IMG/VR virus record: IMGVR_UViG_2061766007_001281
Reading direction: 5' to 3' (one strand)
From: an uncultured virus (IMG/VR IMGVR_UViG_2061766007_001281)
Lineage: Duplodnaviria > Heunggongvirae > Uroviricota > Caudoviricetes
DNA length: 64,000 bases
In this document: piece after piece, positions 1-64,000 of the stretch
Layout: each line of letters starts with the position of its first letter
Position numbering within the stretch: the first letter of the stretch is position 1
Notes under the pieces: generated by a model
Told to the model about the DNA's origin: nothing
The model's database searches: none
Seen by the model: the letters and a program-made list of their open reading frames with translations, nothing else
Translations under genes and position numbers: made by a program

Positions 1-1
1 A

Positions 2-17
2 CAGCCGTAAACGGCTG
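2..17 (-). other. Short hairpin downstream of the VR2 target gene
   Basis: CAGCCG-TAAA-CGGCTG, 6-bp stem with 4-nt loop, at the window edge. Confidence 0.45.
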
Positions 18-29
18 ATTATGCCTTCC

Positions 30-575
30 TCAGAGAAAGACATAATCAGCCCAGATGTCAATGAACTGCTTGCCGCAGTAAATTGCCAGCTCTCTTGATT
101 TCAAAGCAAGGCGAGCCGAGATGACCGAGCCCGAGCTCGCCCAAGCGTTGAACGAGCGCGCATAAGCGAGGCCGCAAGCNNNNNNNNNNTCCATCTTGTC
201 AACTTCTTCTTTGGTATAGCCATAGAAGTATGGGTAATAGCGATATTCGCTGGTGGCGAAAGTGGGCTGCCAACCTTCATTGAGCGCAGCAGTTATGATC
301 CGGAGCTTGGTATAAGCCACCAGGTCTTTCATAGCAGGGTGAACTTGCAGTTCTTTGTACTCGTCAATGAGCTGTTCGTAGAACTCACCTTTCTTTGCGG
401 ACAACACATTTAACGCGTCCTCAAAGGTCTTGATACGCTCAGTGACAGGACGGTTGTCCTTGGCTGGTTTACATGTGTTTGTTCCATCCTCAAGGATGAG
501 AACTTCACCTACTTTCTCAATCTTTTTCCATACGGCTATTTTGCCTTCAGGAACTTCAATTTCAATTTTACTCAT
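30..575 (-). CDS. Small phage protein carrying a DGR variable repeat near its C-terminus (remote DGR target)
   Basis: 181-aa ORF; the segment ACGLAYARSFNAWASSGSVISARLAL is encoded by DNA that matches the TR at 56140-56217 except at TR adenines. Confidence 0.88.
   Translation of the reverse strand: MSKIEIEVPEGKIAVWKKIEKVGEVLILEDGTNTCKPAKDNRPVTERIKTFEDALNVLSAKKGEFYEQLIDEYKELQVHPAMKDLVAYTKLRIITAALNEGWQPTFATSEYRYYPYFYGYTKEEVDKMXXXXACGLAYARSFNAWASSGSVISARLALKSRELAIYCGKQFIDIWADYVFL
102..179 (-). repeat. DGR variable repeat VR2 (visible part; 5' part lies in an N gap)
   Basis: 78 nt align without gaps to 56140-56217; 15 mismatches, all at TR A positions. Confidence 0.93.
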
Positions 576-909
576 CGTTATTGTTATTTGGTGTTGGTTC
601 TTTTATTCCAAGCATATTGCGATAGAATTTGCAGAATTCATGATTCTTTTTGTACCACTCCTCTCTTGTATAGATTTTGCTATAATCCTCAGACTGGTCA
701 TAACACTCATCAACACGGCAGTACAAAGGACGTGTCTCATAGATGGAGCAGAGGTTGTCGGAAGAAAGATATTTGCACTCATCGCTGTCTTTCTTAGCCA
801 GCGCCGCAATCTCAGGTATGATACTGAGACCGACCAGCTTACAACATGCTCCGCATCGTTGGCACTTAAATTGAGGTGCGTTATCCGAAACTTTTTCTTG
901 CATCGTCAT
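568..909 (-). CDS. YkgJ-like cysteine-cluster (Zn/Fe-S binding) protein
   Basis: CQRCGACC...CKYL...CSIYETRPLYCR motif; start codon uncertain. Confidence 0.8.
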   Translation of the reverse strand: MTMQEKVSDNAPQFKCQRCGACCKLVGLSIIPEIAALAKKDSDECKYLSSDNLCSIYETRPLYCRVDECYDQSEDYSKIYTREEWYKKNHEFCKFYRNMLGIKEPTPNNNNDE

Positions 910-1163
910 AATTGTCAAACAACTCACATCCCCACAATCTTGCTCGTCCATCATCAATAGTAAGTCTCCCATACATACTTTCAACATCAGAAACTTCCGC
1001 TAACGCATTATACCATNNNNNNNNNNNNNNNNCCACAAGCAAGTAATTGTGCCTTACTACTGCTACCTTGTGATTGATGCCCTTCTGTCCATATATTATA
1101 CTTTGCCATATCTCTCTTGCATTAACATCCGACCAGACCTCAACCCACTTCTTGTCTGGGCAG

Positions 1164-1727
1164 TCACATTTCAACTGTCTTTGATATTATGTCTTTCCAG
1201 AACAAAGTATCATATATAAAAGGCATGAATTCCAGGAACGGAACTATCTCGGGAAATAATGTCTCTATAGCCTGCTTATCCCTCAGGTACATGATTTCCT
1301 CAAAGCGTCTGTTCGCCATTCTTTCTTCGTTGGATTTCGCCCTTTCCATTGCATTATCCAAACCGCATAGTGCCAGATAATAGGTTGAAGATATCTCAAC
1401 AGGTCGCGTAACCGGTTTGATGCCTCTATGAAGGCCCCAGATGTTATAATATACAACCTCACCGTTTTCCTTTTTATAAAAGACCTGAAGGTTATTGACA
1501 AGGCTCAGATTCTTCTGTTCTTCATCGGTCGGAATTGCTATCGGAGTATACTTTTCAAGGATTTCATTATACAGCTTCTTCTGCTGAAGAACCAACTCAT
1601 CTTTGAAAGGCCGTAAATGTCTCCCTATTATTTCATAGGACGCTTTTCTTGCACTCTCCATAGTTACGTAAACCTGGCGCTGAACATCAGATGCTGGTGC
1701 TGCGCATTCTTTCTTTTCCATTTCCAT
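1164..1727 (-). CDS. Hypothetical protein
   Basis: 187-aa ORF in a tightly packed leftward operon. Confidence 0.65.
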   Translation of the reverse strand: MEMEKKECAAPASDVQRQVYVTMESARKASYEIIGRHLRPFKDELVLQQKKLYNEILEKYTPIAIPTDEEQKNLSLVNNLQVFYKKENGEVVYYNIWGLHRGIKPVTRPVEISSTYYLALCGLDNAMERAKSNEERMANRRFEEIMYLRDKQAIETLFPEIVPFLEFMPFIYDTLFWKDIISKTVEM

Positions 1728-1931
1728 ATCTCAATCTTTTTAGTTAGTGTATTCCCCAAAAAACAAGTATTAAAGATTGATATTGGCTTTATCCCAAATC
1801 TTTGTGGCTGCATCGGCACAATCTTTGGCAATCTCAACAATAGTCACATCTTCCTCAAATTCCCACTCTTTGATTAATTCCAATACCATCTTCATTGATG
1901 CGTCAAGGATAAATTCTTCTTTTGTCATATC

Positions 1932-2362
1932 TCACTCTTTAATGATTATCACCTTTACCTTATCGTTTTTGGATAGTTGCGCCTCTAACTCAATCCAAGG
2001 GTAAGTATGCAATTTGTCACTCATTGTATTTCTTACTGCTACAACCTTTCCTTCAATCGCATCCTTCATCATCTGCTCTTTTTGCCATTGTGCGCCAAGT
2101 TGTGCGTACTTGCTTACAATATCGTCTATACCTCTGCGAACGAAATCATCCACATCGCCATCTGCCTCCATCTGTTCAACAACACATCTCTCCAAATCCT
2201 CGCTTGCAGGCTCTTGCCTATTGTACTCCGTGATGATAAACTGATAATAATCTTCCATAGCCTTGCGTAGCCTTGAAGCATNNNNNNNNNNNNNNNNNNN
2301 NNNNNATAGTACATGCCATCAGCAAGTTTCTTCATCCTATCTAATTTCTCTTTGTCGCTCAT
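1932..2362 (-). CDS. Hypothetical protein (joined across an N gap)
   Basis: ATG at 2362 follows the GGAGTGAGAT junction motif; frame resumes after the gap as ORF 1932-2258. Confidence 0.55.
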
Positions 2363-2682
2363 ATCTCACTCCTTTTAGGTTTATAAAATACTATTAATCC
2401 ATCATAATAGTAATTACCACTGGCATATTTAGCATAGTAAACAAACTGATATTTCTCTGCGTCAAACAAAGATATTGTCAAATCTATTGCCAAATCTTTG
2501 GGCTTCTTGTCTGCAAATAACCCTAAATCATAATGTTCTGTCGCTATCTTCCAACCATTCTCTAATAATGTTGGTGCAACCGTTTCTCGATACCAAGCTT
2601 TGCCCCCACCATCGTGACACACATATTCTTGTGGGCATTCTCGTTTCTTATATGTCTTGTAACTTATAATGTCAATTTTCAT
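2359..2682 (-). CDS. Hypothetical protein
   Basis: 107-aa ORF whose stop overlaps the next start. Confidence 0.65.
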   Translation of the reverse strand: MKIDIISYKTYKKRECPQEYVCHDGGGKAWYRETVAPTLLENGWKIATEHYDLGLFADKKPKDLAIDLTISLFDAEKYQFVYYAKYASGNYYYDGLIVFYKPKRSEI

Positions 2683-2685
2683 ATC

Positions 2686-2838
2686 TCACTCCTTTTCGTC
2701 ATAATTTGTCTGTTGACAGAAAATGGCTTTACGGGATAGTAAATCATTCTCTTTTGCCTTTTTGATATGGTTGTCAAACTTGTCATCCGGAACGAGTTTC
2801 TTAGCCCTTGATTTTTGGATTGCATCTTGGTAGTCCAT
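2686..2838 (-). CDS. Small hypothetical protein (50 aa) directly downstream of the pentamer array
   Basis: Translated by hand as MDYQDAIQKSRAKKLVPDDKFDNHIKKAKENDLLSRKAIFCQQTNYDEKE*. Confidence 0.5.
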   Translation of the reverse strand: MDYQDAIQKSRAKKLVPDDKFDNHIKKAKENDLLSRKAIFCQQTNYDEKE

Positions 2839-2848
2839 AAATAATAAA

Positions 2849-3078
2849 ACAATGCTGTGCTATACTAAACTTTACTTCTCAACACTCCGCTGGGCCATAC
2901 AGCGCCAGGCTTCACCAAATTGGGATATTACTTTGCTTTGCCAAACCGAACCACAATAGAGTTGACTTAACTCTGCTGTTCTTCGCATTACTCTGCCGTA
3001 CATAAATTGGATATAACCGTGCCGGACTCTACTCCTCTTTGCTTTACTGGGCTTAACAACACTCTTGCCTGCTCCACT
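2849..3078 (-). ncRNA. Putative guide-RNA array: three blocks of (RGY-NN)n pentamers with conserved 13-nt linkers
   Basis: 42 in-register triplets at period 5; 39 have a central G and 31 are RGY; linkers TATATCCAATTTA and AATATCCCAATTT; no ORF in the track; begins right after the stop of the RAMP-like gene. Confidence 0.75.
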
Positions 3079-3657
3079 TCAACTTATTTCTTCTACAGCA
3101 TATCGGCCATAACATTGCCTGTATGTTCCTATACCATGTCTCAGGCCGGCGTTTACCATAGCCAACCATACCTCACTCTTGTTTAACTGCGTTTCGTCAA
3201 AATGCAGTTCTCCTTCAAGAGACCACTCAGGAATTATCATTCTTGCAGTAACAACCTTTGCTTTCATAATGCCGACTGGACGTATGTCAACATAGGTGTC
3301 GCTATTGTTTTGCCAGAGTTCTTCAGGAGTACATCCGTTCGCCTCAAACTTCAGCACGCCATCGTTAAAGACAAAGACACTCCTCTGAAACTTGGTGCCA
3401 AGTTTATTTTCTTTAGCCCCAGCTTCAAAACTTTTGGCGATCATATTAGCTGGGAGATAATACTGGCCTTTGCTGTTATAATAACAGCTCGCTAAAAACT
3501 TCAAATGGAAAATTTCATTCTGGTCTTCATCTGTTTTTGTTCTCTTGCTTGTCAATTCCTTAAGAGCTTTGCTATATTCGTTCATAGGATTGACTGTCTG
3601 AGGATTGTTGAGCATGAGAGGACATGTCCCTGTCATACGGAATCTAATACTTTTCAT
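3079..3657 (-). CDS. Stand-alone Cas7/Csm3-like RAMP-fold protein (putative RNA-guided effector)
   Basis: N-terminal strand IRFRMTGTCPLML, YYLPANMIAKSF (compare RAMP IPGSSxKG), C-terminal Gly loop GIGTYRQCYGRY; no cas1/cas2 or CRISPR array in the window. Confidence 0.7.
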   Translation of the reverse strand: MKSIRFRMTGTCPLMLNNPQTVNPMNEYSKALKELTSKRTKTDEDQNEIFHLKFLASCYYNSKGQYYLPANMIAKSFEAGAKENKLGTKFQRSVFVFNDGVLKFEANGCTPEELWQNNSDTYVDIRPVGIMKAKVVTARMIIPEWSLEGELHFDETQLNKSEVWLAMVNAGLRHGIGTYRQCYGRYAVEEIS

Positions 3658-3773
3658 ATTGATAGTTCGTTAAAATGTTTGTCAAGCAATTCCACTTTGT
3701 TCTTATCATCCAGCGTGCCACGTATGTATTGTACGTAATCATCAGCGTCTAAGCCCAGTTCTGCAAGCGTCAT
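3654..3773 (-). CDS. Small acidic protein (39 aa), translationally coupled to the RAMP-like gene
   Basis: MTLAELGLDADDYVQYIRGTLDDKNKVELLDKHFNELSI*; ATGA overlaps at both ends. Confidence 0.5.
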   Translation of the reverse strand: MTLAELGLDADDYVQYIRGTLDDKNKVELLDKHFNELSI

Positions 3774-4126
3774 TTTGTTTCTATATTTTGATGGTCCAGC
3801 TCAAATAAATGAAAGCAGTTCTCATGAACATTCACAAACTCCTCACGTGGAGGGAATATCTGTGCCACCTGCATGCTGTTCGGCATGAACTTGTAACTCA
3901 CCTCTTTGAGTTCGTAATAACCCAAAGTGTGTTTTGCTGTCACACTAAGATGCCATAAACCTTCTTCGTTGTTTACAACAATCACTTTCCCCTTATAGTC
4001 AAACACTCCTGTTGAGTACACTCCATACTCGTCAGTGCGTTCTTCCTCTCTAATCTTGAAAGGGAATTGTGGTGGTGTGGGCCGTCTATATTTGTTCAGT
4101 TCCTCTCTTGTCATTGGGTTGGTCAA
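3770..4126 (-). CDS. Phage hypothetical protein
   Basis: 118-aa ORF with WHLSV and VNVHENCFHLF segments. Confidence 0.65.
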   Translation of the reverse strand: MTNPMTREELNKYRRPTPPQFPFKIREEERTDEYGVYSTGVFDYKGKVIVVNNEEGLWHLSVTAKHTLGYYELKEVSYKFMPNSMQVAQIFPPREEFVNVHENCFHLFELDHQNIETK

Positions 4127-4304
4127 ATAAGCTGGGCTGGTAGGCCGGTGGGTTAGTAAATGCCATTATACGCTTAATCTCCTCGTCAACCTCTTTCTCC
4201 AGCTGACGGCTCTGTACCAACGCTGCTTGTGAGCGCGTCTTGAAGTACAGCTTCTGTTGTTCTCGCATGCGAGCAACAAGTGTGATAAATTCAGTTTCGC
4301 TCAT
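4086..4304 (-). CDS. Hypothetical protein
   Basis: 72-aa ORF in the operon. Confidence 0.6.
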   Translation of the reverse strand: MSETEFITLVARMREQQKLYFKTRSQAALVQSRQLEKEVDEEIKRIMAFTNPPAYQPSLFDQPNDKRGTEQI

Positions 4305-4306
4305 TG

Positions 4307-5080
4307 TTAGGGTTTATTCTTTCTACATAGCCCCCAAAAGCTGAAGCGTGGTTTGGAATACTTGGCTACTTCCTCCTGGGCTTTGTGTAACTTATCAAGA
4401 GCTTCTGCTAACCTCTGTTCAGAAGTCTTTGACAAATCGCTGTTCTTTTCCTCAAGGATCGCAATGTTAGTATCACGTAACTTGATGTCTTTCTCATATT
4501 TTTCCTTGAGTTCCTTGATGTCTTTCTCATATTTGTCAGCCAATGCAGTCTCAGCAGCTTTAACAGCTTCCTGCACCTTGCAGGCCCTTTTGTCATACGC
4601 CTGTTTTGACTCTTCCAGTTCATGCTTTTTGTTTTCCATGGTTTGGCGGTATTCATCTTCAATCTTGTTTCTCACACTGGAAACGACATCATCAAAGCCC
4701 CTGATTTCAGAAACAACAGCGTCCTCATAATATGATGCTCGCATATTAAGCATATTCTTAAGGTGCCTTTTGATTATTTCTGCGAGGTCACCTGTACCCT
4801 CTGGCTTGCTAAACATGAAATCCGGTGTACAATAGCTGCGACTAAGAAGATAACCGTGTGTGCTTTGCTCAACAAGTCTATAAGCATCCTTCAGTATTCC
4901 GGCTGCGGCAGAATCGTAGTCCAGTTGTGGCAGATAGTATCGGTTCCTAACAACCACATTAGAAGAATTGTCTTTAAGTTTTTCAACTTCTTTGGTCAAT
5001 TCTGATACTCTTGCTTCGGCTTTAGATTTAGCCTCACGCATCATGTCATACTCTGATAGTTCAATTTCAAGTTTTGCCAT
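4307..5080 (-). CDS. Coiled-coil hypothetical protein
   Basis: 257 aa, K/E-rich, with duplicated KYEKDIK. Confidence 0.7.
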   Translation of the reverse strand: MAKLEIELSEYDMMREAKSKAEARVSELTKEVEKLKDNSSNVVVRNRYYLPQLDYDSAAAGILKDAYRLVEQSTHGYLLSRSYCTPDFMFSKPEGTGDLAEIIKRHLKNMLNMRASYYEDAVVSEIRGFDDVVSSVRNKIEDEYRQTMENKKHELEESKQAYDKRACKVQEAVKAAETALADKYEKDIKELKEKYEKDIKLRDTNIAILEEKNSDLSKTSEQRLAEALDKLHKAQEEVAKYSKPRFSFWGLCRKNKP

Positions 5081-5082
5081 AA

Positions 5083-5649
5083 TTATTTCTGTTTTTTATA
5101 ATGTTCAATATAAAAGCTGGCAGGGATATGAATAGGAAGGTTTGCGTAGCTCCATGCGAGCAGGCATGCGTCACGACATTCCTGGTTTATTTTCTTAGGC
5201 AGGNNNNNNNNNNNNNTAATCTTACCATCACGTCCCATCCACATCTTCTTCAGGGGCTTTATCTTTTCAACCCTGTAACCGAAATAATCGGCAAACTCCT
5301 GTATGTGTCGCTGTGTCGCATGGCACATACCTACGCCATGACCTATTGCGGATGCGGAGCGTGGGCTTACATGCGTGTTGTCCAGATGCCAGTTGGTTGT
5401 GCTGTCGGAATCTTCAAGCACTACAACGCAATCAGTAACCGTGAAGTCTGAGCTGTTAAGGGTGCTTGGTGTATGTTTGGCAAACACCAATGATTCTGCC
5501 AGGTCAACAAAAGACATTGCCTGCACCTTCGTGAAACATTTGAGTTTCAAATCCAGTACAGCAAAGCCGCTTTTTTCAACGTCCGGATCAATGCCGATGA
5601 TAAAACGTGGTTTATCCATAATCATTTGCGGTTTACAGGTGCGGTCCAC
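5083..5649 (-). CDS. RuvC-like Holliday junction resolvase/endonuclease
   Basis: IIGIDP, VVLED and ECRDACLLA RNase H-fold acidic motifs. Confidence 0.7.
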   Translation of the reverse strand: MDRTCKPQMIMDKPRFIIGIDPDVEKSGFAVLDLKLKCFTKVQAMSFVDLAESLVFAKHTPSTLNSSDFTVTDCVVVLEDSDSTTNWHLDNTHVSPRSASAIGHGVGMCHATQRHIQEFADYFGYRVEKIKPLKKMWMGRDGKIXXXXXLPKKINQECRDACLLAWSYANLPIHIPASFYIEHYKKQK

Positions 5650-5694
5650 TGGCTGTCATGGTAGAACACGTCAAGACCGCAGCTGGTGGCTATG

Positions 5695-5961
5695 TCANNN
5701 NNNNNNNNNNNNNNNNNNNNNNNNNNNNNNNNNNNAGTCAGTACACATATAGATGGCGTCACACTCCAGGAGCATCTGTATATCCACTTTCATGTGCTTG
5801 CTCCAGTGTACGTCATAGTCCAGTTTATTCTCCAGAGGGTTGACAACCTCATACCAGGGCATGGTATGTGCGATGAAGTCAATTATCTCAGCCGCATAAG
5901 CGCGGCGCTCCTCAGCTTCACGTCCTGTGATGGGTAGGCTGATATAAATCTTCTGTTTCAT
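5695..5961 (-). CDS. DUF4406-like (nucleoside deoxyribosyltransferase-like) protein; 3' end lies in a gap
   Basis: KIYISLPITG...VVNP...DIQMLLECDAIYM. Confidence 0.75.
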   Translation of the reverse strand: MKQKIYISLPITGREAEERRAYAAEIIDFIAHTMPWYEVVNPLENKLDYDVHWSKHMKVDIQMLLECDAIYMCTDXXXXXXXXXXXXX

Positions 5962-6335
5962 ATATCTTGTTGTTTCTTATTCTGTATCAAATGGTAGTAC
6001 TTGTCAAGGTTGACATCATACATGTGTCGCTCAGGCACGATGCAGTATGTCCCATATCCTGAAAGGCAAGTGCTGAGACAGTTGCATAGATCCACGGAGT
6101 TGATACGTCCGGTGCGAGCTGACTTAACGGTTATCTTGTAGTCTGTTGAATGGTTGGAGCCACATATCCACACGGTGCCGTCATCCGATACACGTATGTC
6201 GGCATACCGCTTGCGCTCATAGTCAACACGTAACAGACGCATGGCTGCTGCGTTGAGTGAGCAGTATCCGTGATACACACGCAACAGAGGCGCGGTACGC
6301 GGTACTTCCTTGGATATGCGCTGCATGTTCATCAT
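5958..6335 (-). CDS. Hypothetical protein
   Basis: 125-aa ORF overlapping both neighbours by ATGA. Confidence 0.6.
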   Translation of the reverse strand: MMNMQRISKEVPRTAPLLRVYHGYCSLNAAAMRLLRVDYERKRYADIRVSDDGTVWICGSNHSTDYKITVKSARTGRINSVDLCNCLSTCLSGYGTYCIVPERHMYDVNLDKYYHLIQNKKQQDI

Positions 6336-6826
6336 TTTGCTATACCAACCCTGTTACGTTTAACCCTGTTCTGCGGCCTGTCCTTTTTCAGCTCCAGGCT
6401 GATATGGTCCAGCTTGTTGCTGATGGCGTTACGCTTACCCTGCGGCAGGTCGCTTGTCAGTTTCCGTATCTCATTCATAAAACCTCTAATACGCTTCTCT
6501 CTGTTCGGTACCATAATAAGGCTGTGAAAGTTTTCGTTAATAACATGCTCCACCTGATAGCCACGTGAGTTACCATCAATAATCTCATGATATTTCTTAA
6601 TCCCTGTCAGGACCGATGCATGATCGCGGTTCAGCGCACGTCCAATCTTAGGCGTGCTCCAATGGTAATCCTCATACAGCACGGCAAATAACATATACCT
6701 GACAAACGGCAGCGGCTCATGCCGTGAACTGCTCTTAATCTGCTCAAAGGTAAAACCGCTGGCCGCCACAGCTGCGTTAAACAGCGGCGGCAGAGTGATG
6801 TCCATATCAACCTTATCCAATTTCAT
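6332..6826 (-). CDS. DnaA C-terminal-domain-like HTH DNA-binding protein
   Basis: STPKIGRALNRDHASVLTG resembles the DnaA domain IV signature (IG..F.GRDHTTV). Confidence 0.7.
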   Translation of the reverse strand: MKLDKVDMDITLPPLFNAAVAASGFTFEQIKSSSRHEPLPFVRYMLFAVLYEDYHWSTPKIGRALNRDHASVLTGIKKYHEIIDGNSRGYQVEHVINENFHSLIMVPNREKRIRGFMNEIRKLTSDLPQGKRNAISNKLDHISLELKKDRPQNRVKRNRVGIAK

Positions 6827-7890
6827 AACCTGTCATTGACCAGTTTATAACACAATTTCTTTGAACGTAACCCCTTGGATTGTATAAGCACGCCAAGAGG
6901 TGACGAGAAGTCGTCCAGTTGACGCTCAATAAACTCATACAATTGTTCGGTAACAATAAGCGCATATTCTCCATCCTCAACTTGCCCTGGAACAATGTTT
7001 GCTCCCAGCGCCTGTTTCATGAGGTCGTATTCTTTCTTGTCAGCCAGCGTGACAAACAGCTTTTCCCAGAAGATGGTCCATTCAGTATCATCCCAGCGTG
7101 TGTNNNNNNNNNNNNNNNNNNNNNNNNNNNNNNGCTGCGCACCATTGTTCAAGGTCCCAGTTCTTTGCCTGTACGTTGTGGATCATGTTGTAATCAACAA
7201 GGCGTTGTGCTTCACGGTAGGGATGGGGCATGTGTAATTGCCATGCCATATAAATAGCCATTTCAAGCGTCCAGGGTACTTGCGTATCGGGTTGTTCTTT
7301 GAATGGAACCTCAATTTTTTTGTTTTTCAATTCAAGAAAAAAACTCTTTTCTTTATTAATTTCTTTTCTCTTATCTTTACTTTTATTTAATGCCATAGGC
7401 ANNNNNNNNNNNNNNNNNNNNNNNNNNNGCCATTTTGGGCGGGGTTGTCGGTGTCCGATTTTGCCATATTTTCTGAGTTTTTATTGTTGTTATTTTTACT
7501 TCTCTTTTCGCTTTCTTTTAGAATTTTGCCATCGGTTTTGCCAAAAGGCTTACACCAACGGCCTGTCGCTCCCTTACGGCCAGCTTCAGCGCGTATCTCA
7601 CGCAACTCCATACGTTCCACCAGTCCCTTGCTGCGGAACAGCTTTCCGTCATCAGAAATCTCAAACAGGTCAAAATCCTCAACGACCGAACGGATAAGGT
7701 CCACCGGTTCACGCAGATCGTAAGCTATCATGTCATAGTCACGGTCAGACGTATATCCTCCCTCCTCACGCAGACGTTCCAGCAGCATGAAGTATATGCC
7801 GTAACCGGCAGCTCCATGTGCCTGACGCAGACGTATCAGTTTCTTGCTGTTACGTGCGTTGCTGTCGTGAGAGAAATATGATGATGCCAT
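6823..7890 (-). CDS. DUF4373-like phage replication initiator (joined across two N gaps)
   Basis: N-terminal YFSHDSNARN...GYGIYFMLLERL; ORFs 7387-7890, 7088-7396 and 6823-7152 change frame only at N runs. Confidence 0.65.
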
Positions 7891-7893
7891 ATA

Positions 7894-8130
7894 TTACTTT
7901 ATCGCTATTACATTATGCTTTACCTGGCACTGCCATGCCTCAACCTCGGAACGCTTGAACCATATACCGTGGCCGTTGCGGTAATGGGGTATCTCATCCA
8001 CCATGTTACGCACGGTCTTGGGTGACTTACCCAGCAGGAAAGCCACGTCATTGACGGAGAGTACGTTCTTAGCTCCCAGGAGCGTAAGCTGCTTAATCTC
8101 CTCCAGCTGTTGTCTGAGTTCCGCTTCCAT
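7894..8130 (-). CDS. Excisionase-like HTH DNA-binding protein
   Basis: VLSVNDVAFLLGKSPKTVRN...IPHYR...IWFKRSEVEAW. Confidence 0.8.
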   Translation of the reverse strand: MEAELRQQLEEIKQLTLLGAKNVLSVNDVAFLLGKSPKTVRNMVDEIPHYRNGHGIWFKRSEVEAWQCQVKHNVIAIK

Positions 8131-8424
8131 TGTATATCTCAGTGTAGAAATGGCCGTCATGACAGCGCAGGTGGGCTGGAAGATGACACTTGCGGTCATA
8201 ATACAGGTCACACCTGCTACAAGTACTCATGTACCTGCGCTTGTAGGTCTTGCCATTAAGTGTTATGATGTTATCCATTGTTCTGTTTGAGTTGTGTTGG
8301 GTGACAGGGTGCGGACACGCAGTAACACACGTACCGCTTGAGCTTGGTGCAGTACCGGCCGTTGATCGCGTCAAGAGCGTGGGTACATTCCAGACATTCC
8401 TTGCATGCGGTTACCTTGGGCATA

Positions 8425-8679
8425 TCAGTCTATCTGGTCAGGATTACACAATACAGCGTTACCTACGATAAGCTGCTGTACGGCGTTGGTGGCGTTGAGG
8501 TTGGGACGCAGGCCCTGGAGCCGTCCTTCCTCGTTACATACCAGCAGTTCACCATCAGGTGTATGAACAATCTCTATGTAACCCTCAACATACTGCTGGA
8601 GTTCTTTCAGAGAGAACTTCTTACCATCCTTGGGTTTGACGGTCTTTATGCGGCCGTCAGCGTATAACAGCTTTGCCAT
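8425..8679 (-). CDS. DUF3846-like protein
   Basis: LKELQQYVEGYIE...CNEEGRLQGLRPN..A...IVGNAV. Confidence 0.7.
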   Translation of the reverse strand: MAKLLYADGRIKTVKPKDGKKFSLKELQQYVEGYIEIVHTPDGELLVCNEEGRLQGLRPNLNATNAVQQLIVGNAVLCNPDQID

Positions 8680-8888
8680 AGTCAGAGGTCGGCTACAAGT
8701 TCAAGGTCTGACATGGGTATCTCCATCTTGGTGAGACGCTGGATAACTACTCTGTAGCCGTTGCGGAAGGCTATGTTCTTTAACTCCTCGGCGCACGCAC
8801 GTGAGGTGGTATAACATTTGCCCCCCCCATTCGGCAGCATGATACGGTAAAAACTTCTCATAGCGTTGTTTCTTTTGATTGTCGGTAG

Positions 8889-8960
8889 TGGCGGAGGACA
8901 GATTCGAACTGCCGACCTTTANNNNNNNNNNNNNNNNNNNNNNNNNNNNNNNNNNNNTGT
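8889..8960 (-). tRNA. tRNA; isotype undetermined because the anticodon and 5' half lie in an N gap
   Basis: Minus strand reads AAAGGTC-GGCAG-TTCGAAT-CTGTC-CTCCGCC-A: variable loop, T arm and 3' acceptor strand. Confidence 0.75.
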
Positions 8961-9072
8961 ATTGCGCCCGGCGCGTGCATCACTGCGGACGCAGGGCTTC
9001 CATGATTAAAGAAAATCCTATCAATTGTGGCTAATTGTGGCTTGTTACATGGATGTTGTGAACAATTGAGGT

Positions 9073-9282
9073 TTATAGGAAGTCTGTCAGCTTGATTGCA
9101 CCGGCTATGCCGATGGGCAAGCAGACAGCCATATAGACTACGTTATAGGCTTTGGTGGTCTGTGAGAAGTTGATATGCCATACTCCTGTGAACATGAGTA
9201 CGGCACCAATAATCAGCGCGATTGCGATGAGTACGATTGCGATCAGGGCAAAGGTCTTCTTTCCAAATTTTGTCAGTTTCAT
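9073..9282 (-). CDS. Small membrane protein with two TM segments
   Basis: Two hydrophobic segments in 69 aa. Confidence 0.6.
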   Translation of the reverse strand: MKLTKFGKKTFALIAIVLIAIALIIGAVLMFTGVWHINFSQTTKAYNVVYMAVCLPIGIAGAIKLTDFL

Positions 9283-9306
9283 ATCAGTAATTGTTAAGGA
9301 TTGTAA

Positions 9307-9567
9307 TCATGGAAACAATGTGTAGGCGTGGGCGTTGATGCCTGTTACCTTCTTTACGGACTGGGCAACCAGCTTGCGCATACCCATATAAGAGGGTTTG
9401 GCTTTGCCGGTACACCAGTAATAGATAGTGGTGCGTGATGCTCCGATGCGGCTTGTAATATCGTCACGGAGTTCCGTCTGGACTTGTTCGGGAAGTGTTT
9501 GCCAGATTTCGGGCAAACTTCTTGTGTCTATGTCGTCCTTTATATATCTTTGCAGGTCAGTTTTCAT
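9307..9567 (-). CDS. Cro-like HTH regulator
   Basis: ITSRIGASRTTIYYWCTGKAKP HTH; divergent from the repressor gene. Confidence 0.7.
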   Translation of the reverse strand: MKTDLQRYIKDDIDTRSLPEIWQTLPEQVQTELRDDITSRIGASRTTIYYWCTGKAKPSYMGMRKLVAQSVKKVTGINAHAYTLFP

Positions 9568-9611
9568 TGTTCAAGTTGTGAACGAAGATTGAACATGTAA
9601 GTTAGTTGTGG

Positions 9612-9619
9612 CAAATATA
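9612..9619 (-). promoter_or_regulatory. Bacteroidetes -7 promoter element for the leftward early operon
   Basis: TATATTTG on the minus strand (fits TAnnTTTG), about 45 nt upstream of the cro-like start. Confidence 0.6.
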
Positions 9620-9675
9620 CATCAATTTGAATAGATTGTTTTTATTACGAAAAATAAATTTATCAAAAAGATGTC

Positions 9676-9696
9676 AATTTAGACAAAATCTAAATT
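9676..9696. promoter_or_regulatory. Candidate operator palindrome in the genetic switch
   Basis: AATTTAGA-CAAAA-TCTAAATT perfect inverted repeat between the divergent HTH genes. Confidence 0.5.
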
Positions 9697-9707
9697 AGGC
9701 GGAACGG

Positions 9708-10079
9708 ATGGAATCAGATGTTAGTCAGCGCATAAGGCTATACCTGAAGGAAAATAGATACACCGTAAGAACATTGGCAGGTATGCTGGGCGCAAATGAG
9801 GGTACGTTGGCAAACAAACTCAACGGCACACGTGGCATGGATATTGAAACGATTTGTGCCTTGCTGGAACTATTCCCGGACCTGTCTGCCGATTGGCTGT
9901 TGTTGGGGCGTGGGCCTATGACGCGCATGTCAGGACCTCATATATATCAGGTGAATGATGGTGGAGACAACATACAGGGTTCAACGATAACAAAGGCAGA
10001 CTGCCACCAGTTCATTGAGATGTTACAGGAGAAGGATCGTCAGATAGCGAAGCTCATTGATATTATAGAAAGGAAATAG
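9708..10079 (+). CDS. CI-like XRE-family HTH repressor
   Basis: TVRTLAGMLGANEGTLANKLNG...DLSADWLLLGRGPM; coiled-coil C-terminus; no peptidase domain. Confidence 0.8.
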   Translation: MESDVSQRIRLYLKENRYTVRTLAGMLGANEGTLANKLNGTRGMDIETICALLELFPDLSADWLLLGRGPMTRMSGPHIYQVNDGGDNIQGSTITKADCHQFIEMLQEKDRQIAKLIDIIERK

Positions 10080-10317
10080 CGTCTCGGCCCTCCTNNNNNN
10101 NNNNNNNNNNNNNNNNNNNNNNNNNNNNNNNNNNTAAATGATTAAAGAAAAGAAGGATGTTTAAGGGACGCAGTATAGGATTTTGATAGTATAACATTGA
10201 TAATCAATAGGGCCGCGAAAGGCATGTGTTTAATTGCGTCTGTTTTGAATATCCCCTACAAGCCCTTGTAGGCCCTATGTTTCCCAACGCTCCGGCCCTC
10301 CTTCGGCCCTCGGATTT

Positions 10318-11398
10318 ATGGCTAAAATTACTAATAGAGAGCTTGTTACATTGAATGAGAAACCCCTGAAAAACGGCGGTAGCTCATTATACCTCAACTA
10401 TACCGTTGACGGCGTNNNNNNNNNNNNNNNNNNNNNNNNNNNNNNNNNNNNCTGTCAGGAAGATAGACAGGATACAGAATGAGGAGACCATGAAAGCAGC
10501 ACTGGCCCTGAAAGCAAAGAGAACAGTAGAGTTGCAGAACGGCCAGGCAGGTATTGACAAGCGCAAGAGAAAAGACATGCTGCTTACCGATTACCTTAAA
10601 CAGCGTGTGGCATATTATGATGAGCGTGGCAGTAAGAGTTATCGCCAGCATATAGAGAAGATTATACGCTGGCTTGATGACTGGGGCGGACACATGACAC
10701 TCAAAGGAGCCGATAAGGAACAGATACTTGCTTTCTGTAAGTTTATGAAGGATGGTGGGCTTGCCGATACCACTATACGCGGATATTTTGAGACGATGGG
10801 CAGCCAGTTCCGTGCAGCCGTGAGAGCAGAGCTTATTGACGTGAACCCTTATGACCGTATGGATAAAGCGGAGAAACCGCGTAAGGTGGAGGTGGAGCGT
10901 GAGTTCCTCACGATGGATGAGGTGCGCCGTCTGTCACGTACCAAGATACAGAGTGACGTGGTGAGACGTGCGTTCCTGTTCTCCTGCTTTACCGGTCTGC
11001 GTGCATCGGACATACGTAACCTGGACTGGAGTGACATACATGCCACGGAGATAGGTTACCAGCTTGCCATACGTCAGGTCAAGACACAAGGGCTGNNNNN
11101 NNNNNNNNNNNNNNNNNNNNNNNNNNNNNNNNACAAAGGTAAGGTATTCCGACATCTGCCGGATCAGGCGACCGTGAACGAGACTGTACGTCACTGGGTG
11201 GCACGTGCGAGAATACATAAGCACATATCATTCCACTGCGCACGTCATACATACGCTACGCTGCTGCTCACATCGGGAGTGGACATATATACCGTGAGTA
11301 AGCTGCTGGGACATAAGGACGTGAGCGTGACACAGATATACGCAAAGATAATTGACCAGAAGAAAGTGGATGCGGTCAACATGATACCAGCCTTGTAG
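10318..11398 (+). CDS. int: Tyrosine integrase with N-terminal Arm DNA-binding domain (N gaps inside)
   Basis: ATG 10318 gives MAKITNRELVTLNEKPLKNGGSSLYLNY; catalytic motifs TGLRASD, FHCARHT, LLGH, TQIYAK. Confidence 0.93.
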
Positions 11399-11442
11399 GG
11401 GCTAAGATAGACTACAACAGCGGTCCCAATTCACCTATTTTG
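11399..11442 (+). promoter_or_regulatory. Putative late promoter, copy 1
   Basis: GGGCTAAGATAGACTAC, then TTTG ending 27 nt later; upstream of ORF 11460. Confidence 0.7.
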
Positions 11443-11459
11443 CGCGAAATAGGTGTATT

Positions 11460-11915
11460 ATGAACTACGCAAAGACCAAGACACAACTTCTTCCGCTGAT
11501 CCAGGAGGAGATTGCACGTGTGGCTGGCTCCGTCAAGAATAGTGACGGTGCTTCGCTTTATGACGTGATAATATACCATAATCAGGATGCAGACAGGCTG
11601 TATTCATTTGCAGAGGAGGCCGCCAGCAATCTGCGTGCGCGTCTGAACTTCATAGACGAATCCACCAACACCACAAACACTATCACGTTTGCGTTTCGTA
11701 ACGAGGATATGCCGGCAGCACTCCAAAATCCTGCCACGATACAGATAACCAACTATCTTGTGTATTATGCCGTAGCGCGCTGGCTCATCAACAAGAGCAT
11801 ACAGGACCGTGGTGCCGAGTACACCGCACTGGCTAAGAGCGCCGAGGAAGCGGCCGTCACACATATACTGACACGTTCAACAAGCTCATATTACCATCAT
11901 GATAATTCAGATTAG
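11460..11915 (+). CDS. Putative virion neck/connector protein
   Basis: 151 aa; ITNYLVYYAVARW motif is shared loosely with the next two genes. Confidence 0.55.
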   Translation: MNYAKTKTQLLPLIQEEIARVAGSVKNSDGASLYDVIIYHNQDADRLYSFAEEAASNLRARLNFIDESTNTTNTITFAFRNEDMPAALQNPATIQITNYLVYYAVARWLINKSIQDRGAEYTALAKSAEEAAVTHILTRSTSSYYHHDNSD

Positions 11916-12357
11916 TACAACCGAGTTGTGGGTGGACATCCAAACCAAGTCAGAGCATGAGACGGCAGGGTTGGAACCTGAGAAAAGGTTCCACTTGCAG
12001 ATTGGTAGTGACAAGAAGGAGTTGGTGGAGCGTTTTATGCTGCGTGCCAGCTCCGACATAACCAATAAGCTGCGCAGGTTCATGACACCTACCTATACGG
12101 CACAGGCAAACAACGCCTTTTCCATACCTACCAACTTTGAATGGACGTTATCCATCACCGAGCGCAGGACCGGCTGCACCGTCCAGGCGCTGGCAGATGC
12201 CTGTCACGCATATATCGTCAATGAGGTGTTTAAGTTGTACTATGAGAGCAAGGATAACGCTGATTTGGCTAAGTTTCATAGTCTGGCTGCCACGGATGAT
12301 ATGAACACCCTTGAGCAGCTCATATACAGCAAGCAACCACCAATCTATTCTGAATAA
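11899..12357 (+). CDS. Putative virion neck/connector protein
   Basis: 152 aa; CHAYIVNEVFKLYY. Confidence 0.55.
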   Translation: MIIQISTTELWVDIQTKSEHETAGLEPEKRFHLQIGSDKKELVERFMLRASSDITNKLRRFMTPTYTAQANNAFSIPTNFEWTLSITERRTGCTVQALADACHAYIVNEVFKLYYESKDNADLAKFHSLAATDDMNTLEQLIYSKQPPIYSE

Positions 12358-12359
12358 CT

Positions 12360-12905
12360 ATGGAGGAGGAAGCTACAACAAAATACCGCAAGATCCGCAT
12401 CAAGATTGCCAATGTGTTCAAGGACATTGACAGCTTGACATATAAGTATGCCGAGGCCAGCACCATTGAAATGCCCAAACAGAGGGATGCGGTACAGAGT
12501 GACGTGACTGAAGGTCTGGACGGACATATACTGGCACGTAACGTGGAGCTGCGTGACGCCAAGATGCGTAACATACTGCGCAGGTGGCTCAAAGAGAGCG
12601 ACAACGAGATTATCATTGAGAACGATACATTGTACGCCAACACAACGGAGTTCTTGGATTATGAGTTGTATGTGCCAACCGAACTCAAAGATTCCATGCT
12701 CCGTAGTGTGGCTACATTCATACACAACTACCTGGTATGCGGTGCGCTGTATGACTGGTTCGGTAAGGGTATGGGTGACAAGCAGGCCGCCGTCTTTGCA
12801 GCAGAGCTGGATGATATGGAGGCTGAGATAACCAACACGCTCATTCCTGATACTGTCATCATACCGCCACTTAATCCGTGGGGCAGACCTATAAGTAAGT
12901 ATTGA
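12360..12905 (+). CDS. Putative virion neck/connector protein
   Basis: 181 aa; IHNYLVCGALYDWF. Confidence 0.55.
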   Translation: MEEEATTKYRKIRIKIANVFKDIDSLTYKYAEASTIEMPKQRDAVQSDVTEGLDGHILARNVELRDAKMRNILRRWLKESDNEIIIENDTLYANTTEFLDYELYVPTELKDSMLRSVATFIHNYLVCGALYDWFGKGMGDKQAAVFAAELDDMEAEITNTLIPDTVIIPPLNPWGRPISKY

Positions 12906-12906
12906 T

Positions 12907-13221
12907 ATGGCACGAGCAAAGAATGACGGCAAGGGACGTATGGGTGGCCGCACCAAGGGTACACCCAATAAGGTGAGCAGCGAGGTTAAGAACGCGCTGG
13001 CTCCCATCGTCATGGCATACGTCAACGGTGAGGGACTGGGTGAGACCAAAGCAAAGCTGGCTGAGGATTTACAAGCCATGCAGCCTGCCGAGCGCGCCAA
13101 GGTGATGAAAGACCTTATCCCATACGTGATACCGAAACTCAGTGCCGTGGAGATAAAAGATGCCGTTCCCGTCAAGACATTCCGTGAGGAACTGGACGAG
13201 ATGCGCGAGGAGGGTAAGTAA
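12907..13221 (+). CDS. Terminase small subunit-like protein
   Basis: GGRTKGTPNK N-terminal motif, as in small phage DNA-packaging proteins. Confidence 0.55.
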   Translation: MARAKNDGKGRMGGRTKGTPNKVSSEVKNALAPIVMAYVNGEGLGETKAKLAEDLQAMQPAERAKVMKDLIPYVIPKLSAVEIKDAVPVKTFREELDEMREEGK

Positions 13222-13263
13222 CTACAATAGTTTGTTATAGTTTGGCGCGGCCCTTCGCGGTGT

Positions 13264-13307
13264 GGGCTAAAATAGACTGCTCTTTGAGGCGGTCTATTTT
13301 TATTTTG
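13264..13307 (+). promoter_or_regulatory. Putative late promoter, copy 2
   Basis: GGGCTAAAATAGACTGC, then TTTG ending 27 nt later. Confidence 0.65.
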
Positions 13308-13336
13308 GACCGGTTTATAAACTCAAATTCAACAAT

Positions 13337-13902
13337 ATGCTTACAATGGCAATAGCGCCGGTAGTACTGGCGGCGNNNNNNNNNNNNNNNNNNNNNNNNN
13401 NNNNNNAGAGCAGGCGGACGCTGCGCGTGAAGCGTTTAACAGCGAGACCAAGGCACAGCGTCAGAAGATTCAGAACTGGTACAACATACGCAGCAACCAG
13501 CCCTACACACAGCGTGCAGACGTACAGGACGCACTCACCAAACAGCGTGAGCTTATCAACGAGCGATACAAGCAGTCACGTGCTACCAATGTGGTGGCAG
13601 GTGGCAGTGAGGCACAGCTGGCTGCCGAGAAAGAGGCAGCTAACAAAGCGATGGGTGAGACCATTGCCGACATCGCTGCCGCAGGTTCAGCCAATCAGGA
13701 TAAGCTGGATGCCATGTACCTGGGTATGGATAATCAGATGAGTCAGAACATCGCCAACGCATGGTACCAGCAGAACATGCAGCAGGCACAGCAGACAGCA
13801 CAAGCAGCCGCACAAGCGTCAGGGGCCGCCGTCCAGATGGGTGGCTCACTCATTCAGGCGCTGGCAGAGAAAGAATGGAAGAATAAAAAAGACCAAGGAT
13901 AA
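13337..13902 (+). CDS. Ala/Gln-rich putative ejection (internal virion) protein (joined across a gap)
   Basis: Hydrophobic N-terminus, A/Q-rich helical body, located upstream of the giant gene. Confidence 0.5.
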
Positions 13903-13914
13903 ATCTCACGTATC

Positions 13915-15242
13915 ATGCCGTCAACATCATCAAAACAGACAATGGACCTTCAGGATGAACTGGAGGAGGAGCGCAAGAGACGCGAGGAGCAACAGCAGGT
14001 ACCGCAGGCGGCGGTAGCAGCACAGGCGGTAGCTGAGGCACAGCAACAGCAGCAGGTAGCGCAGCAAGCCNNNNNNNNNNNNNNNNNNNNNNNNNNNNNN
14101 NNNNNNNNNNNNNNNNNNNNNNNNNNNNNNNNNNNNNNNNNNNNNNNNNNNNNNNNNNNNNNNNNNNNNNNNNNNNNNNNNNNNNNNNNNNNNNNNNNNN
14201 NNNNNNNNNNNNNNNNNNNNNNNNNNNNNNNNAGGACTATCAGAACTATCTTGCCAATCTGGTACAGGGTTATCAGAACGACCTTGCCGAAGCCAAGAAA
14301 GAGGCGGAGCTGCAAAAGAAGATTGACACTAACAAGACCGTGTTTGCCGGTGTGACGGAGTTTGCCAGCGCGCTGGCTAACCTCATCGGTACAGGTCAGG
14401 GTGCCGTCAACCAGCAACCCAAGACATACACACAAGACTGGATGCGTGAGGCAGACCAGCACCGCCAGCAGGAGCGTGAACGTCTGGACCGTATGCGTGA
14501 GAAACTGCGTGAGCAGGAGCAGCAGGGCGCAGCAACCAAATACTCCATGACACGTGAGCAGATTGCCAGGGAGCTGGAGTTGCGTAAACAGAAAGCCGCT
14601 GGTGCCGTGGATGTAGCCAAGGCACGTAAAGCAGAGGAGGAAGAAGCCTATGAGCGCGGACAGGCAGCCGAGATACGTGATGATAAGAACACACAGTTCG
14701 CACAGACACTCTCACTCAACGTACTCAAAGAGAACAACCGCCACCAGGAGCAGATGGCGAAAGCCGGTGTTACTGGTGTCAAGCGTTCGGGTAACGGCGA
14801 TTACACCGTTACATACAAGAAAGACTATAAGAGTGGCAGCGGCTCAGGCAGCGGCTCAGGTTCAAGCAAGAACAATATCATCACCATACCCAAGGTAGGC
14901 AGTATGCCGGAGGTCCGTTACCATGTTCCGCTGGATATGGTACACCAGCTTGTATATGACTATATCAAAGCTGGCTCCGTCAACGATCTGGATGAGGAGG
15001 GTATGCAGATATATGAGGAGCTGAATAAAGCCAGTGCCTTGCAGGTATATGGCAGCTCACAGGAGAAGGTGGCCGAGACATCAGAGAAACTCAGGCCCCT
15101 TATCGCACACTCTCCCACACTGCGTGAGGCGGTGAGACTACTGGAGTTGGAATTGAAGAATCTGAAGGACGATGAGGAAGAAAAGACCGATGAAGATGAC
15201 GATTTCCCCTCAGTAGATGACGATGGTTTCCCCAATCCCTAA
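13915..15242 (+). CDS. Gln/Glu-rich putative internal virion protein (joined across a gap)
   Basis: Frames of ORFs 13915 and 14340 are separated only by an N run. Confidence 0.55.
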
Positions 15243-15252
15243 ATAACAACAC

Positions 15253-18200
15253 ATGGATAAAAAGTATATGCTCGTTCTGCCTGACGGCAAAAGCCGTACT
15301 TACAGCGCAGATGAGTTTGCCAGCCCTAACATACAGCAGTGGCTGGAGAAGACGCCGAGTTCCGAGTATGCCGTCTATGAGCAGACTGCCGTAGGTGACA
15401 ATGACGAGGAGCAGGAAGGTGACGTGTACAATATCCGTCTTGTTAAGGATAACAAGGCAAAGGACCGCCAGTACACGTCCGCCGACTGGCATAATGAGAA
15501 CGTACAGAACTGGGTGAAACAACATCCCGAAGCGGAGGTGTCACGCCTGCGCCAGTATGACTACTGGGGTGAGCGTGCCAAATCACAGCAGGGTGACATG
15601 GATGAGTTTGACCGTGCCAACGGCGGATTTATGGCCGAGTATGAGGCACGTAAAGCCGAGCTGGATGATGAGACCACACCACAGGACCGCAGGGATAAAC
15701 TCAATGAGTTCATTGAGACCAACCGCCAGCGTTATGACGAGCTGACCGCACAACGTCAGGCACAGCAGGCTGCCTATGACAATAATCCGTCTGTCATGGC
15801 AGAGCGTGAGGAGTACCGTAACGGTACCATTGACGCTATCAAGAAACAGATGGCCGAGAACGAGGCACGCTGGGATGAGCTGGGCAAGCNNNNNNNNNNN
15901 NNNNNNNNNNNNNNNNNNNNNNNNNNNNNNNNNNNNTCTGTCTGCCAATCCGCAGATGGAAGCATCCGGCGCTGACACCTGGGTTCGTGAGCAGCTGACA
16001 AAGAACTATACCGGTAACGCAGAGGATGAGGCCAACTACAAAGCCGCCAACCAACTGCTGGATGAGTCCGTCAAGTTATACGGCTCCACACAGAAAGGTG
16101 ACTTTGAGGGGTTGTCATGGTCCGAGAAGGTGGCCAAAGGCGTGCAGTCTTTCGGTAAGGCTGCCAAAGACCGTATCACAGACCGTGAGTTCTGGGAGAG
16201 TACCGTTGATCCGACAGCCAACGGTCATGCACTTTATAACCTGCACTCCAAGGTGACGGACCTTATCGGCAGCTATCNNNNNNNNNNNNNNNNNNNNNNN
16301 NNNNNNNNNNNNNNNNNNNNNNNNNNNGAAACTCAGCGACAGCGAGAAAGCGTTGCTGGAGGCATATATGCGTAACGCTCAGGCGATGGATGACAACTCC
16401 GACACACACTGGACCTATACAGCAGGCGGCACGTTCACCGACAGCATGAAGTTCATGGCTGAGATGATGCTGGGCAGCGGCGCTACCGGTACTGCCATGA
16501 AGGGTGCGTCCAACGGTATGCTCAAATGGTTTGCCAAACGTGCAGGACAGGCCACGACCAAGGCAGGACGCGCAGCTATCAAGGGAGCAGGTAAGTTCCT
16601 GGTCAGTGACACACGTGCGCTGGTACGTGGTGCCATACAGACCGCCGCCGCACCGTCCACCTATGCCAACATAGCCGGTAAGATGTCCGAGATAAACGAG
16701 GCAGGACAGCTCAACACCTTCATGGAGAGTGTGGCTGACGGCCTCTTTGATTCATATATTGAGAACGCATCGGAGTTCGGACTGGGTNNNNNNNNNNNNN
16801 NNNNNNNNNNNNNNNNNNNNNNNNNNNNNNNNNNNNNNNNNNNNNNNNNNNNNNNCGTGCCGGTATCCAAAGCGGTGTTGAGGAATGGGGTGAGGAGGTC
16901 AACGGCGCATATATACGCTCACTGGCCGCACTCATATCAGGCGGTAAGATAGGTGACGAAAAGGAATGGGATAACTTCTGGACCAAGGATAACCAGCTTG
17001 TGCTGCTTGCCAGCTTTGCACCTACCATCGGTGGCGGTAAAGCCATATCAGAGGCACAGCGTAAGCACCTGTCTAATCAGATGCACAAGAAAAGTGCGGA
17101 GGTACATGAGATGCTGACCGCCAACGGATATAGCAACGAGGCAGCTAACGCATTCGTATCTGCTGTACGTGGTGACACACCCAATGACCTTATCACCAAC
17201 GCATCACCTTACCTGCAGGAGTTCTTCCGTCAGGATCATGACGTGAACGATGTACGTCTGGTACTGGATTATATCAGCACCACAGCCAGGGCGCTGGAAG
17301 CCGATTCACGTAACGCACGTGACAACAGCGACAACCGCACGCTGGAACGTGACAAGATAATGACGAGCATGGCAAACCATAACGAGTTTACCATGCAGCG
17401 CTCATTACCTGACAGCGATTATACGGTAGAGAGTGTGCGCCGAATAGAGCAGGGTGACAAGACCGGTTATATAGTAGGCGGTGACGAGCAGGGCTGGGCC
17501 GTCAATTATGAGGACGGCACGGTGGGCATACTCAGCGAGCAGCAGATTGAGGAAGGTGTGAACGCAGGTACAGCCGTTGATAGCGGCTGGATGACTGCCG
17601 ATGACTTCNNNNNNNNNNNNNNNNNNNNNNNNNNNNNNNNNNNNNNNNNTATGGAGAGTGAGCAGCGTACCAACATGGCACAGCTCACACAGGCACTGCG
17701 TCCCGGTACCACCATCAACATAGGCACTACCGAAGCACCGCAGGACGGAATGGTAGCGAGCCTTAACGCAGACGGCGCAATCATAGAAGGTCCTGAAGGG
17801 TTCCGTCAGTACACATGGGAGGAGCTGGCACGTATGATGGATATGGAGTACCAGCCAAAGACCGATGCAGAGCTGGCTGATGATGAGGCCGCACGTCTGG
17901 ACCGTTTCGCTGACGCACGCGCACAGATGGATGAGACCGCTGCCAAGGGTTTTGCATCCATACAGCGTGACGGTACCACGTATAACATAACTGCCGCATT
18001 GGACTGGCAGGACCGTGAGGACGGACAGCAGATGCATGTCTTTGCTACCGATGAGCAGGGTGACATGACGGAGTTGTGGCTGAACACCGATGAGGTGGCA
18101 CAGGTGCTGGCTGAGGGTGACGTAGCGATGCAGCGTGAGGCCGAGCAGCGTGTGACCGAGAAAACCGAGGAGGAGCAGCCCCATGACATGAACCATGACT

Positions 18201-21200
18201 TCCGCGGTAATCCCCTGCCTATGACACCTGAAGGTGAGGTAGATGAAAAAGCCCTTTGGAACAATGATCCGGAGGCGTGGGCCAAGTGGAATGACGAGCA
18301 GAAAGAAGATAACGGTGCAGACAGCATTGATTATATCAACACCGCCATAGCCAAGATACAGGAGGATGTGGTGGCGCTGACCGCACAGCGTAAGAGCGAG
18401 CTGGACTTCACCAAACGTAACGCCATTGACGCACAGCTGACGGAGATGGCAGGACGCGCCGCTACGTTACGTGGTATCATTGACGGATATAACCAGCCGA
18501 GTGACAACGCTGTCATACAGCGTATCAACGACTGGACCAGGAAGCTGGGTATAACGATAAACTCCTACGTATCCGTTGAGGAGATACCTGACGAGCGTGT
18601 GCGTAAGGCATTGCAGGGCGGACAGGTTCATACGGCATGGTATGATCCAAAAACCGATTCGGTCAATTTCTTCATACCTAACATAGCCGATACCAGGATG
18701 GTGGACAGCGCCGTCATACATGAGGTGGTGGCACATCAGGGTTTACGCCGTCTGCTGGGTAAGGAGTTTGACACGTTATGTGACCGCGTGTGGGCTGACC
18801 TGATGGAGGATAAGACCAAGGACCAGTACCTGCGTCTTGTCACCAGCACAGCACCCAAAGCCAGCGAGCAGCAGCGTCAGCGTATGGCCGCCGNNNNNNN
18901 NNNNNNNNNNNNNNNNNNNNNNNNNNNCCTCAACACCGAGGATTCACAGACCTTATGGCAAAAGCTGTGTGAGTTCGTCAAGGATATACTTTTACGTCTG
19001 GGTGTGGGCGGTGACATCACCGTGGATGATTTGCGTGAGCTGTTACAGGCCAGCATGTCCAGTTACGTTAAGCAGGCCAGCGAGCCGCAGTCCGTACTGG
19101 GTACCATACCTACCATTACCGATAAGCAGGGTAACGTGAAAGGTTATAACTGGGAGGCAGCTCCTGACGCAGAGACGGCGCTGGCCGGATTGCGTGAGGC
19201 AGGTTATGACGATAAGATAATACGTCAGTTCGCAGCTAACAGAGCCAAGAAACTGCGTGAGGATAAATCACGCCTGGAGAAACGTAACCCCGAAACCATT
19301 GAGGAGCAGAAAGCCATCAATGACAAGTTGGATACCAACACCAAGGCACACTTGCTTTGGAATAACATAGTATCGCTGCTCAATAAGGCAGAGAGCGCGC
19401 AGGAGAAACGCCGTAAGGAGGTTATCAACACCGACACCACAGGACTGCCCGGCATCACCGAGCGATTCAACGCCAGCAGCCGTATTAAGGGTATAGCCAC
19501 TACACGTACACTGGCAGACGGCCGTATCATACAAGGCCATTATGAGCTGGTGAGAAGCGGTGCGGTAACTCCGTCACATAACCCTGAGACGTTTGCACCG
19601 ACCGAGGGCTATCCTACCAATGAGAACGGCAGCTCCATCAACGACCGTGACTATGAGCATGACGAGGCCGCACAGCAGTCTGTACGTCAGAAAGCAGGTG
19701 TGTACGACCAGCGCGCTTATCAGGAGCCTGTTATCGTCAGCCGTGACGGTGTGGTGCTGTCCGGTAATGACCGTACCATGGCCGGTATGCTCGCCGCTGA
19801 TAACGGTACCGACACCCAGTATGTGGAAAGTCTCATCAAGGACGCACCTATGTACGGATTCACATCCGACCAGGTAAAGGAGTTTAACCATCCGCGTCTG
19901 ATATTCGTGCTGGATGAAGATATTCCGTACACCACTGAGACCATGGCGCTGTTCAACATGAGCGAGCGTAAGACACAGAACCGTACCGAGCAGATGGTGA
20001 AAAGCGGTAAGACCGTCAAGGATACCACATTCACCAAACTGGCTGATGTGGTGTCACGGTTTGACAACACGTCAGACATGTACCGCGACCAGACAGCCGT
20101 TGCCGAGCTTATGAAGATACTCATGGCGGACGGTGTGCTGAACCAGCAGGATATTGAGCAGTTCATTGATAACGGCCTGTTATCACGTACCGGACAGGAT
20201 TACATAGAGTCTCTTATCATGGGATACCTGTTCAACGGACGTGACACCACCGTGCGCCGTCTGATGGCGGAGGGTATGGGTAACGTGCGCCGTTCCATCG
20301 TTGGCTCACTGGCCGCACTGACCGCCAACCGCACACTGGGTGAATACTCGCTCCAGGACATCATGGAGGATGCAATCGCAATCTGTTATGAGGCACATAA
20401 GGGATTCGGCGGTAACGTAGGTGACTATCTGAGACAAAGAAACCTCTTTGAGAGTGATAATACCGAAAGTTATTTGTATCTTGCAAAGTGGTTTGCCATT
20501 TACCTGAACAGCGGTTCGCTGGAGGTACGTGCCGTGCTTGACATATATAACCGGTCCTATGCTGACAGCGCAGGGACCGAGGATGTGTTCGGTGGCCGTA
20601 CAGCTCAGGACGCTATCAGGGATATAACAGCATACATACAAAACAAATATAACGATGAAATCCAAGGAAGAATTGCTGAGGAAAGCAATACAGCAGACCA
20701 ACGAGGCCAGCTTGAAGGCAGCCCTGAAGACAGGACTGGTGACCAAACAGGAGCTGGAGGGACTGAGCAAACAAGCCCAGTACGAGACGGTAATGCGCAG
20801 GATGGCGCAGCTCTAAGTCCTACCGACCGCGAGTGGGCCGCCGTCAAACTCATAGAGGCCGGTGCCGATGCGCGCCTGCCTGAGTTGATGAGTGATGAGG
20901 AAATCGCCGAGTTCACCCATGAATATGAATACTGGGAGCAGTTCAATGACGAGCTGGGCCAGTTATATACCGACCTGGACGGTGACTTGAAATCTACTGA
21001 CAAGGCCATAAAGACCGCCGCACAGCGTAGGATAGACAATCAGCAGGCTTTAGTCATACGTAAGTTCAAGCCCATTGAGGATATGGTATGGGGCCTCATG
21101 GTCAAGTATAATCTGACTGAGGAGGAATTTACAGAGGAGACACAGGAAAACACCGCAGATGACATCGTAACCGATAAGCTGGAGGACCAGCAGTATGAGG

Positions 21201-24200
21201 AGGGTGCCAGCGAGAAAGAGATTCAGGCAACCAAGTTCACACAGGATGAGTGGGAGCAGTTCGTATATGGCGGTTCGTACATAGAATATAAGAGCGAGCG
21301 TACCGGTGAGATACTGGAACCGGTGATGATTGATGATTCGCACTTCCCCATTTACGGCGATCATAGAGTAATCGTATGGCGCTGGAAGGACAGCATGTAC
21401 AAAGACCGCACCGAGGCTTCTGCTACATCGGATTATATCGTTAAGTACCTTAAAGCAAACAGGTTCAGGGCTACCGAGCAAAAATATAAAAAGAACCAAT
21501 ACGGATTCTGGACGGAGGAAGGTCATAACGGCTGTTCCAATCCGCTGNNNNNNNNNNNNNNNNNNNNNNNNNNNNNNNNGCTCATCATATATTGACTATT
21601 ATCGTGATGATGACGGCTTATGGAATGTCGGAGGTTGCGCAGAGTATGAGATTGGCGGTGGTACACTCAGCATGTCCAGACACCTGTTCAACACCAAGTC
21701 TGACGCGCTGCGCGCTGCTATTGAAGCGCTGGAGAAGTTCCGTAAGGAGCATCCGGGCAATCATTATAACCTCAAGGATGTTGACAACCTTATCAGTCAC
21801 TTAAAGACCAAGGTGCTGCCGTTGGCGATGAAGGAGGACGGTGAGATAGACGTTGTTCCTGACACGCTGGCCGTACAGGGTGAGCTGTTCACCTTTGACA
21901 GCCGTGCATCCAAGCAGGCCAAGAAAGCCAAGGCGAAGAAGGAGAAGAAGAAACCTGCCAAGAAAGCAGCACCTAAGAAGGTTGTGAGAGCCGAGGAGGA
22001 CGAGGACGAGACCGAACGTCCGACCGGTCGCCGTCAGCCCGATGAGACTATATCATTCCCTGACAGCGAGAACCGCATATACCTGTATGAGCAGGACGGC
22101 AAATGGGAGGCACGTATTGAGGTACATGCCGATAACGGTAACATGTCAGGCGGTGAGTCAGAGCCGTCCGCATATCCGTATAACAGCCGTGAGGATGCGA
22201 TACGTCATGCCTTAGACTATGCAGAGTGGTACGCCACCAACATAGCAGGTAAGACCGGTATCGGTCATGAAGGTATAGACAAGTTCGTGGACCAGGTACG
22301 TCTGACACAGATGGAAAGCCCTGCTCCACAACCAGCCGCACCTGCCTACGGTTCACAGAACACCATCATTACAGCCGATAAGTATGAGGAGCTGAAACGT
22401 AAGATGCGTGAAAAGCTCAACAATCTTAATGCTGGCTTTGATCCGGAGGTGTTCTATATCGGTGCGCAGATGGCTACCTTCCATGTGGAAGCTGGCGCAC
22501 GTAAGTTCGTGGATTTCGCTAAGCGTATGATTGAAGACCTGGGTGACGCGATACGTCCCTATCTGAAAGCCATATACAACGGAGCGCGTGACCTGCCTGG
22601 CATGGAGCAGTTCAAAGCCGAGATGGACAGCGCAGCCGAGGTGGATGTCATTGACGTGAACGCCATTACGCTGGAGGAGCCAGCTGCCGAGGAGCCGACC
22701 GAGGAAACTCCAGAGGAGGTGACCGAGGAGGAGAGCGAGACGGAGGATGAGCTGGCCGTACATGAAGGTGACCTTGTGGTACTGAAGAAGAAACCGCAGG
22801 GTTTTGACGGTGCGTTGAAGGTCGTGGGCGTGAACAGAGACGGCACATTCAACCTGGAATACAACCCGACCGGGTTCCTGCCTGTCACTATGATGAACGT
22901 GGATGCGGATGATTTCATTCCGTTTGTACGTAATCACCGTGAGGATATATCACAGCAGCGCAAAGATATAGAGACACAGCAGCCGCAGGAGGCCGCACCA
23001 GCAGCCGAGCAGCCTGCTGCCAAGACCGTGGGTGAGATTGGCACATATACACATACCAAGACCGGAAGGGAGATGTCTATCGTGCGTCTCACCGGTGACC
23101 GTCTGAGTGCTGATGAGTTTAAGGAGCTGAAAGCACGTGCCAAGGAGATGGGCGGTTATTATTCGTCATACGGCGGTGCCAAGGGTTTCCTGTTTGACAC
23201 CGTTGAGGATGCAACCAAATTCAACAACTTAGAATATGAAACAGAACAGACAGATGAGCAAACAGCAACAGATACAGCAGCTATTGTCAGCGAAGCAGCA
23301 TCTGTTGCAGAGCAAGCAGAAGCTGTTGCGCAAGCTGAGGAGCCAGCAGACACCCAGCGAGCAGCCGAACTCATAACACAGATTGACGAGCAGCTACAGA
23401 AGGTCAACGACCATCTGGCATTGCTGGGCTTCTATCAGGCAGACAAGTCCGATCCGTCCAAGTTCCATGAGAGCTACGGATTCATGAAGACCGCCGAGAA
23501 GAAAGCAGTTAAGGATGCGGACCGACTGGCCAAGGAGCTTGCAAAAGACCTGGGTATTGAGGTAGGTAAGAAACAACTTGCACAGGCCAACATAGCACCT
23601 GCAGGTGGTGACATCACATTCCGTCTGCCGCTGATGGACGGCTTTGAGCTGTACGTGAACATAGACATAGCTCCTGTTGACTATACGACCAGTTACGGAT
23701 ACAGCGATGACCTGCGTTTAGGTGGTGTGATGGGTGACGCTATGGCTATCATGTACCGTATTGAGAACCCGACCGCCAGCGGTCAGAGCCGTTATGTGTC
23801 CAGCAACATGTATGAGTCCATCGGTGTCATGTATAATGACTTCCTGAAGGATATACGCCGTGCTGCCAAGGCATATCTGCCTGAGCAGGTGGAAACACCG
23901 GCAGAGGATAACACACAAATTGCTCAGACACAGCAAGAAAAACCTGCAAAATCTGGTAAATCCAAGAAAAAAGAAGTAAATTCGCAGAGTAGCGGTGACG
24001 CACTGATGGGTGACCTCTTTGCAGACATCTATCATGTAGAGGAGGAGCAGCAGGAAGATGAGCCGGCACCGCAGGATGCAGCAGTCAACGCTCCTGTCAA
24101 GGAGGTTGTGACCGAGCTTAACGGTTACAAGATTGGTGACCGCGTGCTGTACACTGATTACACTGGAAAGACACAGCAGGCAACCATATATGAGTTTGAC

Positions 24201-27200
24201 GGTGGCCGTCCGGTACTGGATACCGGTTTTGCACCTGTCATGTATGAGCTTGTTGAATGGGATAATATTAAACCGATAGATAATGGACTTGAAGGAAATG
24301 ATGCAGTACGCACCGAAGGACTGCCAGCCGACAATCCTGGATATGGAGAAGGAGAAGGAGGCGGCACTGAGGGCGTACCTGAAACGGACCGGCAAGAAAC
24401 TGGAGGAGCTGACCGAGGAGGAGAAAGCGGAAGCCAGTCAGGTGAGCAGCCTGGACGATCCGTGCGACATGTACCGCGACTAAGCGGACAGAACAAACGT
24501 AACAACCACGTCTCAAAAGGCGAGGCTGTCTATCCTAAGTCACCTGCGGCACGATTCAAAGCCAACATAGCCGCTATCCGTCTGCTGAAAGAACTGCAAA
24601 ACGAAGGTAAGCAGGCCACCAAGGAGCAGATGGCAGTATTGCGCCAGTTCACAGGCTGGGGCGGACTGGGTGGATATTTCAACAATTCTTATTCCGAAGA
24701 TTACCGCGAGTTGCGTTCACTGCTCACTGATGAGGAGTTTGACGCAGCACAGCTGTCCATCAACACCGCTTACTACACTCCCACTGAGATTATAGATACC
24801 TTATGGGACGTAGCAGGTCGTCTGGGCTTTACCGGTGGTAAGATACTGGAGGGTTCGGCAGGTATAGGTNNNNNNNNNNNNNNNNNNNNNNNNNNNNNNN
24901 NNNCGAGCCAGATAACCGCCGTGGAGCTGGATGACATCACAGGCGGCATACTGGAACAGCTCTATCCTGACGCTCAGGTCTTTATCAGAGGATTCCAGGA
25001 TGTGGATATTGACAACGCATCGGTGGACCTCGCCATCACCAATGTTCCGTTTGGTGAGAACATGAAGATATATGACGCCAAGGAGAAGGACCTGACACGT
25101 CTGTTCGGAAGTAAGATTCATGATTTCTGCATAGCCAAGAACATACGTAAGCTACGTCAGGGCGGTATCGGCATATTCATATCGTCACGTGGCACGTTGG
25201 ACAGCTCCAGCCGTAAGCTGCGTCAGTGGATCATAAACGAGGGAAGCTGTGATGTCATCGGCGCTTTCCGTCTTAACAACGAGACATTCGTGGGTACCGG
25301 TGCTACTGCCGACATCATCGTGGTTCGTAAGCGTGTAAATAACCAGGTATCACCCGATGCCATTGACGTGACCGCCACCGAGGTGGTACGCTCCGAGGAG
25401 TATGAGACCGGCGAGACAGAGTATAACCGTAAGGAACACCGTTTTGAGCCTATCATGGGACGTGCCACGATGGAGATGAACACCTACTTCACCCAACATC
25501 CCGAAATGATGGGTGGTGAGATGGCGTTCGGCTTTGAGAAAGGCAACAGCTACCGTGGTGGCAGTGCTGCTCTCTATCCGTCAGATAAGATAGACCAATC
25601 CAAGCGTCTGAAGAAATGGGTGTCACAGATGAAGGAGTATGAACCGATGGAGGTTACGGCTCCTACGATGACAGCCGAGCTGGAAAGTACCGAGGGTGTC
25701 AAGGAAGGTCAGCTCATCGTCAACAGCAAAGGTGAGATTTGCCAGTCACGCAGAGGTAAGGCCGTGCCTGTTCCTGGCTTGAACAGCAACAAGGTAAAAG
25801 GCAAGTACACCAAAGCACAGGTGCTGGCCGATTATGACGCGCTGAAAGCCGCCATAAAAGAGACTTTGGACTATCAGCTGAAGAATGAGTCAGACGAGGG
25901 ATTACAGCCTCTCCTAAAGAAGCTGAACCGCGTCTATGACGATTTTGTGAAGAAGTACGGATACCTGACGCGTAACGCATCAATATCATTCCTCAAGAAT
26001 GACGTTGAGTACAGCGCTACCGAGCAGGTGGAGATATACAAGGAGAAGAAAGGTATTGACGGCAAGGTGACGGCTGATGTCAAGAAAGCACAGCTGTTCT
26101 TTGTACGTCAGCTCAACGCACCTGTCATTCCTACACCTGAGACGGTACAGAATGGTGTCATCGTTTCCATGAACCAGTTTGGCCGTATCAACATTCCGTT
26201 CATAGCACAGGCTATGAAACAGAGTGAGGATAAGGTGAAGGAAGATATACTTGCCGCAGGTCTGGGCTTTGAAGATCCAGCGACCGGTGAGGTGACTATC
26301 GAGTATGAGTACCTGTCAGGTAACGTGCGTGAGAAGCTGGAATATGCTAACGAGCATAACACAGACGGACGATATAACAACAACGTCAAGGCCCTGCAAG
26401 GCGTGATACCTGCCGACATACCGGCACATCTGATTGAGTTCTCGCTGGGTTCGGATTGGCTCCCTGTATCCCTTTATGTGGGATACGCACATGAGAAGTT
26501 CGGTGTCAATGACCGGTTCCAGCCTGTCAAGGTAGGCGGCTCATGGACACTCAAAGAGGACGGCATATATTATATTGACGGCCGTAACGAGCAGAACCGC
26601 AGCGCAGGTGTCACCAGTAACGCACTTAACATGACCGTCTATGGTCATGAGCTGATGATTGCCGCCATGAACAACAAGACGGTGGAGTTTGTGAAGACCG
26701 AGACCGTGGGCGGTGAGAAAGAGACACGCCGAGNNNNNNNNNNNNNNNNNNNNNNNNNNNNNNNNNNNNNNNGCACGTCAGAAGATGCAGGGCGATGAGG
26801 AGCTGGCTGCACATGTGTCAAAGATATACAATGACCTGTTCAACGCCATGGTCCCCAAGCAGATAAGGGATATATACGTACCTGAGCATTTCAACGGAAT
26901 GGCCAACGTACTTGCCAACGGCAAGCCGCTGTCACTGCGTCCCCATCAGGCACGTTCCGTGATACGCTCCACCACCGAGCCGGTGATACTGGCTCATGAG
27001 GTGGGAACCGGCAAGACCTTCACACTCATAACAGCAGCGATGGAGATGCGCCGTCTGGGTACCGCCAAGAAACCTATGATTGTGGTGCAGAACGCGACAC
27101 TGGGCCAGTTCGTGGCAAGTGCCAAGGAGCTGTATCCCAGTGCCAGGATACTGACCATATCCGAGCAGGACCGCACGGTAGAAGGCCGTGGCGCTTTCTA

Positions 27201-30200
27201 TGCCAAGATACGTTATAATGACTGGGACCTCATCATAGTACCGCAGTCTGTCTTTGAGATGATGCCTGACAGCGAGGAGCGCCGCCGTGCATTCATACAG
27301 AGTAAGATTGAGGAAAAGGAGTATATCCTGTCACAAGCGGACCAGACCGCCGACCAGAATGTCATACGCCGACTGAAACAGGAGATTGACGACCTGAAGT
27401 ATGAGTATGACACTGGTGAGAAGCCGCAGAAGGGTAAGAAGAAAGACTCCAAACGTCAGGCCGAGTCCATCAACAACACCAAGGTGAAGGCACAGCGTCA
27501 GTTGGATCGCCGTACTGATGACGTATCCAACTTTGATGAGATGGGTATTGACGCGCTGCTGGTTGATGAGGCACACGCATACAAACACCTGGGATTCGCC
27601 ACCACCATGCAGCGTGGCGTGAAAGGTGTGGATGCGTCAGGCAGCAAACGTGCCGCAGGTGTGTTTCTCAAGACACGTTCCATCTTTGACCGCGTGGGCT
27701 GGAAGAACGTGGTATTTGCTACCGGTACTCCCATAAGCAACACCGCAGCCGAGATATGGACGTTCATGAAGTATCTGCTGCCTGATGATTTCATGTGGAA
27801 GAACCACATCTACTACTTTGATGATTTCGTCCGTAACTTCGGTTCCATTCAGCAGAACCTGGAATTCACCACAAGCGGTAAGTTCAAGGAGACCACACGT
27901 TTCGCCGCTTATACCAACCTGCCCGAACTGGTACGTATATGGATGACAATCGCTGACGTGGTACTGACCAAGGAGGCGGTGGCCGGTGACGGTGAGACAC
28001 TCAATGACAAGGTGCCGCGTATGGAGGACTGGACCGATGATAAGGGCGTGAAACATGAGAACCAGGTACGTGACATATACCTGCCTCAGTCCGCATCACT
28101 CATCACCATCATGTCCGCTGTACGTGCCGAGCTGGAGCGTTTTGAGAACATGTCAGGTAAGGAGAAGCAGGAGAACAGCCATATACCGCTTGTGATGTTC
28201 GGAACGGCCAAAGCCGCCGCCATTGACACACGTCTGGTATCGGCCGAGTCACCTGACGAGCCGCAGAGCAAGACCAACCGTGCCGTGGAGGAGACGCTGA
28301 AAGCGCTGGAGGACAGCAAGCGTTACAAAGGCACGTGCGCGCTGTTCTGTGACATGTACCGCCGTTGGGATTATGAGGGTGGCCGCCGTGTGGAGGGCTT
28401 TAACGTCTTTGACGAGATAAGACGTAAGCTCATAGACAGGGGCGTGCCTGCCGACCAGATAATCATCATGGAGTCCGGCATGTCAACAGCCGCCAAGGAG
28501 AAGATATTTGCCAAGGTCAATAACGGTGATATACGTGTGATCATGGGTACCACCGCCACACTGGGTACTGGTGTCAACATACAGGAGCGTCTGTTCTTTG
28601 AGGCACACCTGGATGCACCAAACCGTCCTATGGATTACACACAGCGTATGGGCCGTATTCTGCGTCAGGGCAACTTGCACAAAGAATGGGGCATACCGGT
28701 ACGTGTGATACGTTTTGGCGTGGAGGATTCACTTGACGTGACCGCCTATCAGCGCCTGTCCACCAAGAGCAAGTTTATAAATTCCGTGATGGATAGCAAG
28801 CACCTGCTTGCCAACGGCATGGAGGACCGTGTGCTTGAGGAGGAGGAAGAAGGTGAGTTTGACAATCCTGTCGCCATCCTGTCAGGTAGCGAGTATGCGC
28901 TGCTCAAGACACAGGCCGAGCGTGAGCTGCGTAAGTTACAGAACAAAAAAGAACAGCACCGTCAGGACCAGATATACATTGAGAACAAACTGAAGAAAAA
29001 CAACACCCAGCTGTCACTGGCCGAGAGCAATCAGACCAAGTACCAGCAGGCACTGGATAACACAATCGCTGCATTCCCCGATGGTACGGTGAAGGAGATT
29101 ACCGTAGAGGGCGTGAAGTGTAAGGATGATAAGGCGGTGGCCGCTGCTGTCAAGGNNNNNNNNNNNNNNNNNNNNNNNNNNNNNNNNNNNAGCGCCATGA
29201 GGAGAAACGCACGTTTACCATGACCTTTGACGGTGTTAAGGTGAATGTGATTGTCACACTGGTCAGCTCATGGGGTTATGACTTCAACAAGGGTTCGTAC
29301 AACACCAAGGTACAGACACAGCTCCAGTTCGTATGTGACGAGTGCGGATTCACCGAGCCGGTGGATATGCCGGGCGGTTACACTGCCGCCAAGGATATTG
29401 TTGAGTACTTCAAGCTCAACATAGCCAACGGCAGCCGTATGAGACGTAACCTGGAACTGCTGTCAGAGCATATTGACCGTATCAACAAGGACAATGAGCT
29501 GATGCTGGAACGTAAGGGTAAGCCTTTTGCCGATGAGGATAAGCTGAAAGAGCAGACCAAGCTGGTAGAGGACCTGACCGAGAAGATGAAAGCGGAGATG
29601 GCAGCTAAGGAGGCCAAGTACGCCGAGGAGCTGAAAAACAGCACATCCAGCTTCGTGCTGCATACAGAGTTGTCTGATGATGACATTAACAGCGATGATG
29701 ACAGCGCTCCTGCCTATCAGACCGTCACCGGTAACGCCACACAGATATTGGATTACTATGAAAATCCTGATGGAAGATACTCATATATGAGTGAGGACGG
29801 TCTGGTATCGGCTGTGGAGATGAGTAACGTGCTTATGGATGATGAGCGTGTGCGCGACCTTGTTGACGAGTACCGCAGGCTGGATGTCATTGACCGTTCC
29901 GAGGGCAGACGTGACTTCACAGGCGGTGAGATGCAGGACCTTGTGGAGTTTGAGCTGTTGCCGCTGCTGCGTGAGATTGCAGAGCTGGAACAGCGTAACG
30001 AGGCCAGCATTGTTGAGGGTAACGTAAACACTGAGATATTCATATCCAACGCGCTTAAAGCCGTTCAGGGTATCAAACAGGAGAAAGCCACACCGCAGCA
30101 GTGGCTGGCTATGATCCAGAAACAGGGCGGACTGAAAGCCGGTGAAGATAAGTGGCTGGGCCTGAGCCAGTGGCTCCAGGGAAAGACCGCCAAGACACTC

Positions 30201-33200
30201 ACCAAGGATGAGCTGCTCCAGTATATCCGTGAGAACAGGATACAGATTGAGGAGACCTGGTACGGCGAGGATGTTGCAATAAAGAACCTGGAGAATAAAT
30301 ACCCGACCTTCAATAAGGCGTTCTATATTGACATGGACGAGTTCCATAACATTCCGTCTGTTGGTATCAGCAACTTGGACGAAGCTATCAGGTTATATAA
30401 CCAGCATAATGCGGATGACAGGATAACCAAGGATGAGGTATCGGGTGAATTGACCGACAGCGAGTTTGACCGTATAGTAGCATGGGGTAATGACGTTATC
30501 AAACACGGCATAAATGATATTGAACCTACAAGGAAACACTACCAGACTTTCGGACTGGAGAACAACCGTGAGATTGCGCTGACGGTTCCGACTATCAGGC
30601 CGTATAATGTGGATGATGTTCATTTCGGTAATGCCGATAACGGACGTGCCATTGCGTGGGCGCGCTTCGGTGATGCCTTTGACAAGCAGGGTAAAGCGGT
30701 GTTGTTCATAGATGAGATTCAGAGCAGACGTCACCAAGACGGACGTAAGATGGGTTATGATACACCGGTGCCGTTCCTTAACGCTATCATCGGTGAATAC
30801 AGAGATACCGCCACAGGAGACAAGACGGCAAATCTGACATCACCGGTTACAGGTGAGGTTATCGGTCGTATATACAAGACACAGGAAGGTTTGTATTGGG
30901 GTGAGACTCAGAACGGCACACAGATGACCAGTGAGCGTGACACCGAGCAGTCTGTACTGGAAGGACTTAATGCTTTCGGCTTGGAAGGTGGTGTTCCTGC
31001 TGCTCCGTTTGAGAAGAACTGGCATGAACTTACCATGAAACGTATGCTGCGTCTGGCAGCCGAGGAGGGTTATGATAAGCTGGCCTGGGCCACCGGTGAC
31101 CAGCAGGCACAGCGATATAACATAGGCGGCTCACTGAACTCCGTGAGACGTATGGATCATGATACGTTACATGAGAGACAATATGCGCTGGAGATGAACA
31201 GCCGTGGTTATCAGTATATCACAACTGATGACGAGGGTAATGTGTTGCAGTCTCTTGTAGCTGAGTTCCAGAACAGGAATATCGCGGATATTGTAGGTAA
31301 GGAGCTGGCAGTACGTATGCTTTCAATGAAAGAGAATGAGACTCTTGAAGGTGAGGGCCTGCGTGTAGGCGGTCAGGGTATGGTTCAGTTCTACGACCAC
31401 ATGCTACCTGCTTTTGTCAATAAGTACGGAAAGCAGTGGGGCGTGAGCGTAAGGGATGAGCTGGTAGAACTCAATGACGGCGCGCTGCTGGAAGCTCACA
31501 TGATTGATGTAACTCCTGCAATGCGTGAGAGCGTGACGGAGGAGCCGCAGGTTATGTTCCAAACGGTGACCGATCCTGTGACGATAGCAAAGCTGGAAGC
31601 AGGAAAGAAGATACGCGCTTATCGTGCCATGCAGGTGATTGACGGCAAGCTGTACTCACCTATGGCCGCACGTATCAACGGACAGATGACCGAACCCATT
31701 GAACTGGGTAAGTGGGAGCAGGCCGTGGAGCGTCCTGAGCTGATTGACGCATACGGACGCTTCAAGCTGGATAAGGCCAACGGCAAGAGCGTACCTGCAC
31801 GTTACAACCCCTATATCCATGCGTCACGCAGTCCGCTGAATGACCAGTTCACATCGGCTTATGACCGTCCCAACCTTGTGACCGTAGAGGTGGAGGTGCC
31901 GGAGAGCGAGCTGACAAGCGGATATAAGGCCCAGTATGCCAAGGATGCAGTAGGTGAGATTGACTGGCACAGCGGTCCTGTAAGCAGCAAACTGCCGAAG
32001 GATAAGAGCCGTAAGGTGATTCTGACACGCTGGGATAAGCCTATACGTATCGTACCTGACAGCGAGGTGGCACAGATGATTGCGGACCTGCTGGATGGTG
32101 AGGATATAGCCGTACCGTATAACACCGTCACACCGTCACTTCGTGAGGAACTGGAGCAGGTGGGCGTAAGTATCAGTGATGTACCGTCAGGTAATGTCAG
32201 GCAGGATAACGGCGGTCTGACCGAGAACCAGGTGAAGATGCTGAAATTCGTGACCGGTCTGTCAGAGGATGAGATACGTGGTGATTATGACAACGAGTTC
32301 TCAGACCGCAGGGAGGGTGAGAGCGTGACGAACTTCGTCAAGCGTATCATACGTGCTTATGAGATTAAGTTCAATATGCTGGTGCCGGTTTATGTGGTAT
32401 CTGGCAACATCAAGTACTCCAAAGAGAACCTGGCACGTGTGCTGCATATCCCTGCTACCGCAAACATAGATGATGTTTACAGAGATTATCTGAGACATTT
32501 CTTCAGCAACAACGCAACTGGTGGCGGATTTGCATATAGTGATGAATATGACGGAAGAATTGTTATATTTGCAGGTGATAAGAGTACTGCAGGTGAGTTG
32601 ATGATTACCTTGCTGCATGAAAACGTACATGCGGCACTTGACGAGGACCTCAGAATAATCAGTCCTGTCGCATCCAGGTGTATCATTGACTATTATGAGA
32701 GGGAGCGTAGCAAGGACCTTGCTGATAAGGCAAAGGAATTCTATGAGATTCTCAAGGCAGCACCCGAATATCAAGGAGAGGATATTGACGAGGAATATGT
32801 TGCGTACCGTCTGTCATGGGATTTGGCTCATGGGCTTAACATGGAGCGCAGGATAGCTGGATTTGCCAACGGTAACAAGGCCATTGAGGATTATTTCAGA
32901 ACAATTGTCAACAAGATAAAGAAGGACAACGATGACAACGAAGAAAATGATGGATTTGATGGAGGAAATGGGACAGATGGAGCTGGAAGAGATGGAGAAG
33001 GAGCAGAACCAGTCCTCTACCAAACCGTAGATCCACACGGATATGAGGATAGCGCGGCAGACCTGACCGATAAGTGTCAGCGTGTGGGCGCTAACCTGGG
33101 TGTGCCTGTTGAGGTTATCAACGAGCCTCTGAACGCTTTTGTAAGTTCATTCAATAACGGCACACTGAAAATCAATATCGCTTCATTAAACGACCGCACA

Positions 33201-36200
33201 CCGCTGGCCGCTGCGCTTATGGCTATGAGCCATGATATGTCATTATCTGACGTGCTGGGTGCGGATGCCGTTCGTCAGTTCGCGCAGGAGCTGTACCGTC
33301 AGCTGCCGGAGTTCCGACAGAAGGTGGTGGAGATTGCACAGCAGAGTTACGGCTGGGATACCGCACGTGCCATGATGCAGTATCTGGGTTCCATGAGTGA
33401 GAGTACCATTGACGATGAGGAATCACAGAACACATGGAACACCATTGAGACTGCGTTCAACGACATGCTTGACAAGGTGCTGGATAAGACACCTATGGGC
33501 TGGCAGTGGGTGAACCGCAGCGCAATCCGTTATATCCTGTTCCAGAACGCACATCAGGGAGACAACTCCATTCCTACCCTCGCACGTGGCGCGGCCCTGG
33601 CTCATAAGGAAGGACTGAGTGAGGCAGACAGTGAGATGCGCGTGGACGGCCGTGACGCGGCACGCAGGCAGGACCTGAACGAGAGGACCGCTGCCAGCGC
33701 CGCCAATATCTATAACCGCACGGTCAGTCAGATGTGGTCACGTATGGATGAGACCTACCGCGACCAGTTCCAGTCCGTCAACACACTCGTTGACGCGCTG
33801 GAGAAAGCGTCAGGCAGTAAGGCACAGGGTTTTGAGGATATACGTAAGTCACTCAACCAGCAGTCATCAAAAGGACTGGCTGCCATGCAGAAGTGGGAGC
33901 GTGAACACTGGGATAAGATGATGAAGGCCGTGCAGACAATCATTGACGAGCGTGGGCTGAGTTATGACGAGATTGAACGTTACCTCATGCTCAAACATGG
34001 CATTGAGCGTAATGAGATACTGGCTAAACGTGATGCACGCGCTTTCTATCAGGCTATCCATGACGCCAAGGTGACATCTATACAGGAGTTTGCCAAGCAG
34101 CATCCTGACGTATCGGACGAGGAGATAAAGAAACGTATATCACGTGAGGATGATATACTGGACCGTCATTTTGTAGCTATTGAGTCCGGTACTGACAGCA
34201 AGTATAAGGAGCTGCGCGAGAAGGATTACGGCGGTCTGACCGGTCTCTACTCCAAGTATGAGAACATCAATCCGTATGATCCTACTACCGAGACGCAGGA
34301 GGAGTATGAGAAACGGCTGCTGGCTGCACGTAAGCCTATGTTTGACAATATGACAGACATGGAGCTGGCTGCGGATGCCGAAATTGCAGACTTTGAAAAG
34401 CGTATGGGCAGCGACCTGATGACGGAGCTGTGGAATCAGATTAACGGCGCTACCAAGGCGGTACTGAAACACCAGTATGACGCTAACATGATGAGCCGCG
34501 GCCAGTATGAGCGTGTGCGTGATATGTTCAAGTATTACGTGCCGCTGCGCGGATTTGCCGAGACCACTCCCGAAGATATGTACTCTTACTATACCAGCAA
34601 CGCGGACGCTACCTTCGTGGCACCGCTGAAACAGGCCAAGGGACGTAAGACCAGAGCCGAGTCACCGCTGGCATATATAGGTGCGATGGCAAGTTCAGCC
34701 ATAGCCGCAGACATAAAGAACGAGAGCAAGCTGGCCCTGTATTATTTCGTAAGTAACCGCCATGCGGATAACGACCTTGTGCTGATAAGTGACGTGTGGT
34801 TCGTCAAGCAGGTGGATGAGGACGGTAATGCGCTCCTTGACGACCAGGGACGCACGATATTTGAGCCGGTCTATCCTCCGTTCACCGAATCACTTTCCAC
34901 CGACCAGGCAAAGGCCGCGTATGAGCAGTGGGAGAATGAGATGAAGCAACTGGCTCGTGAACACCGTGCTTTCCGTGGCGTGCGTGAGATTGAGAAACAA
35001 CGTCTGAATTACGTGGTGAACACCACCAAGCAGCAGGTTAAGTCTCATATCATTACGTTTAAGCTGGGTGGCCGTGATATGTTTATGTTCATAAACGGCA
35101 ATCCGCGTGCAGCCCAGGCTATCAACGGTGAGTTGAACGTGGATGCCAGCAAGAATGAGTTTACCAAGGCTACACTTAAGTTCCTGCGTGCGTTTGCAAG
35201 TCTGAACACATCACTTAACCCTGAGTTCTGGTTGAGCAACCTGCAGCGTGATACGCTGTTTGCAGTCATGTCAGTCAACGTCAAGGAGGATAAGGCATAT
35301 AACGAGGCGTTCCGTAAGAACCTCAAAACCGCCATGAAGGTGGTGAAGATGAAACGTGCGCTCAATGACGGCACGCTGGGTGACAGCGAGCTGGAGCAGC
35401 ATTACCGTTCATTTGTAGAGAACGGCGGTGTAACCGGTTACACATCGGTACGTGGCACGGAGGTATGGGAGGCCGAGATAAAGAAATACACCGGAGAGAC
35501 ACGCGGTGCCATCGAGCGTGTGGGTGCGGCGCTGGATGCGGTACAGGAGTTCGGTGAGAGCTTTGAGCAGATGACACGATTCGCTGCATATCTTACCAGC
35601 CGTGAGCAGGGTAAGAGCGTGGTAGAGAGCGTGGCCGATGCCAAGGAGCTGACGGTGAACTTCAACCGNNNNNNNNNNNNNNNNNNNNNNNNNNAGAGTG
35701 AGTTCCTGCGTGACAAAGACGGTAAGAAACTCAATGCCATGGAGCGTCTCTTTGCCGTGAGTGCCAGCATGCTGTCTGTCTATGGCCGTCACGCGATCAT
35801 GTTCTTTAACGCATCAGTGCAAGGTCTCAACGCCATGTACCTGCTGGCAAAGAAGAATCCGAGCAAGCTGGGTGCATGGGTGGGCGGTTACCTGATGCTG
35901 GGTGCCATGAACGCCATACTGCATGCCCTGTTAGGTGGAGGTGGTGACGGTGACGATGATGACAAGGGCAACGGATACCTGGATATTCCCGATTATGAGC
36001 GTAGGAATAACTTGCTGCTGGGTATGGGTGGCGTCTATCTGAAATGGGCACTGCCACAGGAGGCACGTGTGTTCTACGGTATGGGTGATATGGTTGTCAA
36101 CCATGCGCTGGGACGTGAGCCGCATAAGAACATTGTCGGTGAGGTGGCAAGCATGATCGGTGAGATTGCACCGCTGGATGCAACATCAGGACTGGCTGCC

Positions 36201-36884
36201 ATGCTGCCGAGTATCGCAACTCCTGTCGTGGAGGTATTACAGAACGAGGACTACAAGGGTGCGCGTGTGTATAACGATAACCGATTCATATCAGATGAGG
36301 AGAAGAAACATATACCGGCATACCGTAACACCATGCGCAACACCAGTAAGGTCTATATCGCGCTGTCCAAGGCACTGAACTGGATAAGTGGCGGTGACGA
36401 CTATGAGGCAGGNNNNNNNNNNNNNNNNNNNNNNNNNNNNNNNNNNNATCTGGTAGAAGGTTACACAGGTGGTGTGGGCACGACCGTGGGTAAGGGCCTG
36501 AAGTTCATTGAGAACGCGCTGGGCGGTGAGGTCAAGATAAGTGATACTCCGTTCCTCAGACGTTTGATGACATGGAATGACGACCGTTACCGTAACGCTC
36601 ATGTGACCGACCTGTATTACTACTACCGTGATATGGCCGAGAACACAGAACGCCGTATCAAGGAGGCTGTGAAGGCAGGTGACGAGCAGGAGCTGAACAA
36701 AGTTGTTGACAGCTTTGACTTTAAGGTACTGGAGGTATGGAAACGTTATGAGAAGGAGATGGACGCTTATGACAAATACCTGCGGTTCATGGACAGCAAG
36801 GACCGCAAGCAGCGTAAGGAAATCACCAGGGAACATGACGCGCTGAGAACACGTATGATTAGGGACATTTCAGACCTGAAGTGA
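15253..36884 (+). CDS. Giant polyvalent (DarB-like) protein of about 7,200 aa: zincin motifs, ParB-like region, N6-adenine methyltransferase, SNF2/SF2 helicase, membrane-like C-terminal region
   Basis: Every frame change coincides with an N run and open frames continue on both sides; motifs HEVVAH, LEGSAGIG and ITNVPF, AHEVGTGKT, VDEAH, ATGTP, QRMGRILRQGN, HENVH. Confidence 0.72.
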
Positions 36885-36961
36885 TGAACTGACTGTTTAA
36901 GTTTGGGACCTGAAAGTAAAATAACGCGAAAGGTTATTGTAGTTTTTAACCTTTAAGTAAA

Positions 36962-39685
36962 ATGACTATGGCAACCAAGAAGATATTACTGAGAGGAATT
37001 AGCCGCACACCGTCAGACCGTATGAGTGCTGACGGTGGGCTGGCGGAGTCCATCGGCTTTGAGACCGACATGCAGGAGCTGGCAACGGCGGTACCTGCCA
37101 AGGACGTGACATCACAGCTGGGCCTTAACGCGCATGTGTACGGACAGAAGGATATTGTGTTCATACATAAGACTAACGACTATGCCAACTACATAGCCAA
37201 GACCAACGTGAGCGTGGGCCTGTTCGACAGTACCAGTCCTTATTACCATGCGTTCTATACGTTCCAGTCAGGTGAGGTGTTCCAGGATATAAAGAGCGTG
37301 GGTAACACACTCATACTGCTCACCAACCAGCGTATGGAGTATATCCTGTATAAGAACGGCGAGTATGTTGACCTTGGTGATGAGATACCGGAACCGAGAT
37401 TGAACGTGTACTGCGTGGGTGTTGACGTGTCAGGACCTGGCACAAAGCGTATAGGTGATTATACCATATCCTTCTCTGTGAATAGCGGTCGCATCACTGG
37501 TACATTATGTGGGGATTACGACCAAGCCAAGTACTATGATCCGGTGGCGCATAACCAGGCTGAGGATTCTATATCATACTCAGGACGTGTCGGTACAGAA
37601 GATGTGCGTACCGTCATGAATTGGGTGATGGAGCGTTGCGTGTCCAGTCTTAATGCGGATATCAAAAAACAAGCAGAGAACCATAATTTCAGTTTTCCGC
37701 GATTCATACGTTATGCGGTACGTCTTTATGACGGCACGTATGTTCGGCATTCGGCACCTATCATGGTGAAGAACCCAACAGACACATATCCTAAAGACCA
37801 GTTCACTGCGCAATATAAGTTCTATTATAAGAGTGAAGACTTTTTTGCCGTAGAGGTGAAAGGACAGCGCGCGTTCACACCCTATTACGTAAACTTTGAC
37901 GCTGACGCTTCTAACAAACCGGATTTTAGCAACTGGAGTGACATCATCACCAGTGTGGATGTGTTCTTGTCTGATGAGATACTGCCTCACAGTCTGAAGA
38001 TAGGTGCGATTACGGACCATACCAGCGAGGACCTGTCGCAGCAGGCCTATGACCGTAAGGAGACCAGTATCATTCACTCACATTCCGTTTCCAACGAGGA
38101 GCATGACGACCGCATACTGAGTAAGAGCAACTTCTACAAGATAAAGGAGATTCCGGTAAGTGAGTACGTGGGAGACCTGTCTTTCTCTACACATGATATG
38201 TCGGACATTACAGGTGACGCACTGCTGGTGAAGCCGACTCTGCCTGACGATATATCAGGTTCCAACAACCGGCTTGTGCCGCTGGGAGTCAAGGTATATA
38301 ACGANNNNNNNNNNAGGCAGTATGACGGCTATTATGAGATACCGAGCCGTATCGTCAAAGATAACGTCAGCTTACATACTTTGACGCTGCGTTACTTTAT
38401 CAAGAAAGCCAGTGGCGAGGAGAATGTGGTACAACGGCAATATAGTGTACCGGCCAATTATGAGTTGGGTAACTGGCTTTATTATCCCGATCCACGGTGT
38501 TATAAAGTGCTGGTAGGTGCGGTGGGTAATACCGGTGTTTACTTTGACATGAAGGAACATCCGTACCTCAACGGCGCGTACTGCATGACAACCTTTGAGA
38601 ACCGCACGCTGGTGGGTATCGGCACCAGCGTCACCATACCTTCTTTACCTGATGCCAACACGGAGCTGAGGGAGAACACGCTGTTCCAGTACGGAGTGAG
38701 CAACATGTTCAAAACCGAGCAGGAGCGTTCATTCCCTTACGGCCGTCTCATTGACCTTGCTGTCATCACCAAACCGCTGTCAACAGGTCAGTACGGTTAT
38801 TCCAGTCTGTATATCTTCACGGACCAGGGGCTGTTTGCCGTGGCGACCAACAAAGACGGTAGTATGGGACAGGTGGATACGGTATCACAGGACGTGGCGC
38901 TGCCCGGTACCGTATGTCATCTGGACCAGGCGGTGGTATTCACCACCAAGAAAGGTGTCATGCTATTGACCGGTTCGGATTTAAAGTGCATATCAGAACA
39001 CATGCACGGCCGTCATTATATGCTGGATGCAAGCATATACACGCTACTTCGTAGCGGTGCTTATCTGGCAGACTGGGGTGACCTCGCATCCATCGCTTAT
39101 GAGGATGAGGCGTTTATGACTTTTATGGCCGATGCACGCACGGTCTATGATTATGTGGGCCGCCGTCTGCTGTTCTTCAGCGTGGCCGAGCATCCGCAGC
39201 CCTATATCTATACGTACATGATTGAGACCGATTCATGGCATAAGATTGTGCTGCCTGCCAATTACACGTTCCGTTGGATGCTCAACAGCTATCCTGAAGC
39301 GCTCATATCAGCCGACTACTACGTGAATAACGCGCTTGATCCGGTGCATTATGAGACCAGGATACTGAGTTTCTCCAACGCACGCGGACAGAATGCGACC
39401 ACACGCTATAAGGGTATGATTGTGACACGTCCGATGGATTTTGACGAGGATGATGTACGTAAGGTCCTTAACCGCCTGTATGTGCGTGGGCTTTATGACC
39501 GCGACCATGTCAAGATTATCATCATGGCCAGCATGGACGGACTGAACTGGATGAACCTGTCATCACTACGTGGCGGCTCATATAAGCTGTTCCGGCTGGT
39601 GCTGCTGGCGGACCTGACCGAAGTGGAACGTATCAGCTACGTGGAGGCCGAGTATGAGACGCGGTACGGTCAGCGGCTGAGATAA
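36962..39685 (+). CDS. Putative tail nozzle / virion stabilisation protein
   Basis: 907 aa, beta-rich, follows the giant gene in the structural module. Confidence 0.5.
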   Translation: MTMATKKILLRGISRTPSDRMSADGGLAESIGFETDMQELATAVPAKDVTSQLGLNAHVYGQKDIVFIHKTNDYANYIAKTNVSVGLFDSTSPYYHAFYTFQSGEVFQDIKSVGNTLILLTNQRMEYILYKNGEYVDLGDEIPEPRLNVYCVGVDVSGPGTKRIGDYTISFSVNSGRITGTLCGDYDQAKYYDPVAHNQAEDSISYSGRVGTEDVRTVMNWVMERCVSSLNADIKKQAENHNFSFPRFIRYAVRLYDGTYVRHSAPIMVKNPTDTYPKDQFTAQYKFYYKSEDFFAVEVKGQRAFTPYYVNFDADASNKPDFSNWSDIITSVDVFLSDEILPHSLKIGAITDHTSEDLSQQAYDRKETSIIHSHSVSNEEHDDRILSKSNFYKIKEIPVSEYVGDLSFSTHDMSDITGDALLVKPTLPDDISGSNNRLVPLGVKVYNXXXXRQYDGYYEIPSRIVKDNVSLHTLTLRYFIKKASGEENVVQRQYSVPANYELGNWLYYPDPRCYKVLVGAVGNTGVYFDMKEHPYLNGAYCMTTFENRTLVGIGTSVTIPSLPDANTELRENTLFQYGVSNMFKTEQERSFPYGRLIDLAVITKPLSTGQYGYSSLYIFTDQGLFAVATNKDGSMGQVDTVSQDVALPGTVCHLDQAVVFTTKKGVMLLTGSDLKCISEHMHGRHYMLDASIYTLLRSGAYLADWGDLASIAYEDEAFMTFMADARTVYDYVGRRLLFFSVAEHPQPYIYTYMIETDSWHKIVLPANYTFRWMLNSYPEALISADYYVNNALDPVHYETRILSFSNARGQNATTRYKGMIVTRPMDFDEDDVRKVLNRLYVRGLYDRDHVKIIIMASMDGLNWMNLSSLRGGSYKLFRLVLLADLTEVERISYVEAEYETRYGQRLR

Positions 39686-39693
39686 ACGCTTGA

Positions 39694-39737
39694 GGGCTAA
39701 GATAGACTACGGGGACAAGTACTTGTCCCCATTTTTG
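39694..39737 (+). promoter_or_regulatory. Putative late promoter, copy 3
   Basis: GGGCTAAGATAGACTAC, then TTTG ending 27 nt later; spacer contains the palindrome GGGGACAAG-TA-CTTGTCCCC. Confidence 0.7.
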
Positions 39738-39778
39738 TTTTGCATAATACACACTGGAGATAATCAAACTAAAATACA

Positions 39779-40360
39779 ATGGGAGCTAACAAAGACAACG
39801 AGTATCTCAGAATGATTAAGAACACGCTTGACAGGCTCACTAATGTCATGTCTGGGATTTTGGATGTGCTGCATGAGATAGCACATGACATCGTACCGAA
39901 TGTGGAGACACCGGTCATCGCATTATCCAACAACAAGGCAGCAATCACATGTGCTACCGAGGGTGCTACAATCCATTACACCACTGACGGCACCACACCG
40001 ACCGCCGAATCAGCTGTGTACAGCTCACCGCTGACAATCAGTAACAGCCCGACCGTCATCAAGGCAATCGCTGTCAAGCTGAATTGTGAGGACAGCGAGG
40101 TTGCAAGTAAGGAGTTCACCATCGTGGCTACACCTTCCATCACTGATGCTGACGGTAAGATTTCAATGGCTTNNNNNNNNNNNNNNNNNNNNNNNNTACG
40201 TTACACCACAGACGGCAGCACACCGACCTCTGAATCCACCGCTTACAGCGCAGCTATTGACGATCCTGTTGATGCAACGACCTTCAAGGCCAAAGCATTC
40301 AAGTCAGGTATGGTTGACAGCGCAGTAGAGACTTACGCATTTACACCGGCTGCATCATAA
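39779..40360 (+). CDS. Protein with two Fn3-associated / chitobiase-C-like Ig-like repeats
   Basis: YTTDGTTPT and YTTDGSTPT repeats followed by IKAIAVK / FKAKAFK. Confidence 0.8.
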   Translation: MGANKDNEYLRMIKNTLDRLTNVMSGILDVLHEIAHDIVPNVETPVIALSNNKAAITCATEGATIHYTTDGTTPTAESAVYSSPLTISNSPTVIKAIAVKLNCEDSEVASKEFTIVATPSITDADGKISMAXXXXXXXXXRYTTDGSTPTSESTAYSAAIDDPVDATTFKAKAFKSGMVDSAVETYAFTPAAS

Positions 40361-40366
40361 CGCACG

Positions 40367-40687
40367 ATGGACTGGACGCTGATAATAACTTCACTCATAT
40401 CCGTAGTGGTTGGCGGTGTCGTGGGTAAAATCATTGACAAGCGCAAGACACCGTACACTATGGTTATGGAGATGATACAGGAGCAGAAACGCTTCTATGA
40501 GGAGCGTAACGCCGAGTATGAGAGGGAGAAGCTGGATAGCGCCGAGAAAAGCGCGGTCATCATGAAGTCCGGCCAGTGTGAGCATAGGTTCAAAGATCCC
40601 AAGATACAATGCCCTGTGGACAAAGCAAATCAGGACCGTCTGGAGAAACGCTGCGAGAGATGCGGTTATAACAAAGAGGAGAAATGA
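40367..40687 (+). CDS. Putative holin / membrane-anchored lysis protein
   Basis: Single N-terminal TM segment; overlaps the endolysin start. Confidence 0.5.
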   Translation: MDWTLIITSLISVVVGGVVGKIIDKRKTPYTMVMEMIQEQKRFYEERNAEYEREKLDSAEKSAVIMKSGQCEHRFKDPKIQCPVDKANQDRLEKRCERCGYNKEEK

Positions 40688-41052
40688 AACAGGCACGATA
40701 CTTCAAGGATGCGGAGTTCCGCAAGTGCAACCCTCCCTGTTCTATTGAGGACATGGATGATGATTTCCTGTTCCTCCTGGATATGGTACGTAAGGAGGCC
40801 GGCATACCGCTGGTACTCAACTCCGCGTACCGCACTCCCGAATGGGACCGCAAGCAGGGACGCTCAGGCAAGGGCGCGCATACCATGGGTATGGCCGTTG
40901 ACATACGTTGTAACAGCAACAGCAACCGCTACAAGATAATCACCGCTGCAATCAAATGCAAGGTGAACCGTATAGGTGTCTATAAGTCATGGATACACCT
41001 GGATATGGGTGATATGGCGGGACTGGCACCATGCGTGATTTGGTATGGGTGA
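40684..41052 (+). CDS. Peptidase M15-family endolysin
   Basis: NSAYR, AHTMGMAVD and WIHLD Zn-ligand pattern. Confidence 0.85.
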   Translation: MKQARYFKDAEFRKCNPPCSIEDMDDDFLFLLDMVRKEAGIPLVLNSAYRTPEWDRKQGRSGKGAHTMGMAVDIRCNSNSNRYKIITAAIKCKVNRIGVYKSWIHLDMGDMAGLAPCVIWYG

Positions 41053-41138
41053 TTTTGACATGACCATAAGCAGAGCAGATGAGGTTTTCTTCATTTTGGT
41101 TGAAATTAAGGTTAGTAATTGATTTTTGTAAGGATTGT

Positions 41139-41171
41139 AAAGGTAGGCTGCTGGACAGCACCCTACCTTTT
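41139..41171 (+). terminator. Hairpin / possible intrinsic terminator
   Basis: AAAGGTAGG...CCTACCTTTT inverted repeat. Confidence 0.4.
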
Positions 41172-41230
41172 AACGTAAAAAGACAGGTATGACACTGGGT
41201 GACAACAAGAGAGACGGCAAGAGAGTAAGG

Positions 41231-41680
41231 ATGATAGCACTGAACGTGCTGGTCATGTTGCTTGTTGCCGTGCTTTCAGGATGCTGCCGTAAGGTGATAG
41301 CACCTGCACAGCCTGTGCCGGTGGAGGTACACCATGACACGGTGACCGTGATACAGCATGTGCGTCATGACAGTATCGTCAACCACTACATAGAGAAGAA
41401 GGACAGCAGTTCCTTTCGTCAGAACGGAGATACCGTCCGAATTGAATACTGGCACTGGGAAAGAGACTACCGCCACGAGAAAGAGCTGGAGGCGAAGATT
41501 GATAGTTTCTCCCACGTTAAGGGGGATTCAATTCCTTATCCGGTTCCAGTGGAGGTGGAGGTACCGGCCGAGCTTACCCGATGGCAGAAGCTGATGATGA
41601 ACCTGGGTGGCGCGGCCCTTTATCTTCTGATAATAGCCGTGGGCTATGGTATCGTCCGATTGATACTGAAGTTAAAATAG
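41231..41680 (+). CDS. Putative unimolecular spanin-like lipoprotein
   Basis: Signal peptide with lipobox LSG-C plus a C-terminal TM helix, directly after the endolysin. Confidence 0.6.
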   Translation: MIALNVLVMLLVAVLSGCCRKVIAPAQPVPVEVHHDTVTVIQHVRHDSIVNHYIEKKDSSSFRQNGDTVRIEYWHWERDYRHEKELEAKIDSFSHVKGDSIPYPVPVEVEVPAELTRWQKLMMNLGGAALYLLIIAVGYGIVRLILKLK

Positions 41681-41687
41681 AGAAGCT

Positions 41688-43710
41688 ATGCAGCATCCCG
41701 ACAGATTATACAGGAGAGTGAAATCCGTGAATGAGATGGATAGTATCCGTCTCAGGAAGAAAGCCATACAACGCTCCAAGCGTGATATGGCACTGGTGGA
41801 GGTGTTCCGTGACCTGTGGCTGAACATGGAACCGTTCCGCGAGCAGCGTGCGCGTGCGTTCCGATTCGCCTATGACGACCAGTGGGGTGACCTCATGGAG
41901 TATAACGGCAAGGTCATGACCATGCGCCAGTACCTGCAGCAGACCGGTAACATTGTCGTACAGAGCAACCAGGTACAGGAGAAGGTAGAGACGATGGTAG
42001 GTGTGATAACACGTGAGATGTTGGAACCCCAAGCCACCGCCGTGGATACCAACGAGCAGGCGTTCGGTGAGATAGTATCCAAGGGCTTGNNNNNNNNNNN
42101 NNNNNNNNAATGAGGTCTATCTGGACTGGGGACGTGAGTTATGTCTGGGCGGACTGATGGTAGGTTATGAGACATGGGACAGCACCAGCGGACCGGACGG
42201 CACCTTTGACAGCTGGACCAGTTACGTCAATCCCAACCTGTTCATCATGGATTGTATGATGAGTGACAGCCGTATGTGGGATGCCACCAAGTTCGGACGT
42301 ATGATAAAATGTGACGCAGGTAAGCTGGCCGCCACATTTGCACGTAGCGCCGATGACTATGCGATACTACGCTCCATATATCCTGAGCAGTTCAATCCGT
42401 TGGTGACCAAGGCGCAGACCTTATCCTCCACCGACCGTTACAAACAGGGTATGCTGTCATGGATGGAGGACGAAGATCCATCCGTATGTGTGGTGCTGGA
42501 GGCATGGACCAAAGAGACCAAGGCACGCATACGTGTACATGACTGGAACGAGGGTAAGGAGTATATCATAGACGCTGATGATAAAGCCGAGCGTCAGCGT
42601 ATCAAGCAGGAGAACCGCCGCCGCCGTCAGATTGCAGAGAGCATGAATGACCGCTGGACGGAGGATGAGATACCCTATATCACCGGTGACGGTATCGGTG
42701 ACAGCGGATTCTTCATTGACGAGTTCTGGTACTGCCGCTTCCTGGCACCGGACGGCACCATACTTTGGGAGGGTGAGAGTCCGCTGCCTGGACGTAACCA
42801 GCCGTTTGTGGTACGCACCATACCTATGATTGACGGTAAGATACAGGGTTTCCTCTATCCTGTCATTGACCATAACATCATCATGAACCGTGCCATCGTG
42901 CTGCATGACTGGCTGCTGAGGGCACAGGCCAAGGGCGTGACGGTAGTACCTAAATCCGTGTTGGGTGGTGTTGATCCGAAGGAGTTTGCCAAGTCATGGA
43001 CCGAGATTGGAGGACTGGTATTCGTGGACATCAAACCCGGACAGGAGAAACTCATGCCGCAGTCCTTCCACAGCAACGCCATCAACTTTGACGTGAGCCG
43101 TTACCTCCAGACCTTCGCCAGCATGAGTGACAAATCCACGGCTATCACCGATGCGCTGCAAGGTAAGACACCGTTCGCCGGTGCATCAGGTACGCTGTAC
43201 GCACAGATGGCAAGCAACTCCACTACCACGGTAGCTGCGTTCCTGCTGAAATTCCATAAGTTCCTTGAGGTGCTGCACACGAAGAAGATGCAGAACCTCC
43301 TGTACTTCTATGACCGCCGCCGCTGGGAGATGATTGTAGGACAGCTGGACGGTGAGTTTGACCTTGACACCATCAACCTGGATGACTTGCGTTACATACA
43401 TTGTGACCTCAACATACAGGAGGGTACCGAGACACCGGCGTTCCGTGAGATCGCGGAGCAGGATGCCAAGCAGATGCTGGAGGCAGGTCTGATAACCTTT
43501 GACGAGTATGCGCTGATAAGTAAACGTCCGTGGATGCAGAAACTCAAGCAGTACCGTGACGCACGCCAGCAGGCGGCAGAGGATGCAGGAGCCGTACCCG
43601 GACAGCCAGTGACCATGCCGCAGAGCCAGCGGCCGCAATCGGCGCTGGCAGGTGTGCCGGGTATGGGACAGGCGATGTTAAAGCAACAATCACGACTGAA
43701 GCCGAGTTGA
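41688..43710 (+). CDS. Portal protein (joined across an N gap)
   Basis: About 670 aa; AFRFAYDDQW N-terminus, ITDALQGK...SG region and Q-rich tail resemble P22-like portals; near the terminase. Confidence 0.7.
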
Positions 43711-43760
43711 ACAATCAACGCGAGTGCAAGTTTCTTTTGAGTAAAGTAAGTTGTGTTGGT

Positions 43761-43784
43761 GGGCTGTGTAGCGATACACGGCCC
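43761..43784. terminator. Hairpin between convergent operons
   Basis: GGGCTGTGTA-GCGA-TACACGGCCC. Confidence 0.5.
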
Positions 43785-43789
43785 TTTGC

Positions 43790-44197
43790 TTATTTCAGTT
43801 TGGCGAGTTCCAGACGCTCGTTGATGAAGTAGCGCAGACGTATGTCAATCTCTTTCTGTGTCATCTTCTGATTACCGGCCTTGTCAGGTGTGTGATAGTA
43901 ACAGCCGTATTTGAGTGACTGGAGCGTGAGCAGCGTGGCATGCCAGCCCCATACATGCTTCTCATGTTTGAAACGCATACGGTCATAGGTGGTCAGCACA
44001 TCAGGCTGGAACGGCTTGGAGCATACATATATCATAGTATGCTCGTTCTTGTAACGCTCATCGGCACGTTTTATGGCTGCGTTGAACTCACGTTTGGCGT
44101 AACGTGTCACGGCACGGCGTGCGAGATTGAGACGGATTTTGCGAAACCAATCGGCGATAACTCCCAGCAAGGGGAAGATTGTAGTTAACTTAGACAT
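43790..44197 (-). CDS. Basic hypothetical protein
   Basis: 135-aa ORF downstream of the terminase. Confidence 0.65.
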   Translation of the reverse strand: MSKLTTIFPLLGVIADWFRKIRLNLARRAVTRYAKREFNAAIKRADERYKNEHTMIYVCSKPFQPDVLTTYDRMRFKHEKHVWGWHATLLTLQSLKYGCYYHTPDKAGNQKMTQKEIDIRLRYFINERLELAKLK

Positions 44198-44236
44198 AAA
44201 TAAATTTACTTATAGGTTAATAAATATGCGTTGAAA

Positions 44237-46390
44237 TCAAAATACCGTGAGGTTATTGCTGCTATGCTGCTCGCCTTCACCGTCACTGACGGTCTGCTGT
44301 ACGAATACCGGCGCGCTCATCTCCTTGAACGCTATCCACAAGAGTATGGCGGNNNNNNNNNNNNNNNNNNNNNNNNNNGCTTCTTCTTATCATCAATATA
44401 CTCGGCCATCTCCTGACAGCAGGTACGGCTGGGTTCATCCCACAGGCGGTCACGCAGACAGGCCCTCATGTGATTGATGATTTTGGGTTTGGTACTTACG
44501 TTGGTGTTGAAACCCCACTTACGTTCTACCTTCTCATCCACATCCTCCTCTTTGTTATGACGTGCGTACAGGTTACGCTCTCCGTACAGCTCCGCTACCG
44601 CATCCATGATATACTCAAATCCCTCAACACCGGTGTCGCGGTTCTGGTCTCGGCTCTCATAGGTGTTGCTCTCCACCACCAGCAGCGCGTTATTATACCA
44701 GGCCGCCAGCCGCATGGCGTCATAAGCCAGCAGGTCATCATCGGTATGGTAGTGCATCTCAGCCACGATGGAGGGCCGTCCTCCCAGTCCGAACTCCGGC
44801 ATCATCATAAGACGGTCCATGACACGGACGGACGAGTAGTCACTGGTGTCATTCGGTCCTCCTATATCCACTGCCACTACGTAACGGTTGAGTATCGGTG
44901 TTGGATCAGGTTTCTCATAAATCTTGAGGTTACCGCCACGGCGTGATATGAACCGTATGTTCTGTAACACCTCGGCTCCGCGTGTGCCGTCAGATATGAG
45001 GTCACCTTCCCACAGCGGTTCACGTGTCCGTTTCATAAACCAGTCCACGTCATAGAAGTCAAAGACCTTGTTACCTGCCGACTGGAACGACTCCTCAAAG
45101 CTGGCCGGTGCCTCATTGACCATCTGTGAACGTCTGGTATAGTTCAGCTCCTCATAACGGTACCACTGTATAGCTTCCAACGGCGCACCTTCGTTCCACA
45201 GCCACCAGTAATAACGGCCGGCGCTGCGCCACTTGCCTTCAGGTATCTCGTTATCACGTCCGCGATACAGCCACAGGACAAACTCCGTGAGGTCCTGTAT
45301 GGGCATGGTGTCATGCGGTATGAAGTAGAACGGTATAAAGAGCAGGTGGAAGTTGCTCTTACCAGCCAGCGCGTCATAACAGATGTCATGGAAGAAGTCA
45401 TCCGATGTCTTGGCGGTGGATTCAAAGACCTGCATGGAGAACTTCTGCTGTTTGGGAATACCACCGCTGATGTCAGCCACAAGGTCCGCTGCGCTCTTGC
45501 CGGGCGTGTCAGGCCACACACCGACCTCGGTATAATGCGCACCGCTGATACGACCTGAACGTAAGCTCTCAGGACGTTCGGCCGAACCGATATATATCAC
45601 ACCGGGCAGAATGACGTTACCCTGTGTGTCTTTTATCTGATAGCCGTGTTTGTTACCTCCGTAATTACCCAGTTTGAGTTTGACACCATGAGGCAGTCCG
45701 AGGTCCCATGCAGGATAATCCTCAATGGCTTTGTCAAGCATGTTGAGTACGTTATGTGCCGCATCCTGTACGTGGGCTGCCACCGCGAATGAGTGGTAGT
45801 TATCCCAGTGGGCCAGCAGCCAGAACTGGAAGAAGATACAGAAGGTGGAACCTCCCCACTGACGTGCCTTATCCAGTACCACGTTGATAGGCTCACCCTC
45901 ATATAAGAGGAACATACAGAGTTTGAGCACCTGGAGCTGCGCGTAATTGAGACGGAATCGGCCACGGCCTCCCAGTTTCTGGTCTATCTTGATACAGAAC
46001 CAGCTCCAGCAGCAGAAGTCATACTTGTGACGTATGCGCCGTATCTCATCCTCAATATCCTGAAAGGTAGGTATGTCATCCGACTGCCAGCGGTGCTTGT
46101 CAATGAATTTCTGTATGCCGCCTGCACGTAGTATGTTACGTATGAGTTTCACTTTCATCATACGTTTGGGTACGTACTGGATGGGTACGGCAAAGTCACG
46201 TATGCGCAACTGGCTGCGTTCCTCACCCAGCAGCTCCGCCAGNNNNNNNNNNNNNNNNNNNNNNNNNNNNNNNNGCATACATCTGACGGCGGCGCTCGTT
46301 CTCCGCGATGATACCGCTGACAGCAACACGCTCCTCCTCAGTCATGCTGATGAACGGATGGTCCTCCTCTTTCTTTTTCTTCTTTGCCAT
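44237..46390 (-). CDS. terL: Terminase large subunit (joined across two N gaps)
   Basis: LNYAQ, KARQWGGST (Walker A), HYTEVG (Walker B), ESTA, VAVDIGG nuclease motif, GFNTNVSTK. Confidence 0.9.
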
Positions 46391-46845
46391 CACCGTCTCA
46401 TTCTAAGGGTGGAGAAAAACAGGCCGCAGGCCAGTGACGCGATATGTGCCCAACCAGCCACACCAGGCAGAAAGACCATACCCAACGTCATGAGGTAAAA
46501 GATTATGATTGCAGGCTGCCGCCAGTACCCTTTACGGAACACAGGTGTCATAAAACCCACACTGGCATACAAGAGGTTGCTGATTCCAACTACCGGATGG
46601 GGAGCCAGCGGCCACACGGCCATAGATACCAGCCAGGAGCAGAGCAGCAACCAGCCTTTATTTCGGAACCGTGGCGCGTAAAGCGCCCATACCGCAATCA
46701 TGTTGACCGCGAGGTGGAAGATATTGGCATGATAGAGAGGATAAGCGGCAGCGCATAACCACGGCCAGCGGCTGTCAGTCATCCAGTCAGGGACACCTGT
46801 CAGACACAGCACGCAGCATATCACTATAATCACTATCCTCATCAT
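46390..46845 (-). CDS. Rhomboid-family intramembrane serine protease
   Basis: Multi-TM; HANIFHLAVN, VGIS (GxS catalytic Ser) and AHIAS (catalytic His). Confidence 0.8.
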   Translation of the reverse strand: MMRIVIIVICCVLCLTGVPDWMTDSRWPWLCAAAYPLYHANIFHLAVNMIAVWALYAPRFRNKGWLLLCSWLVSMAVWPLAPHPVVGISNLLYASVGFMTPVFRKGYWRQPAIIIFYLMTLGMVFLPGVAGWAHIASLACGLFFSTLRMRR

Positions 46846-47258
46846 CGTCTGGTCCTCATGTGTTTGATGGCGGCACGGCGCTCATAAATGATGATGTGCT
46901 TGGCACGTCCGGCAGATACGAAGAACTGGGGTGCCGGTTGCTCCACCAGCTCCTCCAGTACCAGCTCACGGCTGAGACGGCAGTGCGGGTGGGCTTTGAG
47001 GTATGCGTTATATGCGTCATACAGGTGCCATATACGCTGACGGCTGTTGCTGTTGAGGCCGATAAGTGACTGGTGGGCCATGAGACGGCCGATGAGGAGG
47101 GAGGCGGTACGTGCCGATATGTAATACTGGGGTGCCGGCTGGCGGCGCGCGTAATCCGCTGCCTCGCCTATGCTGGCAAACCGCCTGGCACTGAGCGAGC
47201 GCACATAGACCTTGTATAAGTCACGGTCACGCTGGCGTTTGAGTTCGGTATCCTTCAC
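46842..47258 (-). CDS. Basic protein, possibly DNA-binding
   Basis: 138 aa, Arg-rich, with duplicated QPAPQ(Y/F)(Y/F)xS segments. Confidence 0.65.
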   Translation of the reverse strand: MKDTELKRQRDRDLYKVYVRSLSARRFASIGEAADYARRQPAPQYYISARTASLLIGRLMAHQSLIGLNSNSRQRIWHLYDAYNAYLKAHPHCRLSRELVLEELVEQPAPQFFVSAGRAKHIIIYERRAAIKHMRTRR

Positions 47259-47300
47259 CTCTTTTTACCTGTCCTTCAACGTCTAAGTTACATTTTCTTG

Positions 47301-47344
47301 GGGCTAAGATAGACTACCCACCTTTCACGGCTGCGGTATTTTTG
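47301..47344 (+). promoter_or_regulatory. Putative late promoter, copy 4
   Basis: GGGCTAAGATAGACTAC, then a canonical TATTTTTG ending 27 nt later; lies between divergent operons. Confidence 0.72.
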
Positions 47345-47377
47345 GTAGCAAGAAAGATAACATACAACATAAAAGCA

Positions 47378-48154
47378 ATGGCAAAAGCTGATAATGAGCA
47401 GATTAAATCCGGCAGAGAGCGTCTGCTGGAGAGAGCGCAGGGCCGTTATCCCGACCGCCACTTCGTAAGACAAGAGGGACAGGACGGACAAGACGGACAG
47501 CTGGACGACCTTGACGAAGCCATCAATGAGATGATGGATGAGGATGCGTCACAGATTGCGACCAATGCCAGCATGAACGAGAAGCTGGCAAGTATCCTGT
47601 ACCGCGATCCCAAGGTCGCTGATTTCCTTAACGTACTGATTGAGACCGGTGATCCGCGTGCCGCACTGGTGGAGACCTTCGGTGACGAGCTGGCAGAGCT
47701 GGCAACCGAGGAGGGCCGTGGGCGTTTCCAGTCACAGCTGGAGGGTTACCGTGAGCGTGTACGCAGAAGTGAGGAGCTGAAAGCCGAGGAGCAGAAGAAC
47801 TGGGAGGGATTCCTGGAACGTCTGGACAACTGGGGTAACGAGCGTAACCTGACCGATGAGGAGAAAGCGTCCATCGCAGTACGACTGATTGACATAGCAC
47901 AGAAAGGCGGTGTCAACATGTATGACGAAGATGATTTCAACACCGTATGGCGTGGCGTACATTATGAGGGTGACGTAGAGGCCGCACGTAATGAGGGACT
48001 GATTGCAGGACGTAACGAGCATATTGAGGCCGCACGCCGTCAGCGTGCCGCCGCCAGCTCCGCAGGGATGCCGTCCATCAGCGGCGGTCGTGGTGCCAAC
48101 ATGCCGGCACCCAAAGCACCGCAGTCCAAGTCCGTATGGGATGAAGTAGAGTAA
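47378..48154 (+). CDS. Putative capsid scaffolding protein
   Basis: Acidic helical protein immediately upstream of the capsid gene. Confidence 0.55.
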   Translation: MAKADNEQIKSGRERLLERAQGRYPDRHFVRQEGQDGQDGQLDDLDEAINEMMDEDASQIATNASMNEKLASILYRDPKVADFLNVLIETGDPRAALVETFGDELAELATEEGRGRFQSQLEGYRERVRRSEELKAEEQKNWEGFLERLDNWGNERNLTDEEKASIAVRLIDIAQKGGVNMYDEDDFNTVWRGVHYEGDVEAARNEGLIAGRNEHIEAARRQRAAASSAGMPSISGGRGANMPAPKAPQSKSVWDEVE

Positions 48155-48181
48155 TACGTTAAACATTTTTTCAATAAAGCT

Positions 48182-49890
48182 ATGAAAAGACTATTTGAGA
48201 ATCTTTGGGGCCACAAAATGAGTGTACTGTCAGCTCTCCTCGTGGCCGTGGCCGTTCTGCTGGGNNNNNNNNNNNNNNNNNNNNGGTGGATCCGGTGCAG
48301 GAAGCAGCTTCACCCAATCCATCAACAGACATCAACCCTTATGACGCCAGCAGCAACCCCGGCGGCCGTCCAGCAGGTGAGGCAGCTATTCCTGACGAGC
48401 AGGGTAACAACACACAGATGCCTAACAACCCCAGCAGCGCAACCAACCTGCGTGATGCCGGTCTGTTGGCAGAGGACTATGACGAGAAAACGGTAGAGTT
48501 CCGTAAGTTCCGTTTCCCCGAAGAGACAATCATCGCACGTGTATGTAAGCCCGTCAAGGCAAAGGATTACGTACATAAGCACTGGGTAACCGGTTCAACC
48601 GACCTGGATGCCGTATATGGCGGTGCTGACATCTCCATCACCTATAACAGCAACAACGCAACCATCGCTATTGCCAAGAGCGCCATTGAGAACTATGAGA
48701 TACTCACCGAGTACTCAGACGTAGTAGTAGAGGGTGTACGCGGTTATGCTAAGGATGACGGCGGCAATCAGATCGCAGACGGTGAGCTGACATTGTTCGT
48801 ACTCAACTCCGACTATGACGGCGGCAGCAAGATTCTGTTTAAGGTTCTTAATCCTCCCACCGCCAGCGGTACCACCGTTAAGATTGAGGCTAACTGCCTG
48901 CTCCATGCTATGGCAACCGCTTGCGCTGAGTCACAGATGCACGTACAGAGTGACGCATTCATCCCTGTTGACGAGGAGTGCTACCTGCAGAAGAAGATTG
49001 AGACCGTTGTTGTCACCGACCGCTTTGAGGAGAGTGAGACCAAGATGTCTTGGAAGACACGTAACCAGCTGGCTTCCGCCAAGGAGAACTTCAAGCGTAA
49101 GTGCGCACGTTCACACTGGAACGGCCGCAAGTACCGTCATCAGGAGTTCGTCAAGGAGACCGGTGGCCGTGAGGACATCTTCCACGAGAAGGGTATCCTC
49201 CGTCAGATTCCTATGCTCTACACACACGGAGCTGAGATGAATGACGATGACTTCCTGGCACTGACTTCACTTATGTTCACCATCAACGCCACCAACGACC
49301 ATGCTTACGCATTCTGCGGTAAGAAGGAGTTGCAGCGTATCATCAAGTACGCCAACAGTTCCATCAAGCATAAGGATGTGGGTAAGGTAGAGGTTAACCG
49401 CTTCGGTATCAAGATACGTAACTATGAGGATAACTTCGGCGCATTGGAGTTCATCTGGTCACAGACACTGGATGACCTGGGTTACACCGACTTCATGGCA
49501 ATCCTTGACCTGGAGAATGCCGAGCGTCCTTACCTCGTTAACGACAAGAAGACCGAGCGTGACATGAGCAAGACCGGTGAGGCACGTGAAGCTAAGGAGT
49601 ACAACCTGGTACGTATTGACTGCGTGGACCTCAAGGGCCATAACGCAGTACTGGCTTGCCCCTCAACCGTGGCTGCTACCAAGACCGCACAGCTGGGTAT
49701 CATAGGTGCTACCTTCTCAGCCGTTTCTGAACTGCCTTCAGGTGACGGACACCCGACCGCAGCAGAGAAACTCCTCAAGTACTTCCTCACCGCTGATGAT
49801 GACACTGCTGGATTCAAGCAGTATGACATTGTTGAGTGGGACAGCGACCTGAGCGCATGGAAACTCTTTGAAGGTATCGTAACCGTCTAA
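48182..49890 (+). CDS. Major capsid protein with a hydrophobic N-terminal leader (joined across an N gap)
   Basis: About 570 aa, high-expression codon usage, follows the scaffold-like gene and is followed by a terminator; N-terminus MSVLSALLVAVAVLLG. Confidence 0.68.
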
Positions 49891-49907
49891 GCAAGACAAA
49901 CCTGCAT

Positions 49908-49950
49908 AATAAGGGGGAGGAACCGAAAACTCCTCTCCCTTATTTCTTTT
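49908..49950 (+). terminator. Intrinsic terminator after the capsid gene
   Basis: AATAAGGGGGAGG...CTCCTCTCCCTTATT followed by TCTTTT. Confidence 0.6.
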
Positions 49951-49978
49951 AATAACCAACAACAAACCAACAACAACT

Positions 49979-50512
49979 ATGGCAACTAAGATTTACGGAG
50001 TGGACGGACAGCGTGAGGCAATCATCAACGTACCACTGGGAAACGGACGCAACTCAATGAAAGTGGAGTTCAAACGCGGCAACAACCAACGTGGCGCTTA
50101 TTACAAACCTGCCACACACATGGCTTCATCAGAGGCAGAGCAGGCCATGATTGAAAGCTCACCTATGTTCAAGACGGGATTTATACGTCTGGTCAAGACC
50201 ATTGAGACGGAGGATGACGTGAAGAAAGCGGCAGAGCAGAAAAAGAAATCCGAAACCGGCGCGCGTAACACACGCCAGCAGTCACAGCAGACAAAGACCG
50301 AGACCGCACCGGAACAGGAGAATGAGAAAGACAATGACGACACCACCGATGCGAACGACACCACCGTCAGCATACCGGAGGTGACTACCATAGAGGAGGC
50401 GCGTGTAGCGCTGAAAGCACACGGAGCAAACGCAGGTGTGCTGATGAACGAGACCGCCATGAAGAACTACATGGCAAAACACGGAATCGTATTCCCCAAC
50501 TTTGAATTCTAA
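49979..50512 (+). CDS. Hypothetical protein (structural module)
   Basis: 177-aa ORF. Confidence 0.7.
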   Translation: MATKIYGVDGQREAIINVPLGNGRNSMKVEFKRGNNQRGAYYKPATHMASSEAEQAMIESSPMFKTGFIRLVKTIETEDDVKKAAEQKKKSETGARNTRQQSQQTKTETAPEQENEKDNDDTTDANDTTVSIPEVTTIEEARVALKAHGANAGVLMNETAMKNYMAKHGIVFPNFEF

Positions 50513-50515
50513 GAT

Positions 50516-51169
50516 ATGATAAAGCTGTATGTTGACGAAGCGATAAGCCTGGTCCGTAAGAATATGGATGAGGTGGATAGCGGCGCGGATATGATGCTGG
50601 TAGAGCCGTCCGCCACGGCGTTGGATGAGGTGATAAGCCGTACCATACCCGAAGCGGTCAATATCGTCAACAGACAGGCACCGGTGAGCTTGCTGGAAGG
50701 TAGCGAGATACCAGGCACAGCCAAGGAGTTGGTGACGGCAAATGACATATACGCCACCAAGCTCAGTCCTGCCAACTCCCTGCGTCTGCTGCGTGTCAAA
50801 GCCAATGACAGCGATTATATTGTCACTACTACGGTGCTGGCAGACAGCCCGGAGGGACGTATGCAGCTCAACTCTTATACGTGCGGACGCTCCGATCACC
50901 CTGTGGTGGTGGAGCATCCGGACGGTACATACATGTATTACTCACATAACAGCAACCAGGGCACGCTCCCTGTCGCTTATCACATGCCGTTATGTGAGCT
51001 GGAAAGCGGTGCGCTGTACGGCGTGGACGTGTCACCCTCACGTAAGTACTATCTTGTGTCAACAAGGGTGAAGGATGATATTGTGCGCCGACTGACAGCA
51101 TTGGTGCTGACCATATACGGCCTCACGGAGAAGGCCAAGTTATTCATAACCGCAGTGAGCAATGAGTAA
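50516..51169 (+). CDS. Putative virion protein
   Basis: 217-aa ORF in the operon. Confidence 0.65.
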   Translation: MIKLYVDEAISLVRKNMDEVDSGADMMLVEPSATALDEVISRTIPEAVNIVNRQAPVSLLEGSEIPGTAKELVTANDIYATKLSPANSLRLLRVKANDSDYIVTTTVLADSPEGRMQLNSYTCGRSDHPVVVEHPDGTYMYYSHNSNQGTLPVAYHMPLCELESGALYGVDVSPSRKYYLVSTRVKDDIVRRLTALVLTIYGLTEKAKLFITAVSNE

Positions 51170-51962
51170 TGAACCAGTTCTTAGTCAGACAGCGCAACAT
51201 AACCTTCTCATGGCGGCTCGTCAACAGACAGGGTGAACCGTTCTCACTGAGCGGATATGATTACCGTCTCGTCTATTACACCGGTCGTGGCACCAGCGGA
51301 CCGATAACTACCACACTTACAGGTGAGCATCATAACGTCCTCAACTGGACGATGACACGTGAGGAGCAGATACAGGCAGGTGTTTACTCCCTCAAACTCG
51401 TCATATTCTTTGATAACACGCTGTACACCATCGTCCGCTATNNNNNNNNNNNNNNNNNNNNNNNNNNNNNNNNNNNNNNNNNNNNNCGGCCGAGACACGT
51501 AACCCCCATACCTGGACACAGGAGAATGAGGAGCAGGAGCCGTTCAGCGTGACGCTGTTCTCCACCGTGGGGGCCGGCGATTCGGACACCCAGTCCATCG
51601 CACATGAGGTGGATGAGCTGGTGAGCGCACGCATACGTGCGCAGCGATACATGGTTATAAATCAGTCACTGGGAGGTAACCTGAGCTGGAGAGACAGCGA
51701 GACGGTGACCTGTAACATTGTCAACGGATATGGTGAGGACGTGACACAGCTCTATGTCAGGTGGTACGTGACACGTGACAGCGGTGACGAGGCCAGTGAT
51801 GCCGTATGGAACGCGCTGCATACCAACACAGGACGTCAGTTCACGATAGCTTTTGACGACCTTAACATAGACTTCGTGAACAGAACCAGTAACCTGTTCA
51901 CGGTGTGGGCTGTGCCAGGTACAGGTAACCCCCTGAGCGCGGAGATGGAATACACATTTTGA
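51169..51962 (+). CDS. Putative tail protein (joined across a gap)
   Basis: ORFs 51169 and 51549 differ in frame only across an N run. Confidence 0.55.
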
Positions 51963-51982
51963 GTTAACATAAAGAATGAGAT

Positions 51983-53300
51983 ATGAGCAGTAACAGATTC
52001 ACATCACAGAGACGGACGACCAAGCTGGTGTTCACACCACTGACGGTGACCTGTCAGCTGAACGTGGCCAACCCCAACTCACCGGCAGCACAGGAGTATG
52101 ACGCTTATGACGACTCATACAACCCCGACCACTCGGTCTATCCTGTCAAGATACATCCTGCGGTCATGGCGTTGGATAAGGACGGACTGGGATTTCCCCA
52201 GCATGTCAACCACCTGCTGTCAATAAGCAGCGGTGACCTTGTATGGTATCTGAATGGCAAAGCCATCGGCACGGTATGGACCGCACGTCCGACCAAGACC
52301 GGTGAGGGTGACTTCTGGATAGACACACAGGCACATGACGAGCGTGGCACACTGTGGATATTCAAGAACTTCAACCCCGATGAGACGATGGACCTTTGTT
52401 TCAAGGGTACGTTCGTGGACTGGCGCACACAGCAGGTTATCGTCATTGAGAGTGACCATATACAGCTGTCCTGCTCATCCAAGGCACCTGATGAGATAAA
52501 GATTACCGTCAGCAAGGAGATGTTCGAGTATGATCCGTTCTTTGACACCAAGCTGCTGTATGACTTCCTGACCGCACGTGGCATATCATACACACCATCC
52601 GTAGCAGGTAAGCAGTATCCGCTGGAGATACGTATGGCTGTGCAGACCGGACGTACAGTGATACGTACCGCATCGGACCTGCTGGATGAGGGTATGTCAG
52701 TGCAGATAGTCAGACGTGGCGCATCCACACCGCTGACACCAGGCAGTGACAGCGCACCGGAGCTGGTGACATTCTCATTCCCTATTATCACGCTGGACTG
52801 CCGTCAGATAGACAATAACGAATATACCGTACAGCTTATCAGGGATAATGAGGTGGTGGCATCGGTGGATTTCATCGTGGTACGTCATACCACGATGCCG
52901 AGCGTGGAGCTTACCAAACCCATGCGTGGCGTGGATATTCCCTATGGTGAGGAGTTCTATGACAACCAGGCGTTCGTAGTGGCACAGGACGGCGCGCAGG
53001 TGGTGTACCCGGAGGTGTTCTACTTGATTAAGTGGTACACACAGCTGTGGAAGACCAGCGGCCAGTCACCTGCTTATGCCAACGCCAAGGCATGGCAGAT
53101 AGGTGAGAAGCTGCAAGNNNNNNNNNNNNNNNNNNNNNCTGGAGAACGTGCTGGATACACGTTTTGACGTGTACTTCGAGCTGGAGGAGCATGCGGTGAT
53201 GGGACGTTGTAAGGACACCTGCATAGAGAGCAGCAGCGATCCCAACTATGAGACGGAGTATTATTTCACTGACGAGAACAATAACCACTTGATAATATGA
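51983..53300 (+). CDS. Putative tail protein (joined across a gap)
   Basis: Beta-rich, about 440 aa. Confidence 0.6.
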
Positions 53301-53509
53301 TGCACTACATTGCTGTTGACGTGGACAGGGCACGGCGATTCGGCTTTGACACGACCAATTACATTGAGGCCGGCGGTAAGGTCATACTCTGCGAGAATGA
53401 CATGCGTCTGGTGAACGCGGACATCCAGCAGGCGGCCGCAGCGCTGGAGGGTACTATCATGACGGCTGGTGAGACACAGGCATGGCTTAGGGAACAATTA
53501 AACACGTAA
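53297..53509 (+). CDS. Small hypothetical protein
   Basis: 70-aa ORF coupled to the upstream gene. Confidence 0.6.
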   Translation: MMHYIAVDVDRARRFGFDTTNYIEAGGKVILCENDMRLVNADIQQAAAALEGTIMTAGETQAWLREQLNT

Positions 53510-53513
53510 TGAT

Positions 53514-54623
53514 ATGGAGAGAATAACACATGGAACTTTTGCCGTGAGCTTCATACGCAACGGCGATGTGATTACAGCCTTCACGGAGATACGTAAAGGC
53601 TCGTCATCAGACGGCACAGCTCTGGTGCAGATATGGGATTCGGATGCAGGCAGCGTGACCGGTGCCACCGATTGGAGCAGCGGACATGAGGAGCAGCAGC
53701 CGTGGATATACTTCCACGTCCGTTCAGCAAACGGATACCCGGTTGCGGTGGACAGCATGTCATTTGCATATAACGGCACCACACTCAGCTTCACAGGTGT
53801 CAACGCATCCACATGGACCACGGCAAGTAACGACAGCCGCTTCGCAGCCAAGATAATTGACGGTGTATGGTGCATCAAGATACAGGGTAACCTCATCGCT
53901 GCCGATGTGCTGGGTAACAAACAGCTGACATATACCGTCAACTACACGTCACTGGGTATGTCAAGCAGCATATCAGGTAACGTGCAGATATGGCTGTTGT
54001 CAGGACAGGGCAGCGCGGTACGTATGTACCTGGTGACCAACTACAAGGAGCTGTCACTGGCTAACCCGACCGCCACCGTCACCGCATACGCCATACTGGG
54101 TACCAACTTCATAACACTGGATGGTGCGGCAGGATATAACATCAAATGGTATCACACCGATCCGGAGGATAGCAGCAACCAGATTACTGCGGCTGCGACC
54201 GCCAGCAGCATCACCGTGACACGTGACATGATTGAGGGTTCGGACCTGATATTCGCCAAGCTCTATTACGGACAGAACCCTGTCGTGGGCGCACATATAT
54301 CCATCAAGGACGTGGATGACGTGTACCAGGTCAAGTACACACCGACCAGCACCACAGGTAACTACGTGAGTATGGACCATAACGCGCAGTACACGCTGTC
54401 ACTGCTTAAGAACCTCAGCCCTTACAGCCCGACCGGTGGTATCACATGGCTGTCACGTATCTATAACATACACTCCGAGCAGATGGGTAGCGCGATCAGC
54501 GGCAGCACCATAACGGTGACACCCGACCACTGCAAGTACTGGGAGCTGGAAGATACCAACCATGAGGGACAGGTGGGTTATGCCGATGTGGATATATCCA
54601 CCACCGCGACATTCAACGACTAA
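53514..54623 (+). CDS. Putative tail protein with Ig-like beta repeats
   Basis: 369 aa, S/T-rich; IKWY...SITVTRDMI pattern. Confidence 0.6.
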   Translation: MERITHGTFAVSFIRNGDVITAFTEIRKGSSSDGTALVQIWDSDAGSVTGATDWSSGHEEQQPWIYFHVRSANGYPVAVDSMSFAYNGTTLSFTGVNASTWTTASNDSRFAAKIIDGVWCIKIQGNLIAADVLGNKQLTYTVNYTSLGMSSSISGNVQIWLLSGQGSAVRMYLVTNYKELSLANPTATVTAYAILGTNFITLDGAAGYNIKWYHTDPEDSSNQITAAATASSITVTRDMIEGSDLIFAKLYYGQNPVVGAHISIKDVDDVYQVKYTPTSTTGNYVSMDHNAQYTLSLLKNLSPYSPTGGITWLSRIYNIHSEQMGSAISGSTITVTPDHCKYWELEDTNHEGQVGYADVDISTTATFND

Positions 54624-54642
54624 TCATTAAACAATTACGGAT

Positions 54643-55957
54643 ATGGATAAACAACTGACCGCCGTTGACTTCATCACTGAGATAGGTGATGACTACGGCA
54701 TTTTCATGAACTCAGGTAACGGTGTCCGTCAGATGACGTTCAAGGACCTCAAAGGACACCTGACGGATAATGACGACCTGATACTGAACGAGCTGGCGTT
54801 CTATATGGACATCAACAAAGGCAGCTCCTTCTCATCCAACGCAGCGTCCAGGGTGGACGTGGGCGGTAACATGCACATGCGTCAGCTGTGGGAGGACGCC
54901 GGACGTTCCATCCTCATGGATGCCAACGGTAACTACTGCGAGCTGAGTAAGCTGGATAGCCGTTACACCGTGGACGGCGAGTATATACTGACTGCCGAAG
55001 GTGCGCTCAAGAGCGCGTTCGCACATGGTGACATGATGAAGATAATTCCGCAGACTTACGGCCGTCTGCAGACCGTGGGAACCGGCGCAGGTCAGTTCAT
55101 ACGTCTGTGGCTGTCACTGGCTCCCCTGCCAGGCGGNNNNNNNNNNTTCAAGTGTTCTATTTCAGACAGCAAGCTGCGTTCACTGCCCGGTGTGGTGACG
55201 GCAGACACACATACCATCAAGAGCTTCTGGGATTTGGCACAGGCACGTTCCACCAACCACGGACTGGCCAACATGGACTTCCGCAATTACCTTATATTCC
55301 ACATGATGTCCAAGTATGCATGGCGTGACAGCCAGGCATGTAAGACCGGTGATAACAGCTTGGTATGGGGTGTGGGCTTGGACGGCTCAGAGAGTGCGTC
55401 TGACGCTTTCAACCGTCAGAAAGGTATCAAGACCGGTGCCACACTCGCGCTGGGTGACCAGGACGGTAAGGCAGAGGTACTGGACAGCAACAGCGATACC
55501 GTACACTCAGTCAACGTAGCTGGTTTTGAGAACCCCTGGGGACAGAAATGGGAGATGGTACAGGGCCTCTGCTCCGTAGGTACGGACGTGTACTGCTGGC
55601 GTAGCAACTTCATGCCGTCAGAAAACCAGCCGACCGCAGCCACCTTCGTGGATGGTGAAGTGCAGATCGTGGAGCATGTCAAGCTGACACGTTCTACCAG
55701 ACCGTCTAACACAGCTCCGCTGCCTACCGCTATGAACATCGTGGCAGACGGCATACTGAAGGGTGTCTATTTCGTTCCTGAGACTACCAATACAGATATT
55801 GCCTATGGNNNNNNNNNNNNNNNNNNNNNNNNNNNNNNNNNNNNNNNNNNNNNNNNNNNNNNNNNNNNNNNNNNNNNNNNNNNNNNNNNNNNNNNNNNNT
55901 GCTTACTACGGTAGTTTGAACAAAGTGACAACCGCACGATTCAAGCAGCTGGCATAA
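54643..55957 (+). CDS. DGR primary target: putative receptor-binding protein with a C-type-lectin-like C-terminus
   Basis: GFENPWGQKWEMV motif; directly upstream of TR and RT; VR position is N-masked (55809-55899) and followed by ...AYYGSLNKVTTARFKQLA*. Confidence 0.78.
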
Positions 55958-55967
55958 CTTATTCAGG

Positions 55968-55991
55968 CCCGCGTCACTCAGGTGACGCGGG
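55968..55991 (+). other. GC-rich hairpin downstream of VR1 (DGR target-recognition hairpin candidate)
   Basis: CCCGCGTCAC-TCAG-GTGACGCGGG, perfect 10-bp stem with 4-nt loop. Confidence 0.7.
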
Positions 55992-56099
55992 ACCGGAATA
56001 TATTTTGAGAACATTGAATGTATTGTTAAACAGTTTTCTTTGAGACATCACAAAGAACAAATCCATTTTTCTCAGGGAAATGGTGGGCGTAGCGGTACT

Positions 56100-56217
56100 T
56101 AAGCTGTGGCTGTTCGGCGGCAACTCGAACAACGGTGCGAATTGCGGCCTCGCTTATGCGAACTCGAACAACGCTTGGACGAACTCGAACTCGAACATCT
56201 CGGCTCGCCTAACTATG
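56100..56217 (+). repeat. DGR template repeat (TR); 5' boundary approximate
   Basis: AAC-rich frame KLWLFGGNSNNGANCGLAYANSNNAWTNSNSNISARL, upstream of the RT; adenine-only differences from VR2. Confidence 0.92.
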
Positions 56218-56425
56218 TTAAGCAAGAAAAAACATCAGGATGCCAGTACTGCGTCATAGGAACGCATCCGGGTACCGTAAGCCTCGGCAGCGTGCGCGTA
56301 TGTTAAGCACGTGATGGCCGAAACAACATTCACCTTGCGCGGATCAGGGCCAGCCCTGCCGCCTGTGACGTTAGTAAGCCGAAAGGATTTGAACACTTCA
56401 CGCAGAAACGATAGCAAGAGTAAGA

Positions 56426-57847
56426 ATGAAAAGAGAAGGTCATATTTATGAGCAGATGGCCCAATGGGAGAACATCGTGGAGGCTGAGAAGGTATCTACC
56501 AGACGTAAGGCACGTAACATTGGAGTGAAACGACACGTAGCCAACCGCTGGCGTAACCTCACGGAGATACAACGACTGGTACTGGACGGAAAGATGTACA
56601 CCGCAGAATACCAGCATGAGAAACGAATCAGCGGACAGGATAAGGAGCGTGACATCGCAAAGCTCCGTTTTCATCCCTCACATATAGAACATCAGCTGCT
56701 CACTATGGCCGGAACACCGAGAGTGGACAGGACACTGATACGGCACACATACGCGAGCCGTAAAGGATACGGACAGATTGCATGTGCAAGGTCTATCCGT
56801 AAGGTGGTACTCCGATACCGCGGACAGGAACGCTGGTATGCGCAGGGTGACATACGTAAGTACTATCACAGCATACAGCACACACTGATACGTAGTGATA
56901 TGGAGCGTCTGTTCAAGGATAAGCGTTACGTGGATGCTTTCATGGAGCCGTTCACACGTTTCGCACCTGATGGCGTGGGTATTCCGCTGGGTATCCGTCC
57001 CAGTCAGATAACAGGTAACCTGATACTGACAGGGTTTGACCATTACATGACCGAAGTGGTACATGCAGCCGATTACCGCCGTTACCTGGATGACTTCATG
57101 TTCACAGGAGCCACCAAAGGTGAGGTGAGACGTAAGATACGTATGGCGGAGGCATACCTGCAGAAGCGGTCCTTCTCACTGCATGAGCCGAAAGTAAGAC
57201 GGCTCAGTGAGGGGCTGGATATGATGGGATACGTGTTCTATCCTGTACGTGACGGCATGTGGTGGAGACGTAAAGACAAGAGACGCTGGCTCAAACGGCG
57301 TGCCCATGTGCATAACCCCAAACGGCTGCGTGAACTGGATGATGCGGCGTGGGGTATGCTCAAATGGGGTAACAACCACGGACGTAGGATGTGGGAGAAG
57401 AAAACAGGCAGAGAGATAAAGATGGGAGTGAAGTATAAGAACAGCGGCATACAGAGGACGGAACGTGTGGACAGCAACGGCGTTCCGTTCATGGATGAGC
57501 CGCGTATGAGCATGCAGCCGTTACTGGGTAAGACGGTGGAGATTGACCGCTGGCTGAAAGGGGTATGTACCTCACAGGGGCCGGGCCGTTATGCGCTCCG
57601 TGTCCTGTTTATGGGTGACTGGTATAAGCTCATCGTCAACGCTGTGGAGATAAAGAACTTCCTTGATGATATGGAGAAGAACGGCGTGACACGTCTGAAA
57701 ACCGTGTTCACGGATACCGGCTCACTCCATTACGCGGTGGATGAGAACCAGACGGAGATACTGGAAGTCAACGGCCGCAGGGTTATAGAGTATGAAGGTA
57801 AGGTGCTGTTTGAGGACACCAAGGAGGAAGTGGAATTCAACATTTAA
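56426..57847 (+). CDS. DGR reverse transcriptase with a C-terminal extension of about 140 aa
   Basis: QGDIRKYY, IPLGIRPSQ (DGR-type LGxxxSQ), RYLDD, DMMGY. Confidence 0.95.
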   Translation: MKREGHIYEQMAQWENIVEAEKVSTRRKARNIGVKRHVANRWRNLTEIQRLVLDGKMYTAEYQHEKRISGQDKERDIAKLRFHPSHIEHQLLTMAGTPRVDRTLIRHTYASRKGYGQIACARSIRKVVLRYRGQERWYAQGDIRKYYHSIQHTLIRSDMERLFKDKRYVDAFMEPFTRFAPDGVGIPLGIRPSQITGNLILTGFDHYMTEVVHAADYRRYLDDFMFTGATKGEVRRKIRMAEAYLQKRSFSLHEPKVRRLSEGLDMMGYVFYPVRDGMWWRRKDKRRWLKRRAHVHNPKRLRELDDAAWGMLKWGNNHGRRMWEKKTGREIKMGVKYKNSGIQRTERVDSNGVPFMDEPRMSMQPLLGKTVEIDRWLKGVCTSQGPGRYALRVLFMGDWYKLIVNAVEIKNFLDDMEKNGVTRLKTVFTDTGSLHYAVDENQTEILEVNGRRVIEYEGKVLFEDTKEEVEFNI

Positions 57848-57859
57848 CATCATAACATT

Positions 57860-58273
57860 ATGAAGACAGGTATTTTACAGAGACGTTGGAGCGCACAGCT
57901 CCCGGAGGCATTTGACCGCGAGTGCCGTTACGTGCGTATGGACATCATCGCAGAGAGCCGAGAGGAGAACGGCGAGACCGTGAACGGATACTCCTATGTG
58001 GAGGTGCAGATAGACAAGCTGATTGACTACGGACATATCAAGAGTCAGCTTATTGAAGCCGGTTATCCGCAGAAAGATGAGTTTGGACTGCTGATGAACG
58101 CGGTAAACGCATTCATAGGCTCCGTCAAGGGCGCAAGCAGCTGGGCTAACTTCAAGACTGCCGTAAATGAAGATGAGGCACTGGCTAAGTTCCAGGAGTT
58201 CTGCGAGTACCGTTCCATGTGTGCGGATGCAGCCGCCACCGTGGTACAGAGCTATGCTAACATGATGCAGTAA
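57860..58273 (+). CDS. Hypothetical protein downstream of the RT
   Basis: 137-aa ORF. Confidence 0.7.
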   Translation: MKTGILQRRWSAQLPEAFDRECRYVRMDIIAESREENGETVNGYSYVEVQIDKLIDYGHIKSQLIEAGYPQKDEFGLLMNAVNAFIGSVKGASSWANFKTAVNEDEALAKFQEFCEYRSMCADAAATVVQSYANMMQ

Positions 58274-58289
58274 TCAAAGCAGGTAGGAC

Positions 58290-60716
58290 ATGACACGAAG
58301 AATCATATCAGGCCGTAACGCGGTGCGTTTCGTCAAAGATCCACCGCCAGGCGAGAAAGGTGACAGCCTCGTGAGTTTCACCGTCTATTTCAAGCTGACA
58401 CGGACGCTGGAACCGCCGTCAACACTATATGTGGATGAGGCACACGGCTGGTATGCCACCACCTCCGCGTCATGTCCGCGTGCCGCGACCGCCGAGTATC
58501 CGTTCCTGTGGGAGTATGACGTGTATGTCTTTGACAACGAGTCTCTCAACAAACAGGTGCTGAAACTGGCACAGACCATGCAGTCCGACATACGTCCTAA
58601 CCTGCTGGAGCAGACGGCCTTTGAGCCGGGTTACATGGATAAATGGCAGAACGTAGGTCATAGCGAGGGTGCAATCAATGTGGACGTGCATAACGGTCAT
58701 AACGCATACGGTCACATGCCTATCGCACGGTGGCAGGACGGCAGTCAAAACTGGTATAACTATTACAACATGCTCGTCCAGCGTGTGATGAACGACCAGG
58801 AGGGCTGGACCAAACTCAAAGGTGATTCATGGTACACACTTTCCTTCTGGGCACGTACACGTATATATGAGAACGCCACAAGCAACCTATACGGCTTCAA
58901 TTTCCGGACGCTACAATTGCATCCTGGCACATACCGTCTGACATTCAACGGTCACTGCTCTGCAGATGCGGTGAGTAAAGGCAACTACCTGGGTGTTGCT
59001 GTGTTCTTACAGGATGCACAAGATCACTGGGTGAAGTCCTTATGCTCATGGTGGAACTCCAGCTCCATCCTGACAGAGACTGTAGATACGACCAAGACAT
59101 GTCCAGGTACACTCACCATAACGGTAGAGGAGGAAGCAACCTATACCGCTAAGATAGGTTTCTATGCCTTTAAGAACGGATATGTCACTGGTGATCCGTT
59201 GGGTGACGTGACAATCAACTGGTGGAAACTGGAGGATGTGTCGGATAATGACCACGGCTTGCTGAACGTATATTGTTACTCCAGCGTGCAGACCGAACCG
59301 CTGATGCCTGGTGCCACCTTCTTTGTGGATGGTAAGGTGATGGAGCATGCGCAGGAGATAGACGGCTGTACCGCGTTCCACCTGGCTGATGACGAGGGTG
59401 ACAGCGAGGGCTGGACCAGACACTGGGTGGCATGGCGTACCAAGCAGGTGATACCGGAAGCCATACAAAACGTTCTGTGGCGCGGATTCAGGACCTACGT
59501 GGAGATAAGCCAGCCCAAGCTGGAGGAGGGTATCATGCCGACCGACTGGTGTCCTAATGACAACGATCCACAAGTGCATTACTCACATAACCCACGTGGT
59601 GACTGGTGGAGTACTCAAGCAGCACAGTTAGACGGTCATCCTGAGAAAGCGGTGTATCGTTATTACATGGGAATACGTGATGTTGTCAGGGCACGTACAG
59701 AGAACGCCAATGTCAAAACGTGGTTCCGTATGAAAAAACGTACCGATTCCAACGGATATACGTCAAATACAGAGCCGTATCTGGATACCGAACACTGGGA
59801 GAGAGCGTCACAGCTGAATTTCGCTGCATCAGAGCTTATCATGGCGGAGCAGGCCGTGATAGAGAACGCTATCGTGCGTATGCTACGTACCAATGACCGT
59901 AACGGAGCAGATAAGAAATGCGTTGAGGTGAACGGCAATCAGATGTGTGTATATGACACCAACGGAAACCTTAAAGGTCGCTTGTGCGGTGAAAATATAT
60001 CCAGTAGCGGTGTCGGACAAACACAGGCCGTGCCGACACTGAGTAACACAATGAAAGCCCAGGATAGGAACACTATCGAATATGAGGAGGATATTACTCT
60101 ATGGAATTTTGAAGTCACTGCAACCAACAACAAGGTTGTAATTCCTATGTTCCTTTTCCAGATGAGGCTCGCTGCAACAAAGATGTCACGATGCAGAGCT
60201 TATGCCTATCTCTATATGATGATAGACGATACCGTATTGGAAGGTGACAGACGTAAACGCAGTTGGGACTATGGACAATTGCCAGTTGGGACTACATGGG
60301 AATATGGTGAATCTACCGGTTGGCTGGGAGAGCTGTTCAATTATCATGAGCTTAACCTATCGGTAGGACAGCACCGCTTACACCTTTACACCGCTGTTTA
60401 CTTCCATGCCAATCAGGATTATCAAGGTCTCATGTTGTCATATCAGTACGGTCCCAATTCTTCCGGAGCGAACTATGTGTTGGATTATACCACTGATATT
60501 CTTGAGATAGGAGCCAACGGCTTGAAAGCTGTCTTTGGCAGTGCGCTCAGTATCGCTCAGTTCACCAAGGATAACAACGTATTGAAGATAGCGTTCCGTT
60601 CGCAGGGTTACGGCATAGAGATAACGCCGGACGGCATAAAAGTCTGGCTGAACAACACCGCCTACTGGCTGGGAAGGAACAACACCGGCCAGGCGACACT
60701 TACAGCTGTTACTTAA
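58290..60716 (+). CDS. Putative tail fibre / carbohydrate-binding structural protein
   Basis: 808 aa; PNLL...YTLSFWAR...QPKLEEGIMPTDWCP resembles CBM-like tail modules. Confidence 0.65.
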   Translation: MTRRIISGRNAVRFVKDPPPGEKGDSLVSFTVYFKLTRTLEPPSTLYVDEAHGWYATTSASCPRAATAEYPFLWEYDVYVFDNESLNKQVLKLAQTMQSDIRPNLLEQTAFEPGYMDKWQNVGHSEGAINVDVHNGHNAYGHMPIARWQDGSQNWYNYYNMLVQRVMNDQEGWTKLKGDSWYTLSFWARTRIYENATSNLYGFNFRTLQLHPGTYRLTFNGHCSADAVSKGNYLGVAVFLQDAQDHWVKSLCSWWNSSSILTETVDTTKTCPGTLTITVEEEATYTAKIGFYAFKNGYVTGDPLGDVTINWWKLEDVSDNDHGLLNVYCYSSVQTEPLMPGATFFVDGKVMEHAQEIDGCTAFHLADDEGDSEGWTRHWVAWRTKQVIPEAIQNVLWRGFRTYVEISQPKLEEGIMPTDWCPNDNDPQVHYSHNPRGDWWSTQAAQLDGHPEKAVYRYYMGIRDVVRARTENANVKTWFRMKKRTDSNGYTSNTEPYLDTEHWERASQLNFAASELIMAEQAVIENAIVRMLRTNDRNGADKKCVEVNGNQMCVYDTNGNLKGRLCGENISSSGVGQTQAVPTLSNTMKAQDRNTIEYEEDITLWNFEVTATNNKVVIPMFLFQMRLAATKMSRCRAYAYLYMMIDDTVLEGDRRKRSWDYGQLPVGTTWEYGESTGWLGELFNYHELNLSVGQHRLHLYTAVYFHANQDYQGLMLSYQYGPNSSGANYVLDYTTDILEIGANGLKAVFGSALSIAQFTKDNNVLKIAFRSQGYGIEITPDGIKVWLNNTAYWLGRNNTGQATLTAVT

Positions 60717-60737
60717 TCACTAACTATAAGTAAAACT

Positions 60738-61067
60738 ATGGTAGAAATGTTTTTGACGCTGACATTTGCGATAGCAGGTGTGGCAACGATGGCAAGTGAG
60801 GCCATTAAGAGAGTTATCAACACAGACAACAAAGCCGTCAACGCGGTCGTCTCATGGGTAGTGGCAATCGCGCTCACCTATGGCGCGTGGTTTATCGGTT
60901 ACACACCGGCTATCTCACAGCCTGCATGGTTGTGGGTTCTGATTGAAGGTGTGCTTGTGGGCCTGGCTTCAACCGGTATCTATGACAAGGCCGTCATAAA
61001 GAAGATTTATGACTGGATATTCTCATGGATCAACGGCGAGAAGTGGTATGACAAGATTAAAGACTAA
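60738..61067 (+). CDS. Holin-like membrane protein with three TM segments
   Basis: Three hydrophobic helices and a GLASTGIYD motif. Confidence 0.65.
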   Translation: MVEMFLTLTFAIAGVATMASEAIKRVINTDNKAVNAVVSWVVAIALTYGAWFIGYTPAISQPAWLWVLIEGVLVGLASTGIYDKAVIKKIYDWIFSWINGEKWYDKIKD

Positions 61068-61180
61068 AGTGAGTTATGGCAAAGAGCAGACGCAGCAGCA
61101 GCCGTGGCAAGNNNNNNNNNNCGGCCGCGTCCCATGGCAACCAAGATGGGTGTGACACGTAACGGACGCAGGACACACTG

Positions 61181-61550
61181 ATGGACCGCAAGCGTGTAAA
61201 CAGATATGCGGTATTGTGGATAAAGTACCTGCCGATAGCGGCNNNNNNNNNNNNNNNNNNNNNNNNNNNNNNTCTTCGGCTTTAACTTTGAGGCCGTGGG
61301 CTACCTGTTCAACATTCTGGTGTTCATAGGTCTGATACTGCTGTCATACGTGCTTCAGTTCTGTGCGTGGCACAGGTGTCTGATATGGTATGTGCTGGGC
61401 TGCCAGCTGCTTAACGCCTTTGACTATTACATCGGGATACCGGTAAGCAACAAGGGATTCTTCATGATCCACGTGTTGCTTATCGGTATCACCATCATTG
61501 CACTGACTTATCATCATGTCAAGAAAAACCAAAGAGGAGGAGCTGATTGA
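61181..61550 (+). CDS. Small multi-TM membrane protein (joined across a gap)
   Basis: Hydrophobic ORF starting at ATG 61181. Confidence 0.5.
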
Positions 61551-61827
61551 TGTGCTGGACGGTGTGACCTCCGCTTTGAAGTCCGGCAACTCACATCTTT
61601 CGGACAGCCAGGCAGAGAGCGCGCTGGATGCGCTTCATACGGTTATCAGTCCTGACGTGAGCAAATATGACGCGACACGTATCATGGGAGTGAGACGTAC
61701 ACGTTATGACGAGCTGGTAGCCGAGGGCCGTGCGCCCAAGGGTGAACACCGCATAGGGTTCAATGAGCTGCATTTCAACCGTCATAAGGTGGAGAAGGCA
61801 GCGAAAGAATATAACAGAAAGACATAA
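61516..61827 (+). CDS. HTH / excisionase-like DNA-binding protein
   Basis: VSKYDATRIMGVRRTRYDELVAEGRAPKG. Confidence 0.6.
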   Translation: MSRKTKEEELIDVLDGVTSALKSGNSHLSDSQAESALDALHTVISPDVSKYDATRIMGVRRTRYDELVAEGRAPKGEHRIGFNELHFNRHKVEKAAKEYNRKT

Positions 61828-61858
61828 CCGCTTGTAAATAGCTGATTTTGTTGTTAGT

Positions 61859-61909
61859 ATGGCGCTTTACGGTAATGATAGGATACCGTAGAGCGCCATC
61901 GTACTTTTG
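61859..61909 (+). promoter_or_regulatory. 16-bp inverted repeat abutting a TAnnTTTG -7 element
   Basis: ATGGCGCTTTACGGTA-N9-TACCGTAGAGCGCCAT, then TACTTTTG at 61902-61909. Confidence 0.55.
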
Positions 61910-61956
61910 TGGCATAACCGGTTACAATTCATTGTTTAACTAACTAAAAGTAGATT

Positions 61957-62818
61957 ATGTCAGAAATAGTACAACTCCCGGATAACAACTCCGGTAACGG
62001 CAACCTGCCGTTTTCTATTCCTATCGGTGGCGGTAACGGCCTGTNNNNNNNNNNNNNNNNNNNNNNNNNNNNNNNNNNNNNNNNNNNNNNNNNNNNNNNN
62101 NNNNNNGAACAACGGCGGCGGTTTCGGCGGTTGGGGTGGTAACGCTGGCGGTGCTGGGTTCCTCAGCAACCAGCTTAACAACGACAGCGGTCGTGAGCTT
62201 ATCATGAACGCCATTAACAGCAACGGCGAGGCATCACGCAGCGCCATTCAGAACCTTGCAACCATGCTCGGTCAGGATTACAACACCGTCTTTGCCGCTG
62301 TACAGAACGTACAGAGCGCGCTGGCTACCCTCGCCGCACAGCAGGGTATGTCAACACTGCAGGTGGTGAACGCTATCCAGTCGGGTGACGCTGCGCTGGC
62401 CAGCCAGTTCCAGAAGTGCTGCTGTGACAACCAGCTTGCCATCTGCCAGCAGACCAACGCACTCCAGTCACAGGCAGACCGTAACACCAACTCACTGATG
62501 AACGCCATCGCAGGACAGAACACCCTCATCACAAAGGAGTTCTGTGACCTCAAGGAGCGTGAGTTGCAGAATAAGATTGACGCTCAGGGTGACATCATCA
62601 CCCAGCTGCGCGGTCAGATTGACAACGCCAACCAGAGCAATCAGATCATCGGTTACATCAACAGCGTGATTGCGCCGTTGCAGACCAAGCTGACCGAGAT
62701 TGCAGGTAAGATTCCCAACACCGTACCCGTCCAGTATCCTAACCTTGTGGCTGTGAACAACACACCCTACAACGGCGGTTACTACGGTATAGGTATGGGT
62801 AACGGTTTCTCATTCTAA
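61957..62818 (+). CDS. Gly/Asn/Gln-rich coiled-coil protein with a CCC motif, function unknown
   Basis: GGGFGGWGG, QKCCCDNQLAICQQT; joined across an N gap. Confidence 0.7.
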
Positions 62819-62831
62819 ACCATGTGCCGTT

Positions 62832-63170
62832 ATGGGATGCAACAATGTGACCGTAAATGTAGGCGGTGTGCCGTACATGGACGTGCGCAGCGTGCAGGTG
62901 ACGACAGAGGAGGTGAACCTGGCACTGGGGTTCCGCCGTATCGCACCTGTGGGGCTGCTGGCTGTCCGTGTGGGCACTGCCATACCGGAGGGCACGACAG
63001 GGACGCTGCCTGTCATGCTGACACTCAACGGTACGTCACGCCAGCTGACAACGCTGGGAGGGACGGCTGTCACTGCTGCGGACATTGCAGGAACCGGTGT
63101 GATACTGGTGTTCAATGACCTGTTCAACGGTATCCTGCAGGTGGTATCGCCACTGACAGCGACAGCGTGA
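62832..63170 (+). CDS. Hypothetical beta-rich protein
   Basis: 112-aa ORF in the operon. Confidence 0.65.
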   Translation: MGCNNVTVNVGGVPYMDVRSVQVTTEEVNLALGFRRIAPVGLLAVRVGTAIPEGTTGTLPVMLTLNGTSRQLTTLGGTAVTAADIAGTGVILVFNDLFNGILQVVSPLTATA

Positions 63171-63206
63171 GTAAACCAGAGTACTAACAACTAACAATTT
63201 ATCAAC

Positions 63207-63731
63207 ATGGATTTCAATTCACTTGGGCAAGGCAGCCCATTCTATATACTGAGACGCACTGATTCCAAGCCGGTACTGGAAGTGGGCACCGTAAAGTCCA
63301 AGACCATGCCGCAGCCGATGTATCAGGCTCAAGCTGTGCCGACCGCGTTCAACGGCCTGAACGCACAGCAGGTGATAAGCATAACGGTGACGGTGGATAA
63401 CAAGGATGAGGTCTTTCCTTCTGTGCCTGTAAACGTAGAGATTGCCGAGCGCGGTAAAGACACGTTCACAGGCAGCCGTGAAGCTATGCTGCAAGCGGTG
63501 GATGCGATGATGCAGGCTTCAAAGAAAGCACTGGGAGAGAAGAATTACCATGAGAACGTGCTGACCGAAGGGGAGAAGATGCTGGAGACGCTCAACCCGC
63601 GTTATGCGGAGGAGAAGAACCAGGCACGTACCATGGCCGAACTTCAGAACAGGGTGAACGACCAGGACAAAAAGCTGGATGACATGAAAGCGCTGATGGA
63701 TAAGATACTGACGGCTGTCCAGCCCAAGTGA
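63207..63731 (+). CDS. Hypothetical protein with a C-terminal coiled coil
   Basis: 174-aa ORF. Confidence 0.7.
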   Translation: MDFNSLGQGSPFYILRRTDSKPVLEVGTVKSKTMPQPMYQAQAVPTAFNGLNAQQVISITVTVDNKDEVFPSVPVNVEIAERGKDTFTGSREAMLQAVDAMMQASKKALGEKNYHENVLTEGEKMLETLNPRYAEEKNQARTMAELQNRVNDQDKKLDDMKALMDKILTAVQPK

Positions 63732-63756
63732 TTGTTTTCCTTCAAATACTACGATT

Positions 63757-64000
63757 ATGCCATACATTGTGATAAATGACAAGGACGAGCGCTCAGGTAT
63801 GCGCTCTGACATGCGTGAGAGTATGCGTTCATCGCACATGCGCCATTATCCCATGCACTACAAGAATGACAGCTCCGAGTACCAGGAAGGTTACAGCAAG
63901 GGCTACATGGAAGGCTGGGAGGACGCAGAGAAGGAATTGTGTGACGAGAAGGACGGACAGATGCGTGAGGAATACAGGCGCAGACGCGACCGTATGGGAC
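63757..64000 (+). CDS. Hypothetical protein, truncated by the window end
   Basis: MPYIVINDKDERSGMRSDMRESMR...EYRRRRDRMG, open to the end. Confidence 0.6.
   Translation, partial: MPYIVINDKDERSGMRSDMRESMRSSHMRHYPMHYKNDSSEYQEGYSKGYMEGWEDAEKELCDEKDGQMREEYRRRRDRMG

Follow-up and report, generated by a model that had tools for sequence, protein, structure and literature searches.

A small replication-module gene as a very probable second, remote target of a diversity-generating retroelement in a rumen phage

The best-known effect of phage diversity-generating retroelements (DGRs) is the alteration of tail fibres. The locus described here raises the question whether such an element also rewrites a small gene far from its reverse transcriptase (RT), on the opposite strand and outside the structural genes. 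The DNA analysed, hereafter the window, comprises 64,000 nucleotides of an uncultured member of the Caudoviricetes (IMG/VR record IMGVR_UViG_2061766007_001281), a temperate rumen phage of the Bacteroidota type. A preliminary description of the window had proposed that one template repeat (TR) serves both a virion protein and a small, early-expressed protein encoded at 30–575. Our comparison of repeats, genes and alleles leads us to consider it very probable that the minus-strand gene at 30–575 is truly a second target of the phage DGR, remote from the cassette.

The cassette itself lies on the plus strand. Its TR (56102–56217) contains 27 adenines and reads in frame as LWLFGGNSNNGANCGLAYANSNNAWTNSNSNISARLTM, rich in AAC codons; the 5’ limit was set by the variable repeat (VR) of L003 and L029 and by VR1 of L037–L040, all of which align to 56102–56210. 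A spacer (56218–56425) separates the TR from the RT gene (56426–57847), which starts 209 nt past the TR and is a single ORF of 473 aa with matches to Pfam RVT_1 (2.5e-10) and phrog_1423 (3e-48). The RT carries LGIRPSQ at residue 188 and YLDD at residue 220, and [LIV]GxxxSQ and YxDD are the motif type typical of DGR RTs; the relatives of this RT show 62–68% identity. The local target is a tail protein at 54643–55957 (plus strand, ORFs 54643–55914 and 55763–55957) that matches the tail protein family phrog_5302 at 4.7e-9. Its C-terminal repeat, VR1, is masked by 91 Ns at 55809–55899 and hence unreadable in the window. The frame of the tail gene ahead of the N run differs from the frame behind it, and the relatives carry 138 nt where the window has 91, which makes the VR1 region of the window 47 nt shorter. 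The ORF after the RT (57860–58273, plus strand, 137 aa) matched no family in Pfam, PHROGs or NCBIfam, and no Avd-like accessory gene was recognised. A short ORF overlapping the TR (56106–56306) had no match in PHROGs, and an Rfam search of 55900–56500, spacer included, gave no family near the gathering score, just one chance miRNA row.

The link between this cassette and the distant gene is a second copy of the repeat, VR2. The alignment given in the preliminary description was re-derived exactly: the reverse complement of 102–179 matches TR 56140–56217 over 78 nt without gaps, with 63 of the 78 positions identical, and the 15 mismatches fall on 15 of the 20 TR adenines and on none of the 58 other sites (24 C, 17 T, 17 G). 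The AAC substitutions listed there (to CGC, TTC, AGC, GGC and GTC) were all found as well. If 15 mismatches were placed at random among 78 sites, the probability that all of them hit the 20 adenines would be 3.5e-12. We scanned the whole window on both strands for runs of ≥30 nt that match TR 56090–56240 with mismatches permitted at a single base type. Under the adenine rule 179–102 was the sole run, and the C-, G- and T-only control rules returned zero runs. That the likeness arose by chance, or that 102–179 is simply a protein motif duplicated and diverged without any link to the retroelement, was rejected as extremely improbable; both are opposed by the probability of the adenine restriction, by the empty control scans and by the recurrence of the adenine-only pattern in independent phages (LoVEphage, G008, the L004 group and the L026-type pairings, described below).

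The visible part of VR2 (102–179, minus strand) could reach into 180–189, which is masked by Ns, and similarity to the TR is absent past 189; the readable VR2 thus amounts to 78 (at most 88) of the approximately 116 nt of the TR. Towards its 3’ end VR2 contains a G+C-rich stretch (109–122, minus strand) of 14 nt identical to TR 56197–56210, and directly after it, at 102–108, stand VR-specific bases where the TR carries adenines. The same VR-specific bases are present at the 3’ end of both VR1 and VR2 of LoVEphage, of VR2 of G008 and of the repeats of L003 and L028, and the L004 group shows an analogous pattern at its 3’ VR boundary. By position and pattern 109–122 and 102–108 look like an IMH/IMH* boundary, from which we infer an IMH function. 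The last three differences between VR2 and TR, at 56211, 56212 and 56215, are the same bases in every relative VR examined, and because of this identical recurrence they probably represent a fixed TR/VR boundary and not random mutagenesis. With these three set aside, about 12 of 17 adenines are diversified in VR2.

The gene that carries VR2 (30–575, minus strand) encodes a protein of 181 aa that belongs to phrog_11581, a family of unknown function (E 8e-38, residues 20–180 on profile positions 21–192 of 200); its relatives score between 5e-47 and 3e-66 against the same profile. VR2 encodes residues ~129–158, and 23 residues follow the repeat. The protein had no sequence match in Pfam, NCBIfam or PDB, and in a profile search of PDB no hit fell below E 0.19. 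Pfam likewise returned no match for 28 family members and no domain among 120 listed clusters of phrog_11581 relatives. The family is large: of 8000 candidates scored, at least 6771 protein clusters are related at E 0.001 or better, and 34 related viral loci were identified in IMG/VR. In the family alignment conserved blocks lie on either side of a variable middle. Judged from this conservation, the target is a real, conserved gene.

Regarding its genomic context, the target gene is the last visible gene of a leftward operon that also contains genes for an excisionase-like HTH protein, a replication-initiation protein, a Holliday-junction resolvase and a fragment of a nucleoside deoxyribosyltransferase; genes for a repressor and an integrase point the other way, divergent from this operon. 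In all four annotated relatives (L004, L012, L022 and L029) the phrog_11581 gene is again located within a replication/recombination module, with genes for a replication-initiation protein or a DnaD-like loader, RecT, a helicase, a junction resolvase and MazG as neighbours. The target gene is therefore in the early or middle, non-structural part of the genome, as had been claimed: it stands at the end of an operon with replication-initiation and Holliday-junction-resolvase genes, and its four annotated relatives occupy the same module.

The pairing of a TR with a remote phrog_11581 gene, which the preliminary description had suggested looking for in related phages, was found in LoVEphage, in G008 and in five contigs of the L004 group. 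In the circular LoVEphage genome (MW660583.1, 71,495 bp) one TR pairs with two repeats: VR1, in the ‘tail collar fiber protein’ beside the RT cassette, matches over 112 nt with 13 of 26 adenines different and no other change, and VR2, in the phrog_11581 homologue QVQ57199.1 about 15 kb from the TR, matches over 113 nt with 19 of 26 adenines different and again no other change. The proposal that one TR serves a virion protein and a small early protein is supported by this double pairing in LoVEphage. In G008, whose RT is 62% identical to that of the window, VR2 lies about 26 kb from the TR on the opposite strand (113 nt, 12 of 26 adenines, no non-A change). The L004 group (L004, L005, L006, L007 and L009) has its VR about 9.4 kb from the TR, also on the opposite strand, with matches of 76–120 nt in which 9–16 adenines and no other bases differ. 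In L026, L031 and L032 the family member is instead a local target with the TR 100–560 nt downstream (75–90 nt, 9–15 adenines, no non-A change). For the remaining 21 of 29 full-length loci in the scan, the 10-kb flanks contained no TR.

The window TR has no match in G001–G005, which bear the target gene; these phages carry a different TR, as seen by scanning them against themselves. A scan of viral contigs for the pattern of the window TR yielded 29 loci, none of which shares a contig with a target locus, and these loci were left out of the comparison. Two genomes rated complete, G006 and G009, whose RTs come nearest to that of the window (68%), contain TR and VR1 and lack the phrog_11581 gene; the second target therefore comes and goes and is not constant in the lineage. 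When window 58300–64000 was compared with G008, G010, G011 and G012, just two matches of 66–69% were obtained, which did not join the window into a circle. Together, the adenine-only match, the conserved gene, the layout of the relatives and the differing alleles described in the following bear out the original claim of a remote DGR target on the opposite strand.

The preliminary description had considered that the site might be a fossil copy, a former target at which diversification has ceased in the lineage, and had named variation in related genomes as the test. Near-identical DNA to the window occurs in bovine and sheep gut runs, and we compared contigs of four such runs from four studies (X3, X4, X5 and X16), each of which has a contig covering the gene, with window 1–1016; in some runs parts of this region were without contig cover. 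Differences to the window amounted to 13 in 110 nt of the VR2-bearing piece against 12 in 827 nt of gene body and upstream DNA for X3, 8 in 177 nt against 13 in 731 nt for X4, 14 in 177 nt against 10 in 669 nt for X5, and 9 in 75 nt against 11 in 331 nt for X16, where some rows of the comparison mix in contigs from the VR1/TR locus. Away from the ends of the aligned pieces, the comparison of the four runs lists nine variable positions, all within 122–140, of which eight are TR adenines; the sole exception is position 128, a TR thymine, which varies in X5 only. All four runs thus carry VR2 alleles that differ from that of the window in near-identical phages, and since contigs were compared the differences are differences between samples, as distinct from variation within a sample. 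A similar concentration in the VR was seen among near-identical genes of IMG/VR relatives: the 18 variable columns between L018 and L019 all fall within columns 438–513 of 606, and 23 of 26 among L012, L013 and L015 fall within 412–493. The exact VR2 allele of the window had no match in viral_contigs or metagenome_contigs, and the constant 3’ flank of VR2 had none in metagenome_contigs. A fossil copy would agree with the shortened VR2 of the window contig and with the complete absence of the gene from G006 and G009. We nevertheless regard it as unlikely, and indeed improbable, as none of the 58 non-A sites is changed, the four near-identical phages differ in allele with changes concentrated at TR adenines, and the RT is intact with its catalytic motifs. 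Across samples VR2 appears to be active.

The shortening of VR2 raises the further question whether the letters aligned above belong to this gene. In all four other runs 57 letters stand where the window has 12 (178–189), so that the window VR2 is short by 45 nt, or 15 codons, and the absent 45 nt constitute the 5’ third of the repeat. In the protein alignment TEDQKKELWLFGGSSNNESS of the closest relative, L003, stands opposite four masked residues and an alanine in the window, and the stretch is longer in all 27 aligned relatives that possess it. Masking seems to preserve length, as N runs elsewhere in the window leave long ORFs in frame. Record 8 of run X3 contains a TR copy and a second copy 237 letters apart, which is the exact VR1–TR spacing of the window, and this second copy is identical to window 104–175 at 72 of 72 positions, 13 substituted adenine sites included. 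X3’s own VR2 contig, by comparison, differs from the window in 13 places. Positions 104–175 thus equal the VR1 allele of X3, and the aligned letters 102–179 may consequently not be the true VR2 of the window phage.

How such a sequence could arise may be explained in more than one way. It is quite conceivable, at somewhat under an even chance, that the target is real and the contig a local assembly chimera in which 102–179 was built from VR1-derived reads, with the 45-nt gap and the damaged VR1 as by-products; the alignment described above would then be one of VR1 with the TR. The identity with the X3 VR1 copy, set against the 13 differences to the X3 VR2 contig, argues for this reading, as do the 57 letters in place of 12 in every other run, the VR1 region of the window that is 47 nt shorter than in the relatives and out of frame, and the apparently length-true masks. 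In addition, the contigs of five of the 34 related IMG/VR loci break off within the VR or next to it (L028 was checked), which shows that assemblers struggle at the target locus. Against a chimera, the VR1 of the window is itself masked and an identity of VR1 and VR2 inside the contig is unreadable, positions 176–179 differ from the X3 VR1, and the frame of VR2 is open across the deletion. The open frame would fit with a real event in the phage, a gene conversion from VR1 to VR2 or an aberrant homing in which 45 nt were lost and the shortened target stayed in frame. This is possible but doubtful; it draws on the same X3 VR1 identity and 45-nt observations, and 19 nt free of adenine, in common with the TR, offer a possible 5’ crossover site, but the short form was found in none of the four other samples and all 27 relatives with this part of the protein are longer. 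The rest of the weight goes to a contig that is correct, with a cause that we did not see. Whether chimera or conversion, the remote target stands, as the four other samples and the relatives show it independently. As a practical warning, triplets of TR, VR1 and VR2 can corrupt short-read assemblies.

We then asked what kind of protein is being diversified. Two AlphaFold models, one of the window protein built with 28 sequences and one of the L003 protein built with 43, reached a mean pLDDT of 71 and 72, with helical core blocks at 80–95 and the VR segment below 50 in both. Foldseek against PDB returned nothing at E 0.001 or better, and the highest Z values from VIA-align against 48,161 chains, 4.9 and 4.4, belonged to unrelated helical proteins, with neither a lectin nor another convincing fold. 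Matches in BFVD were restricted to uncharacterised phage proteins, and those in the ESM Atlas to unnamed viral clusters. The accessible text on Quimbyvirus states that both of its DGR targets have C-type lectin domains (Benler 2021, PMC8008677). Our models did not reproduce a C-type lectin fold for phrog_11581, and a VR modelled this poorly would weigh neither for nor against it. The C-termini of the VR1 targets matched nothing in Pfam, nor anything convincingly in PDB. When the VR2 family (43 sequences) was aligned with these C-termini (5 sequences) by hhalign, 37 columns were matched, corresponding to the TR-encoded segment only, and hence no scaffold common to both targets of a TR was detected. 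On a speculative and rather unlikely reading, phrog_11581 would be a variable scaffold of its own, distinct from lectins, and one TR cassette would have been grafted into two unrelated scaffolds, the tail protein and the phrog_11581 protein; the latter, whose family is known from thousands of phage contigs of gut and rumen, might then be a hypervariable intracellular adaptor of the replication module, retuning its binding to a host replication or defence factor upon change of host. If this were true, DGRs would be tools of host-range adaptation inside the cell, beyond adsorption.

In the Mtd system of Bordetella phage BPP-1, mutagenic retrohoming is adenine-specific and runs from a TR to a VR located close to a gene’s 3’ end. 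The window resembles BPP-1 in this and in the motif type of the RT; it differs in having two targets, one of them remote and non-structural, and no recognised Avd gene, whereas BPP-1 has one local target, a tail-fibre protein of the C-type lectin type, and an Avd gene. Multiple or remote targets, with one TR serving several VRs at a distance, are known from cellular DGRs such as those of Treponema and cyanobacteria. These, however, are located on bacterial chromosomes and act on surface or signalling proteins, in contrast to the phage replication-module protein described here.

The layout in phages has been in print since 2021, and the window adds a case in an unrelated rumen phage. For Quimbyvirus, the accessible text of Benler 2021 (Microbiome 9:78, PMC8008677) describes one TR, a tail-side VR1 and a distal VR2 on the opposite strand in a small non-structural protein, placed in a ‘defence-related island’ with methyltransferases, a nuclease and a tRNA ligase. 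A report in Nature 2025, in its accessible parts, equates LoVEphage with Quimbyvirus by way of its references and describes, for four prophage species, a second VR that is distal and close to counter-defence genes, for instance a DNA methyltransferase. In their account of LoVEphage, Van Espen et al. 2021 mention just the RT next to the tail collar fibre gene. A study of cultured LoVEphage isolates (Gut Microbes 2025) describes large tail-related targets, and its accessible text makes no mention of a second one. In the metagenome survey of Roux et al. 2021 remote targets were, according to the part of the text at hand, undetectable.

The window phage and LoVEphage/Quimbyvirus have in common one TR and two VRs, a VR1 at the C-terminus of a protein of the tail-fibre region by the RT, and a distal VR2 on the opposite strand in a small non-structural protein that is homologous between them (35–36% identity over residues 46–179). 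The TR DNA is 87–88% identical. Beyond this the two differ: window 1–6000 gave no megablast match, and within 54600–58300 the TR alone matches. The portal protein of the window hits three other Bacteroides phages (28–32% identity) and no LoVEphage record, and the RT, a single ORF of 473 aa in the window but split into three pieces in LoVEphage, is 29.5% identical. LoVEphage is from the human gut and the window phage from bovine or sheep gut, the published ‘defence-related island’ contrasts with a replication/recombination module in the window and four relatives, and VR2 is 45 nt shorter in the window contig. With DNA likeness limited to the TR, an unrelated portal and an RT at 29.5%, the possibility that the window phage is LoVEphage/Quimbyvirus itself was rejected. 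Against LoVEphage, the TR is far better conserved than the RT (87–88% on the DNA level versus 29.5%). The prophages of the Nature 2025 report, as far as its accessible parts go, share with the window a second VR far from the RT cassette and an origin from temperate Bacteroidota phages, and are read there in terms of a phage–host arms race; they differ in the position of the VR near counter-defence genes, where VR2 of the window is in a replication/recombination module.

By analogy with the established DGR mechanism, the RT (56426–57847) would copy the TR RNA (56102–56217) into cDNA and misread adenines. The cDNA would then take the place of the homologous repeat in each of two genes, the 3’ boundary element marking the site; the two repeats close with a common G+C-rich stretch and VR-specific bases after it. 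Target 1 would be the tail protein adjoining the cassette, with its masked VR1, and target 2 the phrog_11581 protein with VR2. In the latter, rewriting would affect an estimated 12 or so codons of a segment of ~26 residues near the C-terminus. From its genomic context the protein is presumably made in the cell together with the replication genes, and the outcome would be a variable surface on an intracellular protein of early or middle expression.

The most likely role of such a surface would be to bind a factor that differs from host to host, be it a defence or a replication-associated protein; the preliminary description had suggested that a probably cytoplasmic protein could be a variable binder of host or defence proteins. 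For the distal target the authors of the earlier studies favour, in the accessible parts of their texts, a defence or counter-defence role (Benler 2021, PMC8008677; Nature 2025). The constant replication/recombination neighbourhood makes a replication-associated host partner an equal candidate, and, as the family is found consistently in this module, it narrows the search for the partner. A second hypervariable protein inside the cell points to an arms race that continues after DNA entry, an idea already published according to what is accessible of these sources. New are the two-target layout in a phage of the rumen that has an unrelated portal and a distant RT compared with LoVEphage, and the very large size of the target family together with its use as both a remote and a local DGR target.

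Two possible structural elements were noted at the 3’ side of the target gene. A hairpin just 3’ of the VR, with a 5-bp stem over the YCGKQF codons, was rejected as a conserved DNA element, because synonymous positions vary among the relatives. An inverted repeat of ~18 bp (12–50, minus strand) spans the stop codon of the target gene. It was not reported by a scan for consensus terminators; to judge from its predicted fold it is possibly a terminator, with no established link to the DGR. The DNA fold of 1–110 (minus strand) has a predicted energy of −23 kcal/mol and a z of −4.64, and none of 200 shuffled sequences was equally stable.

Between the window phage and LoVEphage (MW660583.1), the human gut phage with one template repeat (TR) and two variable repeats (VRs) that is equated with Quimbyvirus, the TRs share 87-88% DNA identity (56102-56217 on the plus strand of the window, 49398-49486 in MW660583.1), whereas the reverse transcriptase (RT) proteins are only 29.5% identical. 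A portal search with the window phage returned no LoVEphage record among its matches. The template is much more strongly conserved between the two phages than the RT or the phage backbone. The window RT is encoded by one ORF (56426-57847, plus strand) of 473 aa, which includes an extension of about 170 residues past the RT domain; the RT ORFs of relatives range from 479 to 508 aa. In contrast to this single ORF, the LoVEphage RT matches the window RT in three pieces, in agreement with the frameshifted RT reported by Benler 2021 (PMC8008677).

Scattered throughout the window are 37 N runs of 10-162 bases each (1341 bases in total), which appear to preserve length, as long ORFs continue through them without a change of frame. 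Two of the 37 coincide exactly with VR1 and with the 5' edge of VR2, the repeat in the remote target gene (30-575, minus strand, family phrog_11581). In the tail-protein gene, the expected carrier of VR1, the reading frame is broken across a run of 91 N (55809-55899): the ORF preceding the run (54643-55914, plus strand) stops at 55914, and the conserved C-terminal tail AYYGSLNKV..., which extends to 55957 on the same strand, lies in a different frame. The distance from the YG to the AYYG motif is 91 nt in the window as opposed to 138 nt in relatives. Among the 34 IMG/VR loci with relatives of the target gene, five are contigs (L028, L030, L033, L034 and L036) with a terminus inside or next to this gene's variable repeat, as would be expected if hypervariation within samples breaks assemblies.

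The stop codon of the target gene lies within an inverted repeat that is imperfect and about 18 bp long (12-50, DNA fold z -4.64); inspection by eye of the related loci L003 and L028 revealed none there. The gene directly upstream (568-987, minus strand) overlaps the target start by 8 nt; its 139-aa product carries a PF03692 domain (8.5e-6), which is of the CxxCxxCC type and putatively chelates zinc or iron.

The VR-encoded segment (residues ~129-174) of the target proteins from three related loci (L004, L012 and L022) has a further match in the final 50 positions of phrog_14959 (E 7e-7 to 4e-9), a family of proteins about 2500 aa long, so that giant DGR targets of other Bacteroides phages may end in the same kind of VR cassette. 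The window itself carries three giant ORFs, of 1531 aa (17000-21595), 1708 aa (21672-26798) and 2554 aa (29220-36884), the second of which has a match to a DarB-like antirestriction family (4e-228), with a DNA methyltransferase region.
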